DNA from: Bacillota bacterium
GTDB taxonomy: Bacteria > Bacillota > Dethiobacteria > DTU022
Length of the DNA: 64,000 nucleotides
Assembly: GCA_011389985.1 (NCBI GenBank)
Contig: JAABTH010000008.1
Location: 43,581-107,580 of the forward strand
Direction of reading: 5' to 3'
A program made the translations under genes and the position numbers. Positions 1 through 64,000 of this stretch are shown here, in pieces. The notes beneath the pieces were generated by a model, which was given only the letters and a program-made list of their open reading frames with translations, searched no databases and was not told the DNA's origin. The stretch's first letter is position 1; every line of letters starts with the position of its first letter.

Positions 1-740
1 TCACCACCGAAGAATATTCGCTTAATCGACGAAAAATCGCGGCCCTGTTTTACAGCTTCACGAAGAAAATAGTAACAGTAACCCGGTATAAATACTGCAA
101 CAGTTGGACGCAGATATTCAAAAGCATCCATCAAATTATTAGTGCCGACAATTTTGCCGCCCCCACTGTGGAAACCGGCTACATTCATTTTCTCGCCGGC
201 AAAATATGTCTGCCAGAAGGCAAGGTGCGGCGCAAAAGGAAAACAATTGACAACAATATCATCGCTGGTTACTTCGAATACATCTAACAGTCGATACCCT
301 GATTCGCGAAGATTTTCAAGATCTCGTTTTGAATAAACAAAAGGAGTGGGAAGAGCAGTCCTCCCGGTGGTAAAATGAATATGCACCGGTTTGAAATCAT
401 AAACCTTATCCTCCACCAAAGCTTTACCACCTGTCATTGACATCTTGGCCAGGTGTCCGTATTTTTCTGTAAGCTCTTCATCGGGACGGATAACAAAATC
501 TTTCGCTTTTTGCGGTTCTTCATCTGTAGGAGCTATATCCCATTTATATGTGAACGGTAAATGGCGTAAATCGTCTATACCCTTAATTTTAAAGGGATCG
601 ATATTTTGCTCTTTTAACAGCTTGCTGTAATAAGGACTGTGGAGGTACATCTGGTTTGCAATAAAAGCGCGCAGTTTTCGATCCTGCATCTCTTTTATCT
701 CTTTATAAGGCATCTTACTCAGCTTCTCCCAATTCTCCAT
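1..740 (-). CDS. Phenylacetate--CoA ligase (PaaK)-family adenylate-forming enzyme, N-terminal part, runs off the window edge
   Basis: Not in the ORF track. Translated by hand from ATG at 740 with SD GGAGGTG: MENWEKLSKMPYKEIKEMQDRKLRAFI..HSPYYSKLLKEQNIDPFKIKGIDDLRHLPFTYKWDI..HFTTGRTALP..PTVAVFIPGY..IFFGG. The 'P.Y...L...I.P..I...DL..LPFT.K' N-terminus is typical of PaaK-like ligases. Confidence 0.75.
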   Translation of the reverse strand, partial: MENWEKLSKMPYKEIKEMQDRKLRAFIANQMYLHSPYYSKLLKEQNIDPFKIKGIDDLRHLPFTYKWDIAPTDEEPQKAKDFVIRPDEELTEKYGHLAKMSMTGGKALVEDKVYDFKPVHIHFTTGRTALPTPFVYSKRDLENLRESGYRLLDVFEVTSDDIVVNCFPFAPHLAFWQTYFAGEKMNVAGFHSGGGKIVGTNNLMDAFEYLRPTVAVFIPGYCYYFLREAVKQGRDFSSIKRIFFGG

Positions 741-767
741 AAAGCAATCACCTCCTGTGGGAAATAT

Positions 768-807
768 CAGGCAGGGGTATAATAACCGGAATTACTGCCC
801 CTGCCTG
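768..807. other. Intergenic GC-rich stem-loop
   Basis: CAGGCAGGGG (768-777) and CCCCTGCCTG (798-807) form a perfect 10-bp inverted repeat with no U-tract. Confidence 0.6.
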
Positions 808-813
808 TGCAGT

Positions 814-2472
814 TTACTTGGGGAACATGTCGTACAGGGTAGTCATGAACCACATCACAACGATTGATAGAACAATTACAGTAATGGGCAACCCTTTGCC
901 ATTGTAACGTTTTGGATCATAATCAGACCAACCATGCATTTCATCTACCTGTCTCTGCAGCTCTTCTCCCGGGGCCGGTGTAAGCCATGAGACCACTACA
1001 GTGAGTATAAATGAAATGGGAACGGCAATTGCAGTAACCTTGATCCACCCCAGGGGACCATAGAAGTACTTGGCAAAAATAGGGAATGGTATTTCTACAG
1101 GATCCATGCCCATATAGCCAATCATAATCCAGCTGATGAAGGCGATAAGACTGCCAACCACCATGCCGGCACCTACACCGTACTTATTGGTTCTCTTCCA
1201 CCAGATACCCATTACAATAGGCACCCCAAGACCGGCCGCTGCAATACCGAAGGCCCACATGATTGCCTCGAGGATAAACTCAGGTGGGTTAAGGGAGAAG
1301 AGGATCACTAAAATACCAACAACTAACATAGCGCCATAAGAAAGTTTGAGTTTCTTTTCATCATCGACTTCGGGTTTTAACGCTCCGTAAAGGTCGTGAA
1401 TTAAGCCGGCACCCATAATCATCAGCAGACCGGCAACTGTCGACAAACCGGCAGCGACAGAACCGGCAACGGCCAAAGCGAGCCAGCCTTCACCGGCCAG
1501 AGCTTCGACAAGAATGAAAACAACATAATCGTAAGCGGCTGTGGGAATATCAACCGCCTGGGTCTGCATGTAATAAACAGCAGCAAAACCGGTGGCATAT
1601 ACTGTGGTATTTACCAGGCCGACCAGGAATACACAAAGCACTGTGCTCCAGCGGGCTTCCTTGGCGTCACGCACTGTAAAAAAGCGCATAACGAAGTGCG
1701 GCAGGCCGATAATCCCGAAGAAAGATCCAAGGAATATTGCAATATAGACAACTGGGTGCACAACCATGGCCCAGAAGTAATGCGGCACCGTCTGAGTCAT
1801 AAGAGGCACCATATCACCGTAACCAAGCGGCGGGAAAGCCCAGCCTGAGGCGCCGAGCGTTCTTAATACAATCGCCACGGGAAACATAAGGCAGAAAAGC
1901 AGCACTATAGTTTGGAAGGTCTGGTTATAAGTAACCCCATACATTCCACCCAGGGTAACGTAAAGTGTTACAACCAAACCACCGACAACAATACCTACAA
2001 CTTCAGGTACGCCAAGTAAAAAATAAAAAACAATACCGATTCCCTTAAGGTTACCAGCCAGGTAGAGAACAGAAACAATCATCATCACAACAACCGAAAT
2101 ATAACGCAGAGTATTGCTGCCATATCTTTCTGATATAAAAGCCATCGTCGTAAACGACTTGTGCCGCCGCAAAAAAGGAGCGGCTAACAGCAGCAAACCG
2201 ATGAAAGCAGCCGTAAATGCCGCGTATACCGCTACTGCAACATACAGGCCTTCAATAATAAGGGCGGTTAAACCGATAAAAGTAGTAAGACTCAAGGCAA
2301 GCGAAACCATAGCCAGACCATTATTTATAGCACCTATACTGCGACCGGCCACATAGTAATCGCCAAGGTTACGGGTAAAACGGCGAGCCCAGACACTGAT
2401 AAAGATGGAGATAAGCAAAACTACGATACTGAGAATTAAACCTAAGACAAATACTTCTCCTCTTGGTTCCAT
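814..2472 (-). CDS. Sodium:solute symporter (SSS/SLC5), ActP-like cation/monocarboxylate symporter
   Basis: 552 aa, highly hydrophobic. Motifs YYVAGRSI, YVTLGGM, GLPHFVMRFFTV, AAGLSTVAGL, GIWWKR. SD AAGGAGG. Confidence 0.9.
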   Translation of the reverse strand: MEPRGEVFVLGLILSIVVLLISIFISVWARRFTRNLGDYYVAGRSIGAINNGLAMVSLALSLTTFIGLTALIIEGLYVAVAVYAAFTAAFIGLLLLAAPFLRRHKSFTTMAFISERYGSNTLRYISVVVMMIVSVLYLAGNLKGIGIVFYFLLGVPEVVGIVVGGLVVTLYVTLGGMYGVTYNQTFQTIVLLFCLMFPVAIVLRTLGASGWAFPPLGYGDMVPLMTQTVPHYFWAMVVHPVVYIAIFLGSFFGIIGLPHFVMRFFTVRDAKEARWSTVLCVFLVGLVNTTVYATGFAAVYYMQTQAVDIPTAAYDYVVFILVEALAGEGWLALAVAGSVAAGLSTVAGLLMIMGAGLIHDLYGALKPEVDDEKKLKLSYGAMLVVGILVILFSLNPPEFILEAIMWAFGIAAAGLGVPIVMGIWWKRTNKYGVGAGMVVGSLIAFISWIMIGYMGMDPVEIPFPIFAKYFYGPLGWIKVTAIAVPISFILTVVVSWLTPAPGEELQRQVDEMHGWSDYDPKRYNGKGLPITVIVLSIVVMWFMTTLYDMFPK

Positions 2473-2501
2473 TTAAAAGAGTCCCTCCTTTCATAAAGGC
2501 A

Positions 2502-2816
2502 TTAGAGCCGTTGTTGTTGTTCCAACCTATCCATAATTACGCACCAGATTGCCCCGATTACAGTTGCGCCGATCCAGCTTAAAACAATCAGCCAGAAATA
2601 GTGCATTGGAAAACCTAAGAATCCTTCTTTGGTAACGAACATTGATTCACCATAAAATGGAACCAGCTGCTCCGGTGTTGGCACCTGGTTATAAAACCTT
2701 TCATTCATAATAACTACAATGGAACTAAAAAAACCGCCTGTTACTGCTACAATGGTAAAACAGATTGCCGTAACCCATACCTCTAATTTGTATCCTTTTT
2801 TGCTATCCGATGACAT
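2502..2816 (-). CDS. Small membrane protein, putative symporter small subunit (DUF4212/DUF485-like)
   Basis: 104 aa with two hydrophobic segments and GFPMHYFW motif; directly upstream of the SSS gene; SD AGGAGGTG. Confidence 0.7.
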   Translation of the reverse strand: MSSDSKKGYKLEVWVTAICFTIVAVTGGFFSSIVVIMNERFYNQVPTPEQLVPFYGESMFVTKEGFLGFPMHYFWLIVLSWIGATVIGAIWCVIMDRLEQQQRL

Positions 2817-3090
2817 GCGGAATCACCTCCTTTTTTGCATAATATATTTTTTATTTCACATATCATTATTTTTTTTATTATTCGACCCCTTCCCAATTTT
2901 TATATTATGCTGTAAATTCAATATATTGGTTCGACACTTAATGATCAATTCCCTTCTGATTAGAAACAGAATAATTTTTATAGTGCAAAATATATTATAA
3001 GCTGATTATTGAAGTCATAATGATAACCTGGTTCATAGTGAGAATATTTTAAGATTTATCTTGATTTGTTTATAATTTTTTAAACTAAGC

Positions 3091-3115
3091 AGGAAATTTT
3101 ATAATAATAGGGAAT
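3091..3115 (+). promoter_or_regulatory. Putative sigma-H promoter upstream of the acyl-CoA ligase
   Basis: (GC)AGGA-17 nt-GAAT, matching the Bacillota sigma-H consensus. Confidence 0.55.
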
Positions 3116-3177
3116 ATAAAATATAACAATAATTAATATATTGCGCTGATAACGCATAAGGAGGTTCAACTATTTAG

Positions 3178-4857
3178 ATGGAAAAAGTGTGGCTAAAACA
3201 TTACGAAACAGGAGTACCTCACAGTATTGATTATCCCGCCCTCTCACTCTATCAAATTTTTCAAAAAACAGCAGAATTGTACAAAGAAAAGCCTGCAGTC
3301 CATTTCATGGGACGTGAATTATCATATGGCGAAATTACAGCAGAAGTTAATAGCCTTGCAGCAGCCCTTACAGACCTTGGTGTAAAAAAAGGAGATCGCC
3401 TCGCAATTCATTTACCTAACAGCACGCAGTTCCCCATTGCATATTTTGCCGCCCTGTCAATAGGGGCAATAGTTGTACCATGCAACCCACTTTATGTAGC
3501 GAGGGAAATGGAATACCAGTTAAAAGATTCCGGCGCAGAAACTATAATTACTTTAACCCGTTTTTATAACATGATTAAAGAAATCCAACCGAAAACTAAC
3601 CTTAAAAATATAATAGTATCAAATATTAAAGATTATTTTCCCGGTATGCTCAGTTTCCTTTATACCATTGCAAAAGAAAAGAAAGAAGGCGATCGGGTTG
3701 AACTTGCCGGCGACGATTATTCCTTTACTGATTTGATAAAGAAATATGCCGGCAAAAAACCTCCTGTTGTGGAAATTAAGCCGGAAGATCGCGCTCTATT
3801 CCTTTACACAGGTGGAACAACAGGAGTATCAAAAGGAGCTGTTCTACAGCACCGAAACCTGGTTGCCAACATGTACCAGGTTAAAGCATGGTGTACTGAT
3901 TATGAAGATGGTAAAGAAGTTATCCTTGGAGTACTGCCTTTCTTCCACAGCTATGGCCTGACAACTATACTTAATCTTGGTCTTTTAAACGGTGGAAAGC
4001 TTGTTCTGCTACCACGTTTTGTGCTGGAAGACGCGCTGAAGACTATAGATAAACAAAAGCCCACTCTTTTCCCGGGGGTTCCAACAATATATGTGGCCAT
4101 TAACAATGCGCCTAATCTTGAAAAGTACGATATAAAGTCTATTCGGGTATGTATAAGCGGCGCTGCGCCCCTTCCGGTAGAAGTTCAACAGCAATTCGAA
4201 AAGAATACCGGAGGCAAACTGGTTGAAGGTTACGGCCTGTCGGAAACTTCTCCTGTTACACATGCTAACCCGGTATATGGAAAACGTAAACCCGGCAGCA
4301 TTGGCCTACCGATGCCCGATACAGAATATAAAATTGTTGATGTTGAAACAGGTGAAAATGAGATGCCTCTAGGTGAAATAGGTGAAATCTGCCTACGAGG
4401 ACCGCAGGTTATGGAAGGTTATCTTAATATGCCTGATGAAACTGCGAACAGTATTCGCAATGGCTGGTTTTATACCGGTGATATTGCCAAAGCAGACGAA
4501 GAAGGTTATGCTTACATCGTTGACCGTAAAAAAGATATGGTCATTGCCGGTGGTTTCAATATTTATCCGCGGGATATCGAAGAAGTGCTGTATACCCACC
4601 CTAAAATTCTTGAAGCTGCAGTTGCCGGAATTAATGATCCTTACCGCGGAGAAACCCTGAAAGCATATTGTGTTCTAAAAGAAGGCGAAAGTTTGACTGA
4701 TGAAGAGGTTATTGAATACTGCAAAAAGAACCTGGCCGCCTACAAAGTACCAAAATTGGTAGAATTCAAAGATGAGCTTCCAAAAACCATGATCGGAAAA
4801 GTGCTTCGCCGCATGCTTCGTGAAGAGGAAGAAAAGAAAAACGAGGCAGATAGCTAA
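3178..4857 (+). CDS. fadD: Long-chain-fatty-acid--CoA ligase
   Basis: AMP-binding P-loop YTGGTTGVSKG, plus EGYGLSE, YTGD, DRKKD and PKTMIGK motifs; SD AAGGAGG. Confidence 0.9.
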   Translation: MEKVWLKHYETGVPHSIDYPALSLYQIFQKTAELYKEKPAVHFMGRELSYGEITAEVNSLAAALTDLGVKKGDRLAIHLPNSTQFPIAYFAALSIGAIVVPCNPLYVAREMEYQLKDSGAETIITLTRFYNMIKEIQPKTNLKNIIVSNIKDYFPGMLSFLYTIAKEKKEGDRVELAGDDYSFTDLIKKYAGKKPPVVEIKPEDRALFLYTGGTTGVSKGAVLQHRNLVANMYQVKAWCTDYEDGKEVILGVLPFFHSYGLTTILNLGLLNGGKLVLLPRFVLEDALKTIDKQKPTLFPGVPTIYVAINNAPNLEKYDIKSIRVCISGAAPLPVEVQQQFEKNTGGKLVEGYGLSETSPVTHANPVYGKRKPGSIGLPMPDTEYKIVDVETGENEMPLGEIGEICLRGPQVMEGYLNMPDETANSIRNGWFYTGDIAKADEEGYAYIVDRKKDMVIAGGFNIYPRDIEEVLYTHPKILEAAVAGINDPYRGETLKAYCVLKEGESLTDEEVIEYCKKNLAAYKVPKLVEFKDELPKTMIGKVLRRMLREEEEKKNEADS

Positions 4858-4888
4858 ACACCTGCCAGTAGCTATAATTTTATTATTT

Positions 4889-4930
4889 AAACATCAAGCG
4901 GGTTCTAAAAAGAACCCGCTTGATGTTTTT
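4889..4930. terminator. Bidirectional rho-independent terminator between convergent fadD and argH
   Basis: Perfect 18-bp inverted repeat AAACATCAAGCGGGTTCT-aaaa-AGAACCCGCTTGATGTTT, with a T-run on the + strand and AT-rich sequence on the other side. Confidence 0.85.
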
Positions 4931-4997
4931 ATTCGAAGGGCTGTATGTTGCAAAGAATGCTTTATTATTCAAATTAATTATTATTCACCTATTTAAC

Positions 4998-6389
4998 CTA
5001 CCCAATCCTGTGATCATTCTTCAGAGTCTCATAGGCAAGCTGCAGTTGTTTTTTTACAGCCTCTGGAGCAGTTCCGCCCCGGCTTTTACGGGCCTCAATC
5101 ACTTTGGCAGGGTCAAGAAGGGTATCAATATTATCTGCCAGGCTGGGATGAAACTGTGAACGGGTTTTTTTATCCAGCTCACGTAAACGAATATTTTTTT
5201 CATGACAGTAGGCAATTATCTTCCCCACTATGTGGTGGGCATCCCTGAATGCAACCTGTTTGCGAACCAGATAATCGGCCAGATCGGTTGCACACAGATA
5301 ATCGTCATCAACAGCAGCCTCCATGCTGGCCCTGTTTATACTCATAGTTTTTAACATCTCAGCAAAGAGGGGCAGCATTAATTTAATAGTGTCGATGGTA
5401 TCGAAAAAACCTTCCTTATCTTCCTGCATATCTTTATTGTAGGCAAGGGGCAGACCCTTCATGACAGTTAAGAGTGCAAAAAGGCTGCCGTATATTCTGC
5501 CGCTTTTTGCTCTGACCAATTCTGCTACATCGGGGTTTTTTTTCTGCGGCATCATGCTGCTGCCGGTGGTGTAGGCATCATCAAGTTCAATAAACCCAAA
5601 TTCTGCAGTTGACCAGGTAACCAGCTCTTCGCTGAAGCGGCTTAAATGCATAACCAGTATCGCTGCAAAGGAAAGAAATTCCAAGATGTAATCTCTGTCG
5701 CTAACGGCATCAATACTGTTTTCGTAAAGAGCAGTAAATCCAAGGTTTTCTGCAACCTTTTTACGATCAACGGGAAAGCCGGTTCCGGCCAGGGCACCTG
5801 CTCCCAGGGGCATTAGATCGGCACGTTTTAAGGCGCCATGTAATCTCTCCCGGTCACGCTGCAGCATCCAGAAGTAAGTCAGAAGATGATGTGAAAGGAG
5901 AACCGGTTGAGCTCTCTGCATATGAGTATACCCCGGTATAAGCAAACCAGTATAACGTTCGGCAAGCCCAAGTATTGAGCTTTGCAGCTTTTCAAGCTCA
6001 CCCATTACTACCTTGCCCTCTTTAAGCATATACATATGCATATCGAGAGCTACCTGATCATTGCGACTGCGCCCGGTATGAAGCTTACCGCCGACCGCGC
6101 CAATCTTTTCAGTAAGCCTTTTTTCGATATTCATATGAATATCTTCAAAACTAAGATCAAAGGGGAATTTGCCGGACGTAATCTCATCTTTTATTTCATT
6201 CAAGCCTTCTATAATTAATACGGCTTCACTGGGATCAATGATCTCTTTTTCTGCCAGCATCCCAACATGAGCTATACTGCCCTCGATATCGCAAAACGCC
6301 AGGCGTTGATCGAATGGCAGAGAAGCGGTAAACCGCAGTACCGCTTCTGCTGTATCTTTTGTAAAACGGCCCTGCCATGGCTTTTTCAG
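4998..6389 (-). CDS. argH: Argininosuccinate lyase (probable CTG start at 6389)
   Basis: HTGRSRNDQV, PGYTHMQRAQP and GSSMMPQKKNPD motifs. The frame extends upstream of the tracked ATG (6260) to the conserved N-terminus (L)KKPWQGRFTK..FTASLPFDQRL, starting at CTG after GGAGG. Confidence 0.93.
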   Translation of the reverse strand: MKKPWQGRFTKDTAEAVLRFTASLPFDQRLAFCDIEGSIAHVGMLAEKEIIDPSEAVLIIEGLNEIKDEITSGKFPFDLSFEDIHMNIEKRLTEKIGAVGGKLHTGRSRNDQVALDMHMYMLKEGKVVMGELEKLQSSILGLAERYTGLLIPGYTHMQRAQPVLLSHHLLTYFWMLQRDRERLHGALKRADLMPLGAGALAGTGFPVDRKKVAENLGFTALYENSIDAVSDRDYILEFLSFAAILVMHLSRFSEELVTWSTAEFGFIELDDAYTTGSSMMPQKKNPDVAELVRAKSGRIYGSLFALLTVMKGLPLAYNKDMQEDKEGFFDTIDTIKLMLPLFAEMLKTMSINRASMEAAVDDDYLCATDLADYLVRKQVAFRDAHHIVGKIIAYCHEKNIRLRELDKKTRSQFHPSLADNIDTLLDPAKVIEARKSRGGTAPEAVKKQLQLAYETLKNDHRIG

Positions 6390-7621
6390 TTTTTTGCCTC
6401 CTCCCGCTTTTCTTCTTTTTGTTTCATATCCATCATTCCTTTAATAGTCAGCGGTAATCCATAAAGGTTGATAAAACCCTGTGCATCTTTTTGTTCGAAA
6501 AGTTCATCTTTTTCAAAGGTTACCATATCATGGTGGTATAGTGTATACTCTGATTCCCTACCGGCTACACTCATATTGCCCTTATACAATTTAAGTGATA
6601 TTGTTCCGGTAACACATTCCTGGGTCTTTTCAACAAAACCATGAAGCGCTTCACGAAGTGGGGTGAACCAGAGTCCGTAATAGATCATTTCTGCATATTT
6701 CAGGGCAAGTGTTTCCTTGTAATGAAGTGTCTCACGATCTATTGTATAATGCTCCAGTTCGCGATGTGCATATGTTAGAAGAGATCCCCCGGGCGTTTCA
6801 TATATACCTCGGGATTTCATGCCCAGCAGGCGGTTTTCTACCAGGTCAACCCTGCCGACAGCATTTCTTCCGGCGATTAAATTCAGTTCATCTACAAGCT
6901 GCACCGGTGAAAGTGTAATTCCGTTTACTTTTACAGGAATACCTTTTTCAAACCCGATAGTAACCATTTCAGGCTCATCAGGGGCATCTAATGGATCAAC
7001 TGTTAACCTGAACATATCCTTGTCGGGCTCGCGGTTCGGATCTTCCAATATTCCACCTTCAAAACTGATATGCCAAATGTTACGGTCCATACTGTATGGT
7101 TTTTCCGCGGTTACAGGAATTGGGATATTATGATTACAGGCATAGTTTATACAATCGGTTCGGGACTGAAGTTCCCACTCCCGCCACGGCGCCACAATTT
7201 TAAGGTAGGGGTTTAACGCCTTAACTGCAAACTCAAACCGAACCTGATCGTTACCTTTACCCGTAGCTCCATGAGCTATGGCCGTTGCACCGACTTTATC
7301 GGCGATTTCAACCAGTTTTTTACCGATAACCGGACGGGCCACTGCTGTTCCAAGCAAATATTTTCCTTCATATACGGCACCGGACTGAACCATGGGAAAG
7401 ATGTAATCTTTAACAAGCTCTTCCCTGATATCTTCTATAAATACCTGCGAAGCACCAGTTCTTAATGCTTTTTCCTCAAGACCTTCAAGCTCGGCATCCC
7501 CCTGCCCCACATTAGCAGTCATCGCCACAATATCATAATTATATTTCTCCTGTAGCCATTTAACAATTACTGAGGTATCCAGACCGCCCGAGTAGGCAAG
7601 TACCACTTTTTCTTTAGCCAT
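6386..7621 (-). CDS. argG: Argininosuccinate synthase
   Basis: LAYSGGLDTS, HGATGKGNDQVRFE and SRGIYETP motifs. Confidence 0.97.
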   Translation of the reverse strand: MAKEKVVLAYSGGLDTSVIVKWLQEKYNYDIVAMTANVGQGDAELEGLEEKALRTGASQVFIEDIREELVKDYIFPMVQSGAVYEGKYLLGTAVARPVIGKKLVEIADKVGATAIAHGATGKGNDQVRFEFAVKALNPYLKIVAPWREWELQSRTDCINYACNHNIPIPVTAEKPYSMDRNIWHISFEGGILEDPNREPDKDMFRLTVDPLDAPDEPEMVTIGFEKGIPVKVNGITLSPVQLVDELNLIAGRNAVGRVDLVENRLLGMKSRGIYETPGGSLLTYAHRELEHYTIDRETLHYKETLALKYAEMIYYGLWFTPLREALHGFVEKTQECVTGTISLKLYKGNMSVAGRESEYTLYHHDMVTFEKDELFEQKDAQGFINLYGLPLTIKGMMDMKQKEEKREEAKN

Positions 7622-7646
7622 ATCAAACTCCTCCTTGTTAGTTTTT

Positions 7647-8810
7647 CTAGATTAATTTTTTAAGTACTGCTAATCCATCCTCCAGCTCGTCATCGCTTAA
7701 GGTAAGCGGAGGAAGCAGACGCAGAATTTTATCACCGATAGCATTGATTAACAAACCATGTTCCGTACATTTTTCCTGCACATATTTAGCTTCGGGCCTC
7801 TCTAATTCAAGTGCGCAGATCAGGCCGAGGCCGCGAAACTCACCTGATGGACAAGCATCTTCAAGTTCTCTTTTTAACCGTATTCCTTTCGCCGCGACTT
7901 CATCCATAAATCCTGCCTCAGAGATGATCTCCATCACTGCCAGAGCTGCAGCACAGACTACAGGATTTCCACCAAAAGTAGAGGCATGATCACCGGGAAT
8001 GAAAACATCTTTGCAGTTTTCCCCGGTCAGTAAAGCGCCGATCGGCAGCCCACCGCCAAGTCCTTTGGCAACCGTTAACAAATCAGGTTTCACTGCAAAA
8101 TTTTCATATGCCCAAAACTTACCTGTCCGCCCCATACCACACTGCACTTCATCAAAAATCAGCAGAAGTCCATTGCGATCGCACAAATGCCTTAAGCCCT
8201 CGATAAAATCAGGCTCAGCCACATGCACTCCGCCCTCGCCCTGAATAGGCTCAATCATAACCGCTGCAGTCTGGTCATCAATTAGAGCTTCAAAGGAGTC
8301 AAGATCATTAAATGTGGCATAAGAAAAACCTTCCAGCAAAGGCTTGAAAGCCTGCTGATACTTTTTCTGGCCTGTTGCTGCCAATGCTGCCATGGTCCGC
8401 CCGTGAAAGGAACGTTCAGCCGCTATAATCTTATAACGCCCGGGCTTAAATTTACGGATAAGTTTAATAGCAGCTTCATTGGCTTCAGCCCCGCTGTTGG
8501 CAAAAAAAACTTTTCCGCCGGGTAGGGTTTTATCAACCAGTTCTTTCGCCAGCAGAACCTGCGGCTCTGTATAGTACAGGTTTGATGTGTGGCTTAAAAT
8601 TCCAGCTTGTTTACAAATTGCTTCAACTACCTGCGGGTGGCAATGTCCGGCAACATTAACCGCCAGTCCGCTTAAGAAATCAAGATATTTCTTGCCCTGA
8701 TCATCCCACAGATAAGAACCCTCGCCCCTGACCAGATAAGGAGTAGAATCGGCTTTCCGGTTATAGGTATTGATAATATATTTTGCTTCCATCTCCTGTA
8801 TTTTGCTCAT
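7647..8810 (-). CDS. argD: Acetylornithine aminotransferase
   Basis: Class III PLP aminotransferase: NSGAEANEAA, FHGRT, DEVQCGMGRTG, AKGLGGG; arg operon context. Confidence 0.93.
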   Translation of the reverse strand: MSKIQEMEAKYIINTYNRKADSTPYLVRGEGSYLWDDQGKKYLDFLSGLAVNVAGHCHPQVVEAICKQAGILSHTSNLYYTEPQVLLAKELVDKTLPGGKVFFANSGAEANEAAIKLIRKFKPGRYKIIAAERSFHGRTMAALAATGQKKYQQAFKPLLEGFSYATFNDLDSFEALIDDQTAAVMIEPIQGEGGVHVAEPDFIEGLRHLCDRNGLLLIFDEVQCGMGRTGKFWAYENFAVKPDLLTVAKGLGGGLPIGALLTGENCKDVFIPGDHASTFGGNPVVCAAALAVMEIISEAGFMDEVAAKGIRLKRELEDACPSGEFRGLGLICALELERPEAKYVQEKCTEHGLLINAIGDKILRLLPPLTLSDDELEDGLAVLKKLI

Positions 8811-8834
8811 TTCAACTTCCCTCTCCCTATTCTC

Positions 8835-9734
8835 TTATTTGGTAACCATTGTGCCGACACCGGCATCGGTGAATATTTCAAGGATAAGCGAATGGGGAAC
8901 CCGCCCATCAATTATATGAGTTCTGCGAACACCACCATCTAAAGCCATAAGGCAGGATTCGACTTTTGGGACCATGCCACCGCTGATTTCACCATTTAGG
9001 ATCATTGCCCTTGTTTCACGACGATTGATTGAAGATATAAATTTCAGGGAGTTCTCATCTTCGCGATAGATACCATCAACGTCGGTAAGAACAATCAGTT
9101 TTTCCGCTTTTAAAGAAACAGCCAGTTCGCCGGCAACATAATCAGCGTTAATATTCAAGCTTTCACCATTCAATCCGGCTCCAATTGATGAGAGAACAGG
9201 AATATAACCGTTTTCACTGATAGTATGAATAAGAGCCGGGTTGATCTGGATAATTTCGCCTACACGTCCCAGGTCGATTTTTTCTTCGCCTGCTTCACTA
9301 TTAACCGGAACTTTTTCTTTACGCCGGGCCTGCAAAATTTCTGCATCACGGCCGCTTAAACCTACCGCCTTTGCGCCCTGCTGGTTAAAGAGGCTTACAA
9401 TGTGCTGGTTTACCTTGCCCATTAAAACCATTTCAACAATCTCCATGGTTTCATCATCAGTGACTCTTAGACCATTTATAAAATGAGGCTTTTTACCCAG
9501 CTTTTCCATCACCCGGGTAACCTCTTTGCCGCCACCATGGACCAAGACCGGTTTTATACCGATATATTTCATCAGAACAAGATCCAATATAACCGATTCC
9601 ATCAGATCGGGACTGACCATAGCCTGCCCGCCGTATTTGATCACAAAATATTTTCCGGCATAAGCTCGCATATAAGGCAGGGCTTCTACAAGAACTTCAG
9701 CCTTGGGAATACTGCTTAAAGCTTCCTGATTCAA
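8835..9734 (-). CDS. argB: Acetylglutamate kinase
   Basis: VIKYGG, VHGGG, GLRVTD, NINAD, GGMVPK motifs; TTG start. Confidence 0.96.
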   Translation of the reverse strand: MNQEALSSIPKAEVLVEALPYMRAYAGKYFVIKYGGQAMVSPDLMESVILDLVLMKYIGIKPVLVHGGGKEVTRVMEKLGKKPHFINGLRVTDDETMEIVEMVLMGKVNQHIVSLFNQQGAKAVGLSGRDAEILQARRKEKVPVNSEAGEEKIDLGRVGEIIQINPALIHTISENGYIPVLSSIGAGLNGESLNINADYVAGELAVSLKAEKLIVLTDVDGIYREDENSLKFISSINRRETRAMILNGEISGGMVPKVESCLMALDGGVRRTHIIDGRVPHSLILEIFTDAGVGTMVTK

Positions 9735-9754
9735 CTTTTTTCACCTGCTTTCAT

Positions 9755-10975
9755 TTAACTACGGTAATCAGCATTAATATTAATATATTCATGACTAAGA
9801 TCTGTTCCCCAGGCAGTAACCTGGGCAGTTCCAATTTTTAAATCAACGACGACAGAGATATTGCGTTCCTCCAATACGTTTTTCATATTTTCTTCGCTAA
9901 AAGGTACAGAACCGCCGTTTCGGGCAACTTGGTATGGACCAATAAAGATATCCACGAGGGAAGGATCAAAATCTATTCCGGCATAACCAAGAGCGGCAAT
10001 AATTCTGCCCCAGTTTGCATCTTCACCGTAGAAAGCAGTTTTCACGAGGGGTGAATTTAGAATACTACGAGCCATAACCCGGGCGCCGGCTTCGCCAGCG
10101 GCTCCTTTAATGGTCAGAGTAATTAGTTTGGTCATGCCTTCACCATCTTCAACAATCTGCAGGGCCAGTTCGCGGCAGACTGCCTCAAGCATCTCTTTAA
10201 ATGGCTCAAAGAAAACACTCTCTTCAGTTACTTCAACCCCTGCCGCTGCCCCGTTAGCTAATATGAGGGCAGTATCGTTGGTAGAAGTATCACCATCAAC
10301 AGTAATAACATTAAATGACCTGTCGGATGCCTCACCGAAAAGCTTTTGTAATAAGCCGCGTTCAATTTTCACATCGGTAACTAAAAACGCCAACATAGTT
10401 GCCATGTTGGGGCATATCATTCCGGATCCTTTGGCCATGCCTGCAATGGTAAACTCACCTTCCGGCATGGTGCACTGGTAGGCAGAGAGCTTGATTTTGG
10501 TGTCTGTAGTCATAATAGCCTTCGCTGCGTCAATATCCGCTTCATAACCGTAACCAAGGGCATCTGGAATCATATTAATACCGGCATTAACCCTATTCAT
10601 CGGCATTGGTTCGCCGATGACCCCGGTAGAACAAACCATAATCTGTCCTGAATTGAAGCCAAAAACTTTAGCAGTATTGTTTGCCATGGCTTTTGTATCG
10701 AGCAACCCCTGGCTGCCGGTGCATGCATTTGCATTCCCGCTGTTTATAATCACAACCCTGATCTGGTTTTCAAGGTGCTCCCTGCACAAATGAACCGGGG
10801 CCGCCTGAACGAGGTTACGGGTAAAAACACCTGCTGCAGCGGTATTATACTCACTGTAAATTATCGCCAGATCATTCTTGCCCTTCTTAATTCCGCAGGA
10901 AAAACCGGCTGCTTTAAATCCTTTGACAGCGGTTATACCACGGTTTTTTAACTTTTTTATGATCGTTTCTTTCAC
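9755..10975 (-). CDS. argJ: Bifunctional glutamate N-acetyltransferase / ornithine acetyltransferase
   Basis: NSGNANACTG, IMTTDT, KGSGMICPNMATML, DGDTSTND, DGEG, NWGR motifs. Confidence 0.96.
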   Translation of the reverse strand: MKETIIKKLKNRGITAVKGFKAAGFSCGIKKGKNDLAIIYSEYNTAAAGVFTRNLVQAAPVHLCREHLENQIRVVIINSGNANACTGSQGLLDTKAMANNTAKVFGFNSGQIMVCSTGVIGEPMPMNRVNAGINMIPDALGYGYEADIDAAKAIMTTDTKIKLSAYQCTMPEGEFTIAGMAKGSGMICPNMATMLAFLVTDVKIERGLLQKLFGEASDRSFNVITVDGDTSTNDTALILANGAAAGVEVTEESVFFEPFKEMLEAVCRELALQIVEDGEGMTKLITLTIKGAAGEAGARVMARSILNSPLVKTAFYGEDANWGRIIAALGYAGIDFDPSLVDIFIGPYQVARNGGSVPFSEENMKNVLEERNISVVVDLKIGTAQVTAWGTDLSHEYININADYRS

Positions 10976-11029
10976 AACCCTACCTCCGCTTCATACTTAG
11001 TAATTGATATTTAATAGCTTTCTTATTAT

Positions 11030-12064
11030 CTAAATAGCCACATAGTTAAGACCGGCTTCTTCCGGCAGACCCAGCATTATATTCATATTTTGAACAGCCT
11101 GTCCGGAAGCGCCCTTAAGCAGGTTATCAATAACCGAAATAACAATAATACGATTATTACGATTGTCATATTTAACTGCGATGTCGCAAAAATTACTGCC
11201 ACGAACCAAACGGGTTTCAGGTAAAGATGGACTTTTCAATACCCGCACAAATGGAGCTTCTCTGTAGAATGCTTCGAATAAATGATTAAGCTCTTTTTCA
11301 TTGATTAACTCTGTCGGTTCGGTGTAAATAGTACTTAATATGCCCCTTACCATTGGAACCAGATGAGGTGTAAATGTTACCCTTAAGTCCTTACCTGCTA
11401 ATCGACTAAGCTCCTGTTCAATTTCTGCAGTATGTTGGTGATTAGCCACCCTGTAAGCCTTAAAGTTTTCTGTACAGTCAGGAAAATGAAAAGGCTGTTT
11501 AGGAGCTCTGCCCGCCCCGGAAACACCGGATTTTGAATCAATAATTATGCCGTCCGTTTTTATTATCTTTTTGCTGAGAAGTGGAGCAAGCGCAAGTAAA
11601 ATACTGGTTGGATAACAGCCTGGGTTGGCAATAAAGTCTGTGCTTTTGATCATATCTTTATTAAGCTCCGGAAGACCGTAAACTGCTGTGCCAAGCAGTG
11701 CTGCAACGGGATGCTCCAGATCATACCATTCTTGGTACAAAGAAGAATCGCCCAACCTGAAATCAGCGCTTAAATCAATAACTTTAAACCCCTTTTTATA
11801 GAGTTTTGCCGCTGTCTCTGCCGAATGACCATGAGGTAGGGCGCAAAAAACCACTTCAACCGATTCAGGTATTTCTTCAACTCTAATCTGTTGCAGAACC
11901 AGATCAACCATGCCCCTAAACTGAGGATGTATTTCACTGTATTTTTTACCGGCAGTACTTCCCGAGCATAATAATACTGGTTCAACTGCCGGATGGGCTT
12001 TTAGTAAGCGTACCAACTCAACGCCCGTATAACCGGTTGCTCCCAAAACTGCCGTTTCGATCAT
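11030..12064 (-). CDS. argC: N-acetyl-gamma-glutamyl-phosphate reductase
   Basis: GATGYTG, DLSADFRL, ANPGCYPT, SGVSGAGR, DNLLKGASGQAVQN. Start moved to ATG 12064 because of SD GGAGGGG. Confidence 0.96.
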   Translation of the reverse strand: MIETAVLGATGYTGVELVRLLKAHPAVEPVLLCSGSTAGKKYSEIHPQFRGMVDLVLQQIRVEEIPESVEVVFCALPHGHSAETAAKLYKKGFKVIDLSADFRLGDSSLYQEWYDLEHPVAALLGTAVYGLPELNKDMIKSTDFIANPGCYPTSILLALAPLLSKKIIKTDGIIIDSKSGVSGAGRAPKQPFHFPDCTENFKAYRVANHQHTAEIEQELSRLAGKDLRVTFTPHLVPMVRGILSTIYTEPTELINEKELNHLFEAFYREAPFVRVLKSPSLPETRLVRGSNFCDIAVKYDNRNNRIIVISVIDNLLKGASGQAVQNMNIMLGLPEEAGLNYVAI

Positions 12065-12084
12065 CTTATACCCCTCCAAAATAA

Positions 12085-12352
12085 ATTAAGCTCCTCATCC
12101 ATTAAAGGACGAGGAGCTCGCGGTACCACCTTTATTGATCGACAACTACTAGCCGATCCGCTTAAACCGTTTTCATGAAAAACGGCCTTGATAACGGTAT
12201 AAAACCGGGCCAGCCTACACACCGGTTTTATAAACCGGCTTCAACCACCACCTCCGGGGTGCGCTTCACCGTTTGCTTACGGTCCGGACTTCCACCAACT
12301 CCGGCTCGCTTCTACCTCCACAATTCGGTTAATCTCCCCTTCACGGGCATTA
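12085..12352 (-). promoter_or_regulatory. T-box riboswitch, Arg specifier (CGC)
   Basis: Minus strand: AG-box AGCGAG and GGTGGAA box, specifier region GGTGAAG-CGC-A, T-box AAAGGTGGTACCGCG, and terminator GAGCTCCTCGTCC/GGATGAGGAGCTT before argC. Confidence 0.9.
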
Positions 12353-12366
12353 TAATATTGCTTTAG

Positions 12367-12394
12367 ATTCTAACACACACTGACTAGATGTCAA
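12367..12394 (-). promoter_or_regulatory. Sigma-A promoter of the arg operon
   Basis: TTGACA-16 nt-TAGAAT with extended -10 TG. Confidence 0.65.
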
Positions 12395-12450
12395 TAGCCT
12401 TCTGCAAAAAAATATTAGTCAACCACAAACTTAGTTAAATAGTACATGGC

Positions 12451-13992
12451 TTAGAGGGGTATATTACCATGTTTGCGCATAAGGCGTTGTTCATGCTTCC
12501 CGCTCACCATGTTGAGACCACGGATAAGATAAGCACGGGTATCGCAGGGATCAATTACTTCGTCAATCCATCCGCGGGCAGCGGCAATATAGGGATTTGC
12601 ATATTTTTCCCGATACTGGTCAACCAGTTCTTTTCGCTTAGCTTCTTTATCTTCAGCTGCATCAATATCCCTGCGGTTAACGATATTTACAGCACCTTCA
12701 GGACCCATAACAGCAATTTCTGCTGTCGGCCAGGCCAGACATAAATCAGCACCCAGTGAACGGGAGTTCATCGCTATATATGCACCGCCGTAAGCTTTGC
12801 GCAAAATTATTGAGATCTGAGGTACTGTTGCTTCAGAATAAGCATAAAGCACCTTTGCTCCATGCCTGATTATACCGCCCCATTCCTGTTCAACCCCTGG
12901 CAGATATCCCGGCACATCAACAAAGGTGATCAGCGGCAGATTAAAACTGTCACAAAAACGAACGAAACGGGCAATTTTGTCAGATGAGTTTATATCCAGG
13001 CAACCCGCCTTAACCCGGGCCTGGTTGGCAATTATTCCGACTGCACGACCATTTATGCGAGCAAAGCCAACTACAGCATTTTGCGCATAATCACGGTGAA
13101 CTTCAAAAAGCTCGCTTCCATCAACAACTCTATTGATTACATCACGAACATCGTAAGAACGGTTCGGGTTTTCAGGAACCAGGGTCTTGAGATCTTCCTG
13201 GCTCAGTTCCGGCTCGCGTGGTTCTACCATAGGAGGATCATCAATATTATTTGAAGGAAGATAGCTTAGTAATTTCCGTATCTGTTGAAAACATATCTTT
13301 TCATCTTCTGCAAAAAAATGTGCCACTCCACTGTTCTTGTTGTGAGTTGCAGCGCCGCCAAGTTCTTCGGCAGATACAGTTTCTCCTGTTACTGCCTTAA
13401 TTACCTGGGGGCCGGTAATAAACATATTGCCTATACCACTGACCATAAAAACAAAATCTGTAATAGCCGGTGAATATACAGCTCCCCCGGCGCAGGGCCC
13501 CATGATTACCGAAAGCTGGGGAATAACCCCTGAACAGAGAGTATTTCGGTAAAATATATTGCCAAAACCATCCAGGGAATATACACCTTCCTGGATACGG
13601 GCACCTCCTGAATCATTCAAACCGATAACAGGGGCCCCGTTTTGTGCTGCCAGATCAAGAATCCGGCATATTTTAGCGGCATGTACTTCACCAAGTGAAC
13701 CTCCTGCAACTGTAAAATCCTGAGCGTAAACAAATATTTTTCGGTTATCGATCATACCGTAACCGGTAACAACGCCCTCACCGGGATTGGGGTAATCAAG
13801 ACTGCTGGCATCTTCAAGACCTGTTTGGGAAAAAGTGCCGATTTCTACAAAGCTATCTTCATCCAGCAAACTGTTCAATCTTTCCCGTGCAGTCCTTTTA
13901 CCTTTTTTGTGCTGATCGGCAATTCGTTTTTCACCCCCGCCGGCCAAAGTACGGCTGCGTCTCTCTTCGAGGTGTTTAAGTTTTTCATCCAT
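12451..13992 (-). CDS. mmdA: Acyl-CoA carboxyltransferase (methylmalonyl-CoA decarboxylase alpha / propionyl-CoA carboxylase beta)
   Basis: QDFTVAGGSLG, DSGGARIQEG, GPCAGGAVYSP, DVPGYLPG, RKAYGGAY and KHGNIPL motifs. Confidence 0.88.
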   Translation of the reverse strand: MDEKLKHLEERRSRTLAGGGEKRIADQHKKGKRTARERLNSLLDEDSFVEIGTFSQTGLEDASSLDYPNPGEGVVTGYGMIDNRKIFVYAQDFTVAGGSLGEVHAAKICRILDLAAQNGAPVIGLNDSGGARIQEGVYSLDGFGNIFYRNTLCSGVIPQLSVIMGPCAGGAVYSPAITDFVFMVSGIGNMFITGPQVIKAVTGETVSAEELGGAATHNKNSGVAHFFAEDEKICFQQIRKLLSYLPSNNIDDPPMVEPREPELSQEDLKTLVPENPNRSYDVRDVINRVVDGSELFEVHRDYAQNAVVGFARINGRAVGIIANQARVKAGCLDINSSDKIARFVRFCDSFNLPLITFVDVPGYLPGVEQEWGGIIRHGAKVLYAYSEATVPQISIILRKAYGGAYIAMNSRSLGADLCLAWPTAEIAVMGPEGAVNIVNRRDIDAAEDKEAKRKELVDQYREKYANPYIAAARGWIDEVIDPCDTRAYLIRGLNMVSGKHEQRLMRKHGNIPL

Positions 13993-14033
13993 ATCTGTCA
14001 CCACTTTCTACTTAGTAAACTCTGATGCTATAT

Positions 14034-14438
14034 TTATTGATCACGCTCACAAAGTTCAATTAAGACTCCGCCTGTCGACTTAGGATGAAGGAATGCTATT
14101 CTTGCTCCACCGGCGCCGTATCGGGGTTTTTCATCGATAAGTGCCACTCCCTGTTCTTTAAGTTGTTTAATTTTTTCATCAATATTGGAAACCCTGAAAG
14201 AAAGGTGATGAATTCCCTCGCCTTTTTTCTCAATAAACTTGCCAACCGGCCCATCAGGATCTGTAGATTCAAGTAACTCTACTTTACTCTGGCCAACCGG
14301 GAAAAAAGCAACTTTTACCTTCTGTTCTTCAACAATTTCAGTTCCGCTGCACTCTAGACCAACCTGATCCCTGTATAGTTTCATTGCTGCCTCGAGATCG
14401 CTTACCGCTATACCTACATGATCTATTTTTTCAAACAA
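14034..14438 (-). CDS. mce: Methylmalonyl-CoA epimerase
   Basis: KIDHVGIAV, VELLE, GEGIHHL, FLHPKSTGGVLIEL motifs. Start trimmed to TTG 14438 (alternative ATG 14444). Confidence 0.93.
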   Translation of the reverse strand: MFEKIDHVGIAVSDLEAAMKLYRDQVGLECSGTEIVEEQKVKVAFFPVGQSKVELLESTDPDGPVGKFIEKKGEGIHHLSFRVSNIDEKIKQLKEQGVALIDEKPRYGAGGARIAFLHPKSTGGVLIELCERDQ

Positions 14439-14460
14439 GATCATCTCTCCAATCTGTTTT

Positions 14461-14856
14461 TCAATTAAGCTTGCGTTTGATAAAACCGATGATATCTTCA
14501 GTCGAAGAACCGGGTGTAAATACTTCAGCAACACCGTGCTCTTTGAGATAAGTAATATCTTCTCTGGGTATGATACCGCCAACAACAACTATTATATCAC
14601 TGCTGTCCTGTTCCCGCAGCATTTCCACAATAGGCGGTATAAGCTGCATGTGTGCACCTGAAAGAATGCTTAAACCGATAACCTGCACATCTTCCTGCAG
14701 GGCGGTTTCGACAATCTGTTCCGGTGTTTGTCTCAGCCCTGTGTATATAACTTCCATGCCGGCATCTCGAAGCGCCTGGGCTACCACCTTCGCACCACGG
14801 TCATGGCCATCGAGACCTATTTTACCGACAAGCACCCGTAAAGGTTTATCGGCCAT
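14461..14856 (-). CDS. mcmA2: Methylmalonyl-CoA mutase, cobalamin-binding subunit
   Basis: [10 protein letters not shown] (DxHxxG B12 motif), [14 protein letters not shown]. Confidence 0.93.
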
Positions 14857-14890
14857 CCGTCAACTCCTCCTCGCATCTACAAGCTTTATT

Positions 14891-16564
14891 TTAGAAATTT
14901 ATCTGCTGCTGGTATTCCCCGAAAACATCCCTGAGAACACCACAAATCTCTCCCAGTGTCGCATAAGCCTTAACGGCAGTGAGAATATATGGCATAAGGT
15001 TATCGCTTCCCTGTGCTGCCCTGCGAAGCTCCTGCAGAGATTCGGCTACTTTACCCTGATTTCGTCTTAAACGGACTTCTTTGAGCCTCTCTACCTGACG
15101 CTGACTGGTTGCCGGATCCATTTTCAACAGATCAATCGGCTGTTCACTGCTGGTTGTAAACTTGTTAACGCCAACAACAATGTGTTCAGCAGATTCCACT
15201 TCTTTTTGATACCGGTAAGCACTTGACTGGATCTCTTTCTGGATAAAGCCATTTTCAATTGCTTCTACTGCCCCGCCAATTTCATCGATTTTATCGATAT
15301 AGCTCCATACTTCCTGCTCGATATGATCGGTAAGGGTCTCGACAAAATATGAGCCTCCCAGTGGATCTACTGTATCTGTTGCACCAATTTCATAACCGAT
15401 AACCTGCTGGGTGCGCAAGGCAAGAAGAACCGAATGTTCACTGGGTAAGGCTAATGCCTCATCACGCGAGTTAGTATGAAGAGACTGGGTTCCGCCAAGC
15501 ACAGCACTGAGGGCCTGGAATGCGACTCGCATTATATTAATATCCGGCTGCTGAGCCGTGAGAGTTGAGCCTGCTGTCTGGGTATGAAACCTGAGCATGA
15601 GCGATCGAGGGTTTTTTGCTTTAAAACGCTCTTTCATCAAACGGGCCCAGATACGCCTGGCTGCCCTGAACTTGGCTATTTCTTCAAAGAAGTTTGAATG
15701 GGCATTGAAGAAAAAAGACAACCGGGGAGCAAACATATCAACATCCATACCTGCTTTAATCGCTGCTTCAACATAGGCAATGGCATTGCTCAGAGTAAAA
15801 GCAACTTCCTGAACAGCAGTGGAACCTGCCTCCCTGATATGATAACCACTAATACTGATCGTGTTCCAGGTGGGTATATTCTCACCAGCATAGGCAAATA
15901 TATCTACAATTAGGCGCATTGATTCACGGGGAGGGAAGATATAGGTTCCCCGGGCAACATATTCTTTCAAAATATCATTTTGAATAGTGCCGTTTATCTG
16001 GTCCATTGGAATTCCCTGTTTTTCAGCTACGGCCATGTACATAGCCAGTAAAACTGCCGCCGGCGAGTTGATCGTCATTGAAGTACTGACCTGATCCAGC
16101 GGTATTTTATCCATCAGTATTTCCATGTCAGCCAGGGAATCAATTGCTACGCCTACTTTGCCCACTTCGCCGCGGGCAAGGGGGTGGTCGGAATCGTATC
16201 CAATCTGGGTCGGCAGGTCAAAGGCAACGCTTAAGCCGGTTTGTCCCTGGTCGAGCAGATAGCGAAAGCGTTCATTGGTTTCCTCGGCGCTGCCGAAACC
16301 GGCATACTGACGCATTGTCCAAAGCCGGCCCCTGTACATTGTCGGCTGGATCCCGCGGGTATAAGGATATTCACCCGGCCAGTTAAGTTTATCCATGTAG
16401 TCATAGTTTTCCATATCCAGCAAATCATATACACCTTCAAGCTCAAGATCTGATTCAAGCTTAAAAGTTTTACGCTCAGGGTGCTTTTCTTTAACCTTAT
16501 TTAACTTTTCCAGCCAGGCTTTCTTGGCTTCATAAAGCATTTCTTTATTTTCGTTATCATACAC
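14891..16564 (-). CDS. mcmA1: Methylmalonyl-CoA mutase, substrate-binding subunit
   Basis: WTMRQYAGF (Tyr), [15 protein letters not shown] (Gln/Arg) specificity residues of methylmalonyl-CoA mutase; [11 protein letters not shown]. Confidence 0.94.
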
Positions 16565-16613
16565 TAAGTCCTCTGCCCCCTTTCGGTATTAACCTGTTTC
16601 ATTTCAATTACAA

Positions 16614-17483
16614 CTAAGATAATATTTTCTTAATCATGGCCGGCACTTCATTAGGCAAACCGGCAACTTCCACACCGGCGGCATTAAGCGCTTTAACTTT
16701 GCTTTCAAAAGTACCTCTGCCTCTTTCAATAATAGCCCCGGCGTGTCCCATACGCTTACCCGGAGGCGCACTGCGACCGGCCAGATAAGCAATAACCGGT
16801 TTTTTCATCGACGAGGAAATAAAAGTTGCAGCCTCTTCCTCTGAGCTTCCACCGATTTCACCCACAAGTATTACCGTTTTTGTTTCCGGATCTTCTTCAA
16901 AGCGCCTGAGCACATCTATGAAATTCAAACCGACGACTCTGTCACCGCCGAGACCAACAACCGTAGTGGTTCCAATATCATTTCCGGTCAGGTGACCTAC
17001 AATTTCATAACAAAGGGTGCCACTGCGGGATACAATTCCCACCGGGCCGGGAACGAAATAACGGTTTGGCATAATACCAATCTTGGAACTTCCAGAGGAA
17101 ACCAGACCAAAAGTATTGGGACCCACAATTACTGCATTCTGTTTTTGGGCATAGGCCATAATATCCATGGCATCCTGCAGGGGGATATGTTCAGGAATAA
17201 GCACTATCAGCTTAACTCCTGCATCCAGCGCTTCAAATGCGGCGTCTCTGGCAAACGGTGCCGGTATAAAAAGAATACTGGCATCAACAGTTTCTTCCTC
17301 TATCGCCGCAAAAACAGTGTCGTAAACGGGGACTCCTTCAACATTCTGACCACCCTTACCAGGGGAGACCCCCGCGATTATATTTGTACCATATTCAAGC
17401 ATTTGTGCCGTATGAAAAGAACCCTGCTTGCCGGTAATACCCTGGACAAGCACACGGGTCTGTTTGTTAATAAATATTGACAT
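16614..17483 (-). CDS. sucD: Succinate--CoA ligase alpha subunit
   Basis: VQGITGKQG, GPNTFG, SRSGTL, GKRMGHAGA (phospho-His). Confidence 0.94.
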   Translation of the reverse strand: MSIFINKQTRVLVQGITGKQGSFHTAQMLEYGTNIIAGVSPGKGGQNVEGVPVYDTVFAAIEEETVDASILFIPAPFARDAAFEALDAGVKLIVLIPEHIPLQDAMDIMAYAQKQNAVIVGPNTFGLVSSGSSKIGIMPNRYFVPGPVGIVSRSGTLCYEIVGHLTGNDIGTTTVVGLGGDRVVGLNFIDVLRRFEEDPETKTVILVGEIGGSSEEEAATFISSSMKKPVIAYLAGRSAPPGKRMGHAGAIIERGRGTFESKVKALNAAGVEVAGLPNEVPAMIKKILS

Positions 17484-17576
17484 TAGCTCTACTCCTTTCT
17501 TCTATGCAGTTTGAAACAAAAATCCTTAAAATAAGATTGGAAACTGTTCTACTTAAGTTCAAAACAGAACAGGTTC

Positions 17577-18686
17577 TCAAGATGCTTCGGTTAGATCAAC
17601 GGCATGACGAACTGCTTCATCCATTGAATTAAAGGTTTTAATGCCAACTTTTTCTAATATAGCCCGGCCTTCAGCTTCTTTAGTCCCCACAAGCCGGAAA
17701 GAAACCGGAAGATCAATACCTTTACTTTCTCGTACTTTAACAAAACCTTCCGCAACGATATCGCACCGGGTTATGCCGCCAAAAATATTTATCAATAATA
17801 CCTTGGGGTTTGTACCGAGAAGCAGTTCTAATGCCTGGGCAGTTCTTTCAACACTGGCGCCTCCACCAAAATCAAGGAAATTGGCTGCTGCTCCTCCGTA
17901 GTGCTGAACCATGTCAAGAGTAGCCATTGTAATGCCTGCCCCATTGGCCATTACGGCAATATTACCATCAAGTTCCACATAAGCAATATCGAGTTCTTCA
18001 GCTTTTAACTCAAGGTCTGTTTTTTCCTTAACCCGCGGCAGCTGCGGATGACGGTAAAGAGCATCATCATCAATTGTAACCTTAGCATCGGCTGCCACCA
18101 GACCGTCAGGTGTAAGCGCCAATGGATTAATTTCCGCCAATTCCGCATCAAGCTCTCTAAACATTTTATACAGCTTGGGCAGCAGTTTGATAAATTCTTT
18201 TTGCAGGGCGCCGCTAACACCCATCCTGCGGCAAATTTCACGGGTCATGTAATCCTGCAGTCCGATTGAAACATCAATCGGCCATTTGATCATCCGACCT
18301 TCAGCCACTTCTTCAACATCCATGCCCCCATCAAGAGAAGCAAGTACTACCGGGCAGCGTAAAGCTCCGTCAACTGTAAGAGCAAGGTATAGTTCCTGTT
18401 CAATTTGCAGTTTTTCTTCCACCAGCAGTTTCTCAACAGTTAAGTCATTTAAACGCATATTGAGGATACGTTCTGCTTCTTTCCTGGCTTCACCGGGATT
18501 TGAGGCAAAAGCAATACCCCCGGCTTTACCTCTTTTACCGCTTAAAACCTGTGATTTAATTACTACATCCCCAAGCTCCGCAGCAGCTTCGGCAGCCTCT
18601 TCAGGGCTTTCAACTATTTTGCTGTGCGGCACAGGGATATCGTAGCGGTGAAACAACTTCTTTCCAAGGTATTCATAAAGCTTCAA
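17577..18686 (-). CDS. sucC: Succinate--CoA ligase beta subunit
   Basis: LYEYLGK, KSQVLSGKRGKAGG, EINPL, DAK, NGAG, ANFLDFGG, NIFGGITRCD. Confidence 0.94.
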   Translation of the reverse strand: MKLYEYLGKKLFHRYDIPVPHSKIVESPEEAAEAAAELGDVVIKSQVLSGKRGKAGGIAFASNPGEARKEAERILNMRLNDLTVEKLLVEEKLQIEQELYLALTVDGALRCPVVLASLDGGMDVEEVAEGRMIKWPIDVSIGLQDYMTREICRRMGVSGALQKEFIKLLPKLYKMFRELDAELAEINPLALTPDGLVAADAKVTIDDDALYRHPQLPRVKEKTDLELKAEELDIAYVELDGNIAVMANGAGITMATLDMVQHYGGAAANFLDFGGGASVERTAQALELLLGTNPKVLLINIFGGITRCDIVAEGFVKVRESKGIDLPVSFRLVGTKEAEGRAILEKVGIKTFNSMDEAVRHAVDLTEAS

Positions 18687-18725
18687 CTTAATTCCCCCAT
18701 TCTCATAAGATGTTATAGTGCAATA

Positions 18726-20414
18726 TCAGTTGCTGTATTTCTTAAGCTTGTTGTAAAGGGTTGCCAGAGAAATATTTAAAGCCTGGGCAGCTTTCTTTTT
18801 GCCTTCAAGACTTTCACCATACCTGGTTAGAGCCAGTTTTAGCATCATTTCTTCCATTTTGTCAAGTGGAATAATTTCATCTATAATTTGCGGTTCACTT
18901 ACCCCCAACCGCCCAATATAGGGAAGCAGGTGATGATACTCGATAACCTGACCTTCGGCTACTACCATGGAGCGTTCAATAGCGCTTTTCAATTCGCTGA
19001 TATTCCCCGGCCATTCATATTCGGACATCTCCTGCAGTGCCCGCGGCGATATTTCGGTAATCTTTTTACCCAGTTTACGATTTAACCGGTCGATAAGTGC
19101 TTCTGCAAGCAGATGTATATCTTCAGACCGTTTCCGCAGCGGAGGAAGCTCAACTGTAACAAGGCTTAAAAGCCGGTAGAGTTTTTCAGAAAAATATCCC
19201 TGAATTGATGCCTGCAAAAGGTTCTCAGCAGTAGAGGCAATAATTCTGACATCTGCTGAAATAGGCTGCTCACCGCCAATGCGACAAAAGGTATTATTTT
19301 CGAGCAGCTGTTGCAGTCCTTTCTGCAAAAAAGGGTTAAGTGAATTTAATTCCTTGATAAAGAGGGTGCTGCCTTCAGCCAATTCTATTTTTCCAATCCT
19401 GGTGCGAAGTACTCCCGGCATAGCGCCCTTTTCGCACCCAAAAAGTTCAATCTCCTGGAGTGAGTCGGGAACAGCTGAACAGTCAAATATAATTAACGGT
19501 CTTTTCTTGCGAGCGCTGTTATTGTGGATAGCGTGAGCAAATAGAGCTTTTCCTGTACCACTTTCACCACTTAACAAAACAGCCGACTCGCTCCGGGCTG
19601 CTTTCCGTGCTTTCTCAATTGTAGCTGTATAAATTTTACTCTGGCCGGATAAAAATTCAAAGCTGAACCTGCTTCCGGAAATCTGGTCGATTTGAGCATA
19701 AAGGTTATCAATTATTGCATTACTGTGCCGCAGTTCATCCATAAGTTTCAGAATATCTCCAACGGGCTGGAAAACAACTACCGCACCCATCAGTTCACCG
19801 TCAACTATAATCGGCGAAGCATTAGAGATCACATCTGCATCTGAACCGCCAACATACGTGCGGTATCCTGTAACAGGCTTTTGCTGAATAAGAGACTGGG
19901 CCAAAGCTCCGTGCGGCGACACCTCAAATATACTTCTTCCAAGACGTTTACTCTCCGGTATACCTGTTACTCTCGTGAAAGCAGGGTTTACATATTTGAT
20001 GATCCCCTTGTCATTAACTACCTCTACCGCATCCTGAACGGCGCTTAATATTGCTCTCAGCTCACCCTGCAGCAAACGGGTTTCAAGCAGCTGTTCACGT
20101 GAATTGATGATAGCCCCGAGGAGGGAATTTGGTGTCAGGCATTCAAGCTTAGCTCCATTAACCAGCTTTCCGGCCAGGTAATCCCTGATTTTTGGTTCAC
20201 CGGTTGCATCTAAAACAGTTTCCAATTCTGGCAATGCAACGATCTTGTCAAGATCTGCTGTAACAAAATAGTTTTTTTTCTCCGTCTCGGTAAACCAGTC
20301 GATCTGACCATCAGGGCAGGCTACTCCAACTATCTCAATTTCATCGCATTGCTGAAGAACACGGAACAGTTCAGCACTGCTGTTACCTTTTATTACTAAC
20401 GCTGTTTTAATCAA
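18726..20414 (-). CDS. PAS-domain sigma54-interaction (AAA+)/Fis-HTH transcriptional regulator with degenerate catalytic motifs
   Basis: PAS region (YVNPAFTRVTG), Walker A GESGTGK, ELFG, WPGN, C-terminal HTH (AAQALNISLATLYNKLKKY). GAFTGA is replaced by GAMPGV. Confidence 0.88.
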   Translation of the reverse strand: MIKTALVIKGNSSAELFRVLQQCDEIEIVGVACPDGQIDWFTETEKKNYFVTADLDKIVALPELETVLDATGEPKIRDYLAGKLVNGAKLECLTPNSLLGAIINSREQLLETRLLQGELRAILSAVQDAVEVVNDKGIIKYVNPAFTRVTGIPESKRLGRSIFEVSPHGALAQSLIQQKPVTGYRTYVGGSDADVISNASPIIVDGELMGAVVVFQPVGDILKLMDELRHSNAIIDNLYAQIDQISGSRFSFEFLSGQSKIYTATIEKARKAARSESAVLLSGESGTGKALFAHAIHNNSARKKRPLIIFDCSAVPDSLQEIELFGCEKGAMPGVLRTRIGKIELAEGSTLFIKELNSLNPFLQKGLQQLLENNTFCRIGGEQPISADVRIIASTAENLLQASIQGYFSEKLYRLLSLVTVELPPLRKRSEDIHLLAEALIDRLNRKLGKKITEISPRALQEMSEYEWPGNISELKSAIERSMVVAEGQVIEYHHLLPYIGRLGVSEPQIIDEIIPLDKMEEMMLKLALTRYGESLEGKKKAAQALNISLATLYNKLKKYSN

Positions 20415-20447
20415 AAGGTCAGAATACCCCCTTCTTTACCTTAGAAT

Positions 20448-20472
20448 ATTCGTAAATATTAGAAGAAATCCT
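20448..20472 (-). promoter_or_regulatory. Putative sigma-H promoter of the regulator-suc-mcm operon
   Basis: GCAGGA-17 nt-GAAT on the minus strand. Confidence 0.55.
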
Positions 20473-20556
20473 GCCTGGGGGCGATAGCTTTTTATAATTA
20501 CAACAAGTTTATATTATTTATTTCCAAAAATAGTCTAGCTCAACGCAATTGGCTAG

Positions 20557-20585
20557 TTGTATTTGAACTTAAAATTCTTTATAAT
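20557..20585 (+). promoter_or_regulatory. Sigma-A promoter of tRNA-Leu
   Basis: TTGTAT-17 nt-TATAAT. Confidence 0.55.
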
Positions 20586-20602
20586 AATGACGGAGTTTAC
20601 AA

Positions 20603-20689
20603 GCGGGCGTGGCGGAACTGGCAGACGCGCTGGACTTAGGATCCAGTGGGAGCAATCCTGTGGAGGTTCAAATCCTCTCGCCCGCACCA
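20603..20689 (+). tRNA. tRNA-Leu (anticodon TAG)
   Basis: 87 nt: acceptor stem GCGGGCG/CGCCCGC, anticodon arm CTGGA-CTTAGGA-TCCAG, long variable arm, T-loop GGTTCAAATCC, encoded CCA. Confidence 0.97.
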
Positions 20690-20782
20690 TTGATTTTACC
20701 TCCGTATAATATATGAAATTTTGAGATCTGCCTATTAATTGTTCTTTTAAATGTCTGTCGCTAAAACTTTAAAAGTTCCTTT

Positions 20783-21037
20783 CTATACTTTACGATCCGA
20801 TCGGCCGGCAATTTTTAAAGCGATAATAACTCCCAGAGGGGTTACAATAAGAACTCCAAGAATAAAACCGATATATGCCGCTAATTCGTAGCCCGGCATG
20901 TAAGGATAATTGGGAACTTCAATCCAACCGAAAAAAGTTCCCCCGATAACCAGGCCGAGAAACCCCCCGCCAAGAGCACCAATGAAAAAACCGATCAACC
21001 CGCCAAGGATACTCGCCAGTATCTTTTTGCTCATCAA
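20783..21037 (-). CDS. Small Gly-rich two-TM membrane protein, hypothetical
   Basis: 84 aa with two hydrophobic GxxxG-rich helices; SD GGAG upstream. Confidence 0.65.
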   Translation of the reverse strand: MMSKKILASILGGLIGFFIGALGGGFLGLVIGGTFFGWIEVPNYPYMPGYELAAYIGFILGVLIVTPLGVIIALKIAGRSDRKV

Positions 21038-21099
21038 CTGTCAACTCCATTTCAACATCATATGATAATATTATTTCAGCCTTTAATTTGCGCCAGCGT

Positions 21100-22575
21100 T
21101 TAGTAATAAACCAGTTTATCGAACAGTTCATCTAAAGACAGGGAAGCAAAAGTTGAAGCGTAATCCGCTATTGCATAAGGAACAATAAGTTCATTGTTAT
21201 GAATTATGGGCCCGCAGGAATAGATTACATTGGGAACGTAACCTTCCCTCTCTTCATCGTTCGGTTTAATCAACGGTTCATCTATCTGGCCTAAAACCTT
21301 GGTGGGATCATTTAAATCAAGCAGGGTTACTCCAAGACTGTAAGTGCGCATCGGCCCAACCCCATGTGTAAGTAAAAGCCAGCCTTTTTCCGTTTCAACA
21401 GGAGAACCACAGTTGCCGATTTGAATAAACTGCCAGGGGTAGCGAGGCTCCTGGACCATTTTTGCTTCATTCCAGTAATAGATATTATCAGAAAACATAA
21501 TATAGTTGTTTACACCATCATTACGTGACACCATTGCATATTTACCGTCAATTTTTCTTGGGAATAGAGCCAAACCTTTATTCTGAGCATATTCACCATT
21601 TAACGGCATAATTTTAAAATGGTAAAAATCTTCGGTTTCAATCAGTTTGGGCAGGATAGTATAACCGTTATTGGCGGTATAAGTAGCGTAATAAGTTGGT
21701 GATCCATTTTCATCAATAAACCTGACAAAGCGGGCATCTTCTATACCACTGCTTTCTTTATCGGAAATTGGAAAGATCACTCTTTCAGAGATAGCCGTAT
21801 CAAGAGAAAAAGTAAATTCATAATGTGAATTGGCCAGCCAATCGCAATCTTTGACCACTTTTTTCTGGAGCGCGCTTAAGTCGTCGTTTTTCATTGACTC
21901 ATTAATACTATCCTGCAATTCTTCATAAGTAAACTGGTCACTAAGCCGGTCAATAACCATGCTGATCATCTCTTTCTGGACATTCATTTCAGAAAGTTTA
22001 TTTAAGAAATCTTTTTTATTATAGATATGCCTTCTTACTGCTTCAGGAATATCTACCAGGGCTCCCGGGGGCCTCAGAATCAGATTATTGTTTCTATCTA
22101 TGACTCCGCTTCTGAAAACAATAGAGGAAATATGCCCTTCACCGGTTGCCCTGAAACTAATAATAATTCTTTTTTCACCTTCACCGAGAGCAGTCTGGTC
22201 AGGAGCTTCAATAATCGAAGGGTTAAAGAATGCTGCCGATTCTATGGAGTATTCCATGGTGAAATAAGAACCAATCAATAATGCTTTCTTTCGCGGTATA
22301 TCATCAGGATTAAGATTTAATTGGTTTAAATTGTGTTTTGCATTATTAAAATGCTTTTTAAAGATTTTTGATATATTGCGGTGCCGCTGAGAAAAGTTAA
22401 TCAACACCTGGTTGAAGGTAAACCTGGCATCTTCATCGGATAGAGCCATGACTTTTTTGATAATACTGATCGCCCGCTCATCAGCACCGGGGTAATAATA
22501 ACGGGTTATCACTCTTTTTGAATTGGGATAAAGCCGTAAGTCTTTTCGGTTGATTCTGATTGACAAACAACTCAC
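21100..22575 (-). CDS. Glycoside hydrolase family 130 protein (glycosidase/mannoside-phosphorylase-like)
   Basis: AAFFNPSI, RATGEGHISSI, GIEDARFV, YATYTA, NKGLALFPRKI, LLLTHGVG, REGYVPNVIYSCG motifs. Confidence 0.85.
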   Translation of the reverse strand: MSCLSIRINRKDLRLYPNSKRVITRYYYPGADERAISIIKKVMALSDEDARFTFNQVLINFSQRHRNISKIFKKHFNNAKHNLNQLNLNPDDIPRKKALLIGSYFTMEYSIESAAFFNPSIIEAPDQTALGEGEKRIIISFRATGEGHISSIVFRSGVIDRNNNLILRPPGALVDIPEAVRRHIYNKKDFLNKLSEMNVQKEMISMVIDRLSDQFTYEELQDSINESMKNDDLSALQKKVVKDCDWLANSHYEFTFSLDTAISERVIFPISDKESSGIEDARFVRFIDENGSPTYYATYTANNGYTILPKLIETEDFYHFKIMPLNGEYAQNKGLALFPRKIDGKYAMVSRNDGVNNYIMFSDNIYYWNEAKMVQEPRYPWQFIQIGNCGSPVETEKGWLLLTHGVGPMRTYSLGVTLLDLNDPTKVLGQIDEPLIKPNDEEREGYVPNVIYSCGPIIHNNELIVPYAIADYASTFASLSLDELFDKLVYY

Positions 22576-23104
22576 ATCCTTCGGCTATAATGGTGATCAT
22601 AAATCAATGATTCATAAATAAGTTTATTAAATGCCTGACTAAAGATTTTTCTGCCATCTCTGCAAACCAGTGATCTTTTACACCCTGAGCAGACATACCG
22701 TTTTTTGCTTTGATATACACTTTTTTGACACATTGTTATTATATAATGAATTAATTTAACTATCAAAACAATATTTTTTTTAATAGAGATGGGCTAATAA
22801 CAAGATAATCAAAGATATATTCCTCTAAAAATAAGGTTAGAATGAACACAACTTAATCTACAGGCATACAGATCGCGGCATGAACTACGAACCGGCTTGG
22901 GCTATAGTTGTCGGACTGGGCTGCGGCACCGAAAACTGGACTCTTGCCCTGCCGGCAACAATTATTATTACATATTATTACAAAATTAATTACTAAACTT
23001 ACTAAACTTTATTAATATAATTATTGATCAATGTAAATACAGAGAATATAATCTATGGAATAATGGTTATAACTCTCATCTATAAATTAGCAGGAGGCGC
23101 AGCT

Positions 23105-24028
23105 TTGACCTACAATAAAAATCTTGCCATTTTAGCCTATCTTACAGTTTGTATTGTTTGGGGATCAACTTACCTGGCGATCAGGGTGGCAGTAACTGAT
23201 ATGCCATTTTTAGCGTTTGCCGGTATACGGTTCTCGATTGCAGGTGTACTGATACTATTATTTGCCAAGTTAAAGGGTTGGCAATTCCCACAATCTAAAC
23301 AGGATTACAGGTCTATTATTTTTGCCGGTATAATGCTACTTTTTATCAGTAATGGTATTATTTGCTGGGCAGAACAATGGATAGAATCAAGCCTGACAGC
23401 CTTGCTGATCGCCTCTGTTCCACTATTTATGGCACTGATAGAAGCCTTATTTCCCAAAGATCACAGGATCGGCTGGGTAGGTTGGCTGGGTTTAATTATT
23501 GGATTCATGGGAGTAATTTTTTTAGTAAGTCCCCATTTTAATCTCGAGAGTGGAACCCTGCCAGCCGTGTTGGCCGTACTGCTTGCTTCACTTAACTGGG
23601 CGATTGCATCAATATTCTTAAAACGCCGAACTGTAAGCGGTTCAATGATGCCTAATGTCGGTATTCAGATGTTGGCCGCAGGCATTGCATTTTTGATTGC
23701 GGCTTCATTGTTTGGAGGAGTTTCGATTGCAGACGCTTCTGCGGGGGGTATTGCGGCTCTTCTCTATCTGCTTTTCATAGGCTCTATCCTGGCTTATACT
23801 GCATTTAATTACATGATAAAAGCTCTTCCTGCATCTAAAGCCGGTACATATGCATATATTAACCCGGTGGTAGCTGTTATTCTTGGCGCCCTCATCTTAA
23901 ATGAAACCATCACTTCACAAAGTATAATCTCGGCCTCAGTAATACTGGTCGGTGTAGTTCTGGTTCAAATGTCAAAAATTAAACCGATTAACGCCAAAAG
24001 CCTCTCAAAAGTGGGTGTAAAACCGTAA
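23105..24028 (+). CDS. EamA/DMT family transporter (YedA-like)
   Basis: IVWGSTYLAIR and YAYINPVVAVILG, about 10 TM helices. Start set to TTG 23105 after AGGAGG. Confidence 0.9.
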   Translation: MTYNKNLAILAYLTVCIVWGSTYLAIRVAVTDMPFLAFAGIRFSIAGVLILLFAKLKGWQFPQSKQDYRSIIFAGIMLLFISNGIICWAEQWIESSLTALLIASVPLFMALIEALFPKDHRIGWVGWLGLIIGFMGVIFLVSPHFNLESGTLPAVLAVLLASLNWAIASIFLKRRTVSGSMMPNVGIQMLAAGIAFLIAASLFGGVSIADASAGGIAALLYLLFIGSILAYTAFNYMIKALPASKAGTYAYINPVVAVILGALILNETITSQSIISASVILVGVVLVQMSKIKPINAKSLSKVGVKP

Positions 24029-24029
24029 A

Positions 24030-24464
24030 CTAGTGTAGTTCCTCATCGCCGCCTTCATGGGCAATAATATCCTGAAAATCATAGGTAAACTCGACCAGCT
24101 TGGTTTCCATAAATATGGGTGCATCACAGCGCAGAGCCAGGGCGATTGCATCGCTTGGTCTTGAATCAATAATCAATGTTTCACCTTTGTGCTGCATGTA
24201 AATTTCAGCATAAAATGTGCTGTCCTTTATGTCGGTTATTACTATCTTTTCGATTGTACCGCCAAGATTTTCACAAACCGTTTTCATTAAATCGTGAGTC
24301 AGTGGGCGTGGCGGCATTTCTCCCTGAAGAACAAGAGCAATCGCCTGGGCTTCAAGAGGCCCAATTGAAATCGGAAGTACTTTTTTTTCTTCATCATCCA
24401 TTAACAAAATCAGAAAATTACCGCCCTGATCGGCAGTAACAGTTTTTACCTCCATTTTAATCAT
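24030..24464 (-). CDS. Bifunctional nuclease family protein (DUF151)
   Basis: LPISIG..EAQAI, PRPLTHDL, FYA, DSRPSDAIALALR motifs. Confidence 0.9.
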   Translation of the reverse strand: MIKMEVKTVTADQGGNFLILLMDDEEKKVLPISIGPLEAQAIALVLQGEMPPRPLTHDLMKTVCENLGGTIEKIVITDIKDSTFYAEIYMQHKGETLIIDSRPSDAIALALRCDAPIFMETKLVEFTYDFQDIIAHEGGDEELH

Positions 24465-24663
24465 TGTTTATATCCCCTCTCCGCTTTCCTTACTTTATTC
24501 TATCACAGTTAACTTGATCATAAAACCAAGGTTACCAGGTACAACCAATATAAAACAATCTTAGAATTATTGTAAGAAGCCTGATTTTTGAAGATTACAG
24601 AGGCGTAACTTTGTGGTATTATTCTTTATAGTGACATGGAATCTCATTTAAATTAAAAGGAGA

Positions 24664-25539
24664 ATGATTATGGCTCGAATTTATGTTGTAAGCGACAGTA
24701 CCGCAGATTTATCAAATAAACAAATTGAAAAATATAATTTAAACATAGTGCCGCTAACGATATCTTTTGGAGATGAACTTTATACCGACGGAATCGACTT
24801 GACTCCTTCAGAATTTTATAAAAAACTCAGTGCAAGCAGTCAACTGCCTAAAACCTCACAACCTTCACCCGAAGCCTTAAGGCAGATATATGATAAAATA
24901 GCTTCCGAAGATGATACCATCTTAAGCATTCACGTTTCGGGTAAGCTAAGCGGGACATTAAGCTCAGCCGAAACTGCAGCAACAATGGTTTCTTCTAAAG
25001 TTATTCCGGTAGACTCCTTAAACGCATCTCAGGGAGTTGCCCGCTCTGTATTAATAGCAGCTGAAGCAATCCGCAGGAATATGCCGTTGGATAAAATTCT
25101 TAATATTACAGATAAATCAATAAAGAACACTTTTAGTGTTTTTGCTGTAGATACACTTGAATTTCTACAGCGTAACGGCCGTATTGGTAAAGCGGCATCA
25201 CTGCTTGGCTCAATGCTGCAATTAAAACCCATACTTTACGCCGACCCGGAAGGTATGGTTGCAGTTTACGATAAGGTTCGCGGTCGTTCCAAAATTATTC
25301 CCAACCTTGTTGCTGCCGCGCTAAAAAATGTTAAATCAGACAAACCGGTTAATCTCTCTGTAGTGCATACCAATGCAGAGGATAAGGCTGAATTACTACT
25401 CACAGAATTAAAAAAACATTACGAAATTGTTGATCTCTATGTTGGTCAAGTAGGCCCGGCCATCGGAACCCATATCGGACCGGGAGCAATAAGTCTGATG
25501 ATACAACCAGCTTTTGATGTTCTGTTAAATAAAGAGTAA
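24664..25539 (+). CDS. DegV family fatty-acid-binding protein
   Basis: VSDSTADL, KTSQPS, SGKLSGT, GRIG, GTHIGPG motifs. Confidence 0.92.
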   Translation: MIMARIYVVSDSTADLSNKQIEKYNLNIVPLTISFGDELYTDGIDLTPSEFYKKLSASSQLPKTSQPSPEALRQIYDKIASEDDTILSIHVSGKLSGTLSSAETAATMVSSKVIPVDSLNASQGVARSVLIAAEAIRRNMPLDKILNITDKSIKNTFSVFAVDTLEFLQRNGRIGKAASLLGSMLQLKPILYADPEGMVAVYDKVRGRSKIIPNLVAAALKNVKSDKPVNLSVVHTNAEDKAELLLTELKKHYEIVDLYVGQVGPAIGTHIGPGAISLMIQPAFDVLLNKE

Positions 25540-25570
25540 TCAGCAGCTAATCTTAATTATTGACGCAAGA

Positions 25571-25599
25571 TTGACATTTATTTTAATTTTATATACAAT
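25571..25599 (+). promoter_or_regulatory. Sigma-A promoter of the dodecin gene
   Basis: TTGACA-17 nt-TACAAT. Confidence 0.65.
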
Positions 25600-25636
25600 A
25601 GATGCAACAGGCCTGAAAGGAGGATGACAGAAGATT

Positions 25637-25840
25637 ATGGAAAGCGTTTATAAAGTAGTTGACATCATCGGGACAAGCACAAAATCATGGGAAGATGCAG
25701 CTAAAGTTGCAGTAGCCACTGCTGCAAAAACTTTGCGCGATTTGAGAGTGGCCGAAGTCAAAAAAATGGATATGAAGATTGAGGACGGAGAATTAGTCTA
25801 CAGGGTAAAAATGAATGTATCCTTCAAATATGAGGATTAA
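25637..25840 (+). CDS. Dodecin family protein (flavin/CoA storage)
   Basis: 67 aa: VYKVVDIIGTSTKSWEDAA..A.KTLRDL..YRVKMNVSFKY; SD AAGGAGG. Confidence 0.9.
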   Translation: MESVYKVVDIIGTSTKSWEDAAKVAVATAAKTLRDLRVAEVKKMDMKIEDGELVYRVKMNVSFKYED

Positions 25841-25877
25841 TAACCACTTAAAGAATCTTTGAATGCTTTTATACAAT

Positions 25878-25909
25878 AAAAGAGCTGCGCCTACAAGCCG
25901 GCTCTTTTT
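25878..25909 (+). terminator. Rho-independent terminator after dodecin
   Basis: AAAAGAGCTG...CGGCTCTTTTT stem with T-run. Confidence 0.65.
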
Positions 25910-26100
25910 CAAAACCACATTCTATCCTGAAAATGCACATTAGCAGTTTCATCCATCAGTTGGTGAAACTGTACCTTCATGAAGTCTTATTACTGAAAGC
26001 AGTTAATTTAGGAAGACTTGAACGTGGAGATCGTAAATATCTTGACAACCAGACTCAGTTTTCTTCTATTTAAGATTATTTTCATTTAAAAGGAATTATT

Positions 26101-26129
26101 TTGACATATATTTTTGGAAAGTATAAAAT
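26101..26129 (+). promoter_or_regulatory. Sigma-A promoter of the Rrf2 gene
   Basis: TTGACA-17 nt-TAAAAT. Confidence 0.65.
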
Positions 26130-26193
26130 GAAGTTGCCATATATAATTATACTTATCGGTAATATTTCTTTATACTTCAGGAGGCAAATATAG

Positions 26194-26628
26194 ATGCAGT
26201 TATCTACTAAAGTCCGATACGCAGCAAGGGCAATGATCGAGTTAGCTATGAATTACAAAGAAGAGCCTATTCAGTTAAACGATATCGCCTGCAAGCAGGA
26301 AATCTCAGTTAAGTATTTAGAGCAGATCATGGCCCCTTTAAGAGCCCGTGGTTACGTTAGAACCCAAAAAGGCAGTCGCGGCGGTTATCACCTTTCTGTT
26401 AAACCTGATCAAATAACTTTATACGATATCGTAGAAAGTGTTGAAGGCAACATGGCACCAGTTTCATGCGTTGACAAAGATGCTTTCTGCGATAGGGCAA
26501 ATTTATGCGTTACCCGTAATGTATGGGCCCGCATGAAAGATGCAATCAGAAAAGAATTAGAACTGAAATCTCTGGCTGAATTAGCAGCAGAGCAGTTGAA
26601 AATTAACGAGGAAAATAAGATTATTTAG
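26194..26628 (+). CDS. Rrf2 family transcriptional regulator (IscR/CymR-like, three C-terminal Cys)
   Basis: STKVRYAARAMIELA, YLEQI, KGSRGGY, and C-x6-C-x5-C (SCVDKDAFCDRANLC). Confidence 0.9.
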   Translation: MQLSTKVRYAARAMIELAMNYKEEPIQLNDIACKQEISVKYLEQIMAPLRARGYVRTQKGSRGGYHLSVKPDQITLYDIVESVEGNMAPVSCVDKDAFCDRANLCVTRNVWARMKDAIRKELELKSLAELAAEQLKINEENKII

Positions 26629-27745
26629 AATAAGCTTTATAGCCTTGACTGTTAAGCACTTTAAGTGCTTTATTTTGCTGTTCTCTACTTCTGAAACCAA
26701 GACGAATACTTCCACCTGACAGCTCACGTACATGCAATATTTCTATAGCATCGATATTTATACCTTCCTCACCGAGAAGAGTGGTTATCTTGCCAATTAT
26801 ACCAGGAGAATCCCGAACTAGAACAATAACATCATAAACCTCAGGCAGTATGCCGCGCCCCCGATGTGGTATAGAATTGCGATAATCGCGGGATTGGGTT
26901 AGAAATTCCTCAACGGCTTCAGCATTTGGTTCTTTCAAATAATTTTCAATTGTTACGAGGCTTTGTTTAAAGATTTTAAGAGCTGAGAGCAAAGCCCAAC
27001 GATTACTTACGCAAATATCCCGCCAAACTTCAGGGTTGCCAAGAGCTATCCTTGTACTATCCCTGAAACCCCCTGCAGCTAAAGTACGGATCAACTCAAT
27101 ATCACCGGCACCTGCCACACTCTGAACTAAAGCAGCTGCTGAGATATGAGGCAGATGGCTGACCATGGCAACCATACGGTCATGTGCGAGGGGATCCAGA
27201 ATCAAGGGCTGAGCCCCGGTTCCTTCAATAAGGTCGGTAAATTTTTTTATTACATTTTCCGGGGTACCCGGACCGGGTGTAAGCACATAAATCGCATTTT
27301 CAAGTAAGGCCGGGTCTGCTCCCCTGATGCCACTTTCTTCCGAGCCGGCCATTGGATGCCCCCCAATATATGACACAGACTGCGGCAAAAGCTTTTCAAC
27401 TGTAGCCATAATTGAACCTTTGGTGCTGCCAACATCAGTAATTAAAGCACCATCTTTTACTTCCGGTAAAATTTCTTTTAGAATATCCAAAGTGCTTAGC
27501 ACAGGTACAGCTAAAATAATAAGGTCGGCATCTTTTACAGCTTCAGCTGCCGATTTAACAACCCTGTCGGCAGCGCTGAGCGCAACAGCTTCTGCTGCTG
27601 CTTCAGGATCACGGTCATAACAGGTAATTATTTTAACCATTTTCTTCTCACGCAGAGCAAGGCCGATACTGCCCCCAATAAGGCCGGTTCCAATAAGAGC
27701 TGCTTTATCAAAGATATTCTTACTATCAGATGAGTCTGCCAACAC
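26621..27745 (-). CDS. tyrA: Prephenate dehydrogenase with C-terminal ACT domain
   Basis: IGTGLIGGS, DVGSTK, GGHPMAGSE, SHLPH, GGFRDSTRIA; ACT domain (DSPGIIG). Confidence 0.93.
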   Translation of the reverse strand: MLADSSDSKNIFDKAALIGTGLIGGSIGLALREKKMVKIITCYDRDPEAAAEAVALSAADRVVKSAAEAVKDADLIILAVPVLSTLDILKEILPEVKDGALITDVGSTKGSIMATVEKLLPQSVSYIGGHPMAGSEESGIRGADPALLENAIYVLTPGPGTPENVIKKFTDLIEGTGAQPLILDPLAHDRMVAMVSHLPHISAAALVQSVAGAGDIELIRTLAAGGFRDSTRIALGNPEVWRDICVSNRWALLSALKIFKQSLVTIENYLKEPNAEAVEEFLTQSRDYRNSIPHRGRGILPEVYDVIVLVRDSPGIIGKITTLLGEEGINIDAIEILHVRELSGGSIRLGFRSREQQNKALKVLNSQGYKAYSK

Positions 27746-28739
27746 TTAAAGCCACTCCTTTTAGCTCATGAATCAAGGTGTTAAACTGATCAGGGGTCAA
27801 CGACTGAGGTCCGTCTGATAAAGCTTCCTGTGGATTAGGATGAACCTCAACCATCAGTCCATCAGCTCCGGCTGCGAGTGCCGCTTTGCTCATTGCAGGC
27901 ACCAAACCGGACAAACCGGTGCCGTGGCTAGGATCAACTATAACGGGGAGATGGCTAAGCTGTTTTACCAGTGGAACAGCACTCAAGTCAAGAGTGTTGC
28001 GGGTGTATGGTTCAAAGGTACGAATGCCGCGTTCACAAAGTATGACTTCGTAGTTGCCACCGGAAAGAATATATTCTGCCGCCATCAACCATTCTTCAAT
28101 TGTCGCAGAGAACCCACGTTTAAGCAAAATTGGTTTACGTATTTTACCCAGTTCACGCAGCAGGTAATAATTCTGCATATTACGCGCACCCACCTGTATG
28201 ATATCGGCACATTCGGCAACTTCATCAACTGTAAACTGATCCATAACCTCAGTAACTATAAGCAGTCCGGTTTTTGAACGAACATCATTTAAAAATTGCA
28301 AGCCTTCCTGCTCAAGCCCCTGGAAACTGTAAGGGGATGTGCGGGGTTTGAATGCTCCAGCCCGTAAAACCTTAGCCCCGGCTTTCTTAACCGCTTCGGC
28401 CGCCTGCAACAGCTGGTCTTCATTTTCAATTGCACATGGTCCAGCCATTACAACAAGTTCTGTCCCGCCAATTGTAATATCACCGACATTAATCACCGTA
28501 TTGTCAGGGTGAAACTCTCTTCCGGCCAATTTGTAGGGTCGGGTAATGAAAACCACTTTTTCAACATCAGGCATGGCTTCCATCGCCTGGGCTACTTCTT
28601 CCCGGCGCTGACCGATTACTCCAATTACAGTCCGGTTTTCGCCAGTTGAAAGGTGAACACCATAACCCATACTTTTTAGTTTGTCGGTGATAATAGTAAC
28701 TTCTTTTTCTCCAACACCGGGGTTCATAACTACAATCAT
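27726..28739 (-). CDS. aroF: DAHP synthase, type I-beta, with N-terminal regulatory domain
   Basis: [42 protein letters not shown] motifs. Confidence 0.95.
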
Positions 28740-28798
28740 TATATGGATCCTCCTCGTGATACTCTTCCTGTCAGGGGTTTAGCTTAGTTATATCCCTA

Positions 28799-30181
28799 TT
28801 AAATAGCAGTAAATGATTTGCGCGCTTGAAACCGGCCATGGCCTGCTTTGCCTACATACCTGCCGTTATCAAATACCAGGGTGCCGCGGGACAATACTTT
28901 AATTGGTACTCCCTGTCCCCTGAATCCTTCGTAAGGATTATAATCAACATTCTGGTGTTGGTTATCGGCACTTATTGTAAATGGCATATGGGGATCAAAA
29001 ACTACAAGATCTGCTTCACTGCCTACAGCAATGGTTCCTTTCTGCGGGTAAAGACCGAACAATTTAGCCGGTGCGGTGCTGACCAGATCAACCATTTTAT
29101 TAATACTGATTCGGTTTTCAAGAACTCCTCCGGCAAATAAAAGCTGAACTCGGGTTTCCACTCCCGGAGCGCCATTTGGGATTTTTGTAAAATCATTGCG
29201 TCCCAGTTCTTTCTGTTCTTTTAAGTTGAAGGAACAATGATCAGATGCAACAACCTGCAGATTGCCGGAATCAAGGCCACTCCAGAGGTATTCATTATTT
29301 CCGGCTTCCCGAAGTGGAGGCGACATTACATATTTGGCTCCGCCAAAATCAGGTTCATTATAAAGCTCAAGATCGAGAAATAGATACTGGGGACAGGTTT
29401 CAGCATAAATGGGCAGTCCCTGCAGTCTTGCTTCGGCAACTCTATTTAGCGCTCCCCCGTCGCTTAGATGAACAATATATGCAGGCGCTCCGGCTAAAGC
29501 AGCCATGGTAATATACCGGTTAACAGCCTCTTCTTCTGCCTGGGGGGGACGGCTTAGGGCATGATAGAGAGGCTCTGTCTGGCCTTTGGCTAGCATTTCC
29601 TTTGTCAAAACATCAATGACATCGCCATTTTCAGCGTGAACAAGAACTAGCCCGCCTGCTTCGCCTGAAGTTTTTAAAACTCTGAGCAGGGTAGCATCGT
29701 CAACCTGGAAAACTCCTTTATAAGCCATGAATACCTTGAAAGAAGGGTAACCTTTTTCAACCAGCTCAGGAATTTCTGCCAGCACAGCATCATTAAGATC
29801 AGTTACAGCAACATGAAATCCGTAGTCAACTGCGCATTTGCCTTCAGCTCGTTCATGCCAAACTTGTAGAGCTTCTTCAAGAGATTTTCCCGGAGTCTGA
29901 AGAGCATAATCAATTATGCATGTAGTTCCACCGGCTGCTGCTGCTGTAGTTCCTGTGGTAAAATCATCTGCAGTTACTGTTCCCCCAAAGGGCATATCCA
30001 AATGAGTATGAACATCTATCGCTCCTGGAAAAATAAGCTTTCCATCTGCATCGATTACCATATTTGCAGAAGCTGAAGATTTCGCTTCAATTGCTAAAAT
30101 AGTTTCATCTTCAATTAGTATATCTGCTCTATAGCTTTCGGAGGCTGTAACCAAAGTTCCATTTTTAATTAATGTTCTCAT
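28799..30181 (-). CDS. hydA: Dihydropyrimidinase (D-hydantoinase)
   Basis: DVHTH, SFKVFMAY, HAENG, VHLS, ASDHCSF, IPNGAPG motifs. Confidence 0.93.
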   Translation of the reverse strand: MRTLIKNGTLVTASESYRADILIEDETILAIEAKSSASANMVIDADGKLIFPGAIDVHTHLDMPFGGTVTADDFTTGTTAAAAGGTTCIIDYALQTPGKSLEEALQVWHERAEGKCAVDYGFHVAVTDLNDAVLAEIPELVEKGYPSFKVFMAYKGVFQVDDATLLRVLKTSGEAGGLVLVHAENGDVIDVLTKEMLAKGQTEPLYHALSRPPQAEEEAVNRYITMAALAGAPAYIVHLSDGGALNRVAEARLQGLPIYAETCPQYLFLDLELYNEPDFGGAKYVMSPPLREAGNNEYLWSGLDSGNLQVVASDHCSFNLKEQKELGRNDFTKIPNGAPGVETRVQLLFAGGVLENRISINKMVDLVSTAPAKLFGLYPQKGTIAVGSEADLVVFDPHMPFTISADNQHQNVDYNPYEGFRGQGVPIKVLSRGTLVFDNGRYVGKAGHGRFQARKSFTAI

Positions 30182-30213
30182 TTAAATTCCTCCTCCTGTA
30201 TCAGTAGAGTGCC

Positions 30214-31101
30214 TTATGGGGCGCAAATATCCCCATAGGTTTCAGGGCGGCGATCCCGGAAAAATTGCCATGTATTCCTGACTTCTTTAATCAGATCAAG
30301 ATCAGCATCACCGATTACCACTTCATCATCCTCACGGCTGCCTTCGGCTATTAACTGCCCCCGGGGGTCGCAGAGATAGCTGCTGCCATAGAAGTGTCCC
30401 ATATTCCAGGGGGCTTCTACACCAACACGGTTTATTGCCCCTATAAAACAGGCGTTAGCAACAGCTTGGGCAGGTTGTTCCAGCTTCCAGAGATATTCTG
30501 ATAGTCCTGCCACTGTAGCAGAAGGGTTAAACAATATTTCTGCTCCGTTTAACCCCAGGATTCTGGGACCCTCAGGGAAATGACGATCGTAGCAGATATA
30601 AACTCCTATTTTGGCATAAGCAGTTTCAAATACGGGATGGCCGAGATTGCCCGGTTTGAAATAAAATTTTTCCCAGAAACCGGTAGCCGAAGTTTTACCG
30701 GCCTGCACGTGAGGTATATGAATTTTGCGGAATTTACCGAGATATTTTCCATCGGCATCGATAACTGCAGCTGTATTATAATACACTCCCGTAATAGTTT
30801 CTTCATAGAGAGGCACGACAATCACCATTCCATATTTTTTTGCCTGTTCCTGCATTAGTCTGGTCGTTGGCCCATCAGGGATCCTTTCGGTTGCTTCATA
30901 CCATTTTGTACTCTGTTCAGCACAAAAATAAGGTCCGGTAAATATCTCCTGTAAACATACAATCTGTGCTTTCTTTTCAGCTGCCTCTTTAATCATCTTC
31001 AAGTGCTTCTCAATTGCTTTTTCATGATGTTTAGCTACCGGTTCGTCACCATGCACTTCATGTTTCGCCTGGATTAACGCCACTCTCACCATTCTGCTCA
31101 T
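30214..31101 (-). CDS. pydC: Beta-ureidopropionase (nitrilase-family carbon-nitrogen hydrolase)
   Basis: Catalytic triad LQEIF / RKIHIP / ICYDRHFPE; FWEKFYFKPG; FFRDRRPETY; adjacent to hydA. Start set to ATG 31101. Confidence 0.85.
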   Translation of the reverse strand: MSRMVRVALIQAKHEVHGDEPVAKHHEKAIEKHLKMIKEAAEKKAQIVCLQEIFTGPYFCAEQSTKWYEATERIPDGPTTRLMQEQAKKYGMVIVVPLYEETITGVYYNTAAVIDADGKYLGKFRKIHIPHVQAGKTSATGFWEKFYFKPGNLGHPVFETAYAKIGVYICYDRHFPEGPRILGLNGAEILFNPSATVAGLSEYLWKLEQPAQAVANACFIGAINRVGVEAPWNMGHFYGSSYLCDPRGQLIAEGSREDDEVVIGDADLDLIKEVRNTWQFFRDRRPETYGDICAP

Positions 31102-31144
31102 TGGAAAGCCTCCTAACATAGTGATAAATTTTTCTCAATCTTTA

Positions 31145-32176
31145 CTAATTGTTTTTAATTAACAGCTCCGCAATCTGAATTGAATTTGTGGCTGCACCTT
31201 TGCGAATATTGTCTGAAACAACCCAGAGATTAAGCCCATGGGCGATTGAATGATCCGTACGAATTCGGCCGACAAATACCGCATCATTGTCATCTGCATC
31301 AATTGGCATAGGATATGCAAGCTGCTTTGGGTCATCAATTATCTTAATACCGGGCGCTTTGCCAAGAATATCGCGAGCTTCATCAGCTGATAAAGGTTTA
31401 TCAAATTCTACATTTAACGCAATTGAGTGACCTTTTACGACAGGAAGGCGGACTGTTGTAGCCGTTACAGGAAGATGGGGCAATTCCATAATTTTTCTTG
31501 TTTCACGAATCATCTTCATCTCTTCCTTGCAATAACCACCCTCTACAAATATGTCAATCTGGGGTACACAGTTAAAAGCCAGCTGGTAATTTTTAAGTGC
31601 TCCTTTGTGCGGTATGCGTTCAGTCGGCACAGGGCTGTTATCTAATACAGCACGGCATTGCGCATACAGTTCATCTACTGCCTCTTTGCCGGCACCTGAC
31701 ACTGCCTGATAAGTTGCTGCAACTACCCTCTTTATCCCTGCAGCTTTCTGAAGGGGTTGCAAGGCTACAACCATTTGTATTGTTGAACAGTTTGGATTAG
31801 CGATAATGCCTTTGTGGACAAACGCGCTATCCGGGTTTACTTCCGGAACTACCAGGGGGATTTGATCATCCATTCTAAAAGCGTTGCTGTTATCAATTAC
31901 AACTGCGCCCCGAGCAACTGCTTCTTTGGCAAAATCCTTACTGATTGACTCACCTGCGCTAAAAAAAGCAAAATCTACTCCTTCGAAAGATTCTGCAACT
32001 AGTTCTTCAACAACATATATTTTTCCACCGGCTTCAATTTCGCTGTCTGCCGAGCGGGAAGAAGCGAGAAGTTTAAGCTCAGAAATTGGGAAATTTCTTT
32101 CCAAAAGCACTTCGATCATTTTTTGCCCAACCATTCCGGTTGCACCTACCACTGCTACATTATATTTTTTGGTCAT
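31145..32176 (-). CDS. asd: Aspartate-semialdehyde dehydrogenase
   Basis: VGATGMVG, DNSNAFRM, IANPNCSTIQ, YQAVSGAG, DNIRKGAA motifs. Confidence 0.96.
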   Translation of the reverse strand: MTKKYNVAVVGATGMVGQKMIEVLLERNFPISELKLLASSRSADSEIEAGGKIYVVEELVAESFEGVDFAFFSAGESISKDFAKEAVARGAVVIDNSNAFRMDDQIPLVVPEVNPDSAFVHKGIIANPNCSTIQMVVALQPLQKAAGIKRVVAATYQAVSGAGKEAVDELYAQCRAVLDNSPVPTERIPHKGALKNYQLAFNCVPQIDIFVEGGYCKEEMKMIRETRKIMELPHLPVTATTVRLPVVKGHSIALNVEFDKPLSADEARDILGKAPGIKIIDDPKQLAYPMPIDADDNDAVFVGRIRTDHSIAHGLNLWVVSDNIRKGAATNSIQIAELLIKNN

Positions 32177-32223
32177 CTGTATTCCCTCCAGGAGTAATTT
32201 TAAAAGTACTAGTTGTGATAATT

Positions 32224-32688
32224 TTATTCCGGTTCACTGCATTCTGTTGGTTTATCTTCAATAAAACCTGTGATAACCGGCTTATAACGCGGGTTATCCT
32301 TTACTCTTTTATCCCATTTACGGATAAAAAAATAAACTAAAGCCATAAGAGCAAAACCGGCAGATACAGCAGGTAATTCCTGTCTTCCATCAAGGCCAAA
32401 ATAGGGGGAAACCAGTGTTAACCAAACCACAATACCTGCTACAAGGGCAAAGATGGGAACCATGTAGAGCATGAAAGCTAATAATATAATCTGACTATCA
32501 TCAGACTCAAGCAAAACTCTTTGTCCTTTTTTAGCATTGATCGGATTAAGCGCTTCAACAATCACTTCTCGTTTATTTGATCCGCTTAATAAACCACAGC
32601 GGCCGCACTTTTCACAGACAAGATGGCGCTGAAGATTAATTAAAGCTGTTTCACCTTTATTTTCTGTCACCAAGCCGTACTGCTCCAT
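32224..32688 (-). CDS. rseC: RseC/MucC family protein (SoxR-reducing system)
   Basis: MEQYGLV.., CEKCGRC, A.N.I.AK.GQRV, LYMVP and two C-terminal TM helices. Confidence 0.8.
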   Translation of the reverse strand: MEQYGLVTENKGETALINLQRHLVCEKCGRCGLLSGSNKREVIVEALNPINAKKGQRVLLESDDSQIILLAFMLYMVPIFALVAGIVVWLTLVSPYFGLDGRQELPAVSAGFALMALVYFFIRKWDKRVKDNPRYKPVITGFIEDKPTECSEPE

Positions 32689-32777
32689 AGTTAAATGCCT
32701 CCCGCAACTATGCTTTGTTAGTTTTATGCTGTTAAATTATCTTAGCATAACAGCACTTTAGTAACAAGTATTGAATA

Positions 32778-32866
32778 GGCGGACACCCTTGCCCTCAGCT
32801 AGTGGTTCTTGCTGACAAGCCCACAGCGGACTTTCACCGCCAGGCTAACACCCATGCCGAACACAC
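32778..32866 (-). mobile_element. Group II intron (class IIC) 5'-end fragment, no RT ORF
   Basis: Minus strand GTGTGTTCGGCATGGGTGTTAGCCTGGCGGTGAAAGTCCGCTGTGGGC...ACTAGCTGAGGGCAAGGGTGTCCG. It has the GUGYG boundary and class-C domain I motifs, and starts right after a terminator hairpin. Confidence 0.75.
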
Positions 32867-32867
32867 C

Positions 32868-32901
32868 AAAAAAGGTGCTTTCCTGAAACAGAAAACACCT
32901 T
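32868..32901 (-). terminator. Rho-independent terminator of the etf-hdr-flx operon
   Basis: AAGGTGTTTTCTG-ttt-CAGGAAAGCACCTT followed by TTTT. Confidence 0.75.
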
Positions 32902-32952
32902 CTGTTTTTATTTTGTTTTGGTATATCAATAAACCTGTCCTTTTATCTCAAT

Positions 32953-33801
32953 CTAGGCAAATGCTTCGGGGATATCTTTTAAAACAGCATAACTGAAAAC
33001 AGGACCGTCTTTACATACGTACATACCTCCGGCATTACAACGACCGCACTTGCCAATACCACATTTCATCCTGTTTTCCAGGGTTGTATAAATCTGCTCG
33101 TCTGCAAAACCCAGTTTTTTAAGATTTTCGAGAACAAAGCGAATCATAATCGGCGGACCACAGGTGATTACGATTGTGTCCTCTGGCGAAGGGTTAAGAT
33201 CCAGTAGCATTTGTGGCACAAAACCGACATTGTGTCCCCAACCTTCTTCCTCAACATCAATCGTGAGATGACAGGAAAGACCATCAGACTTACTCATCTC
33301 TTCAAATTCACCTTTAAAACAAAGATCACCTGAAGTCCTGGCACCATAGATCATTGTTAATCCGGCATATTTGTCGCGGTTTGCCTTAACATATTCTACA
33401 ACCGGGCGAAGCGGCGCCTGACCAACTCCTCCTCCGACAGTCAGGATCTGCTTACCATGCCAGTCATCTACAGGGAAGCTATTACCATAAGGACCTCTGA
33501 CCATCATTTTATCACCGGGTTCTAGCTGGTGCAGCGCCTGGGTTACTTTACCCATTTTCATTACTGAAAATCGTAAAAATTCACCCTCCGTTGGTGAACA
33601 GGAGATGGAAATCATGCTTTCACCCACTCCCAAAATTCCGATCATGGCACACTGACCCGGACGGTGGTTCCAGTTGGTCCGGACATCTTCATCATCAAAA
33701 ACCACTTTAAAGGTTTTGATACAGCGATCACCGCCGGTTTCATACCAGGTTTCTTCAACAGTAGCCGTATAAGGAATGTAAGGGTTTTCAGCAGTCATCA
33801 T
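32953..33801 (-). CDS. flxA: FAD/NAD(P)-binding oxidoreductase with [2Fe-2S] (FlxA/AsrB-like)
   Basis: PGQ, GESMISI, RGPYGN, GGGVGQAPLR, CGPPIM, MKCGIGKCGRC..C motifs. Confidence 0.85.
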   Translation of the reverse strand: MMTAENPYIPYTATVEETWYETGGDRCIKTFKVVFDDEDVRTNWNHRPGQCAMIGILGVGESMISISCSPTEGEFLRFSVMKMGKVTQALHQLEPGDKMMVRGPYGNSFPVDDWHGKQILTVGGGVGQAPLRPVVEYVKANRDKYAGLTMIYGARTSGDLCFKGEFEEMSKSDGLSCHLTIDVEEEGWGHNVGFVPQMLLDLNPSPEDTIVITCGPPIMIRFVLENLKKLGFADEQIYTTLENRMKCGIGKCGRCNAGGMYVCKDGPVFSYAVLKDIPEAFA

Positions 33802-34811
33802 AGCGCCTCCTTTACCTGCCTCAGTATTTCAACAATGTCAATATTGACAGGGCAGAGGTTTATACACCGGCCACAGCCAACGCAGGCAATGACATCAAAC
33901 TTATCTACATAATAATTATATTTGTGGTTAATCCGGTTCCTGGTCCGTTCCCGGCGTGTAGGTCGGGGATTATGACCTGAAGTATGAAGGGTATATTCTT
34001 CAAACATGCAGGAATCCCACATACGGCAGCGTCTTGCTTCAAAGCCTTCCGTCTCATCCTGTATGTCAAAACAGTGACAGGTCGGGCAGAGATAAGTGCA
34101 GGTTCCACAACCAAGACATGAGGCCGAAACACTCTTCCAGAGGGGATCTTCCCACAAACCCGGAAGGCCTTCCGGAATACCTTTATGATCAACCGAGCGC
34201 TTTATCTTTCCTTCAGATTCTGAAACCATTTTCTTTTTCATCTTTATTTTTTCAGTATCTGCTTCAATAAGCAGCTCGCTTACTTCGCTTACGAGCGCTT
34301 CACCTTTTGGCGTAATGGTTTCCAACAGATAACTGTCGCCGAGGTCAACCATAAGCAAATCCAAACCCTCAGTTGATGCAGGGCCACCGCCAAGGGAGGT
34401 GCAAAAACAATTTAACCCAGGCTCTGAACAGGCAAGGCCAACAAGGGTTACCAGTTCACGCCTTTTCAGGTAGTATGGATCGTCTACATCCCAGCTGAAA
34501 AGCTTGTCGACTATAACCATAGCCCTGGCGTCACAGGGTCTTATTCCAAGAAGAATCATTTCTTCTTTAAGTTCAGGTTCCTTCATTTCAAAATCTCCAA
34601 GCTGAAAACGGTACATGGTTTCAGTTTGGGGAAATACGATATTTTTTGGGGGAATCCTGGTATTGCCATCTGTCAATTCAGGCACTTCATCTTCTGCCAC
34701 AGGGGCAAAACGCATCGCTTCACCTTCAAGTTTTGGCGCCCAAAGGTTTTTACCGGTCAGTTTTCCGATAAATTCAGGCCACTTCTCTTTATTTAACAGC
34801 ATCGCTGACAT
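33798..34811 (-). CDS. flxB: 4Fe-4S dicluster protein (FlxB/AsrA-like)
   Basis: GIRPCD, CFC, CLGCGTCTYLCPTCHCF, WDSC, CVGCGRCINLCP motifs. Confidence 0.82.
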   Translation of the reverse strand: MSAMLLNKEKWPEFIGKLTGKNLWAPKLEGEAMRFAPVAEDEVPELTDGNTRIPPKNIVFPQTETMYRFQLGDFEMKEPELKEEMILLGIRPCDARAMVIVDKLFSWDVDDPYYLKRRELVTLVGLACSEPGLNCFCTSLGGGPASTEGLDLLMVDLGDSYLLETITPKGEALVSEVSELLIEADTEKIKMKKKMVSESEGKIKRSVDHKGIPEGLPGLWEDPLWKSVSASCLGCGTCTYLCPTCHCFDIQDETEGFEARRCRMWDSCMFEEYTLHTSGHNPRPTRRERTRNRINHKYNYYVDKFDVIACVGCGRCINLCPVNIDIVEILRQVKEAL

Positions 34812-34822
34812 ATCACCCACCT

Positions 34823-35803
34823 CTACAGTATGAAGTCCTCGGGATCATCAGGCTTAAAGCTGGCCTGGAACGGCTCGGCCTCGGGATCTACCCCTGGCTC
34901 AAAGCCGTATTTGTCCCGAACTTCCCTGGCCATTTTACGGTTTAGCTTGCCCAGGGGAATATTAGCCGGGCAAACCCGCTCGCACTCACCGCATTCGATG
35001 CAGCGACCGGCCAGGTGAAAAGCCCGGGCAATGTTGAAAGCTGTATTCTCGGAAAAATTGACCGCACGATTAACCCAGGTAGGATTTAGACGATCAAGAA
35101 TGCAATCCTGACAATAGCAAAGCGGACAGACATTACGGCAACTATAACAGCGGATACACTTTGAGAACTGCTCTTCCCAGTAAGCCTGACGCTCTTCAAG
35201 GTTTTTACCTTCAATCTCTTCAACACCATTATCATCAGCTAATGTCCATGGTTCAACTGGTTCGCCAACTGTAATATCACTGATTACCGGGTTAGGATGC
35301 CGGCAAAGACGACATTTTTCTGCAAGGAATTGATCTCTGGGAAGCTCAGTCTCTTTATCGTCGCAAAGCAGGACAAAATTTTCTCCATTCCATTCAACTT
35401 CAGCAGGTTTCCCTTGCTCCGGGTATTTTTCAGCAAGTTTTTCCGTGTCAACAACACCCGGGCAGGGGCAGCCGACAACTATAACCTGATCACGATTAAT
35501 ACCATGCTCTACAATAAGCTGCGTTACAGCGCGGCTGTCACATCCCTTGACCAGCAGGGCAACTTTACGTTTATCGGCTTCCTGGCCTCGCGGCAGTGGT
35601 GTTTTCTCAACAAGGGTCAGGTATGTAGCCAGGTTGGCAGTGCAGAGGGGCGAAAATAGCAACTCTGCAGCGCCGGAGGCATCTTCGACGAAAACAGGGG
35701 CAACCCTGTAACCGTAAGAACCCTGCTTCCACCCAATCAGGTACTTAACATCTTCACGGACCACTACCTCTGCCGCGGTTTTGCGTAACTGTTCCAGATC
35801 CAT
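34823..35803 (-). CDS. flxC: 4Fe-4S dicluster protein (FlxC-like)
   Basis: KGCDSRA, KCRLC, KCIRCYSCRNVCPLCYCQDC, HLAGRCIECGECERVCP motifs. Confidence 0.82.
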   Translation of the reverse strand: MDLEQLRKTAAEVVVREDVKYLIGWKQGSYGYRVAPVFVEDASGAAELLFSPLCTANLATYLTLVEKTPLPRGQEADKRKVALLVKGCDSRAVTQLIVEHGINRDQVIVVGCPCPGVVDTEKLAEKYPEQGKPAEVEWNGENFVLLCDDKETELPRDQFLAEKCRLCRHPNPVISDITVGEPVEPWTLADDNGVEEIEGKNLEERQAYWEEQFSKCIRCYSCRNVCPLCYCQDCILDRLNPTWVNRAVNFSENTAFNIARAFHLAGRCIECGECERVCPANIPLGKLNRKMAREVRDKYGFEPGVDPEAEPFQASFKPDDPEDFIL

Positions 35804-35818
35804 CTTCTAATACCCCTC

Positions 35819-36250
35819 CTACCAGTCGATCTGCCGACGTCTGAAACCTTCAAAGGGACCGGCTTCTCGCGCTTCTTCGACGGTTTTTTCCACAACTTCT
35901 TTCCACTTGTGACCTTCGGAGGCCGATACCCAACTCATATGGAACCTTTTTGGATCGACACCAACAAATTCCATCAGGTCTTTTAACATGCCCATGCGGC
36001 GCCGAGCATAAAAATTGCCTTCCATATAATGACAGTCGCCAGGATGGCAACCCGATATCAGCACACCGTCTGCTCCCTGCTGCAGGGCGTTCATTACATA
36101 AAGAGGATTTACCCGTCCGGAACACATCACCCGTATAACCTGGATGTTGGCCGGGTAGTGCACCCGGCTTGTTCCGGCCAGGTCGGCCCCTGCATAAGAG
36201 CACCAGTTACATAGAAATGCTACAATATTAGGTTCATAGTTCTCGCTCAT
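35819..36250 (-). CDS. mvhD: MvhD/FlxD [2Fe-2S] subunit
   Basis: FLCNWCSYAGAD, RVMCSGRV, GADGV, GCHPGDCHY, WVSASEG motifs. Confidence 0.92.
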   Translation of the reverse strand: MSENYEPNIVAFLCNWCSYAGADLAGTSRVHYPANIQVIRVMCSGRVNPLYVMNALQQGADGVLISGCHPGDCHYMEGNFYARRRMGMLKDLMEFVGVDPKRFHMSWVSASEGHKWKEVVEKTVEEAREAGPFEGFRRRQIDW

Positions 36251-38247
36251 TTCAAGACCCCCAATGCTGCAATCTGCGGTAGAATCTGGCGATCACGGAA
36301 AGACTTCGGCTGAATTGAATCAGATAAGCAACCTGCTGAACATGAACCGCAGCCTTTGCAAAGAGCTTCATTAACCCGGGCCACCTCAACTTCATGGCCA
36401 AAACGGTTTATTTTCACGAGCTCAATAGCCGTGTAGGGGCAGATATTGACACAAAAACCGCAACCCCTGCAAGTGGCTTCATCAACCTCGGCAACCTGCG
36501 CACTAATCATCACCTTGCCCCTGGCCAGGGGTATCATCGCCGACGAAGCGGCTCCCTTGGCCTGAGCAACTGTATCAGGAATATCCTTAGGCCCCTGGCA
36601 GCATCCGGCCAGAAAAACGCCTTCTGTCGCAGTATCCACCGGCCGAAGTTTCGGGTGAGCTTCTAAAAAGAACCGATCCGGTGATTGGGACAACCTCAGT
36701 AAATCCATAATTTCGCGCATATCGGCACGCGGTTCAAGGCCGACACCCAGCACAACCAGATCAACTTCATCTTCAAGTGGCGTAGCTGTAAGAGTATCCT
36801 CTACCTTTACCACCAGTTTATTGCCACGTTTAAAAATTTCTGATGGATTACCCCTGATGTAGCGCACATTTTCACGGCGAACCCTATCGTAGAATTCTTC
36901 AAAACCCTTGCCAAAAGCTCTTACATCTATGTAGTAAACTCTGATATTGGCATCAGGAATTTTATCCCTGATCAGGTGAGCCTGTTTTGCCACATACATA
37001 CAGCAGACTCGCGAGCAGTATTCATTACCCACGCTGGCATCGCGTGAACCGACACACTTAATAAATGCAACTTCTTTCGGCTCGATTTCCTCTTCACCGT
37101 TAAAAACTTTCACTTTACCACCGGTAGGACCAGAAGCAGATACGAGTCTCTCCATCTCCATACCGGTAATGACATTTGGATAATCGTTATACCCATATTC
37201 CGGTTTTCTTGAAGCGTCAAAAGGATCAAAGCCGGTTGCAACAATAACCGCTCCAACTTTGAACTCGACAATTTCATCTTCCTGTTCGAAATTGATTGCT
37301 TCAGCTTTACACACTTCCTGGCATTTCGGTCCTTTGCCGCACTTGCCCCTGGTTAGATAAAGGCAGCTTTCCGGATCAATTGTGTACTTTGCCGGTACTG
37401 CCTGGGGAAAGGGAAGGTATATCGCCGAGCGTTTACCCATACCCTGGTCAAATTCACTGGGAAAGCGATCTTTAACCCGGCACTCGGCAGCGCAATCTCC
37501 ACAACCGGTACACTTATCAAAGTCCACATAACGCGCTTTTTTGCGCACCTTTACATCAAAGTTACCGATATAACCACCAATCTCTTCCACTTCAGAATAG
37601 CTCAATAACTCTATATTCGGATGACTGGCACAATCAACCATTTTTGGGGTCAAAATGCAGGCTGAGCAGTCAAGAGTGGGAAATGTTTTATCCAGCTGAG
37701 CCATCCGCCCGCCTACAGAAGGGGTTTTTTCGACAAGAAATACCTTAAAACCGGCATCGGCAATGTCGAGGGCAGCCTGAATACCGGCTATGCCGGCGCC
37801 AATAATCAAAGCAGCCGGCTCGGCATCTACCTCTTTTGATTCAAGAGCTTCCAGAAGTCTAACTTTGGCTACTGCCGAAGCAACCAGCTTTTTCGATTTT
37901 GCCGTGGCTTCTTCCATATCCTCATGAACCCATGAGCACTGCTCCCTTATGTTGGCCATCTCAAGATAATAAGGGTTCAGGCCAGCTTCCTGGATTGCTT
38001 TCCGGAAAGTCGGTTCATGCATACGGGGAGAACATGAGGCCACAATAATCCGGTTAAGGCCATGTTCTTTGATATCATTTTTAATCAGAACCTGCCCGGG
38101 ATCGGAACACATGTATGAATATGTGCGCGCCACTTCAACATTGGGCAGCTTCAGTGCATAATCCGCAACTGTTTCCACATCTACCGTTGCAGATATATTA
38201 ATTCCACAGTGGCAGACGTAGACACCCACTTTCGGTTTATCCGTCAT
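36247..38247 (-). CDS. hdrA: Heterodisulfide reductase subunit A (electron-bifurcating flavoprotein)
   Basis: GVYVCHCG, ASCSPRMHE, NIREQCSW, IGAGIAG, KTFPTLDCSAC, CVGSR, CSRVCCMYVAK, GPKDI and two ferredoxin domains. Start could be 38247 or 38259. Confidence 0.95.
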   Translation of the reverse strand: MTDKPKVGVYVCHCGINISATVDVETVADYALKLPNVEVARTYSYMCSDPGQVLIKNDIKEHGLNRIIVASCSPRMHEPTFRKAIQEAGLNPYYLEMANIREQCSWVHEDMEEATAKSKKLVASAVAKVRLLEALESKEVDAEPAALIIGAGIAGIQAALDIADAGFKVFLVEKTPSVGGRMAQLDKTFPTLDCSACILTPKMVDCASHPNIELLSYSEVEEIGGYIGNFDVKVRKKARYVDFDKCTGCGDCAAECRVKDRFPSEFDQGMGKRSAIYLPFPQAVPAKYTIDPESCLYLTRGKCGKGPKCQEVCKAEAINFEQEDEIVEFKVGAVIVATGFDPFDASRKPEYGYNDYPNVITGMEMERLVSASGPTGGKVKVFNGEEEIEPKEVAFIKCVGSRDASVGNEYCSRVCCMYVAKQAHLIRDKIPDANIRVYYIDVRAFGKGFEEFYDRVRRENVRYIRGNPSEIFKRGNKLVVKVEDTLTATPLEDEVDLVVLGVGLEPRADMREIMDLLRLSQSPDRFFLEAHPKLRPVDTATEGVFLAGCCQGPKDIPDTVAQAKGAASSAMIPLARGKVMISAQVAEVDEATCRGCGFCVNICPYTAIELVKINRFGHEVEVARVNEALCKGCGSCSAGCLSDSIQPKSFRDRQILPQIAALGVLK

Positions 38248-38290
38248 CTGGTTTTTCATCCTCCCGCAAAGATTGGCCTATTCTGATCTA

Positions 38291-39265
38291 TTAGCCTTTC
38301 AGCTCCTTAAGCTTTTCAATCAGTTTGGGCACAACCTTGAACATATCGTCAACGATAGCATAATCAGCCACGGTAAAGATCGGAGCCTCGGGGTCTTTAT
38401 TAATTGCCACTACAGTTTTGGCTCCTTTCATGCCGGCCACGTGCTGGAACGCTCCTGAAATACCCATAGCAATGTATAGTTTTGGCTTGACGGACTTACC
38501 CGATGTGCCTACCTGGCGGTCATGGGGAATCCATCCGGCATCGGTCGCTGCTCTTGAACCGGCTATATCGGCTCTTATTGCCTGAGCCAGTTCTTCAATT
38601 ATGGATAAATTTTTGTCTTCTTTAAGACCACGTCCTACGGCAACCAGGGTATCTGACTGGGTTATGTCAACATCGCCAACTTCAGCTTCGATATATTCCA
38701 CAAAACTTCGATAGGTTAGATCGTCCTTAAGTGGCGAATCGACTTTTTCAACTGCACCATCTGCAGCTGCATCCGGAGGTTCGACAACACCTTCACGAAT
38801 AGTAACCAGGTAGGTATCTGCCGGTTTAAAAGCAACCGTAGCATTAACCTTTCCTGAATATAGCTGCCGTGTAGCCTTGAGCGTGCCGTTGGCATATTCA
38901 AGTGAAATTGCTTCGGCAACCAGGGGCAGATTCTTTTCAACTGCCAGAGCCGGTATAAAATCGACCCCCTGAGCGGTCTGGCCGGTCATAACCACGGCCG
39001 GTTTAAGATCGTCGATAAGGGCTGATAATACTTTCTGATATTTTTCGGCATTAAAATTTTCAAAGAGGGGATCATCAACAACCAAAACTTTAGACCCATA
39101 AGCTGCCATTTTTTTGGCCAGATCATCCATTTTGCTGCCGACAAGCAGTACGGTTACTTCACAGCCCATATCTTCAGCAAGCTTAGGGGCTAGAGCCATC
39201 ATTTCATAGGAAATATCTCGTAAGGCACCCTGACGATGTTCAGCTAAAACGAGAATGTTACCCAT
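38291..39265 (-). CDS. etfA: Electron transfer flavoprotein alpha subunit
   Basis: [42 protein letters not shown] motifs. Confidence 0.95.
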
Positions 39266-40053
39266 TATACCAAGCCTCCTTTAACAAGGATTGAAGCCAG
39301 TTTTTCGGCTTTTTCCTCGGCTTCACCTTCAATAAATTCAGCAGAAGATTCAACCTCGGGGATATAAAGCTCCTCAAGAACAACCATGGAAGCATCAGAT
39401 CCGACTGAAGCAGGGTCAACACCAAGATCATCGAGGCTTACAACTTTAAGCTCCTTCTTCTGAGCCTGGCGAATTCCACGAATTGGAGCATAACGTGGCT
39501 CATTAATACCGGTTTGAATTGTCAATACTGCCGGCAATTCAAGCTCAACTACTTCTAAAAGGCCACCTTCAAGCTCGCGGTGCGCCCGTACTTTGCCATC
39601 AAGAACCTCTACTTTCTTAACCATAGAAGCATGATTTACACCCAATTCTTCAGCAAGGGCGACACCGGTCGACATATGACCGTCGTCACTGGCCATACAC
39701 CCCGTTAGCACCAGGTCGAACTCCTGTCCCTTGATTGCAGCGGCGAGCGCCTTTGCCACCATAAGGGGATCATGGCCGGCAATACGATCATCTTCAATAC
39801 GAACTGCCTGATCGCAACCTTTGGCCATTGCCATGCGAATCATAACATCAGACTTTTTCGGTCCAATCGAAACAACAGTGACATCGCCTTCCTTTGCTTC
39901 CTTGATCAAAACCGACTCTTCCACGGCATAATTGTCAGCATCATTAATATCGAAGGAAAAACGACTGCTGTCAACTGTGACACCATCAGGATTGACCTTA
40001 ACTTCTGCTTCAGAAGTATCAGGCACATACTTGATACAAACAAACATTTTCAT
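39265..40053 (-). CDS. etfB: Electron transfer flavoprotein beta subunit
   Basis: VCIKYVPD, DNYAVEE, NEPRY motifs. Start set to ATG 40053. Confidence 0.94.
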   Translation of the reverse strand: MKMFVCIKYVPDTSEAEVKVNPDGVTVDSSRFSFDINDADNYAVEESVLIKEAKEGDVTVVSIGPKKSDVMIRMAMAKGCDQAVRIEDDRIAGHDPLMVAKALAAAIKGQEFDLVLTGCMASDDGHMSTGVALAEELGVNHASMVKKVEVLDGKVRAHRELEGGLLEVVELELPAVLTIQTGINEPRYAPIRGIRQAQKKELKVVSLDDLGVDPASVGSDASMVVLEELYIPEVESSAEFIEGEAEEKAEKLASILVKGGLV

Positions 40054-40089
40054 AATTCTTTCCACCTCCTACCAGGATTAAGGCTTAAT

Positions 40090-41226
40090 TTAAGCTTCAA
40101 CAAATTCACCCAGAAGCTCCATGATTTCGGCAACACGCATTTCTTCCTCATAACCAAGGCTTTTCATGGCATCTTCGAGAGTTAATACACAGAAGGGACA
40201 GGCCACAGCAACAATATCAGCCTCAAGGGCTTTAGCATCCTTGATCCGCGTTTCGGCCAACCGTTCCTTCTTAGATTCAGATTCAACCCACATTTTGCCT
40301 CCTCCGCCTTCACAGCAGAGACTGCGCTCGCGACTGCGTTCAAACTCAACCATTTTAACACCTGGTATATTCTTCAGCAAAGTCCGCGGCTCGTCATAAA
40401 CATTACTCTGTTTGCCCAGGTAACATGGATCATGATATACAATCGTTTTCTGAAGATCGCCTTTCCAGTTCAACTTTCCTTCTTCAAGCAGTTCTACAAG
40501 CAGTTGGGTGTAATGAATCACCTCTGCCTTTAAATCAGGATAACGAGTTTTATAGGTGGTAAAACAGTGAGGCGAAAGGCAAACTAAACGTTTGGCTGTA
40601 TATTCATTTAGAAGTTCAGTGTTATCTTCAACAAGCATTTCAAACAGACCCTCTTCGCCAAGGGTGAAAACTTCACTGCCGCAGCAGGTTTCACTTTCAT
40701 CGAGAAAAGCGTAATCGACCCCGGACTTGTTTAAAAGACCAACTATATTCCTGGCAATTGATTTCACCCTGGGGTCATAAGCTATGGTGCAGCATACGAA
40801 AAAGAGATTTTCTACAGGTACCCCGGGTTCAGCTATCTTAACATCAAGACCTTCCATCCAGTCACTTCTGGCAGCTCTCGATTTTTCCCAGGGATTACCC
40901 TCAAGAAGAACACTCTGCAGGGCGTCACGCACAGTCGGCTCGACTTTTCCGCTCTCAATAATCATTGTTCGAAGTCCAAGCAAAACCTCCAGAGGTTTTA
41001 AGCCTTTCGGACAACGGACGGCACAAGTATGACAAGCTGTACAATCCCAAATCTCGGCCAGCCTGGCCAGTTCATCTAGCTTCTCTTCATAATAGGCATC
41101 ATATACAAAACGGCGCACGTTCAGGTCGGCCCTAACAGTAACCGGGCACCCACCAGTACAGCGGCCGCATTGGATACAACCCAGCAGATCGTATTTTTCG
41201 GTGAATGTCTGGCTTTCGGTACTCAT
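40090..41226 (-). CDS. Soluble HdrD-like/DUF224 Fe-S oxidoreductase (two 4Fe-4S motifs plus two CCG domains)
   Basis: CIQCGRCTGGCP, CTACHTCAVRCP, GNPW, ETCCG..SPHC, YHDPCYLG..CCEGGG..ACPFC; no TM segments. Confidence 0.88.
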   Translation of the reverse strand: MSTESQTFTEKYDLLGCIQCGRCTGGCPVTVRADLNVRRFVYDAYYEEKLDELARLAEIWDCTACHTCAVRCPKGLKPLEVLLGLRTMIIESGKVEPTVRDALQSVLLEGNPWEKSRAARSDWMEGLDVKIAEPGVPVENLFFVCCTIAYDPRVKSIARNIVGLLNKSGVDYAFLDESETCCGSEVFTLGEEGLFEMLVEDNTELLNEYTAKRLVCLSPHCFTTYKTRYPDLKAEVIHYTQLLVELLEEGKLNWKGDLQKTIVYHDPCYLGKQSNVYDEPRTLLKNIPGVKMVEFERSRERSLCCEGGGGKMWVESESKKERLAETRIKDAKALEADIVAVACPFCVLTLEDAMKSLGYEEEMRVAEIMELLGEFVEA

Positions 41227-41393
41227 TAGCATACCCCGCATCATTAAGTAATTGTTTTGCTGCCCTTCTGCCGGTTGTTAACATTTTGTTTGCCGGATCA
41301 AGGGAACATGCTTTTGGGTTCTTTTAGCCCCACCTCCTATTTTTTATAATGAATTGTAAGACAATTTCAATAAAAGCAGGTTATATTAGAGGA

Positions 41394-41419
41394 TTTCGAC
41401 ATTTTCTTCAATATATCCT
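41394..41419 (-). promoter_or_regulatory. Putative sigma-H promoter of the etf-hdr-flx operon
   Basis: GCAGGA-18 nt-GAAA (GTCGAAAT). Confidence 0.5.
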
Positions 41420-41521
41420 GCTTCTTATTTTTAAATTCTTAAATATTTTCCATGAACAACTATTGACCCTGTTAAGCGATTAATTGTCCGCTTTTAATAT
41501 ACAATTTTGGCATCCAAATAA

Positions 41522-42574
41522 TTATAAAATAACAATATTAGCCGAAGGCGCGGCATCTGTAATAGAGCCGATAATGCTGCCGGTACATCCACGCCGCTCA
41601 AGTGCATTCAGGTATTGTTCGCCTTTTTCCTCAGGAATGGCAACAAGCAGGCCTCCCGAGGTCTGAGGGTCTGCCAGGATAATCATTGCATCGTCTTTTT
41701 CTTCCGGTATGCCCTGCCAATCAAGATGCGGGCGCATGTAATCAAGATTGCGATAGGCGCCACCCGGGATCATTCCCATGGCGGCCATTTCTTTAACTGC
41801 CGGGTATAGAAAGACTTTTTTATGCTCAATTTCGGCGCTTACACCACTCGACAAAAGCATCTCGTAGAGGTGCCCGAGCAGACTGAAACCGGTTATATCA
41901 GTACATGAGGATACGCCAACCTCGAGCATCACCTCTGACGCAGACGAGTTTAAAGTAGCCATGCCGCTGATAACGTCCTCAGCATCCTTTTCTGTGATCA
42001 TATCCCCTTTTATAGCTGTGGCAATAATGCCTGTACCCAGCGGTTTTGTCAGAATCAGTATGTCTCCGGGTTTAGCATTGCTGCCTGTTACAAGCTTCTT
42101 TATCTCAACCAGGCCTGTTACGGACAAACCATACTTAGGTTCATTATCCTCAATACTGTGTCCGCCAACTATAACAGCTCCCGCTTCAATAACCTTGTCG
42201 TAACCGCCACGTAGTATGGCTTCCATTATTTCAAGCGGCTGACAATTTACCGGAAAGCAAATGATATTCAGTGCCGTAAGCGGTTTCGCCCCCATGGCAT
42301 AGACATCACTAAGGGCATTGGCTGCCGCTATCTGGCCAAAAGTATAGGGATCATCTACTATTGGTGTGAAAAAATCAATGGTCTGCACCAGGGCATGGGT
42401 TTCAGATATACGGTAAACACCAGCGTCAGAAAAATGCTGGTTCCGGTTTAGATAGTTTGGATCATCAAATTGCGGCAGTTTGCGCAGAACCTGCGCCAGG
42501 GCTTCAGGCCCAATTTTTGCCGCTCAGCCGGCACTGGCTGTCATCGTGGTCAGACGTATCTCTTCGCGACTCAC
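41522..42574 (-). CDS. selD: Selenide, water dikinase; selenoprotein (UGA at 42526-42524 read as Sec)
   Basis: GTG 42574 after AGGAGGTG gives MSREEIRLTTMTASAG-U-AAKIGP, in frame with QTIDFFTPIVDDP, NALSDVYAMG, GGHS, TDITGF, DPQTSGGLL. Confidence 0.94.
42499..42526 (-). promoter_or_regulatory. Putative bacterial SECIS element in selD
   Basis: TGA followed 12 nt later by the hairpin GGGC-CTGAA-GCCC. Confidence 0.6.
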
Positions 42575-42601
42575 TCCTAACACCTCCTACATATTGGCAC
42601 A

Positions 42602-44515
42602 TTATAGTTTCAGTTTATGAGGAACACGGTAGTCTTCAACACGGCGGGTAAATTTGGTCTGGTCAAAATGCTCCAGCAGTGCCTGGGCAAATTTGCGTGA
42701 ACTACCAGTTATATCCCTGAATTCAGCCAGGGTCAGTTTATCATTTTCGCTAAAATGCGCTTTAAGAAATTTGAGCGCTTCTTCATATGCTTCTTTGTGA
42801 AAATAGAGTTCTTCACTTACTTTTACCAGTATACCGCTGCTTTGAAGATAATTGTATAGTTCATCTTTACGGGCAGACGGAGCGCCGGCCTTTTCAATTG
42901 TTTCTTTTCCCGAAGGTGGCTGCAGTTGGCCGGAATGATATGCCCGTTCAATCGCATCAAGTATTTTTTGATCGCCCTCCGATGGTTGTGGTTCAAATCC
43001 GTAAAGGGCGAGGAGATTGCTTTTCATAGTTATTTTTTCTTGGGCCTGCATGTCTTCAAGTAAAGCATCATAGTCACGCTGGCTGAAGGCTGCCGGTAAA
43101 AATCCTTTTAACCGGGCCCGTGATACACCGGGCGCCAAGGGGTTTTTTTTATGGTATTTTTCCAACTCAGCTTGGATCTTGTTCTCATACTGATCAAGCA
43201 GTTCAGTTAGAAGAAAGGAATTTCCCAGTTTATGAATAATACCGCGTCCGGATAAGTCTTTCAGGACACTCTCTACTGTGGCAAGATCCAGACGGGTTTC
43301 TTTTGCAAGTTTCAGGCTGTCGGCAGCAATAAGTTCCTCTAATTTGCGGCGGATAAACGCTGAATCACCGCCTGCTGTGGGAGCCTGTTTTAATTCTTCC
43401 AGCCTTTCTATTACTTCTGAACGAAAACGTCGATGCTTAATTGGATATGGGTCTAACACCCTGCCTCCGCCAATAGTGGTCATCGGTGAATAAGAACGTA
43501 TAACAAAGGGATCACCACGCTCGGCAACCAGGGGTCGATCAAGACGACACTGAACGAGAGCGTTTTCACCAGGACGAAACTCATCCCGATCAAGCAAAAG
43601 CAGCTTTGCCACGCATCTTGCAGTGCCGAGAAAGAAATGAACAGGGTCAAGATTTTTCAACTGCCGTTTAGCCCGCGGCAGCAGTTCTACCAAAACATCC
43701 AACAGATCGGTCTGACGATAGTAACCCGGAGCGCTGATCACACTTCCCCTTAAGACTTCGTCTTTTTCAAGACCAGACAGGTTAAGAGCAACCCTGGAAC
43801 CGGCCACAGCTTCATCTACATCAGAATCGTGGACTTGAATGTTTCTAACCCGCGCCTCAAGCCCCGGAGGCACAACTGCAACTGTTTGCCCCACACGCAC
43901 AGATCCCTGAATTAAGGTTCCGGTTACAACAGTACCAAAACCGGAGATAATAAATGAGCGGTCAACCGGCAGTCTCAGTGGTCCTGATATGCTCCGGGTA
44001 TTCAACACTTCGGTCATCTCGTCAATCAATTTTTTTAACTCTTCAATCCCCTCGCCTTTAAGCGCTGAAACTGAAACAATGGGCGCATTTTCAAGAAACG
44101 TACTTTTAAGCTCATCTTTTATTTCTTCACTGACCAGCTCACGCCATTCTTCCTCAACCAGGTCAATCTTGGTAATAACCACAATACCTTTCTGAACCCC
44201 TAAGATCTCCAAAATATCAAGATGCTCCCTGGTCTGGGGCATGATGCCTTCGGAAGCATCGACAACAAGCATGACCAGGTCCATTCCGGCGGCTCCGGCC
44301 AGCATGTTGTGAATGAAACGTTCGTGACCGGGCACATCGACGATGCCGGCCAGTCGACCGCCAGGCAATCTAAAAGGAGCGAACCCAAGATCAATTGAAA
44401 TACCGCGCTCTTTTTCTTCCTGCAGTCGATCAGTATCAACTCCTGTCAGCGCTTTGATCAGGACTGTTTTACCGTGATCAACGTGACCGGCTGTGCCTAT
44501 GATCAGTTGTTCCAA
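42602..44515 (-). CDS. selB: Selenocysteine-specific translation elongation factor
   Basis: [31 protein letters not shown] and C-terminal winged helix ([13 protein letters not shown]). Confidence 0.97.
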
Positions 44516-44589
44516 TTATGCTGTATACCTCCCCTCAAAAAAGCTTAAGCATCTGTAATCAACATCCAAGATCTCCCGGGCAGTATCGA

Positions 44590-46023
44590 TTATTCGTTTC
44601 GAAAGTAATTTGTGCAAAAGAGGACAGTCTCGATTAAACGATCTTCCTGATTTTCAAATATTGTCCGGGGATCAAAGAGCAAACAGTTCTGCTGCAGGCG
44701 TAAGATTATTGGTGGATTACCATTTCGCAATTTTTCTGTAAAAGTTTCCGGAGGACCGAATGATGCATCAAGCGCCACCGAAACAATCGAAGTCGGCAGT
44801 TCTGCATTTGGCAGGGCGCCCCCGCCTACTCTTGATATACCGGGAATTACTTTTACATTATCGGCACCAAATATTGCAGAAAATCTTGAAGCAAGGTTTT
44901 CTGCTCTATTCTTAAGGTAGCCGGCGTCAGCAGTAAGCATCCGCCAGACCGGTATCTCACTTATCGCTTTATCTTCATCGTAATAAAGTCGCAGGGTGGC
45001 TTCCAGGGCTGCAACTGTAAACTTATCGATACGCAGCGTGCGTGCGAGCTGATTAGTGCGGATATACCGGATTAAATCTTTACGGCCAACAATAATACCA
45101 GCCTGAGGCCCACCAAGCATTTTATCTCCGCTGAAAGTAATAAGATCAGCCCCTGCTGAGATGCTGTCCTGTACTTTAGGTTCGAATGGAAGTTTATATT
45201 TTTCGAGGTCGAGCAAAACTCCGCTGCCCAAATCTTCAATCATCACCAGATTATGCTTATGAGCAAGATCTGCCAGTTCTTCAGTTTCTACTTCGGCTGT
45301 AAAACCAACCATTTGATAATTGCTGGTATGAACTTTGAGAAAGGCAGCACTATTTTCAGTAACAGCCGATTCATAGTCGCGCAAATAAGTTTTATTGGTT
45401 GTTCCAACCTCAATCAGGCGGGCTCCGCTGGCAGCCATAATTTCGGGAATTCGAAAAGATCCACCGATTTCAACCAGCTGCCCGCGGGAAACAACTACAT
45501 CACGCCCTGCAGCAAGTTCATTCAGGGCAAGAAAAACTGCAGCGGCATTATTATTAAGGACTATTGCCGCTTCAGAGCCTGTTAATTCACAAATTATATC
45601 TTCAAGATGATCCTGTCTTGAACCTCTCCTGCCATTTTGAAGGTTAAATTCAAGATTGTTATAGTTTCCGGCAACTGCTTTTAAAGCTTCAATAGCGGCT
45701 GAAGGAAGGGGCGCACGCCCCAAGTTGGTGTGTATTACAACACCTGTGGCATTAATAAGCGGTTTAATGTTCATAGCAGCTTTTTTATCAGCAAGCATTG
45801 CCGCTTCACGGGCAAGGCTTTCGGGTTTAAGACTAAGTTTGTCAAGAGCGGATTGATCGGCTCGGTGTTCGCTAATATATTGTCTATATGAATCGATTAT
45901 TTCCTGGACAGCTTGAACAACCAGGCTACGGGGCAGGGGTTTCGACACTTCCTCAATCGCAGGTTCACGCAACAGGCGATCGACAGCAGGCAGTTCACGT
46001 AAAAGAGAAGTATAGTCTGCCAC
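44590..46023 (-). CDS. selA: L-seryl-tRNA(Sec) selenium transferase
   Basis: INATGVVIHTNLGRA, NNNAAA, EIGGSFRIP, EVGTTNKT, FSGDKMLGGPQAG motifs. Confidence 0.97.
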   Translation of the reverse strand: MADYTSLLRELPAVDRLLREPAIEEVSKPLPRSLVVQAVQEIIDSYRQYISEHRADQSALDKLSLKPESLAREAAMLADKKAAMNIKPLINATGVVIHTNLGRAPLPSAAIEALKAVAGNYNNLEFNLQNGRRGSRQDHLEDIICELTGSEAAIVLNNNAAAVFLALNELAAGRDVVVSRGQLVEIGGSFRIPEIMAASGARLIEVGTTNKTYLRDYESAVTENSAAFLKVHTSNYQMVGFTAEVETEELADLAHKHNLVMIEDLGSGVLLDLEKYKLPFEPKVQDSISAGADLITFSGDKMLGGPQAGIIVGRKDLIRYIRTNQLARTLRIDKFTVAALEATLRLYYDEDKAISEIPVWRMLTADAGYLKNRAENLASRFSAIFGADNVKVIPGISRVGGGALPNAELPTSIVSVALDASFGPPETFTEKLRNGNPPIILRLQQNCLLFDPRTIFENQEDRLIETVLFCTNYFRNE

Positions 46024-46069
46024 TTAAAACCCTCATTTCTGTTGGTTTAAAAACAGTTCAACCAAACTT

Positions 46070-46099
46070 ATTATAACAACTTAGCAAACTTTGTTGCAA
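46070..46099 (-). promoter_or_regulatory. Sigma-A promoter of the sel operon
   Basis: TTGCAA-18 nt-TATAAT with extended -10 TG. Confidence 0.55.
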
Positions 46100-46156
46100 A
46101 TACCAACGGTAACTTTAGTCTACAGCAGTAACTTTTCACTATGGCATTAAGCTTAA

Positions 46157-46720
46157 TTATTTTTTATCTTTCTGAGTATAGCCGATATTTAAATCAAGCG
46201 GTGTAACTGCCAGGTAACTACCCGCGCAAAATCCAAGTAATTTACCCTTGGAAAAATCAATTTTACCCTTATGATCAAGAATTTCTTCAACAACATAAGA
46301 AGAGATAACCTCTCCAAGAAAAACTGTATGGCTCTCCAGTTCAAAGGTTTGTTTCACTTTGCACTCCATACTTATCGGACACTCTTCAATCATCGGTGCC
46401 TTGTCAAGTAATCCTTTTAGAGGACTAAGGCCAAAACGGGTGAACTTATTAATATCTTTTCCGCTTAATGTGCCACAGAAATCAACAATTTCAACCTGGT
46501 CAACCGATGGTATATTAACGGTAAATTCACCGCTTTCTTTAATTATATTGAACGAGTGACGATTCGGGCGGACAGCGGCCGATATCATCGGAGGGTTTGA
46601 ATTAACCACACCGACCCAGGCCAGGGTAATGATATTTTCTTCATTTCCGTTGCCACATCCGATCAGAGCTGCCGGTATGGGGCCAAGCAATAGTTGGGTT
46701 GGTTGTTTCTTCTTAAGCAT
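46157..46720 (-). CDS. Flavin reductase family protein (DIM6/NTAB, flavoredoxin-like)
   Basis: NIITLAW, PPMIS, GEFTVNIP, CGTLSG, APMIEECP, HTVFLGEV motifs. Confidence 0.88.
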   Translation of the reverse strand: MLKKKQPTQLLLGPIPAALIGCGNGNEENIITLAWVGVVNSNPPMISAAVRPNRHSFNIIKESGEFTVNIPSVDQVEIVDFCGTLSGKDINKFTRFGLSPLKGLLDKAPMIEECPISMECKVKQTFELESHTVFLGEVISSYVVEEILDHKGKIDFSKGKLLGFCAGSYLAVTPLDLNIGYTQKDKK

Positions 46721-46817
46721 CAGTGTAATCCTCCTTTAATGTTAATCTGCATAAGCGGTTAGAACTGTTAAACATAACCTGAAAAGATCATGACAAGCTT
46801 AACCAAAGGTATTGCAA

Positions 46818-47552
46818 TCAGATAATAATTTCATGCCCCTCTCTAGCCAGCTCAGCAGCGGAATAATTCTTTGCTGCTTCAACAAGCGTTAGGGCTGGAT
46901 CGCGCTCCGGGTAAAGGTGTGTAAGGATAAGCCTTTTAACCCCCGCTGCAGCAGCAACTTGCGCAGCTTTGGCTGCACTTAAGTGATTGGGCAGACCGGC
47001 ATCGATGTCGGCTTCAAGATAGTTTGCCTCGCACAGAAACAGATCAGCTCCTTCAGCAACAACCTTAAGCCCCTTATGGTACTCTGTATCGCCGGAATAA
47101 ACCAGTACGCCTGAGGGCGACTCTATCCGCATAGAAAAGGCAGGCACTGCATGAATGCCGGCTTTGAACAATATGGTAAATGGCCCTATTTTTAGCTCCC
47201 TGTATTCAGAAATACTCGTTAAATTATAAGCATTTTTATAGGGCAGCCGTCCGAATTCCACTACCGGCTCAGGAGGCGCATATAAAGGAAGAGGTTTATC
47301 GCGCAACCCGCGGTTATAGGCCAATTCAAGGCCGTAGCGCATAATCATTAGATCCGAAATGTGATCTGCATGTAGGTGCGAAAGTATTACGGCATGAAGT
47401 TCCTGGAATGATAAATGTTTTTGTAGGCGGCTTAAAATACCGTTTCCGCAGTCAAGGAGGATATTACATCCTTCTTCACTGACCAGGTAGCCTGAACAGG
47501 CTCCACCCGCCGGTGGATAAGGTCCGTAACAACCCAGAATAGTCAATTTCAT
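46818..47552 (-). CDS. MBL-fold metallo-hydrolase (YhfI/RNase Z-like)
   Basis: ACSGYL, LDCG, SHLHADH, YSGDT, LCEA, LTHL motifs. Confidence 0.9.
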   Translation of the reverse strand: MKLTILGCYGPYPPAGGACSGYLVSEEGCNILLDCGNGILSRLQKHLSFQELHAVILSHLHADHISDLMIMRYGLELAYNRGLRDKPLPLYAPPEPVVEFGRLPYKNAYNLTSISEYRELKIGPFTILFKAGIHAVPAFSMRIESPSGVLVYSGDTEYHKGLKVVAEGADLFLCEANYLEADIDAGLPNHLSAAKAAQVAAAAGVKRLILTHLYPERDPALTLVEAAKNYSAAELAREGHEIII

Positions 47553-47568
47553 TTAAACACACCTCCGC

Positions 47569-49899
47569 TTATTTCTCACTGAGACCAACGGAATATTCAC
47601 TTACTTCTCCCTTTTCAATTCTATCCTTTAAAGCTTCTCTCACTTCACCTTTTGAACTGAAATAAAGGATTTGCCAACCACTTTGACAAATATCCATCAG
47701 CATATTCAACAATAATTTCAAACGGATTGGATCAGCCTTGATAAAGGGGTCATCAAGAATGAAGAAACCCCGGCTTCCTTTAAGCAGCTTCTCACCAAGA
47801 GCCAGGCGAATTGAAAAATAAAGCTGATCATAGGCGCCACCAGATAATTTATATGCATCGAGATTTCTACCATCCGCGGTTACCACTTTAAGTGGATACT
47901 CGCCTCCCTCAAAGCAAACTTCTTTATAGATGCCACCAGTAATTTCATTGAAATAGAAGCTTACAGGACTATCTGCGCCGAACAGTGTTGTTACTTTTTT
48001 TTCCTCTTCTTCCTTTAACTCTTCAAACACGGACAAAGCCAGTTTTGAAGCTGTTAGATTTAAATCCTGCAGTTCTAGCCAACTGCTGAGCTTTTCTGAT
48101 ATTACTTCAAGATCAACTGTAGTCTGGCAAGGCAGGTAATCTTGCAGGTCAAACTGCATCAGTTCATTGAACTCTTTTTCAACGTCACGCAGTTCTTCAA
48201 TCCACTCCTTTTGTTTCTCTTTTAAACTTCCATTTTTTAGTTCATTATCTGTTAATTCTGCTTCAAGGCGGTCAACATCTGTCTGGTTATAATGTAATCC
48301 GGGAGCAGCCTCTCTGTATGAGCTAAGTTCCTCTACTTTGGCCTCCCAATAGGAATAATCAGGTTCAACTCCAGCCTGGTTGTCTGTTCTTTCAAAATGA
48401 CTTTGAAGCAGACTTTGCTGGCTTCTTATTTCACTCTTTAATCTAATGCCTCGCTCAAGATATGTTCTGAATTCATCCAGGGAATCCAGCATCAATTTTT
48501 GCCGGAAGCTGTTGATTTTATCTTTTTCATCACCAATACGCAGAGCGGTTTTTTCCAGTGAATCCCTGATTCGATCGTTTTCTTTCTGAAACCAGCCAAG
48601 TTCTTTTTCAGCCTCATTCAGCTCTTCTGAGGTTTCTGCCTTTAGCCTTTCAAGATTAGTATAAGCCAAATCTATATCATCTAACCTATCAGCGGGAAAA
48701 CCTAGCTTAGCTGCCTCAATAAATATTTCTTTTTCCAGAGCTTTGAGGCGCACCTGTTTACCAATATGACCGAAAAGCAGCCCGGTGCCTGCAGCGGTGA
48801 GTAAAGCCGATATAGTCAGAATAACAAATAACCACCACGCAGGCGAAATTATTGCACCGGTAAGGGCAATAAAGAATAAAGCAATAACTAAAACCATACC
48901 CCGCTTAAAGATAGCATTTTCGGCCAGATTTTCCGAATAGCTACTCTCCCTGTGCAGGTTTTCATTTTCATCAAGCAGTGGTTTGAGTTTTTCTCCTGCT
49001 GTGTTTAATTCGCGCTCATATTTCTTTTTTTTCAAGACCAGATCTTTCTCTAAGATGCGGACAGAAACAAGTTCTTTTTTGACCGCATCAAGGTCTGCTT
49101 CTAATCTTAGTTTTTCCGTATTAAGATGTCCGGTAGCTGATTCAGCTTTCTGCCAGCTATCAAAATCTTCTTGTTTAAATGTACTCAGTCTGGCTTCCTC
49201 TTTTTGGGCCTCTTTTAAACGCTCAAGCGCCATTTGACCTTTTTCATAGAGTTCGCGCCTTGATGCAGCATGATAACTATTTAATTTATCATTTACTGCA
49301 GTCCTTTCTTCATTTAACCGGGCCAACTCTTCTTCAATATGGCTGAATCCTTCTGACTGTAATCTTTCAGATAGAGGGCCAATTTTCTCAAGCAGCGCCT
49401 GAACTCCTGAAAAACGTTCTTTATATTTATAGGGATCTGTATTTTGAAGGCTTCCCTTTGGAGTAATTTTACCGAGTTCGCGAAGCCTGGTCATAATCAT
49501 TTCGATCTCATGCGTACGTATTCCGGTTAATCTTGCAGTCATGGTGCGGTAAAAATCATTTTCCCTGTTTATTGAAAGATCACTGTCACGGATGATAAAT
49601 ATACGTCCGAATTCATTGGCGCTAAAACCGTAAATTTCCGGTATTGTCCCGGCTTCAGGTAATTTAATTTCACCTGAATCTTCAATAATGATGAAACCTT
49701 CAGGATTTTCTTCAACCCTTTTTATCGCTTCAAAACTGGCTAATGCTCCTTTGCCAAATAAAAGTCTGAGCAGAGCGTCAATAGTGAGAGTTTTTCCATC
49801 TTCATTGGGCCCATAAATAAGGTTAAATTTGGCAAGTTTATTACGGCCGCTGTCTGGAAGCGGGCCGTAATGACGGATGGCAAACTCTTTCAGGAACAT
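47569..49899 (-). CDS. YhaN-like SMC/Rad50-type ATPase with coiled coils and a central transmembrane hairpin
   Basis: Walker A GPNEDGKT, signature LSGGAYDQL, Walker B FILDDPF; two hydrophobic helices in the middle of the coiled coil. Confidence 0.85.
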   Translation of the reverse strand: MFLKEFAIRHYGPLPDSGRNKLAKFNLIYGPNEDGKTLTIDALLRLLFGKGALASFEAIKRVEENPEGFIIIEDSGEIKLPEAGTIPEIYGFSANEFGRIFIIRDSDLSINRENDFYRTMTARLTGIRTHEIEMIMTRLRELGKITPKGSLQNTDPYKYKERFSGVQALLEKIGPLSERLQSEGFSHIEEELARLNEERTAVNDKLNSYHAASRRELYEKGQMALERLKEAQKEEARLSTFKQEDFDSWQKAESATGHLNTEKLRLEADLDAVKKELVSVRILEKDLVLKKKKYERELNTAGEKLKPLLDENENLHRESSYSENLAENAIFKRGMVLVIALFFIALTGAIISPAWWLFVILTISALLTAAGTGLLFGHIGKQVRLKALEKEIFIEAAKLGFPADRLDDIDLAYTNLERLKAETSEELNEAEKELGWFQKENDRIRDSLEKTALRIGDEKDKINSFRQKLMLDSLDEFRTYLERGIRLKSEIRSQQSLLQSHFERTDNQAGVEPDYSYWEAKVEELSSYREAAPGLHYNQTDVDRLEAELTDNELKNGSLKEKQKEWIEELRDVEKEFNELMQFDLQDYLPCQTTVDLEVISEKLSSWLELQDLNLTASKLALSVFEELKEEEEKKVTTLFGADSPVSFYFNEITGGIYKEVCFEGGEYPLKVVTADGRNLDAYKLSGGAYDQLYFSIRLALGEKLLKGSRGFFILDDPFIKADPIRLKLLLNMLMDICQSGWQILYFSSKGEVREALKDRIEKGEVSEYSVGLSEK

Positions 49900-50960
49900 G
49901 CTTTCACCACCCTAAAAGCTTCTAGAGCAAGCTCAAGAGCTTTCTTTTTATATTCGTGAGTGCTCTCAGATTCTTCAAGCTTACCTAAAAACTTTTTAAA
50001 AAGATCGTCTTCCAGAACAAGCTTTACGTCGGCAAATTCTTCATTAAGCTCAGTAATTAAACTTTCTTTGGCCAATTCACGAAGACCGCGGGCAATATCA
50101 CTTTCAGTAAGGTTTAGAGCATTTCCGTTAAATAGCCCCCTGACTGTAAGGATTATCCCTGCAGCATGGTGCATGTTTTTTAGTTTATCTTCTGTCAGTT
50201 TCAGGGGATCGTCTGTGCCAAAGGGCTCGAGATCAATTACCAATTCTTCGTAATGAAAGCTGTCAAGGAGCACCTCAAAGGGTCCGGCTTCAGTGTTAAG
50301 CAGGTTAACAGCTCTGCGCCCAATTTCACGCCTGGTAATTGCTGCCGGCGAGCCGGAATAGATAAACCGACCGCCTCCCGGCAGGGGCCAATCTGCATAG
50401 CGTGAATGAAAATGTCCGGCTAAAACATATTTTACCGGCAGACATTCAAAATATGACAGCCTGACAGGCATATAACGCTGGTCACCCTCATCACCCATTT
50501 CCCGACGCGAAAAAAAAGCATCAAGAAGCTCACCATGGTACAGCAAAATATTATATTCGTCCGGGTTCATTCGCGAACCCAACTCGCGCAAACGCCCGAC
50601 TAAACGTTCTCCTTCGATCTTTTCATAAGGAAGCCCCCAGATTGCAGTACCTTCTACCCACAACGGTTCTGAACTGTCAGTAATTACTGTAACTTTATCG
50701 CCAAAATAGAGTCCGTCACGGTAAGCTTGATAATCATGGTTGCCGGGTAAAATAGCAGTTTTAAAAACTGCGCTGCCGAACATTTCACGAAGCTTTGGCC
50801 TGAGTTTTTCGGCATCCACATTCTGGTCAAAAAGATCACCGCTTATTAACAGCAGATCGGCTTTATTATCAGAGGCAAGTTCTAGAACCTGACCTAGCGC
50901 ATCCCAGCGTTCCGCTGCTTTTTCTGAAAGGTGCAGATCTGCTGTATGAACAATAATCAT
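49890..50960 (-). CDS. YhaO/SbcD/Mre11-like metallophosphoesterase (DNA repair exonuclease)
   Basis: HTADLH, GDLFD, PGNHD, HG, GHFH, YSGSP motifs; overlaps the SMC-like ATPase gene. Confidence 0.88.
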   Translation of the reverse strand: MIIVHTADLHLSEKAAERWDALGQVLELASDNKADLLLISGDLFDQNVDAEKLRPKLREMFGSAVFKTAILPGNHDYQAYRDGLYFGDKVTVITDSSEPLWVEGTAIWGLPYEKIEGERLVGRLRELGSRMNPDEYNILLYHGELLDAFFSRREMGDEGDQRYMPVRLSYFECLPVKYVLAGHFHSRYADWPLPGGGRFIYSGSPAAITRREIGRRAVNLLNTEAGPFEVLLDSFHYEELVIDLEPFGTDDPLKLTEDKLKNMHHAAGIILTVRGLFNGNALNLTESDIARGLRELAKESLITELNEEFADVKLVLEDDLFKKFLGKLEESESTHEYKKKALELALEAFRVVKACS

Positions 50961-53089
50961 TTTTTAACCTCCTGCCTGGCAGCCGCAGAAATAGCAACAT
51001 AGTTAACGCCTTCATAATTTAGCACATCGTGATAATCATCATTTACCTTATATTTCGAATACCCTTCCGGTACAGCCAGGTAAACAACTGTATCGGGAGA
51101 AGCATGTTCATGCAGTTTGATTATGAGACCTTCAAATACAGAGATAATTTTGCTAACCTGGGCACCCGGAAACACATGACCGGATGCTCCCAGCAGATAA
51201 GCTTCCCTGCCGGCATATGGATTAGAGTGGTGTAAACAAATGCTCTGATGTGGTTCAAGCTCAATATTTGTACCTGCCCTGACCAAAAATAAGTCCCTGT
51301 TAAACCAAAGACCGTCCGGCAGCTTTACTGTACGTTTTTTCCCTGAAAGATTAGCATAAACAATATAGTTCTTTTCTTCTATCCGAAACTCGAAATGATA
51401 GAGTTGATTATAGCTGTCTTGACCTGTAACCTCAGGTTCCAGCAGGGGATAAGATGTGCGCAGTTGTCGCTGCTGAAGGGAAGTCAACTGACTTAACTGA
51501 TCGGAAAAAAAGAGCAGGCCGCCCAACAGGTTATTCAATAATAAAAGTGTCTGCCGCTGATGATCATTAAGGCGGTTTTCATTAAGGCCCCTGACACCAT
51601 CTCTGAGCATAAAAACATCAGGATCATTACGAAACATTTTACAATCAAGATGTCGGCGGCCAATTGTACTTGTCAGAGAGTTTTCAGCAGAGACTCTTTC
51701 CGGATAATTGATATATTTAAGATAGTCGTCCCAGTACGAACCAACATCGCTGCCAATTCGGCAATAATCGAAGCGACCGAAAGCAGGCCCCAGCGGTACG
51801 CCACAACCGAGGGTAGCAGAGTCTGCGGTTTCACGATCTATAAAATCAATAACTTCAGTCATTATTTCTCCTCTTGATTTACCATACCCGGGAACAAGTG
51901 CGGCGGCATAAAGAAAATCAAGTTTAAGCATGCTGTAACCCCATTCATTCTGTACTCTTTCGAAAACTGAACTTAGATAATCCTGAACCCCTGGAGCATA
52001 ATAATCAAGGGCATAGAAAAAACCGCTCCAACTAGGGTTATAACCGGCTTTCACCGGTGTCCCCCTGGAATCACGAAGCAGCCAGTCGGGATGATTCTTA
52101 CAAATATCTGATGACGGGACACAAACCATAGGGGCAAGCCATAGTCCGGGTCTGAAGCCGGATGCTTTAATCTCCCGACATATTTGTTTCATTCCTGAAG
52201 AAAATTTTATGTTGGCTTCAAGCCAGTCACCTGTGACCTTCTGCCAGCCGTCATCTACCTGAAAACAGCTTATCGGCAAATTGCTTTCAGCCAATTCATT
52301 CAGGTTTGTACGGATTATATCCTCTGTTATATTGTTATGGTAATTGTACCAACTGCACCAGCCACTATTTTTTTTAGCTATAGAACGGGTTGAATCAAAC
52401 GAATTGGCATACTCATTCATCAGGGTATTAAGATCGCCAAAACCAAAATAGAGGTTGTAAAGGCTATGTCCTGTTAATGCAGAAGCACCAAGACATTCTT
52501 TTCGTATGATCAGCTTATCGGAGTTGTATTCGTATTCAAAAACTGTATATCCGCTTTTTTCATCAAGTGACCCAATAAAAAAAACCTGATCATCGAGAAA
52601 ACGAAAATAAGTATATGACCAGGAATGAAAATTTCCGTATCCACCTTTAAAATTGTAAATTGCACTATCGCCATAATCAGCCACCAACGGTTTTGCTAAA
52701 GGAAACAGTGGAATATGGCGGTCGTTTGAACCCATCTCTTCGCTGCGGCTCCATGATTGAAAGCCATTAACCATCATCTTGCAGTCATTTGGAAAAGCGG
52801 TTTGAATCTCAAGGCTCGAATCAATCAATTCTAGTGGGTTTTGATGCTGCATAAGTTCCAGGTTCAGTTTCAGAGCACTTCCATAATTATAGCTATTTAA
52901 GCTTTCCATGTTCACCAGCACATTTGGTGATAAACCACCCGGCAATTGAAACCTCTTCTTGCGCCTTTCGAATTTATAGGTAAGTAAAAATTTTTTAAAA
53001 ACGGGTTCGTTCTTAACCTTTATACCGCTGGTATCAGGGTTAAGAAGTGAGAAAAAATTATTTTTTATTCTTTTTAAAAAGCTGATCAC
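50957..53089 (-). CDS. Alpha-galactosidase-like glycoside hydrolase (GH36)
   Basis: NGFQSWS, GWCSWYNY, QVDDGWQ, GLWLAP, LKLDF (nucleophile), RIGSDV (acid/base), NDPD motifs. Start uncertain. Confidence 0.85.
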   Translation of the reverse strand: MISFLKRIKNNFFSLLNPDTSGIKVKNEPVFKKFLLTYKFERRKKRFQLPGGLSPNVLVNMESLNSYNYGSALKLNLELMQHQNPLELIDSSLEIQTAFPNDCKMMVNGFQSWSRSEEMGSNDRHIPLFPLAKPLVADYGDSAIYNFKGGYGNFHSWSYTYFRFLDDQVFFIGSLDEKSGYTVFEYEYNSDKLIIRKECLGASALTGHSLYNLYFGFGDLNTLMNEYANSFDSTRSIAKKNSGWCSWYNYHNNITEDIIRTNLNELAESNLPISCFQVDDGWQKVTGDWLEANIKFSSGMKQICREIKASGFRPGLWLAPMVCVPSSDICKNHPDWLLRDSRGTPVKAGYNPSWSGFFYALDYYAPGVQDYLSSVFERVQNEWGYSMLKLDFLYAAALVPGYGKSRGEIMTEVIDFIDRETADSATLGCGVPLGPAFGRFDYCRIGSDVGSYWDDYLKYINYPERVSAENSLTSTIGRRHLDCKMFRNDPDVFMLRDGVRGLNENRLNDHQRQTLLLLNNLLGGLLFFSDQLSQLTSLQQRQLRTSYPLLEPEVTGQDSYNQLYHFEFRIEEKNYIVYANLSGKKRTVKLPDGLWFNRDLFLVRAGTNIELEPHQSICLHHSNPYAGREAYLLGASGHVFPGAQVSKIISVFEGLIIKLHEHASPDTVVYLAVPEGYSKYKVNDDYHDVLNYEGVNYVAISAAARQEVKK

Positions 53090-53558
53090 CCCACAATGAA
53101 ACGGCCACGAGCATTAAGCCAAAAGCAAATATTGCGTAGGCACTTAGTCTGAAGCGATCTATAGCGGTCTGTATATACATTTCTGTGGTCGGCCCGGTGA
53201 AAAGGAAAATATGATCTCTTGAAAATGCTAACGTTACAGCGAGCAATATTGTAATAGCTATCGATAAAACCCCCGGCCCGATAAATCCTCTGAAGCTGTG
53301 ATCAATAAAATACAGGAAGATAAGCATGAAACCAAGAGATGCGAGGCAAACCCAAAACAGGTTATGAATAATCAGCGGTAGAAGATCGCCCTGAAAAGCA
53401 ACCATATCCCTCTGAAAACCGGTTGCCTCAGTGATTATAAGACTTACAGTATCCTGTGCTTTCACCCCAAACAAAGAAGTAGTAAGAAAGGTAAGTAGAA
53501 TTACTATTGAAAAGAAAAAGCCGATCACAATTTTAGAAGCGAGTCGCAAGCTGTGCAA
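53058..53558 (-). CDS. Hypothetical four-TM membrane protein
   Basis: 166 aa with four hydrophobic segments; SD GGGGGTGA before TTG. Confidence 0.7.
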   Translation of the reverse strand: MHSLRLASKIVIGFFFSIVILLTFLTTSLFGVKAQDTVSLIITEATGFQRDMVAFQGDLLPLIIHNLFWVCLASLGFMLIFLYFIDHSFRGFIGPGVLSIAITILLAVTLAFSRDHIFLFTGPTTEMYIQTAIDRFRLSAYAIFAFGLMLVAVSLWGDQLFKKNKK

Positions 53559-53608
53559 AATTAATCACCCCCAGAAACTTAATGCATAATTTGCAATTAA
53601 CCTTAATA

Positions 53609-53634
53609 ATTCGACCGCAAATATAAATTATCCT
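53609..53634 (-). promoter_or_regulatory. Putative sigma-H promoter of the membrane protein/GH36/yhaON operon
   Basis: GCAGGA-18 nt-GAAT (GTCGAAT). Confidence 0.55.
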
Positions 53635-53679
53635 GCCTGCTTAAGGCAGTTAACAAGAATATATGTATGAGCTTCCGAA

Positions 53680-55011
53680 TTAATCTTTTATCCAGGCTGA
53701 AACCTGCGAATCAGGGCATATAATCGTCTGAGAGCGGTCCGGTCCGACAGAAACGAGATCTACCCCGACACCTACAGTATCTTCAATTGCATTGACAAAA
53801 TTTCTTGCTGCTTCAGGCAGATCTTCCAGACTACGGGCCATGGAAATATCTTCATCCCAACCGGGAAATGATTCATAAACAGGTTCACAATGATCCAAAT
53901 CATCAATGCTAACCGGGAAATTATCAGTGACCTCACCCCGGCAACGATAAGCAACCGCCAGATTTACTATTTCCATGCCGCTAAGAACATCAAGCTTTGT
54001 TACTGCCAGACCGGTCAGACCGTTTATACGTGAAGCATACTTGGCTATTACCGCATCAAACCAGCCGCAGCGGCGTGGCCTTCCTGTTGTCGTTCCAAAT
54101 TCGTTTCCACGCTGCCTTAACTGATCACCGGCTTCTTCCTTATCTTCCGACGGAAAAGGCCCACTGCCGACCCTGGTAGTGTAAGCTTTTAAAACCCCCA
54201 GCACCCTGTTTACGTAACCGGGGCCGATACCGGTACCGCTGGAAGCTGCCGCTGAAACAGTCGATGATGAAGTTACGAAGGGATATGTGCCATGATCAAT
54301 ATCAAGCAGGGCGCCCTGGGCTCCTTCAAAAAGAACTTTTTTACCCTCGGCAAACTGGTTATATAAAAGCAAGTCAGTATCTGTTACAAGAGGTCCCAGT
54401 CTTTCAAGAGCCGGCCTGTATAGTTCAAGCAATTCCTCAAGCCTGTATGCATCAGAACTATATACTTCTTTTAATATTCGATTCTGTAAAGGAAGTATAT
54501 CGGTAAGATGATCTTTAAACCGGTTAAAATCGGTTAATTCCACAGCCCTGATACCACGCCGTAATACTTTATCGGCATAAGCCGGCCCTATACCCCTGCC
54601 GGTTGTACCAATTTTGTTTTCGCCCAGCATTTTTTCACCTGCTTCATCAAGCGCCTGATGATAAGCCATAATTAGATGAGCTTTATTACTGATGCGTAAG
54701 CTTGATGTATCTATGCCCCGCTTTTCCAAATCATCGAGTTCCCTAACCAGAACCAGCGGGTTTATAACCATACCATTACCCAACAGGCAGAGCGTTCCGG
54801 GATTAAGTATTCCGGAAGGGACATGATGCAGTTTAAAGACATTCGCCCCATAAACTACAGTATGCCCGGCATTGTCACCACCCTGGAAACGTGAAACACA
54901 ATCGGCCTCTGATGACAGGTAATCAATAACTTTACCTTTACCTTCGTCTCCCCATTGAGCTCCGACTATAACCATACTGTTAGTATTCAGCACACCGGCA
55001 CCACCAATCAT
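53680..55011 (-). CDS. purA: Adenylosuccinate synthetase
   Basis: GAQWGDEGKGK, NAGHT, IGTTGRGIGPAY, EGAQG, GTTTGRPRRCGW motifs. Confidence 0.97.
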   Translation of the reverse strand: MIGGAGVLNTNSMVIVGAQWGDEGKGKVIDYLSSEADCVSRFQGGDNAGHTVVYGANVFKLHHVPSGILNPGTLCLLGNGMVINPLVLVRELDDLEKRGIDTSSLRISNKAHLIMAYHQALDEAGEKMLGENKIGTTGRGIGPAYADKVLRRGIRAVELTDFNRFKDHLTDILPLQNRILKEVYSSDAYRLEELLELYRPALERLGPLVTDTDLLLYNQFAEGKKVLFEGAQGALLDIDHGTYPFVTSSSTVSAAASSGTGIGPGYVNRVLGVLKAYTTRVGSGPFPSEDKEEAGDQLRQRGNEFGTTTGRPRRCGWFDAVIAKYASRINGLTGLAVTKLDVLSGMEIVNLAVAYRCRGEVTDNFPVSIDDLDHCEPVYESFPGWDEDISMARSLEDLPEAARNFVNAIEDTVGVGVDLVSVGPDRSQTIICPDSQVSAWIKD

Positions 55012-56444
55012 TTATTTATTTGTTCCCTGAAGAGCTTATTAAGTTCCGCTGGATCAGCCCTGCCACCGGTCAGGCCCATAACCTTCCCGACCAGAAAGCC
55101 CATTGCCTTCTCTTTTCCACTGCGAATATTGTCAACGGCATCAGGATTCTCAACAATAACTTTCTCTACCAGCGGCATCAATTTATCCCTGCCTGATATT
55201 CGGCCAAGTCCTTTTTCTCTGACAAGATCAGCCGGCGTTGAACCGGTTTTGATCATTTCTGTTAATAACTCTTTGGCGACAGGCCGGTTAATTTCTCCCC
55301 TGTCTAAAAGCTCAAGAAGCTCTACAATCAATTCAGGCTTAAACTTTTCAATTTTTACTTCATTCTCACGCAGTTGAAAAAGCAGATCTCCCTGAATCCA
55401 TTTAGCCAGGCTTGAATGATTATTATATAATTGTGCTGCTTTCTCGAAAAAACTCCCCAGTTTCATATTTTCGATAAATAATTCAGCTTCTTTATCTTCC
55501 AGGCGATACTGTTCAATTAGGCGTGAACGTCGTTTCAATGGAGTTTCCGGCAATGCCTCAGCCAGATTTTCAATAAATGAATCTTCAAGAATCAGCGGCA
55601 GCAGATCAGGCTCAGGAAAGTAGCGATAATCAGAGGACCCTTCTTTTCCACGAATAGGAACTGTTTCCCTTTTTTCCTCATTCCAGTGACAAGTCTCCTG
55701 AATTATTTTACCCCCTGCAGAAAGAATCGCTTCCTGCCGTTTTGTTTCATAACTTAAAGCCAATTCCACTGCTTTGAAGGAATTCATATTCTTGACTTCT
55801 GCTTTTGTTCCCAGGACTTTCGAACCAACCGGGCGAAGCGAAATATTGGCATCGCAACGAAGAGATCCTTCTTCCATTTTACAATCAGAAACACCACTGT
55901 ACAGCATAAGAAGACGTAAATTTTCAAGAAAAATCCTTGCTTCCTTTCCGCTATTGATATCCGGAGCCGTAACAATTTCAAGAAGAGGTATGCCTGCCCT
56001 GTTGTAATCTACCAGCGAATAATCGGAGTCCATGATTGAGTCACCGGCATGAATCAGTTTGCCTGCTTCTTCTTCGAGGTGAACTCTTTCCAGGCTTACC
56101 TTTCGGTTCAACTGATCCAATTCGATTTCCAGAAATCCTCCCCTGGCCAGAGGTTGATCAAACTGCGATATCTGGTAAGCCTTCGGCAGGTCAGGGTAAA
56201 AATAATTTTTGCGATCGAAACGGCTTTTCCCCTGAACATTACTGTTTAGAACCAGGGCAGCTGTGACTGCAAGTTCAATAGCCCTTCGATTAAAAACGGG
56301 CAGGCTGCCGGGCAGGCCGAGACATACAGGACAACAATTTGTATTAGGTTCGCGGCCAAAAGTTGTGCTGCAGCCGCAAAAAAGTTTTGAACGTGTCTGC
56401 AGTTCCAGGTGTATTTCAAGACCGATAACTACTTCATATTTCAT
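55008..56444 (-). CDS. gatB: Asp/Glu-tRNA amidotransferase subunit B
   Basis: IGLEIH, FDRKNYFYPDLPK, HLEEEAGK, GSLRCDANIS, DYRYFPEPDL motifs. Confidence 0.97.
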   Translation of the reverse strand: MKYEVVIGLEIHLELQTRSKLFCGCSTTFGREPNTNCCPVCLGLPGSLPVFNRRAIELAVTAALVLNSNVQGKSRFDRKNYFYPDLPKAYQISQFDQPLARGGFLEIELDQLNRKVSLERVHLEEEAGKLIHAGDSIMDSDYSLVDYNRAGIPLLEIVTAPDINSGKEARIFLENLRLLMLYSGVSDCKMEEGSLRCDANISLRPVGSKVLGTKAEVKNMNSFKAVELALSYETKRQEAILSAGGKIIQETCHWNEEKRETVPIRGKEGSSDYRYFPEPDLLPLILEDSFIENLAEALPETPLKRRSRLIEQYRLEDKEAELFIENMKLGSFFEKAAQLYNNHSSLAKWIQGDLLFQLRENEVKIEKFKPELIVELLELLDRGEINRPVAKELLTEMIKTGSTPADLVREKGLGRISGRDKLMPLVEKVIVENPDAVDNIRSGKEKAMGFLVGKVMGLTGGRADPAELNKLFREQINK

Positions 56445-56445
56445 C

Positions 56446-57927
56446 TCAGATAATTCCTCCTTCAGGAAATTCCACCAGGGGTCGTTCAGTCAAAGAAGCG
56501 CCTGTCTTTTCAAAATAACTGGCGACCTTTAATAAAAGGTTTTCACTGAAGGGAGAAGCAGTTAACTGCATCCCGATGGGTAATCCGTTAGAATGGATCC
56601 CGCTTGGAATTGAAAGCGAAGGTACTCCGGCGAGAGCATCGGTGATATTACAAATATCAGAAAGGTACATTTGCAGGGGATCATCTGTTTTTTCACCAAT
56701 TCCGAAGGCGGTTGTCGGGCTGGTTGCGCCAACCAGAAGATCATATTTTTTAAAGGCAGCTTCATAATCCCGTCTAATCATGGTTCTCACTTTCATCGCT
56801 TTCAGGTAGTAAGCATCGTAGTAGCCTGCACTTAATGCATATGTGCCAATCATTATTCTTCGTTTTACTTCCGCGCCGAAACCGACGCCCCTTGTTTTGC
56901 TGAACATTGATTCAATGTCGTCGCCACCGGCATTATAGCCATAGCGAACTCCATCATAACGACCAAGATTTGAGCTTGCCTCAGATGGAGCAATCAGATA
57001 ATATGCTCCAAGTCCATAATCAGTTAAAGGAAGCGAAAACTCTTCTACCATTGCCCCATCTTTTTCCATTTTACCCACCATTTTATAAACGGCTTCTTTT
57101 ATTTCCGCATCAAAGTGGTCGGAAACATTCTCTCTGATTACACCGACCCTGAGGCTGCCAGGATTTAATTCAAGTTCTTCGGCATAGGCAGGCACATCTT
57201 TTGGAAGTGAAGTTGAATCAAGCGGATCGTGCCCGGATATTACGCTCAATAGCAAGGCACAATCCCGAGCCGTGAGGGCAAAAGGGCCGATTTGATCAAG
57301 TGATGAAGCAAAAGCGATTAAACCGTAACGGGAAACTCTACCGTAAGTCGGCCGCAGGCCAAGTACTCCGCAAAATGAAGCGGGTTGACGAACAGAACCT
57401 CCTGTATCTGAACCAAGCGCCAGGGGAGCCATTCCTGCAGAAATTGCAGCAGCCGAACCCCCGCTAGAACCTCCCGGGACCCGATCTGTGTTCCAGGGAT
57501 TACGGGTTATGAAAAAAGCTGAGTTCTCTGTTGAAGATCCCATTGCAAATTCATCCATATTGGTTTTACCCAAAAGGGGCATTCCGGCATTTTGTAAAGC
57601 GGCAACCACTGAAGCGCTATAAGGAGGGATGTAATTTTCAAGCATCTTTGACCCACAGGTGGTGCGAATATTTTCTGTACACATATTATCCTTAACGGCT
57701 ACAGGTACACCGGCGAGAGGGTGCAGTACTTCACCTTTAACCCTCCTGTTATCAACTTCTCGCGCAGTTTCAAGTGCCAGGGCCGGAGTATGGGTTATGA
57801 AAGCTTTAAGATAGGGTTCTACCTCTTCAATGCGATCTAAAAAATCCCCGACAACTTCAATAGCGCTTACCTCTTTGTTTTTCAAAAGACGACTTAACTC
57901 GTCTGCTGTTTTCTCATACAATTTCAT
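56446..57927 (-). CDS. gatA: Asp/Glu-tRNA amidotransferase subunit A
   Basis: GKTNMDEFAMGSS, PGGSSGGS, GSDTGGSVRQPA, RYDGVRYG, EVKRRI motifs. Confidence 0.97.
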   Translation of the reverse strand: MKLYEKTADELSRLLKNKEVSAIEVVGDFLDRIEEVEPYLKAFITHTPALALETAREVDNRRVKGEVLHPLAGVPVAVKDNMCTENIRTTCGSKMLENYIPPYSASVVAALQNAGMPLLGKTNMDEFAMGSSTENSAFFITRNPWNTDRVPGGSSGGSAAAISAGMAPLALGSDTGGSVRQPASFCGVLGLRPTYGRVSRYGLIAFASSLDQIGPFALTARDCALLLSVISGHDPLDSTSLPKDVPAYAEELELNPGSLRVGVIRENVSDHFDAEIKEAVYKMVGKMEKDGAMVEEFSLPLTDYGLGAYYLIAPSEASSNLGRYDGVRYGYNAGGDDIESMFSKTRGVGFGAEVKRRIMIGTYALSAGYYDAYYLKAMKVRTMIRRDYEAAFKKYDLLVGATSPTTAFGIGEKTDDPLQMYLSDICNITDALAGVPSLSIPSGIHSNGLPIGMQLTASPFSENLLLKVASYFEKTGASLTERPLVEFPEGGII

Positions 57928-57953
57928 GATAATCCTCTTTTCATTAAAGAAGT

Positions 57954-58262
57954 CTACTTTTCAGGATGGTCAGATGAAGTTATACTCGGAACCCGGAAAA
58001 ATTCTTTCTGTCGGTGCGGCGCATTTTGCAGCGCCCTGTTAAGCGGCAGGGAGGGTCTGACCTGATCCGCACGAAGCGTAGCAGGAAGATCAATCACATG
58101 AGATGTAGGCTCAATACCCTCAGTATCAAGTTCCTGTATTTTCTGAGCAGTGTCCAATATACCGCTTAGCTGGCCGGCTATTCTTTCTTTTTCGACCTGG
58201 CCAAGATGCAAACGAGCCAGTTTGGCCACGTAATCAACCTCTGCAGAAAAATCAATAGTCAT
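57954..58262 (-). CDS. gatC: Asp/Glu-tRNA amidotransferase subunit C
   Basis: VAKLARL, LDTEGIEPT, LRAD, NAP..FFRVP motifs; SD AGGAGG. Confidence 0.93.
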   Translation of the reverse strand: MTIDFSAEVDYVAKLARLHLGQVEKERIAGQLSGILDTAQKIQELDTEGIEPTSHVIDLPATLRADQVRPSLPLNRALQNAPHRQKEFFRVPSITSSDHPEK

Positions 58263-58299
58263 TGTAAAACCTCCTGATTTTATCGGTCAGTAAAGCAGT

Positions 58300-58323
58300 A
58301 AACCGGCTTCTCTGAGCCGGTTT
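58300..58323 (-). promoter_or_regulatory. Hairpin in the gatCAB leader (possible attenuator)
   Basis: AAACCGGCT-6 nt-AGCCGGTTT, about 25 nt upstream of the gatC SD. Confidence 0.45.
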
Positions 58324-58432
58324 TGGGTTAGAACGTTCCTATAGGGCAAGAAGAGTATTCTCTTTTCAAACCCGTTTTTAAACATGGTATGACGACTCTT
58401 GATATATTGTTAACTTTACTTTTCACAGAACA

Positions 58433-58461
58433 ATTTTATTCTATCTTCTCAATCGCGTCAA
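58433..58461 (-). promoter_or_regulatory. Sigma-A promoter of gatCAB-purA
   Basis: TTGACG-17 nt-TAAAAT. Confidence 0.6.
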
Positions 58462-58496
58462 GGCCGTCACACAGTTTTTTGATAGGTAACAAAAGC

Positions 58497-58521
58497 AGGA
58501 TTCGAAAGAGAAAAAAAGAAT
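58497..58521 (+). promoter_or_regulatory. Putative sigma-H promoter of the GGR-family gene
   Basis: GCAGGA-17 nt-GAAT. Confidence 0.5.
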
Positions 58522-58576
58522 ATAGCCGGGAACAGAGATTTTGAAACCGGAGAGGCAAAAGAAGGATTATTCAAGA

Positions 58577-59707
58577 ATGAAACAGCCTGAAGCAGCTGAA
58601 TATAATCATTACTTTGATGTGGCCATTATCGGTGGTGGTCCGGCCGGAGCCCTGGCAGCAACTCTTTTGGCTGAAGCAGGGTTTTCCACTGCTGTTATCG
58701 AGCGTAAAAACTATCCACGCCATAAAATCTGCGGTGGTTTTCTTTCAGCCCGGGCAGCAGAATTACTCCCGGGTGACCTGCTTATTCCCTTAGCTAAAAA
58801 CGTACCGGTACATTCTCTAGAATTTGTATGTAAAAAAAAGACATACAGTTATAATTCACGGCAAAAACTTGGTATTCTTTTAGACAGATCAATATTCGAC
58901 TCACAGCTTATCCGTCATGCAGTAGAAAGAGGGGCTGTGTTATTTGAGAATAAATCGATCATAAACATTCAATATAAATTATCAGAAACAGGTAATAAAA
59001 ATGTTTATCACCTGCAGGCGGGAAAAAGCAACCAAATTACTTTATCTGCATCTGCCCGCTACGTGATTGGCGCTGACGGAGCTCTGGGCAAAACCGCATA
59101 CCTGGCCGGAATAAGCCCAAAAAGAAGAAAGTTCAACGGACAGGCATTATCAAGTATTTTGCCTAATATCGAAGAAAACAGCGGAACTGGTACACTTACT
59201 TTTTTTCCATTGCCATTTTCAGCTGGAATGGGTTGGTCTTTCAAAGCAAAAAACTATTACAACCGCGGTGTAGGGGGTTTTGCCGGACGTTCCCGTCTGG
59301 CCAGAGACTACGTCCGCCTTTTTCCTGACAACATGAACAATCAACCTCACTATTGGCCATTACCTTTTCTCGGGCCGCTAAGAAAAATCGCCACTGGCAA
59401 CCTGCTGCTGATCGGAGATGCGGCGGGGCTTATTGAACCGTTTTCAGGGGAAGGCCTTTATAACGCTTTTAAAAGCGCTTACTTTGCCGTTCAGGCAATA
59501 AAAGAAGCTGATAAAAAAAAAGTTGAAGCTGAAGCCACCTATAACCGCCTATTTAAAAAACATTTCAGAGCTAAATTTATTGCTACTCTTTTAGGCGCCG
59601 TCCTGCTTAATTTGCGCGCAGCAGTTGCTCCTTCCACAATGCCTTTATACATTGCCAGACTGATGGAAAACAAACTCTGGTTTAATGACGCTATTCAGAA
59701 AAAGTAA
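58577..59707 (+). CDS. Geranylgeranyl-reductase-family FAD-dependent oxidoreductase
   Basis: IIGGGPAG, PRHKICGG, RSIFDSQL, IGADG, IGDAAGLIEPFSGEGLYNA motifs. Confidence 0.85.
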   Translation: MKQPEAAEYNHYFDVAIIGGGPAGALAATLLAEAGFSTAVIERKNYPRHKICGGFLSARAAELLPGDLLIPLAKNVPVHSLEFVCKKKTYSYNSRQKLGILLDRSIFDSQLIRHAVERGAVLFENKSIINIQYKLSETGNKNVYHLQAGKSNQITLSASARYVIGADGALGKTAYLAGISPKRRKFNGQALSSILPNIEENSGTGTLTFFPLPFSAGMGWSFKAKNYYNRGVGGFAGRSRLARDYVRLFPDNMNNQPHYWPLPFLGPLRKIATGNLLLIGDAAGLIEPFSGEGLYNAFKSAYFAVQAIKEADKKKVEAEATYNRLFKKHFRAKFIATLLGAVLLNLRAAVAPSTMPLYIARLMENKLWFNDAIQKK

Positions 59708-60887
59708 GATCTTCGATAAAATCATGAATTGAATCAAGGCGATCATTTTGGAAATAGAAACGTGAAACTCTTTTGTCAATAGAACAAAGTAGTTCATAAT
59801 TTACCGTGCCGATTAATCCGGCTATTTCTTCAATAGTAATAATTTCTTTACCCTGTTTTCCATACAATACCACTTCATCATTGAGGTGCACACCTGGAAT
59901 ATTTGTGACATCTGCCATGAGGTGATCCATGCAAACTCTGCCAACAACCTGAGCCCTGTGCCCGCGAATTAAAACCTGACTTTTATTTGACAGCAGCCTG
60001 CTGTAGCCGTCTGCATAACCGACGGGAATTGTTGCGATCAAAGCTTCCTCTGATGTACGGTAAGTACATCCATAGCTGATGGCGCTTCCGGGCGGCATTT
60101 TTTTTACCAGCACTACCCTGCTTTTAAAAGTAAGAGCAGGTTTTAATTTTACCGAACCACTTTCCATTGCAGGCGAAGGATAATAACCATACATGGAGAG
60201 CCCCAGGCGAAGCAGGTTATAGTGTGAATCCTGACATTTTAATGAACCGGCGCTGTTCGCAGCATGAATATATTTAAATTTAACTCCTCTATCTTTCAAG
60301 TGATCAATAATCCGGCTAAATAGATGCAGCTGCTCCATTGTATAAGTATTATCTTCTTCTGCAGCGGCTAAATGAGTAAATAAACCTTCTGCTTTAAGTC
60401 CAGGCATTCGAACAACCCTTGAAATTACTTCCACTGCCTCATCAGGTAAAAGGCCTATCCTCCCCATTCCGGTATCAACTTTTAAATGCATAGGAAGAGT
60501 TATCCCTTTTCGAACAGCCAGCGCAGATAGCTGAAGAGCTGTATCATAACCAAATACTGTTGGAATTAGATTGTATTCTACCAAAGCTGGAAACTGAGCC
60601 GGATCAGTATAACCAAGCAATAATACAGGCGCATTTATCCCTGCTCTGCGTATATCTATACCTTCTTCTACAAAAGCCACAGCCAGACTCAACGCGCCAG
60701 CTTCAAGCGCGGCAGCGGCAACAGCCGCTGCCCCATGCCCATAACCGTCAGCTTTAACGACAGCCATGATTTCGACTTCGGAGCCTGCTAAAGTTTTAAC
60801 CTGTTCAACATTATGAGCAATAGCGTCCAGGTTTATTTCAACCCAGGCCGGCCTGGCAGAATATAGGGAATTCATGGTGAGTTGCAT
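59691..60887 (-). CDS. alr: Alanine racemase
   Basis: AVVKADGYGHG, KVDTGMGRIG, HAANS, ISYG, GYADGY, GRVCMD motifs. Start may be ATG 60875. Confidence 0.97.
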   Translation of the reverse strand: MQLTMNSLYSARPAWVEINLDAIAHNVEQVKTLAGSEVEIMAVVKADGYGHGAAAVAAAALEAGALSLAVAFVEEGIDIRRAGINAPVLLLGYTDPAQFPALVEYNLIPTVFGYDTALQLSALAVRKGITLPMHLKVDTGMGRIGLLPDEAVEVISRVVRMPGLKAEGLFTHLAAAEEDNTYTMEQLHLFSRIIDHLKDRGVKFKYIHAANSAGSLKCQDSHYNLLRLGLSMYGYYPSPAMESGSVKLKPALTFKSRVVLVKKMPPGSAISYGCTYRTSEEALIATIPVGYADGYSRLLSNKSQVLIRGHRAQVVGRVCMDHLMADVTNIPGVHLNDEVVLYGKQGKEIITIEEIAGLIGTVNYELLCSIDKRVSRFYFQNDRLDSIHDFIEDLTFSE

Positions 60888-60892
60888 CTCCT

Positions 60893-62182
60893 TTAACCCA
60901 GCAGCCGAAACTTACTCGGATTTGGCCTGATGGCCGGCAGACTGATTACCTTTTCTAACGCTCTGTTGAAAGCTTCTTCTACTACCATGTGAGTTACCAG
61001 AACAATTTCTGCCGTGTTGTTAACCCGACGTTTCTGGATGACCATATCAAGACTGACCTGTTCATCACCAAAGACATTAGCAAGCGCTGCAAAAACACCG
61101 GGGCGATCATCGGCAAGAAATCTTAAATAGAAACAGCTTTTTAGTTTATCGATAGGAATAAGTGAAGCTTGCTTCTTGGCGCCTTCAATGACACCATTAA
61201 CAGCCTGACGGCGTATGCAACGAAGCGCTTCAGCCATATCGGCCAAAACAGCGCTTGCTGTTGGCAGCGAACCGGCGCCGCGACCATAAAACATAACTTC
61301 GCCTACTGCATCGCCTTCAACAAAAATTGCATTAAACTCATTTGACACTGAAGCCAGGGGATGTTCATGGGAAACAAGAGTAGGATGAACCCTTAAAGCC
61401 AGCCCATCGGGCAGCTGTTCACCTATCGCTACCAGTTTAATGACATATCCAATTTCACGGGCATAATCAATATCTTCGCGGGTTACTTTGCCGATACCTT
61501 CGATATAAACCTGCCCGGGATCTATGTAGAAGCCGAATGCAAGACCTGACATTATAATTAATTTATAAGCGGCATCGCGACCTTCAATATCACTCGATGG
61601 ATCAGCTTCGGCAAAACCAAGCTTTTGGGCCTGACAAAGAGCATCTTCAAAATTTAAATTATCCTGGGCCATTCTTGTTAATATATAGTTGGTGGTTCCG
61701 TTAACAATGCCTACGATTCGTTTAACCTGATCAGCTACCAGGCTGTGCCGCAAGGGGCGAATGATTGGAATGCCTCCGCCAACGCTGCCTTCATAAAAGA
61801 TGTTGCGTTTATTTTCACGGGCTGTACTTAGAAGCTCTTCACCATGCGCAGCCATTAAATCTTTGTTCGCGGTTATAACATATTTGCCACTTTGCAAGGC
61901 CCTGCGGATATAGTCACGGGCTGGCTCTATACCGCCAATCAGCTCGATAATAATGGAAATTGAAGGATCCTCAATAATATCATCCGGGTTGGTTGTAAAT
62001 ATTTCCTGCGCCAACTCAATATTACGCGGTCTTGAAGGATCACGGACAAGGATTTTTGTAAGTGCAAATGCAGTTTCTGTTTTTTCTTTGATCTGATCGC
62101 TGTTACGTTTTAAAAGCTCAACTACTCCACTTCCGACAGTTCCCATACCCAACATGCCTACTTTAATTAAATCTTTCCCCAT
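60893..62182 (-). CDS. hom: Homoserine dehydrogenase with C-terminal ACT domain
   Basis: GMGTVG, TANK, EGSVGGGIP, NGTTNYIL, AEADP..DIEG.DAAYK, GRGAG motifs. Confidence 0.96.
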   Translation of the reverse strand: MGKDLIKVGMLGMGTVGSGVVELLKRNSDQIKEKTETAFALTKILVRDPSRPRNIELAQEIFTTNPDDIIEDPSISIIIELIGGIEPARDYIRRALQSGKYVITANKDLMAAHGEELLSTARENKRNIFYEGSVGGGIPIIRPLRHSLVADQVKRIVGIVNGTTNYILTRMAQDNLNFEDALCQAQKLGFAEADPSSDIEGRDAAYKLIIMSGLAFGFYIDPGQVYIEGIGKVTREDIDYAREIGYVIKLVAIGEQLPDGLALRVHPTLVSHEHPLASVSNEFNAIFVEGDAVGEVMFYGRGAGSLPTASAVLADMAEALRCIRRQAVNGVIEGAKKQASLIPIDKLKSCFYLRFLADDRPGVFAALANVFGDEQVSLDMVIQKRRVNNTAEIVLVTHMVVEEAFNRALEKVISLPAIRPNPSKFRLLG

Positions 62183-62206
62183 TGCTATTACGGGCCCCCT
62201 TATATA

Positions 62207-63445
62207 TTACTCATAAATCTTCTCATCTACCTGATCTGCTTCAGCGGCGTCAAGCTCGATATCACGGGTTTTTATACCTTCACCAGCCATTTCCTTAAAA
62301 TATTCATGCTGAATAATCAGATCCATGATTTCATTTGTTCCAGTCCAGATCATGATCAACCTAACGTCCCGAAGCATCTTTTCAATTGGATACACATTAG
62401 TATAACCGATTCCACCCATAATTTGCATGGCATTATTGACAATTTTCCAGGCATTTTCTGTAGCTACTTTCTTTGCTTCTGAAACAAGTCGCCTGGATCT
62501 TCCGGCAGTATCACCGGCATCAACTGAACTGGCAGCCAGATATACTATACCCCTGGCAGTATCTAGCAGGGTGACATTATCGGCCACTTTGAAGTTAACC
62601 GCCTGGAAATTTTTAATTTCTGTTCCGAAAGCCTTTCGCCTGGTGCTATATCGCGCTGCTACTTCATGTGCGGCACGTCCCATTCCTATTGCCCCACCGG
62701 CACTGGTCATTCGCTCGGGAATCATCATCTGGTAGAATATCGCTCCACCATTATTTTCTTCACCCAGCAGATTTTCTGCCGGCACCTTAACATCTTTAAA
62801 TACAATCCTGCCTGTGCCGCCACCACGGGTGCCCATTAAACCATAAAGATATTCTACTTTTACCTCATCACTGCGGTCAACCAGAAAAGCGCTTATAGAT
62901 TTATGCGGAGGGCCGTCGATTGATGTACGAGCGTAAACCATAAAATAATCTGCACCTTCGGATCCGACAACAAAACGTTTTTGGCCGTTTAAAATATAAT
63001 AATCCCCGTCTTTTTCAGCCGTACATGTAGCTCCAAAAAAATCAGAGCCTCCCCGCGGTTCTGTCAGGGCTTCAGCAGCAGTAAGTTTACCTTCAATGGT
63101 TGGACGCAGGTATTTTTCTTTAAGATGCTCCGATCCGAACTTATTGATCGCTTCACCAACAATACTTACCAAAGAATAGAGACATCCCAGAGACGTTCCA
63201 AGAATACCAACTTCTTCAAGCGCTATTATCTCAGAAACCCAGGGCATACCCCTGCCGCCATATTTTTCAGGAAAGCGCAATCCCAATAAATTACGCGCAG
63301 CAGCTTTCTGTAAAAATTCCCTGGGGTAACGTACTTTTTCTTCATCCATATCCCTGAGAAGTTTTTTATCAATGTCATCCCTGACAAATGTGCGTACTTC
63401 GTCGCGCAATCTTTTATCTTCTGCCGACATCAAACATTCAAGCAT
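62207..63445 (-). CDS. Acyl-CoA dehydrogenase
   Basis: [44 protein letters not shown] motifs. Confidence 0.92.
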
Positions 63446-64000
63446 TTGTTTTCCCCTCCTGTTCTTGTATAATCGGTTTTACCCTGGTTAAATAGGGGTT
63501 ATCTGCAAATCTCCCATCATTCTGTTTCAGGCATTTAAAGGCATTCCGGTAACGGGCCAGCACATCAAGAGCGCTGTGTCCCCTTCCGGACGGTAACAAA
63601 TCGCCAGCTAAACCGTGCACATATGCCCCTGCCCTGGCAGCATTGTCGGAAGGCATCCCCTGGGCAATAAACGAAGTGATCAAACCTGTTAGGAGATCTC
63701 CTGAACCTGCAGTAGCAAGCGAAACATTACCTGTTGGATTTATTGCAGCCCGACCTTCCGGGTTGGTAATAATGGTATTAAACCCTTTTAGTATAATATT
63801 ACAATTCCAAAAGCTGGCGTTTTTAAGGGCTATTTCAAGTCTTCTGCTCTGTACCTGTTTCGCTGAAATACCGACAAGCCGGGCCATTTCACCGGGATGA
63901 GGAGTAAGTACGGGCATATGTCTTGCTGCTCTGAGAGTTTTCATATCGCTGCCAAGCGCTTTCAGCGCTCCGGCATCCAGCACCATTGGCAGCGGGCTTA
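63438..64000 (-). CDS. nnrD: ADP-dependent NAD(P)H-hydrate dehydratase, C-terminal part (gene starts beyond the window)
   Basis: [40 protein letters not shown] motifs. Confidence 0.9.

Follow-up and report, generated by a model that had tools for sequence, protein, structure and literature searches.

An eight-gene HdrA-Flx-ETF operon predicted to exchange electrons with acyl-CoA dehydrogenases

Introduction

Which partner takes the high-potential electrons of HdrA when an operon carries ETF genes in place of hdrB and hdrC, and in which direction do the electrons mainly flow? An eight-gene operon in the window, by which we mean the whole 64,000-nt stretch of DNA analysed here, raises this question. 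A preliminary description had proposed a role in reverse electron transfer for acyl-CoA oxidation. The operon provides a purifiable candidate for the handling of electrons from acyl-CoA dehydrogenases (ACADs) in an uncultured but abundant class without menaquinone synthesis or EMO, the ETF:(methyl)menaquinone oxidoreductase; a 2026 digester study reports a beta-oxidation genome with exactly that electron-handling gap.

Results

The operon consists of eight intact, co-oriented minus-strand ORFs at 32953-41244 in the order HdrD-like CCG protein, etfB, etfA, hdrA, mvhD/flxD, flxC, flxB and flxA, with successive intergenic gaps of 24, -1, 31, -4, 15, 2 and -4 nt. The first gene (40090..41244, like all others on the minus strand) encodes a soluble HdrC+HdrB-type fusion resembling BamD and EtfD (Pfam CCG and Fer4), hereafter the adaptor. 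Its residues are numbered on the 384-aa ORF; the start given previously, 41226, is likely, as it yields 378 aa as in many orthologues and has an RBS-like run 6 nt upstream. EtfB follows (39265..40065; Pfam ETF; best PDB match the ETF beta chain 1o94), then an EtfA without an N-terminal ferredoxin domain (38291..39265; Pfam ETF and ETF_alpha), a full single-copy HdrA of the methanogen type (36247..38259), predicted to be the bifurcating FAD subunit, and the 2Fe-2S protein MvhD/FlxD (35819..36250; Pfam FlpD, E 9.8e-54). The last three genes encode a 4Fe-4S protein that we presume to be FlxC (34823..35803; Pfam Fer4 and FrhB_FdhB_C; 41% to the gene in the same slot of the genome's own canonical operon), a FlxB-like 4Fe-4S protein of the AsrA/HydB family (33798..34820; Pfam Fer4_22; NCBIfam ShyB/HydB/AsrA below cut-offs) and a FlxA-like FAD/NAD(P)H/2Fe-2S input subunit of the AsrB/HydG family (32953..33801; Pfam NAD_binding_1 and DHODB_Fe-S_bind), whose best PDB match is sulfhydrogenase gamma (9nez_C). 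A Flx-type input set of FlxA-type FAD/NAD/2Fe-2S, two 4Fe-4S and MvhD-type subunits thus stands beside hdrA.

Pfam and NCBIfam searches bore out that the eight genes include no hydrogenase or formate dehydrogenase catalytic gene. Nor is there a membrane subunit: 19-residue Kyte-Doolittle windows stay at or below 1.82 across all eight proteins, and the peak is the FAD-binding strand of HdrA. The gene order is identical in all 40 testable close loci, and the conservation of ETF in the operon, on which the preliminary description had made its reading depend, was found throughout (etfB adjoins in 64/64 testable close loci). No hdrB occurs in any of 69 close loci. The claimed lack of hdrB and hdrC holds for the operon but not genome-wide, since a separate hdrB-hdrC-hdrA-flx operon lies elsewhere; this canonical Flx-Hdr copy is 38-57% identical to our operon gene by gene.

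The eight genes had also been described as coupled under one putative promoter. The coupling stands; as to the promoter, a sigma-70 scan gave no minus-strand match in the gap 41245-41521, but the gap contains a conserved non-coding island (41352..41470, minus strand; alignment of 56 upstream regions), probably a promoter/operator region. A terminator scan found none after flxA. Rex-, Spo0A- and CodY-like strings, searched with consensus sequences that we assume to be correct, matched in 36, 42 and 16 of the 56 upstream regions (shuffle means 7.9, 7.6 and 1.5); these matches are not used as evidence because the upstream regions share ancestry, the consensus sequences are assumed ones, and at two mismatches the Rex string alone finds about 90 matches genome-wide.

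The adaptor carries the motifs of two cubane and two non-cubane CCG sites, including the variant motifs noted before, SPHC at 224-227 and CCE at 310-312. Its best PDB sequence match is mycobacterial EtfD (9ojn, E 3.3e-50), and its fold is also closest to EtfD (TMq 0.75 versus 0.41-0.47 for HdrB chains). In common with EMO/EtfD/DUF224 proteins it has cubane and non-cubane cytoplasmic domains, a His ligand at the proximal cluster (H226 aligns with EtfD H583), a variable distal cluster and, as its predicted partner, a non-bifurcating ETF. A His of the H583 type blocks the CoM site in EMOs, and EMO binds ETF through EtfB (bioRxiv 10.64898/2026.08.18.745454). Unlike EMO, however, the 384-aa adaptor has no heme-b transmembrane domain and no membrane segment, and it would be wired to HdrA, not to the quinone pool. 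The open, fully Cys-ligated disulfide-reducing site of HdrB/HdrC is absent, the fusion having S224 and H226 instead; S224, H226, W319 and F351 are retained in 62/62 orthologues. The homologue search for the adaptor returned close relatives only, none with an informative name; by grouping, the adaptor falls among proteins linked to ETF and well away from HdrB.

The likeness to BamD of class II benzoyl-CoA reductase (BCRII) extends to the soluble HdrC+HdrB fusion, the distal Cys-to-Ser exchange and the CoM/CoB site, which in BamD is occupied by His, Trp and Tyr. We compared the two via published numbering and a BamD-like protein of a Bam-type cluster (L096), which has SPHC and H226/W321/Y352 at a spacing equal to BamD H230/W325/Y356. 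S224, H226 and W319 are identical, and the match is close but inexact, with F351 for the BamD Tyr and CCE for the distal CCG. In situ, BamD has ETF bound and transfers HdrA-type high-potential electrons to it (bioRxiv 10.64898/2026.04.10.717634). The adaptor looks like an ETF-docking subunit rather than a disulfide reductase, and its BamD/EtfD-type site agrees with the earlier proposal that ETF, not a disulfide, is the likely high-potential partner. BamDEF-ETF(BamOP) and the operon further have an HdrA-type flavin and an MvhD-type protein in common. In contrast to that system, and to L096, none of the eight genes encodes a BamBC tungsten reductase, a fused BamE or a HydBC-type BamGHI input: HdrA is single, the input is Flx, the low-potential exit would be free ferredoxin, and there is no EMO or menaquinone for ETF reoxidation. 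Having neither these Bam components nor the heme-b domain, the operon was rejected as a member of the EMO or BCRII groups.

The operon EtfB has GCMASDDGHMSTG where bifurcating CarD has a GDTAQVG stretch. The GDT-x-QVG stretch of the NADH/FAD site, which we take to be diagnostic of bifurcating (group II) ETFs, is absent from the window EtfB and from 62/62 orthologues and is present in 5/5 ETFs read from genomes without the operon. By this motif, the operon ETF is of the non-bifurcating type. HdrA matches 5odc_A over residues 7-664 (E 1.8e-250) and does keep the flavin-proximal Glu and Lys (ITGMEMERL and CCMYVAK), which presumably have a role at the flavin; counted from the alignment, E370/K425 correspond to E356/K409 of 5odc_A. 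The closest canonical arrangement is FlxABCD-HdrABC (Hdr-Flox), reportedly described in Desulfovibrio vulgaris by Ramos et al. in 2015. As far as passages of PMC4759654, PMC6687939 and PMC5017805 cite it for D. vulgaris and syntrophs, it has the FlxA/B/C/D-type input and full HdrA in common with our operon. The latter, however, has one BamD-like adaptor plus EtfBA for HdrB and HdrC, and a predicted high-potential partner that is ETF and not a disulfide such as DsrC.

We found an orthologue of the adaptor in 90 of 120 class genomes (92 matches minus G034, best E 1e-25, and G066, which has only a 38% paralogue). ACADs are present in 90/90 of these carriers, the orthologue is present in 0/20 ACAD-less genomes, and bifurcating-type EtfB occurs in 8/10 ACAD-bearing non-carriers versus 5/90 carriers, counts that reflect few independent events because the genomes are related (6 of the 8 belong to one family). 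The operon and self-bifurcating ETF are near-complementary in the class, which suggests two interchangeable solutions.

A survey of the class for quinone-linked genes, which covered the NarI-type domain, MqnA/D and MenD, gave the NarI-type heme-b domain PF02665 in 0/120 genomes, MqnA/D in 1/120 and MenD over cut-off in 0/120. The presumed lack of menaquinone synthesis is thus correct in that de novo genes are nearly absent from the class, but the window genome has a MenA-like gene. Judging from this gene content, the complex probably works without quinones.

Discussion

On balance, we suggest that the operon encodes a soluble bifurcating HdrA-Flx-ETF complex, a modular stand-in for clostridial Bcd-EtfAB that mainly runs from NADH to ferredoxin and enoyl-CoA. 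Electrons of NADH would enter at FlxA and reach the flavin of HdrA through FlxB/C and MvhD, to be split there between ferredoxin and the BamD-like iron-sulfur adaptor; the adaptor is predicted to hand its share to the non-bifurcating ETF, and this would serve ACADs whose genes mostly lie outside the operon. Overall, the complex would catalyse 2 NADH + enoyl-CoA + 2 Fd(ox) -> 2 NAD+ + acyl-CoA + 2 Fd(red), with Rnf conserving energy from reduced ferredoxin. This predicted net reaction equals that of Bcd-EtfAB (PMC5861303), but bifurcation in the operon complex would take place at the HdrA flavin, not at EtfB, and the NADH site would be on FlxA. The equivalent net reaction yields about -40 kJ/mol towards enoyl-CoA reduction and is essentially irreversible in vivo (Buckel and Thauer, PMC5861303). 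We favour this downhill direction, with reversal possible near equilibrium, because of these ~40 kJ/mol, because an orthologue of a 2-hydroxyacyl-CoA dehydratase-like protein (at least 50% identity) occurs in 49 genomes, all of them carriers, and because the window genome has Rnf and no hydrogenase was found in it. The remaining 41/90 carriers are without that orthologue; in G104 such a gene lies 3' of the operon.

The same complex might instead run mainly backwards, as the preliminary description had it: electrons from acyl-CoA would reach HdrA by way of ETF and the adaptor and, together with those of reduced ferredoxin (supplied by 2-oxoacid oxidoreductases or by Rnf working in reverse), be confurcated onto NAD+ in quinone-free syntrophic oxidation of fatty acids or branched-chain amino acids. 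We regard this as a possible but clearly less probable reading. FadN-type beta-oxidation genes in 63/90 carriers, a FadR-FadN-FadA cluster in the window genome and adaptor-clade relatives in alkane-oxidising archaea (L076-L078; Methanolliviera) point to oxidation. Moreover, 7/8 FadN-bearing non-carriers have a bifurcating-type ETF, the window genome has five 2-oxoacid:ferredoxin oxidoreductase genes and formate dehydrogenases in addition to Rnf, and an EMO-type route is lacking, with only two CCG proteins here and the quinone genes as surveyed above. However, 23 of 25 carriers of family f4 are without FadN. A FadR-like box, for which we used a consensus assumed to be right, would have linked the operon to the breakdown of fatty acids, yet it is found in 0/56 upstream regions while one precedes fadR-fadN-fadA. 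Over 18 sets of potentials, the oxidation direction is endergonic in 11, exergonic in 6 and zero in 1, and the BamD-ETF branch of BCRII works as an acceptor (bioRxiv 10.64898/2026.04.10.717634). Acyl-CoA oxidation by reverse electron transfer, the uphill direction, is possible but not established. Were it true, the picture of syntrophic fatty-acid oxidation would change. Equally tentatively, syntrophic acyl-CoA oxidation in an entire order of quinone-less Firmicutes from digesters and soda lakes might proceed via soluble HdrA confurcation (ETF and reduced ferredoxin onto NAD+). This would be a second reverse-electron-transfer solution next to the one used by Syntrophomonas and Syntrophus, the menaquinone redox loop, and the complex would be the first of the HdrA type to have confurcation as its physiological job. 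If the reductive direction is true, carriers are enoyl-CoA reducers, not fatty-acid oxidisers.

It is improbable that ETF is the high-potential partner but mainly serves another redox couple, for example through a FAD-linked hydroxy-acid or glycolate/lactate dehydrogenase. No ACAD adjoins the operon here (the nearest is at window 62207-63445) or in most close loci, and the second ETF of the window genome adjoins a FAD-linked oxidase fragment. Yet no ACAD-less class genome keeps the orthologue, and in distant phyla an ACAD gene lies between etfA and the adaptor gene in 4/11 loci and adjoins in a fifth, while in G104 ACAD-thiolase-Hbd-ACAD stands directly 5' of the operon. Class co-occurrence together with ACAD genes in or beside related operons upholds the link to ACADs made earlier.

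Least likely of all is an ordinary Hdr-Flx with the etf genes as mere passengers, in which the CCG protein acts as a disulfide reductase of the HdrD type or HdrBC comes from the other operon: in the adaptor the two cubane motifs are indeed intact, as are the ligands of the proximal non-cubane cluster, canonical hdrBC exists in the window genome and ETF-less six-gene hdrA-mvhD-hdrD-flx loci are known (Dred_0137-48), but the distal Ser and the substrate-site-blocking His as in BamD/EMO, the constant neighbourhood of etfB and the grouping of the adaptor all speak against it. HdrBC acting in trans as the real partner was rejected as a requirement, since 39/90 carriers have no HdrB match, and the other hdrBC of the window genome adjoins its own hdrA and flx genes.

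Taken as a bifurcating HdrA-Flx-ETF complex, the operon is made of known parts. The idea of ETF as partner is no longer new, given the BamD-ETF result of the 2026 preprint; the Flx-fed HdrA-adaptor-ETF combination was not found in the literature searched. The complex would be the simplest HdrA-ETF bifurcating system, with NADH in and ferredoxin and ETF out, and would allow HdrA chemistry to be studied more cleanly than in the megadalton benzoyl-CoA reductase. A related arrangement occurs in Ca. Methanoliparia (PMC6703427), where a protein from the adaptor's clade (46-47% identity) is followed by etfB-etfA-hdrA; unlike our operon, those loci are without flx genes and keep hdrC-hdrB.

Structure and conservation of the operon

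The operon runs on the minus strand from position 41244 to 32953 of the window and comprises eight intact ORFs with intergenic gaps of –4 to 31 nt. Its products are a CCG + 4Fe-4S dicluster protein, EtfB, EtfA, HdrA, MvhD/FlpD, two 4Fe-4S proteins and an FAD/NAD/2Fe-2S protein; we take the input subunits to be Flx. The preliminary description had the genes tightly coupled under one putative promoter. The spacing bears out the coupling and we infer co-transcription from it, since a consensus scan found neither promoter nor terminator at either operon end, the presumed start included. As described, the operon is all-soluble (no membrane segment in any of the eight proteins), the variant motifs SPHC and CCE occur in the CCG fusion, and HdrA, with its ITGMEMERL and CCMYVAK motifs, keeps the flavin-proximal Glu and Lys (E370/K425 align with E356/K409 of 5odc_A).

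We scanned genomes for related stretches and used the best 80 of 136, i.e. 69 loci with at least 60% identity and 11 distant ones (46–51%). Among the 69, etfB directly follows the CCG gene in all 64 loci whose sequence extends far enough, the eight genes keep their complete order in 40/40 testable loci, and hdrB occurs in none. The operon is real, conserved and coherent, and the ETF genes are a constant part of it. The 11 distant loci contain etf genes (9/11), an HdrA-like gene (10/11) and an acyl-CoA dehydrogenase (ACAD) gene (5/11, four of them ordered etfB-etfA-ACAD-CCG), and none has flxA or flxB. In a 27-row tree (two long rows flagged) the CCG protein falls inside a supported 18-row clade of mostly ETF-linked proteins; a BamD-like protein lies outside on weaker branches, and HdrB is far off.

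Members of this clade are also joined to other modules (related loci L070:9998-15857, L073:6585-17553 and L076:1679-7323): HdrA in fusion with an NfnB-like NAD(P)H domain, part of an HdrA fused to NuoE with NuoF following, and, in Methanolliviera, HdrA-HdrC-HdrB. The CCG protein-ETF-HdrA core appears to take interchangeable inputs.

The CCG protein as a probable adaptor to ETF

The first gene (40090–41244) encodes an HdrC+HdrB-type fusion, hereafter the adaptor. Its top PDB sequence match is mycobacterial EtfD (E 3.3e–50), an ETF:(methyl)menaquinone oxidoreductase (EMO), which is also the top fold match of its AlphaFold model (pLDDT 81.9; TMq 0.75, E 1.6e–20; HdrB chains 0.41–0.47). Adaptor H226 aligns with EtfD H583; in EMOs this His reportedly occupies the coenzyme M site, with the clusters serving only as electron relays (10.64898/2026.08.18.745454). 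A study of BamD, the ETF-binding subunit of class II benzoyl-CoA reductase (BCRII), reports His230, Trp325 and Tyr356 plugging the substrate site, a distal cluster altered by a Cys-to-Ser change, and ETF that is bound in situ and takes electrons in vitro (10.64898/2026.04.10.717634). The BamD-like protein of locus L096 has SPHC and H226/W321/Y352 with the spacing of BamD, and adaptor S224, H226, W319 and F351 are invariant in 62/62 full-length orthologues. The EtfD match, H226 and these BamD-type residues together argue that the adaptor is most likely an electron relay to ETF and not a disulfide reductase, which agrees with the earlier proposal of ETF as the high-potential partner. All 62 orthologues also carry an extra Cys at 151–152 (CC for GC) alongside the Cys-to-Ser change at 224, a combination shared by four distant relatives and possibly reflecting a distal-cluster ligand swap (extra Cys at 151, Ser at 224). 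CCE for CCG is common to the whole ETF-linked clade but does not occur in the BamD-like protein.

The operon EtfB has 1o94 as top PDB match. It reads DGHMSTG at the position of GDTAQVG in bifurcating CarD, a stretch that we assume to be diagnostic of bifurcation and that is found in 0/62 EtfB orthologues. Group I ETFs bear AMP and do not oxidize NADH (PMC5861303).

Distribution within the class

We surveyed 120 class genomes (completeness ≥85%, host included), defining carriers by an adaptor orthologue at ≥63% (G034 and G066 dropped from the matches). The orthologue is present in 90/120 and ACAD in 100/120; ACAD occurs in 90/90 carriers and the orthologue in 0/20 ACAD-less genomes, which supports the link to ACAD. 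Two genomes (G026, G066) lack both, which their congeners have. Bifurcating-type EtfB was found in 8/10 ACAD-bearing non-carriers versus 5/90 carriers (motif confirmed by reading in 5/5 non-carrier EtfBs inspected), and a ferredoxin-fused EtfA query matched 7/10 versus 2/90. These counts are patterns, not statistics, because kin are non-independent and most non-carriers come from two families.

HdrB is encoded in 66/120 genomes. The host has a separate canonical hdrB-hdrC-hdrA-mvhD-flxC-flxB-flxA operon (L001:6964-13420, contig C10; 38–57% identical to the window genes), yet 39/90 carriers, among them all of genera g7, g9, g27 and g28, have no HdrB, so HdrBC from elsewhere is not needed. The proposed lack of menaquinone synthesis holds for MqnA/D (1/120) and MenD (0/120 above cut-off), and a NarI-type heme-b domain is found in 0/120; it is less clear-cut for the host, whose MenA-like prenyltransferase scores 99.4, marginally below the cut-off of 102.15. 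For this reason the host may scavenge a quinone precursor.

Locus L096:2481-13664 (genome G065) is a Bam-type cluster with AOR, ferredoxin, the BamD-like protein, a 931-aa protein in the BamE slot, a long MvhD, NuoE and NuoF. Together with adaptor paralogues at 36–41% in many class genomes, it suggests BCRII-like systems in quinone-less Dethiobacteria.

Proposed electron path and its direction

Electrons would be exchanged between NADH, Flx and HdrA, which would also exchange with ferredoxin, and in a second branch between HdrA, adaptor, ETF and ACAD. The operon would work like the BamD-ETF branch of BCRII plugged onto a Flx input, with a net reaction matching that of Bcd-EtfAB. Judged by the features that define FlxABCD-HdrABC, BCRII and EMO, the operon belongs to none of them.

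We consider coupling of ETF to ACAD highly probable and, within it, favour enoyl-CoA reduction over a mainly oxidative role. The acyl-CoA oxidation originally proposed, with electrons passing to NAD+, retains its ETF-ACAD step, but its direction is the less likely one. FadN in 63/90 carriers, the absence of EMO and adaptor-clade relatives in alkane-oxidising archaea speak for oxidation. However, it is uphill: published work puts the Bcd-EtfAB-type reaction at ∼–40 kJ/mol towards enoyl-CoA reduction and calls it essentially irreversible in vivo (PMC5861303). We computed +25 kJ for oxidation at –10/–500/–320 mV and about zero at –70/–500/–280 mV; it is endergonic in 11/18 potential sets with assumed ranges. 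No FadR-like box was found in 56 regions upstream of the operon. A hint for enoyl-CoA reduction comes from a dehydratase-like orthologue in 49 genomes, all carriers (41 carriers lack it). In genome G104 (L095:47-19985) the operon is flanked by TRAP transporter-ACAD-thiolase-Hbd-ACAD genes on one side and amidohydrolase-2-hydroxyacyl-CoA dehydratase-activator-MaoC-racemase genes on the other; we count this for reduction because it is the layout expected for enoyl-CoA disproportionation, and it is the best locus for guessing the substrate.

In the open-access literature, to which our search was confined, we found no description of an operon that combines Flx and HdrA with ETF and an HdrD-like adaptor; supplementary BamD/non-cubane-domain tables of the 2026 preprints may include the clade. 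Published work describes ETF and an Fe-S oxidoreductase adjoining hdr genes in Methanoliparia (PMC6703427), membrane HdrF adjoining etfAB (PMC2702500), and, in Desulfotomaculum reducens, an hdrA-mvhD-hdrD-flx locus that lacks ETF, as well as an HdrD adjoining etf and bcd (PMC4759654). Papers on syntrophs treat Flox-Hdr, ETF-linked Fe-S reductase and Bcd/EtfAB as separate systems (PMC5017805, PMC6687939, PMC7382037).

Host genome and flanking genes

The host genome (completeness 96.8%) encodes four ACADs, a second, divergent ETF, just two CCG proteins, Rnf, formate dehydrogenases, a thiolase-ACAD-ACAD-mutase cluster, a 2-hydroxyacyl-CoA dehydratase-like pair, FadR-FadN-FadA and five 2-oxoacid:ferredoxin oxidoreductase genes. 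Searches of it for [FeFe] and [NiFe] hydrogenases, acetyl-CoA synthase, MqnA/D and MenD found none. Contig C7 (L088:5777-17112) encodes a PhsA-like molybdoenzyme pair and the selenocysteine-containing formate dehydrogenase FdnG-FdnH. Each has a twin-arginine-like leader, and the genes that come next are RnfC-like and RnfD-like in place of a cytochrome b subunit, which makes this a candidate quinone-free link from outside formate to inside NAD(H).

An RseC/MucC-like gene (32224–32688) lies 3' of flxA, as in at least 35 related loci. In operon-less G099 its homologue (L099:685-1116) follows bifurcating-type etfBA; this single case hints that the operon and bifurcating-type ETF fill the same slot. 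Upstream, a conserved island (41352–41470) contains weak Rex-like, Spo0A-like and CodY-like strings; a Rex-type gene is present in the genome with the operon. Immediately upstream lies selA-selB-selD (41522–46023; selD in at least 43 related loci), with an in-frame TGA 5' of the called selD start, as a selenoprotein would have. Genes for succinyl-CoA synthetase, methylmalonyl-CoA mutase, an epimerase-like protein and carboxyltransferase (12451–20414) follow a sigma-54 activator and constitute a succinate-propionate pathway that may run in either direction.
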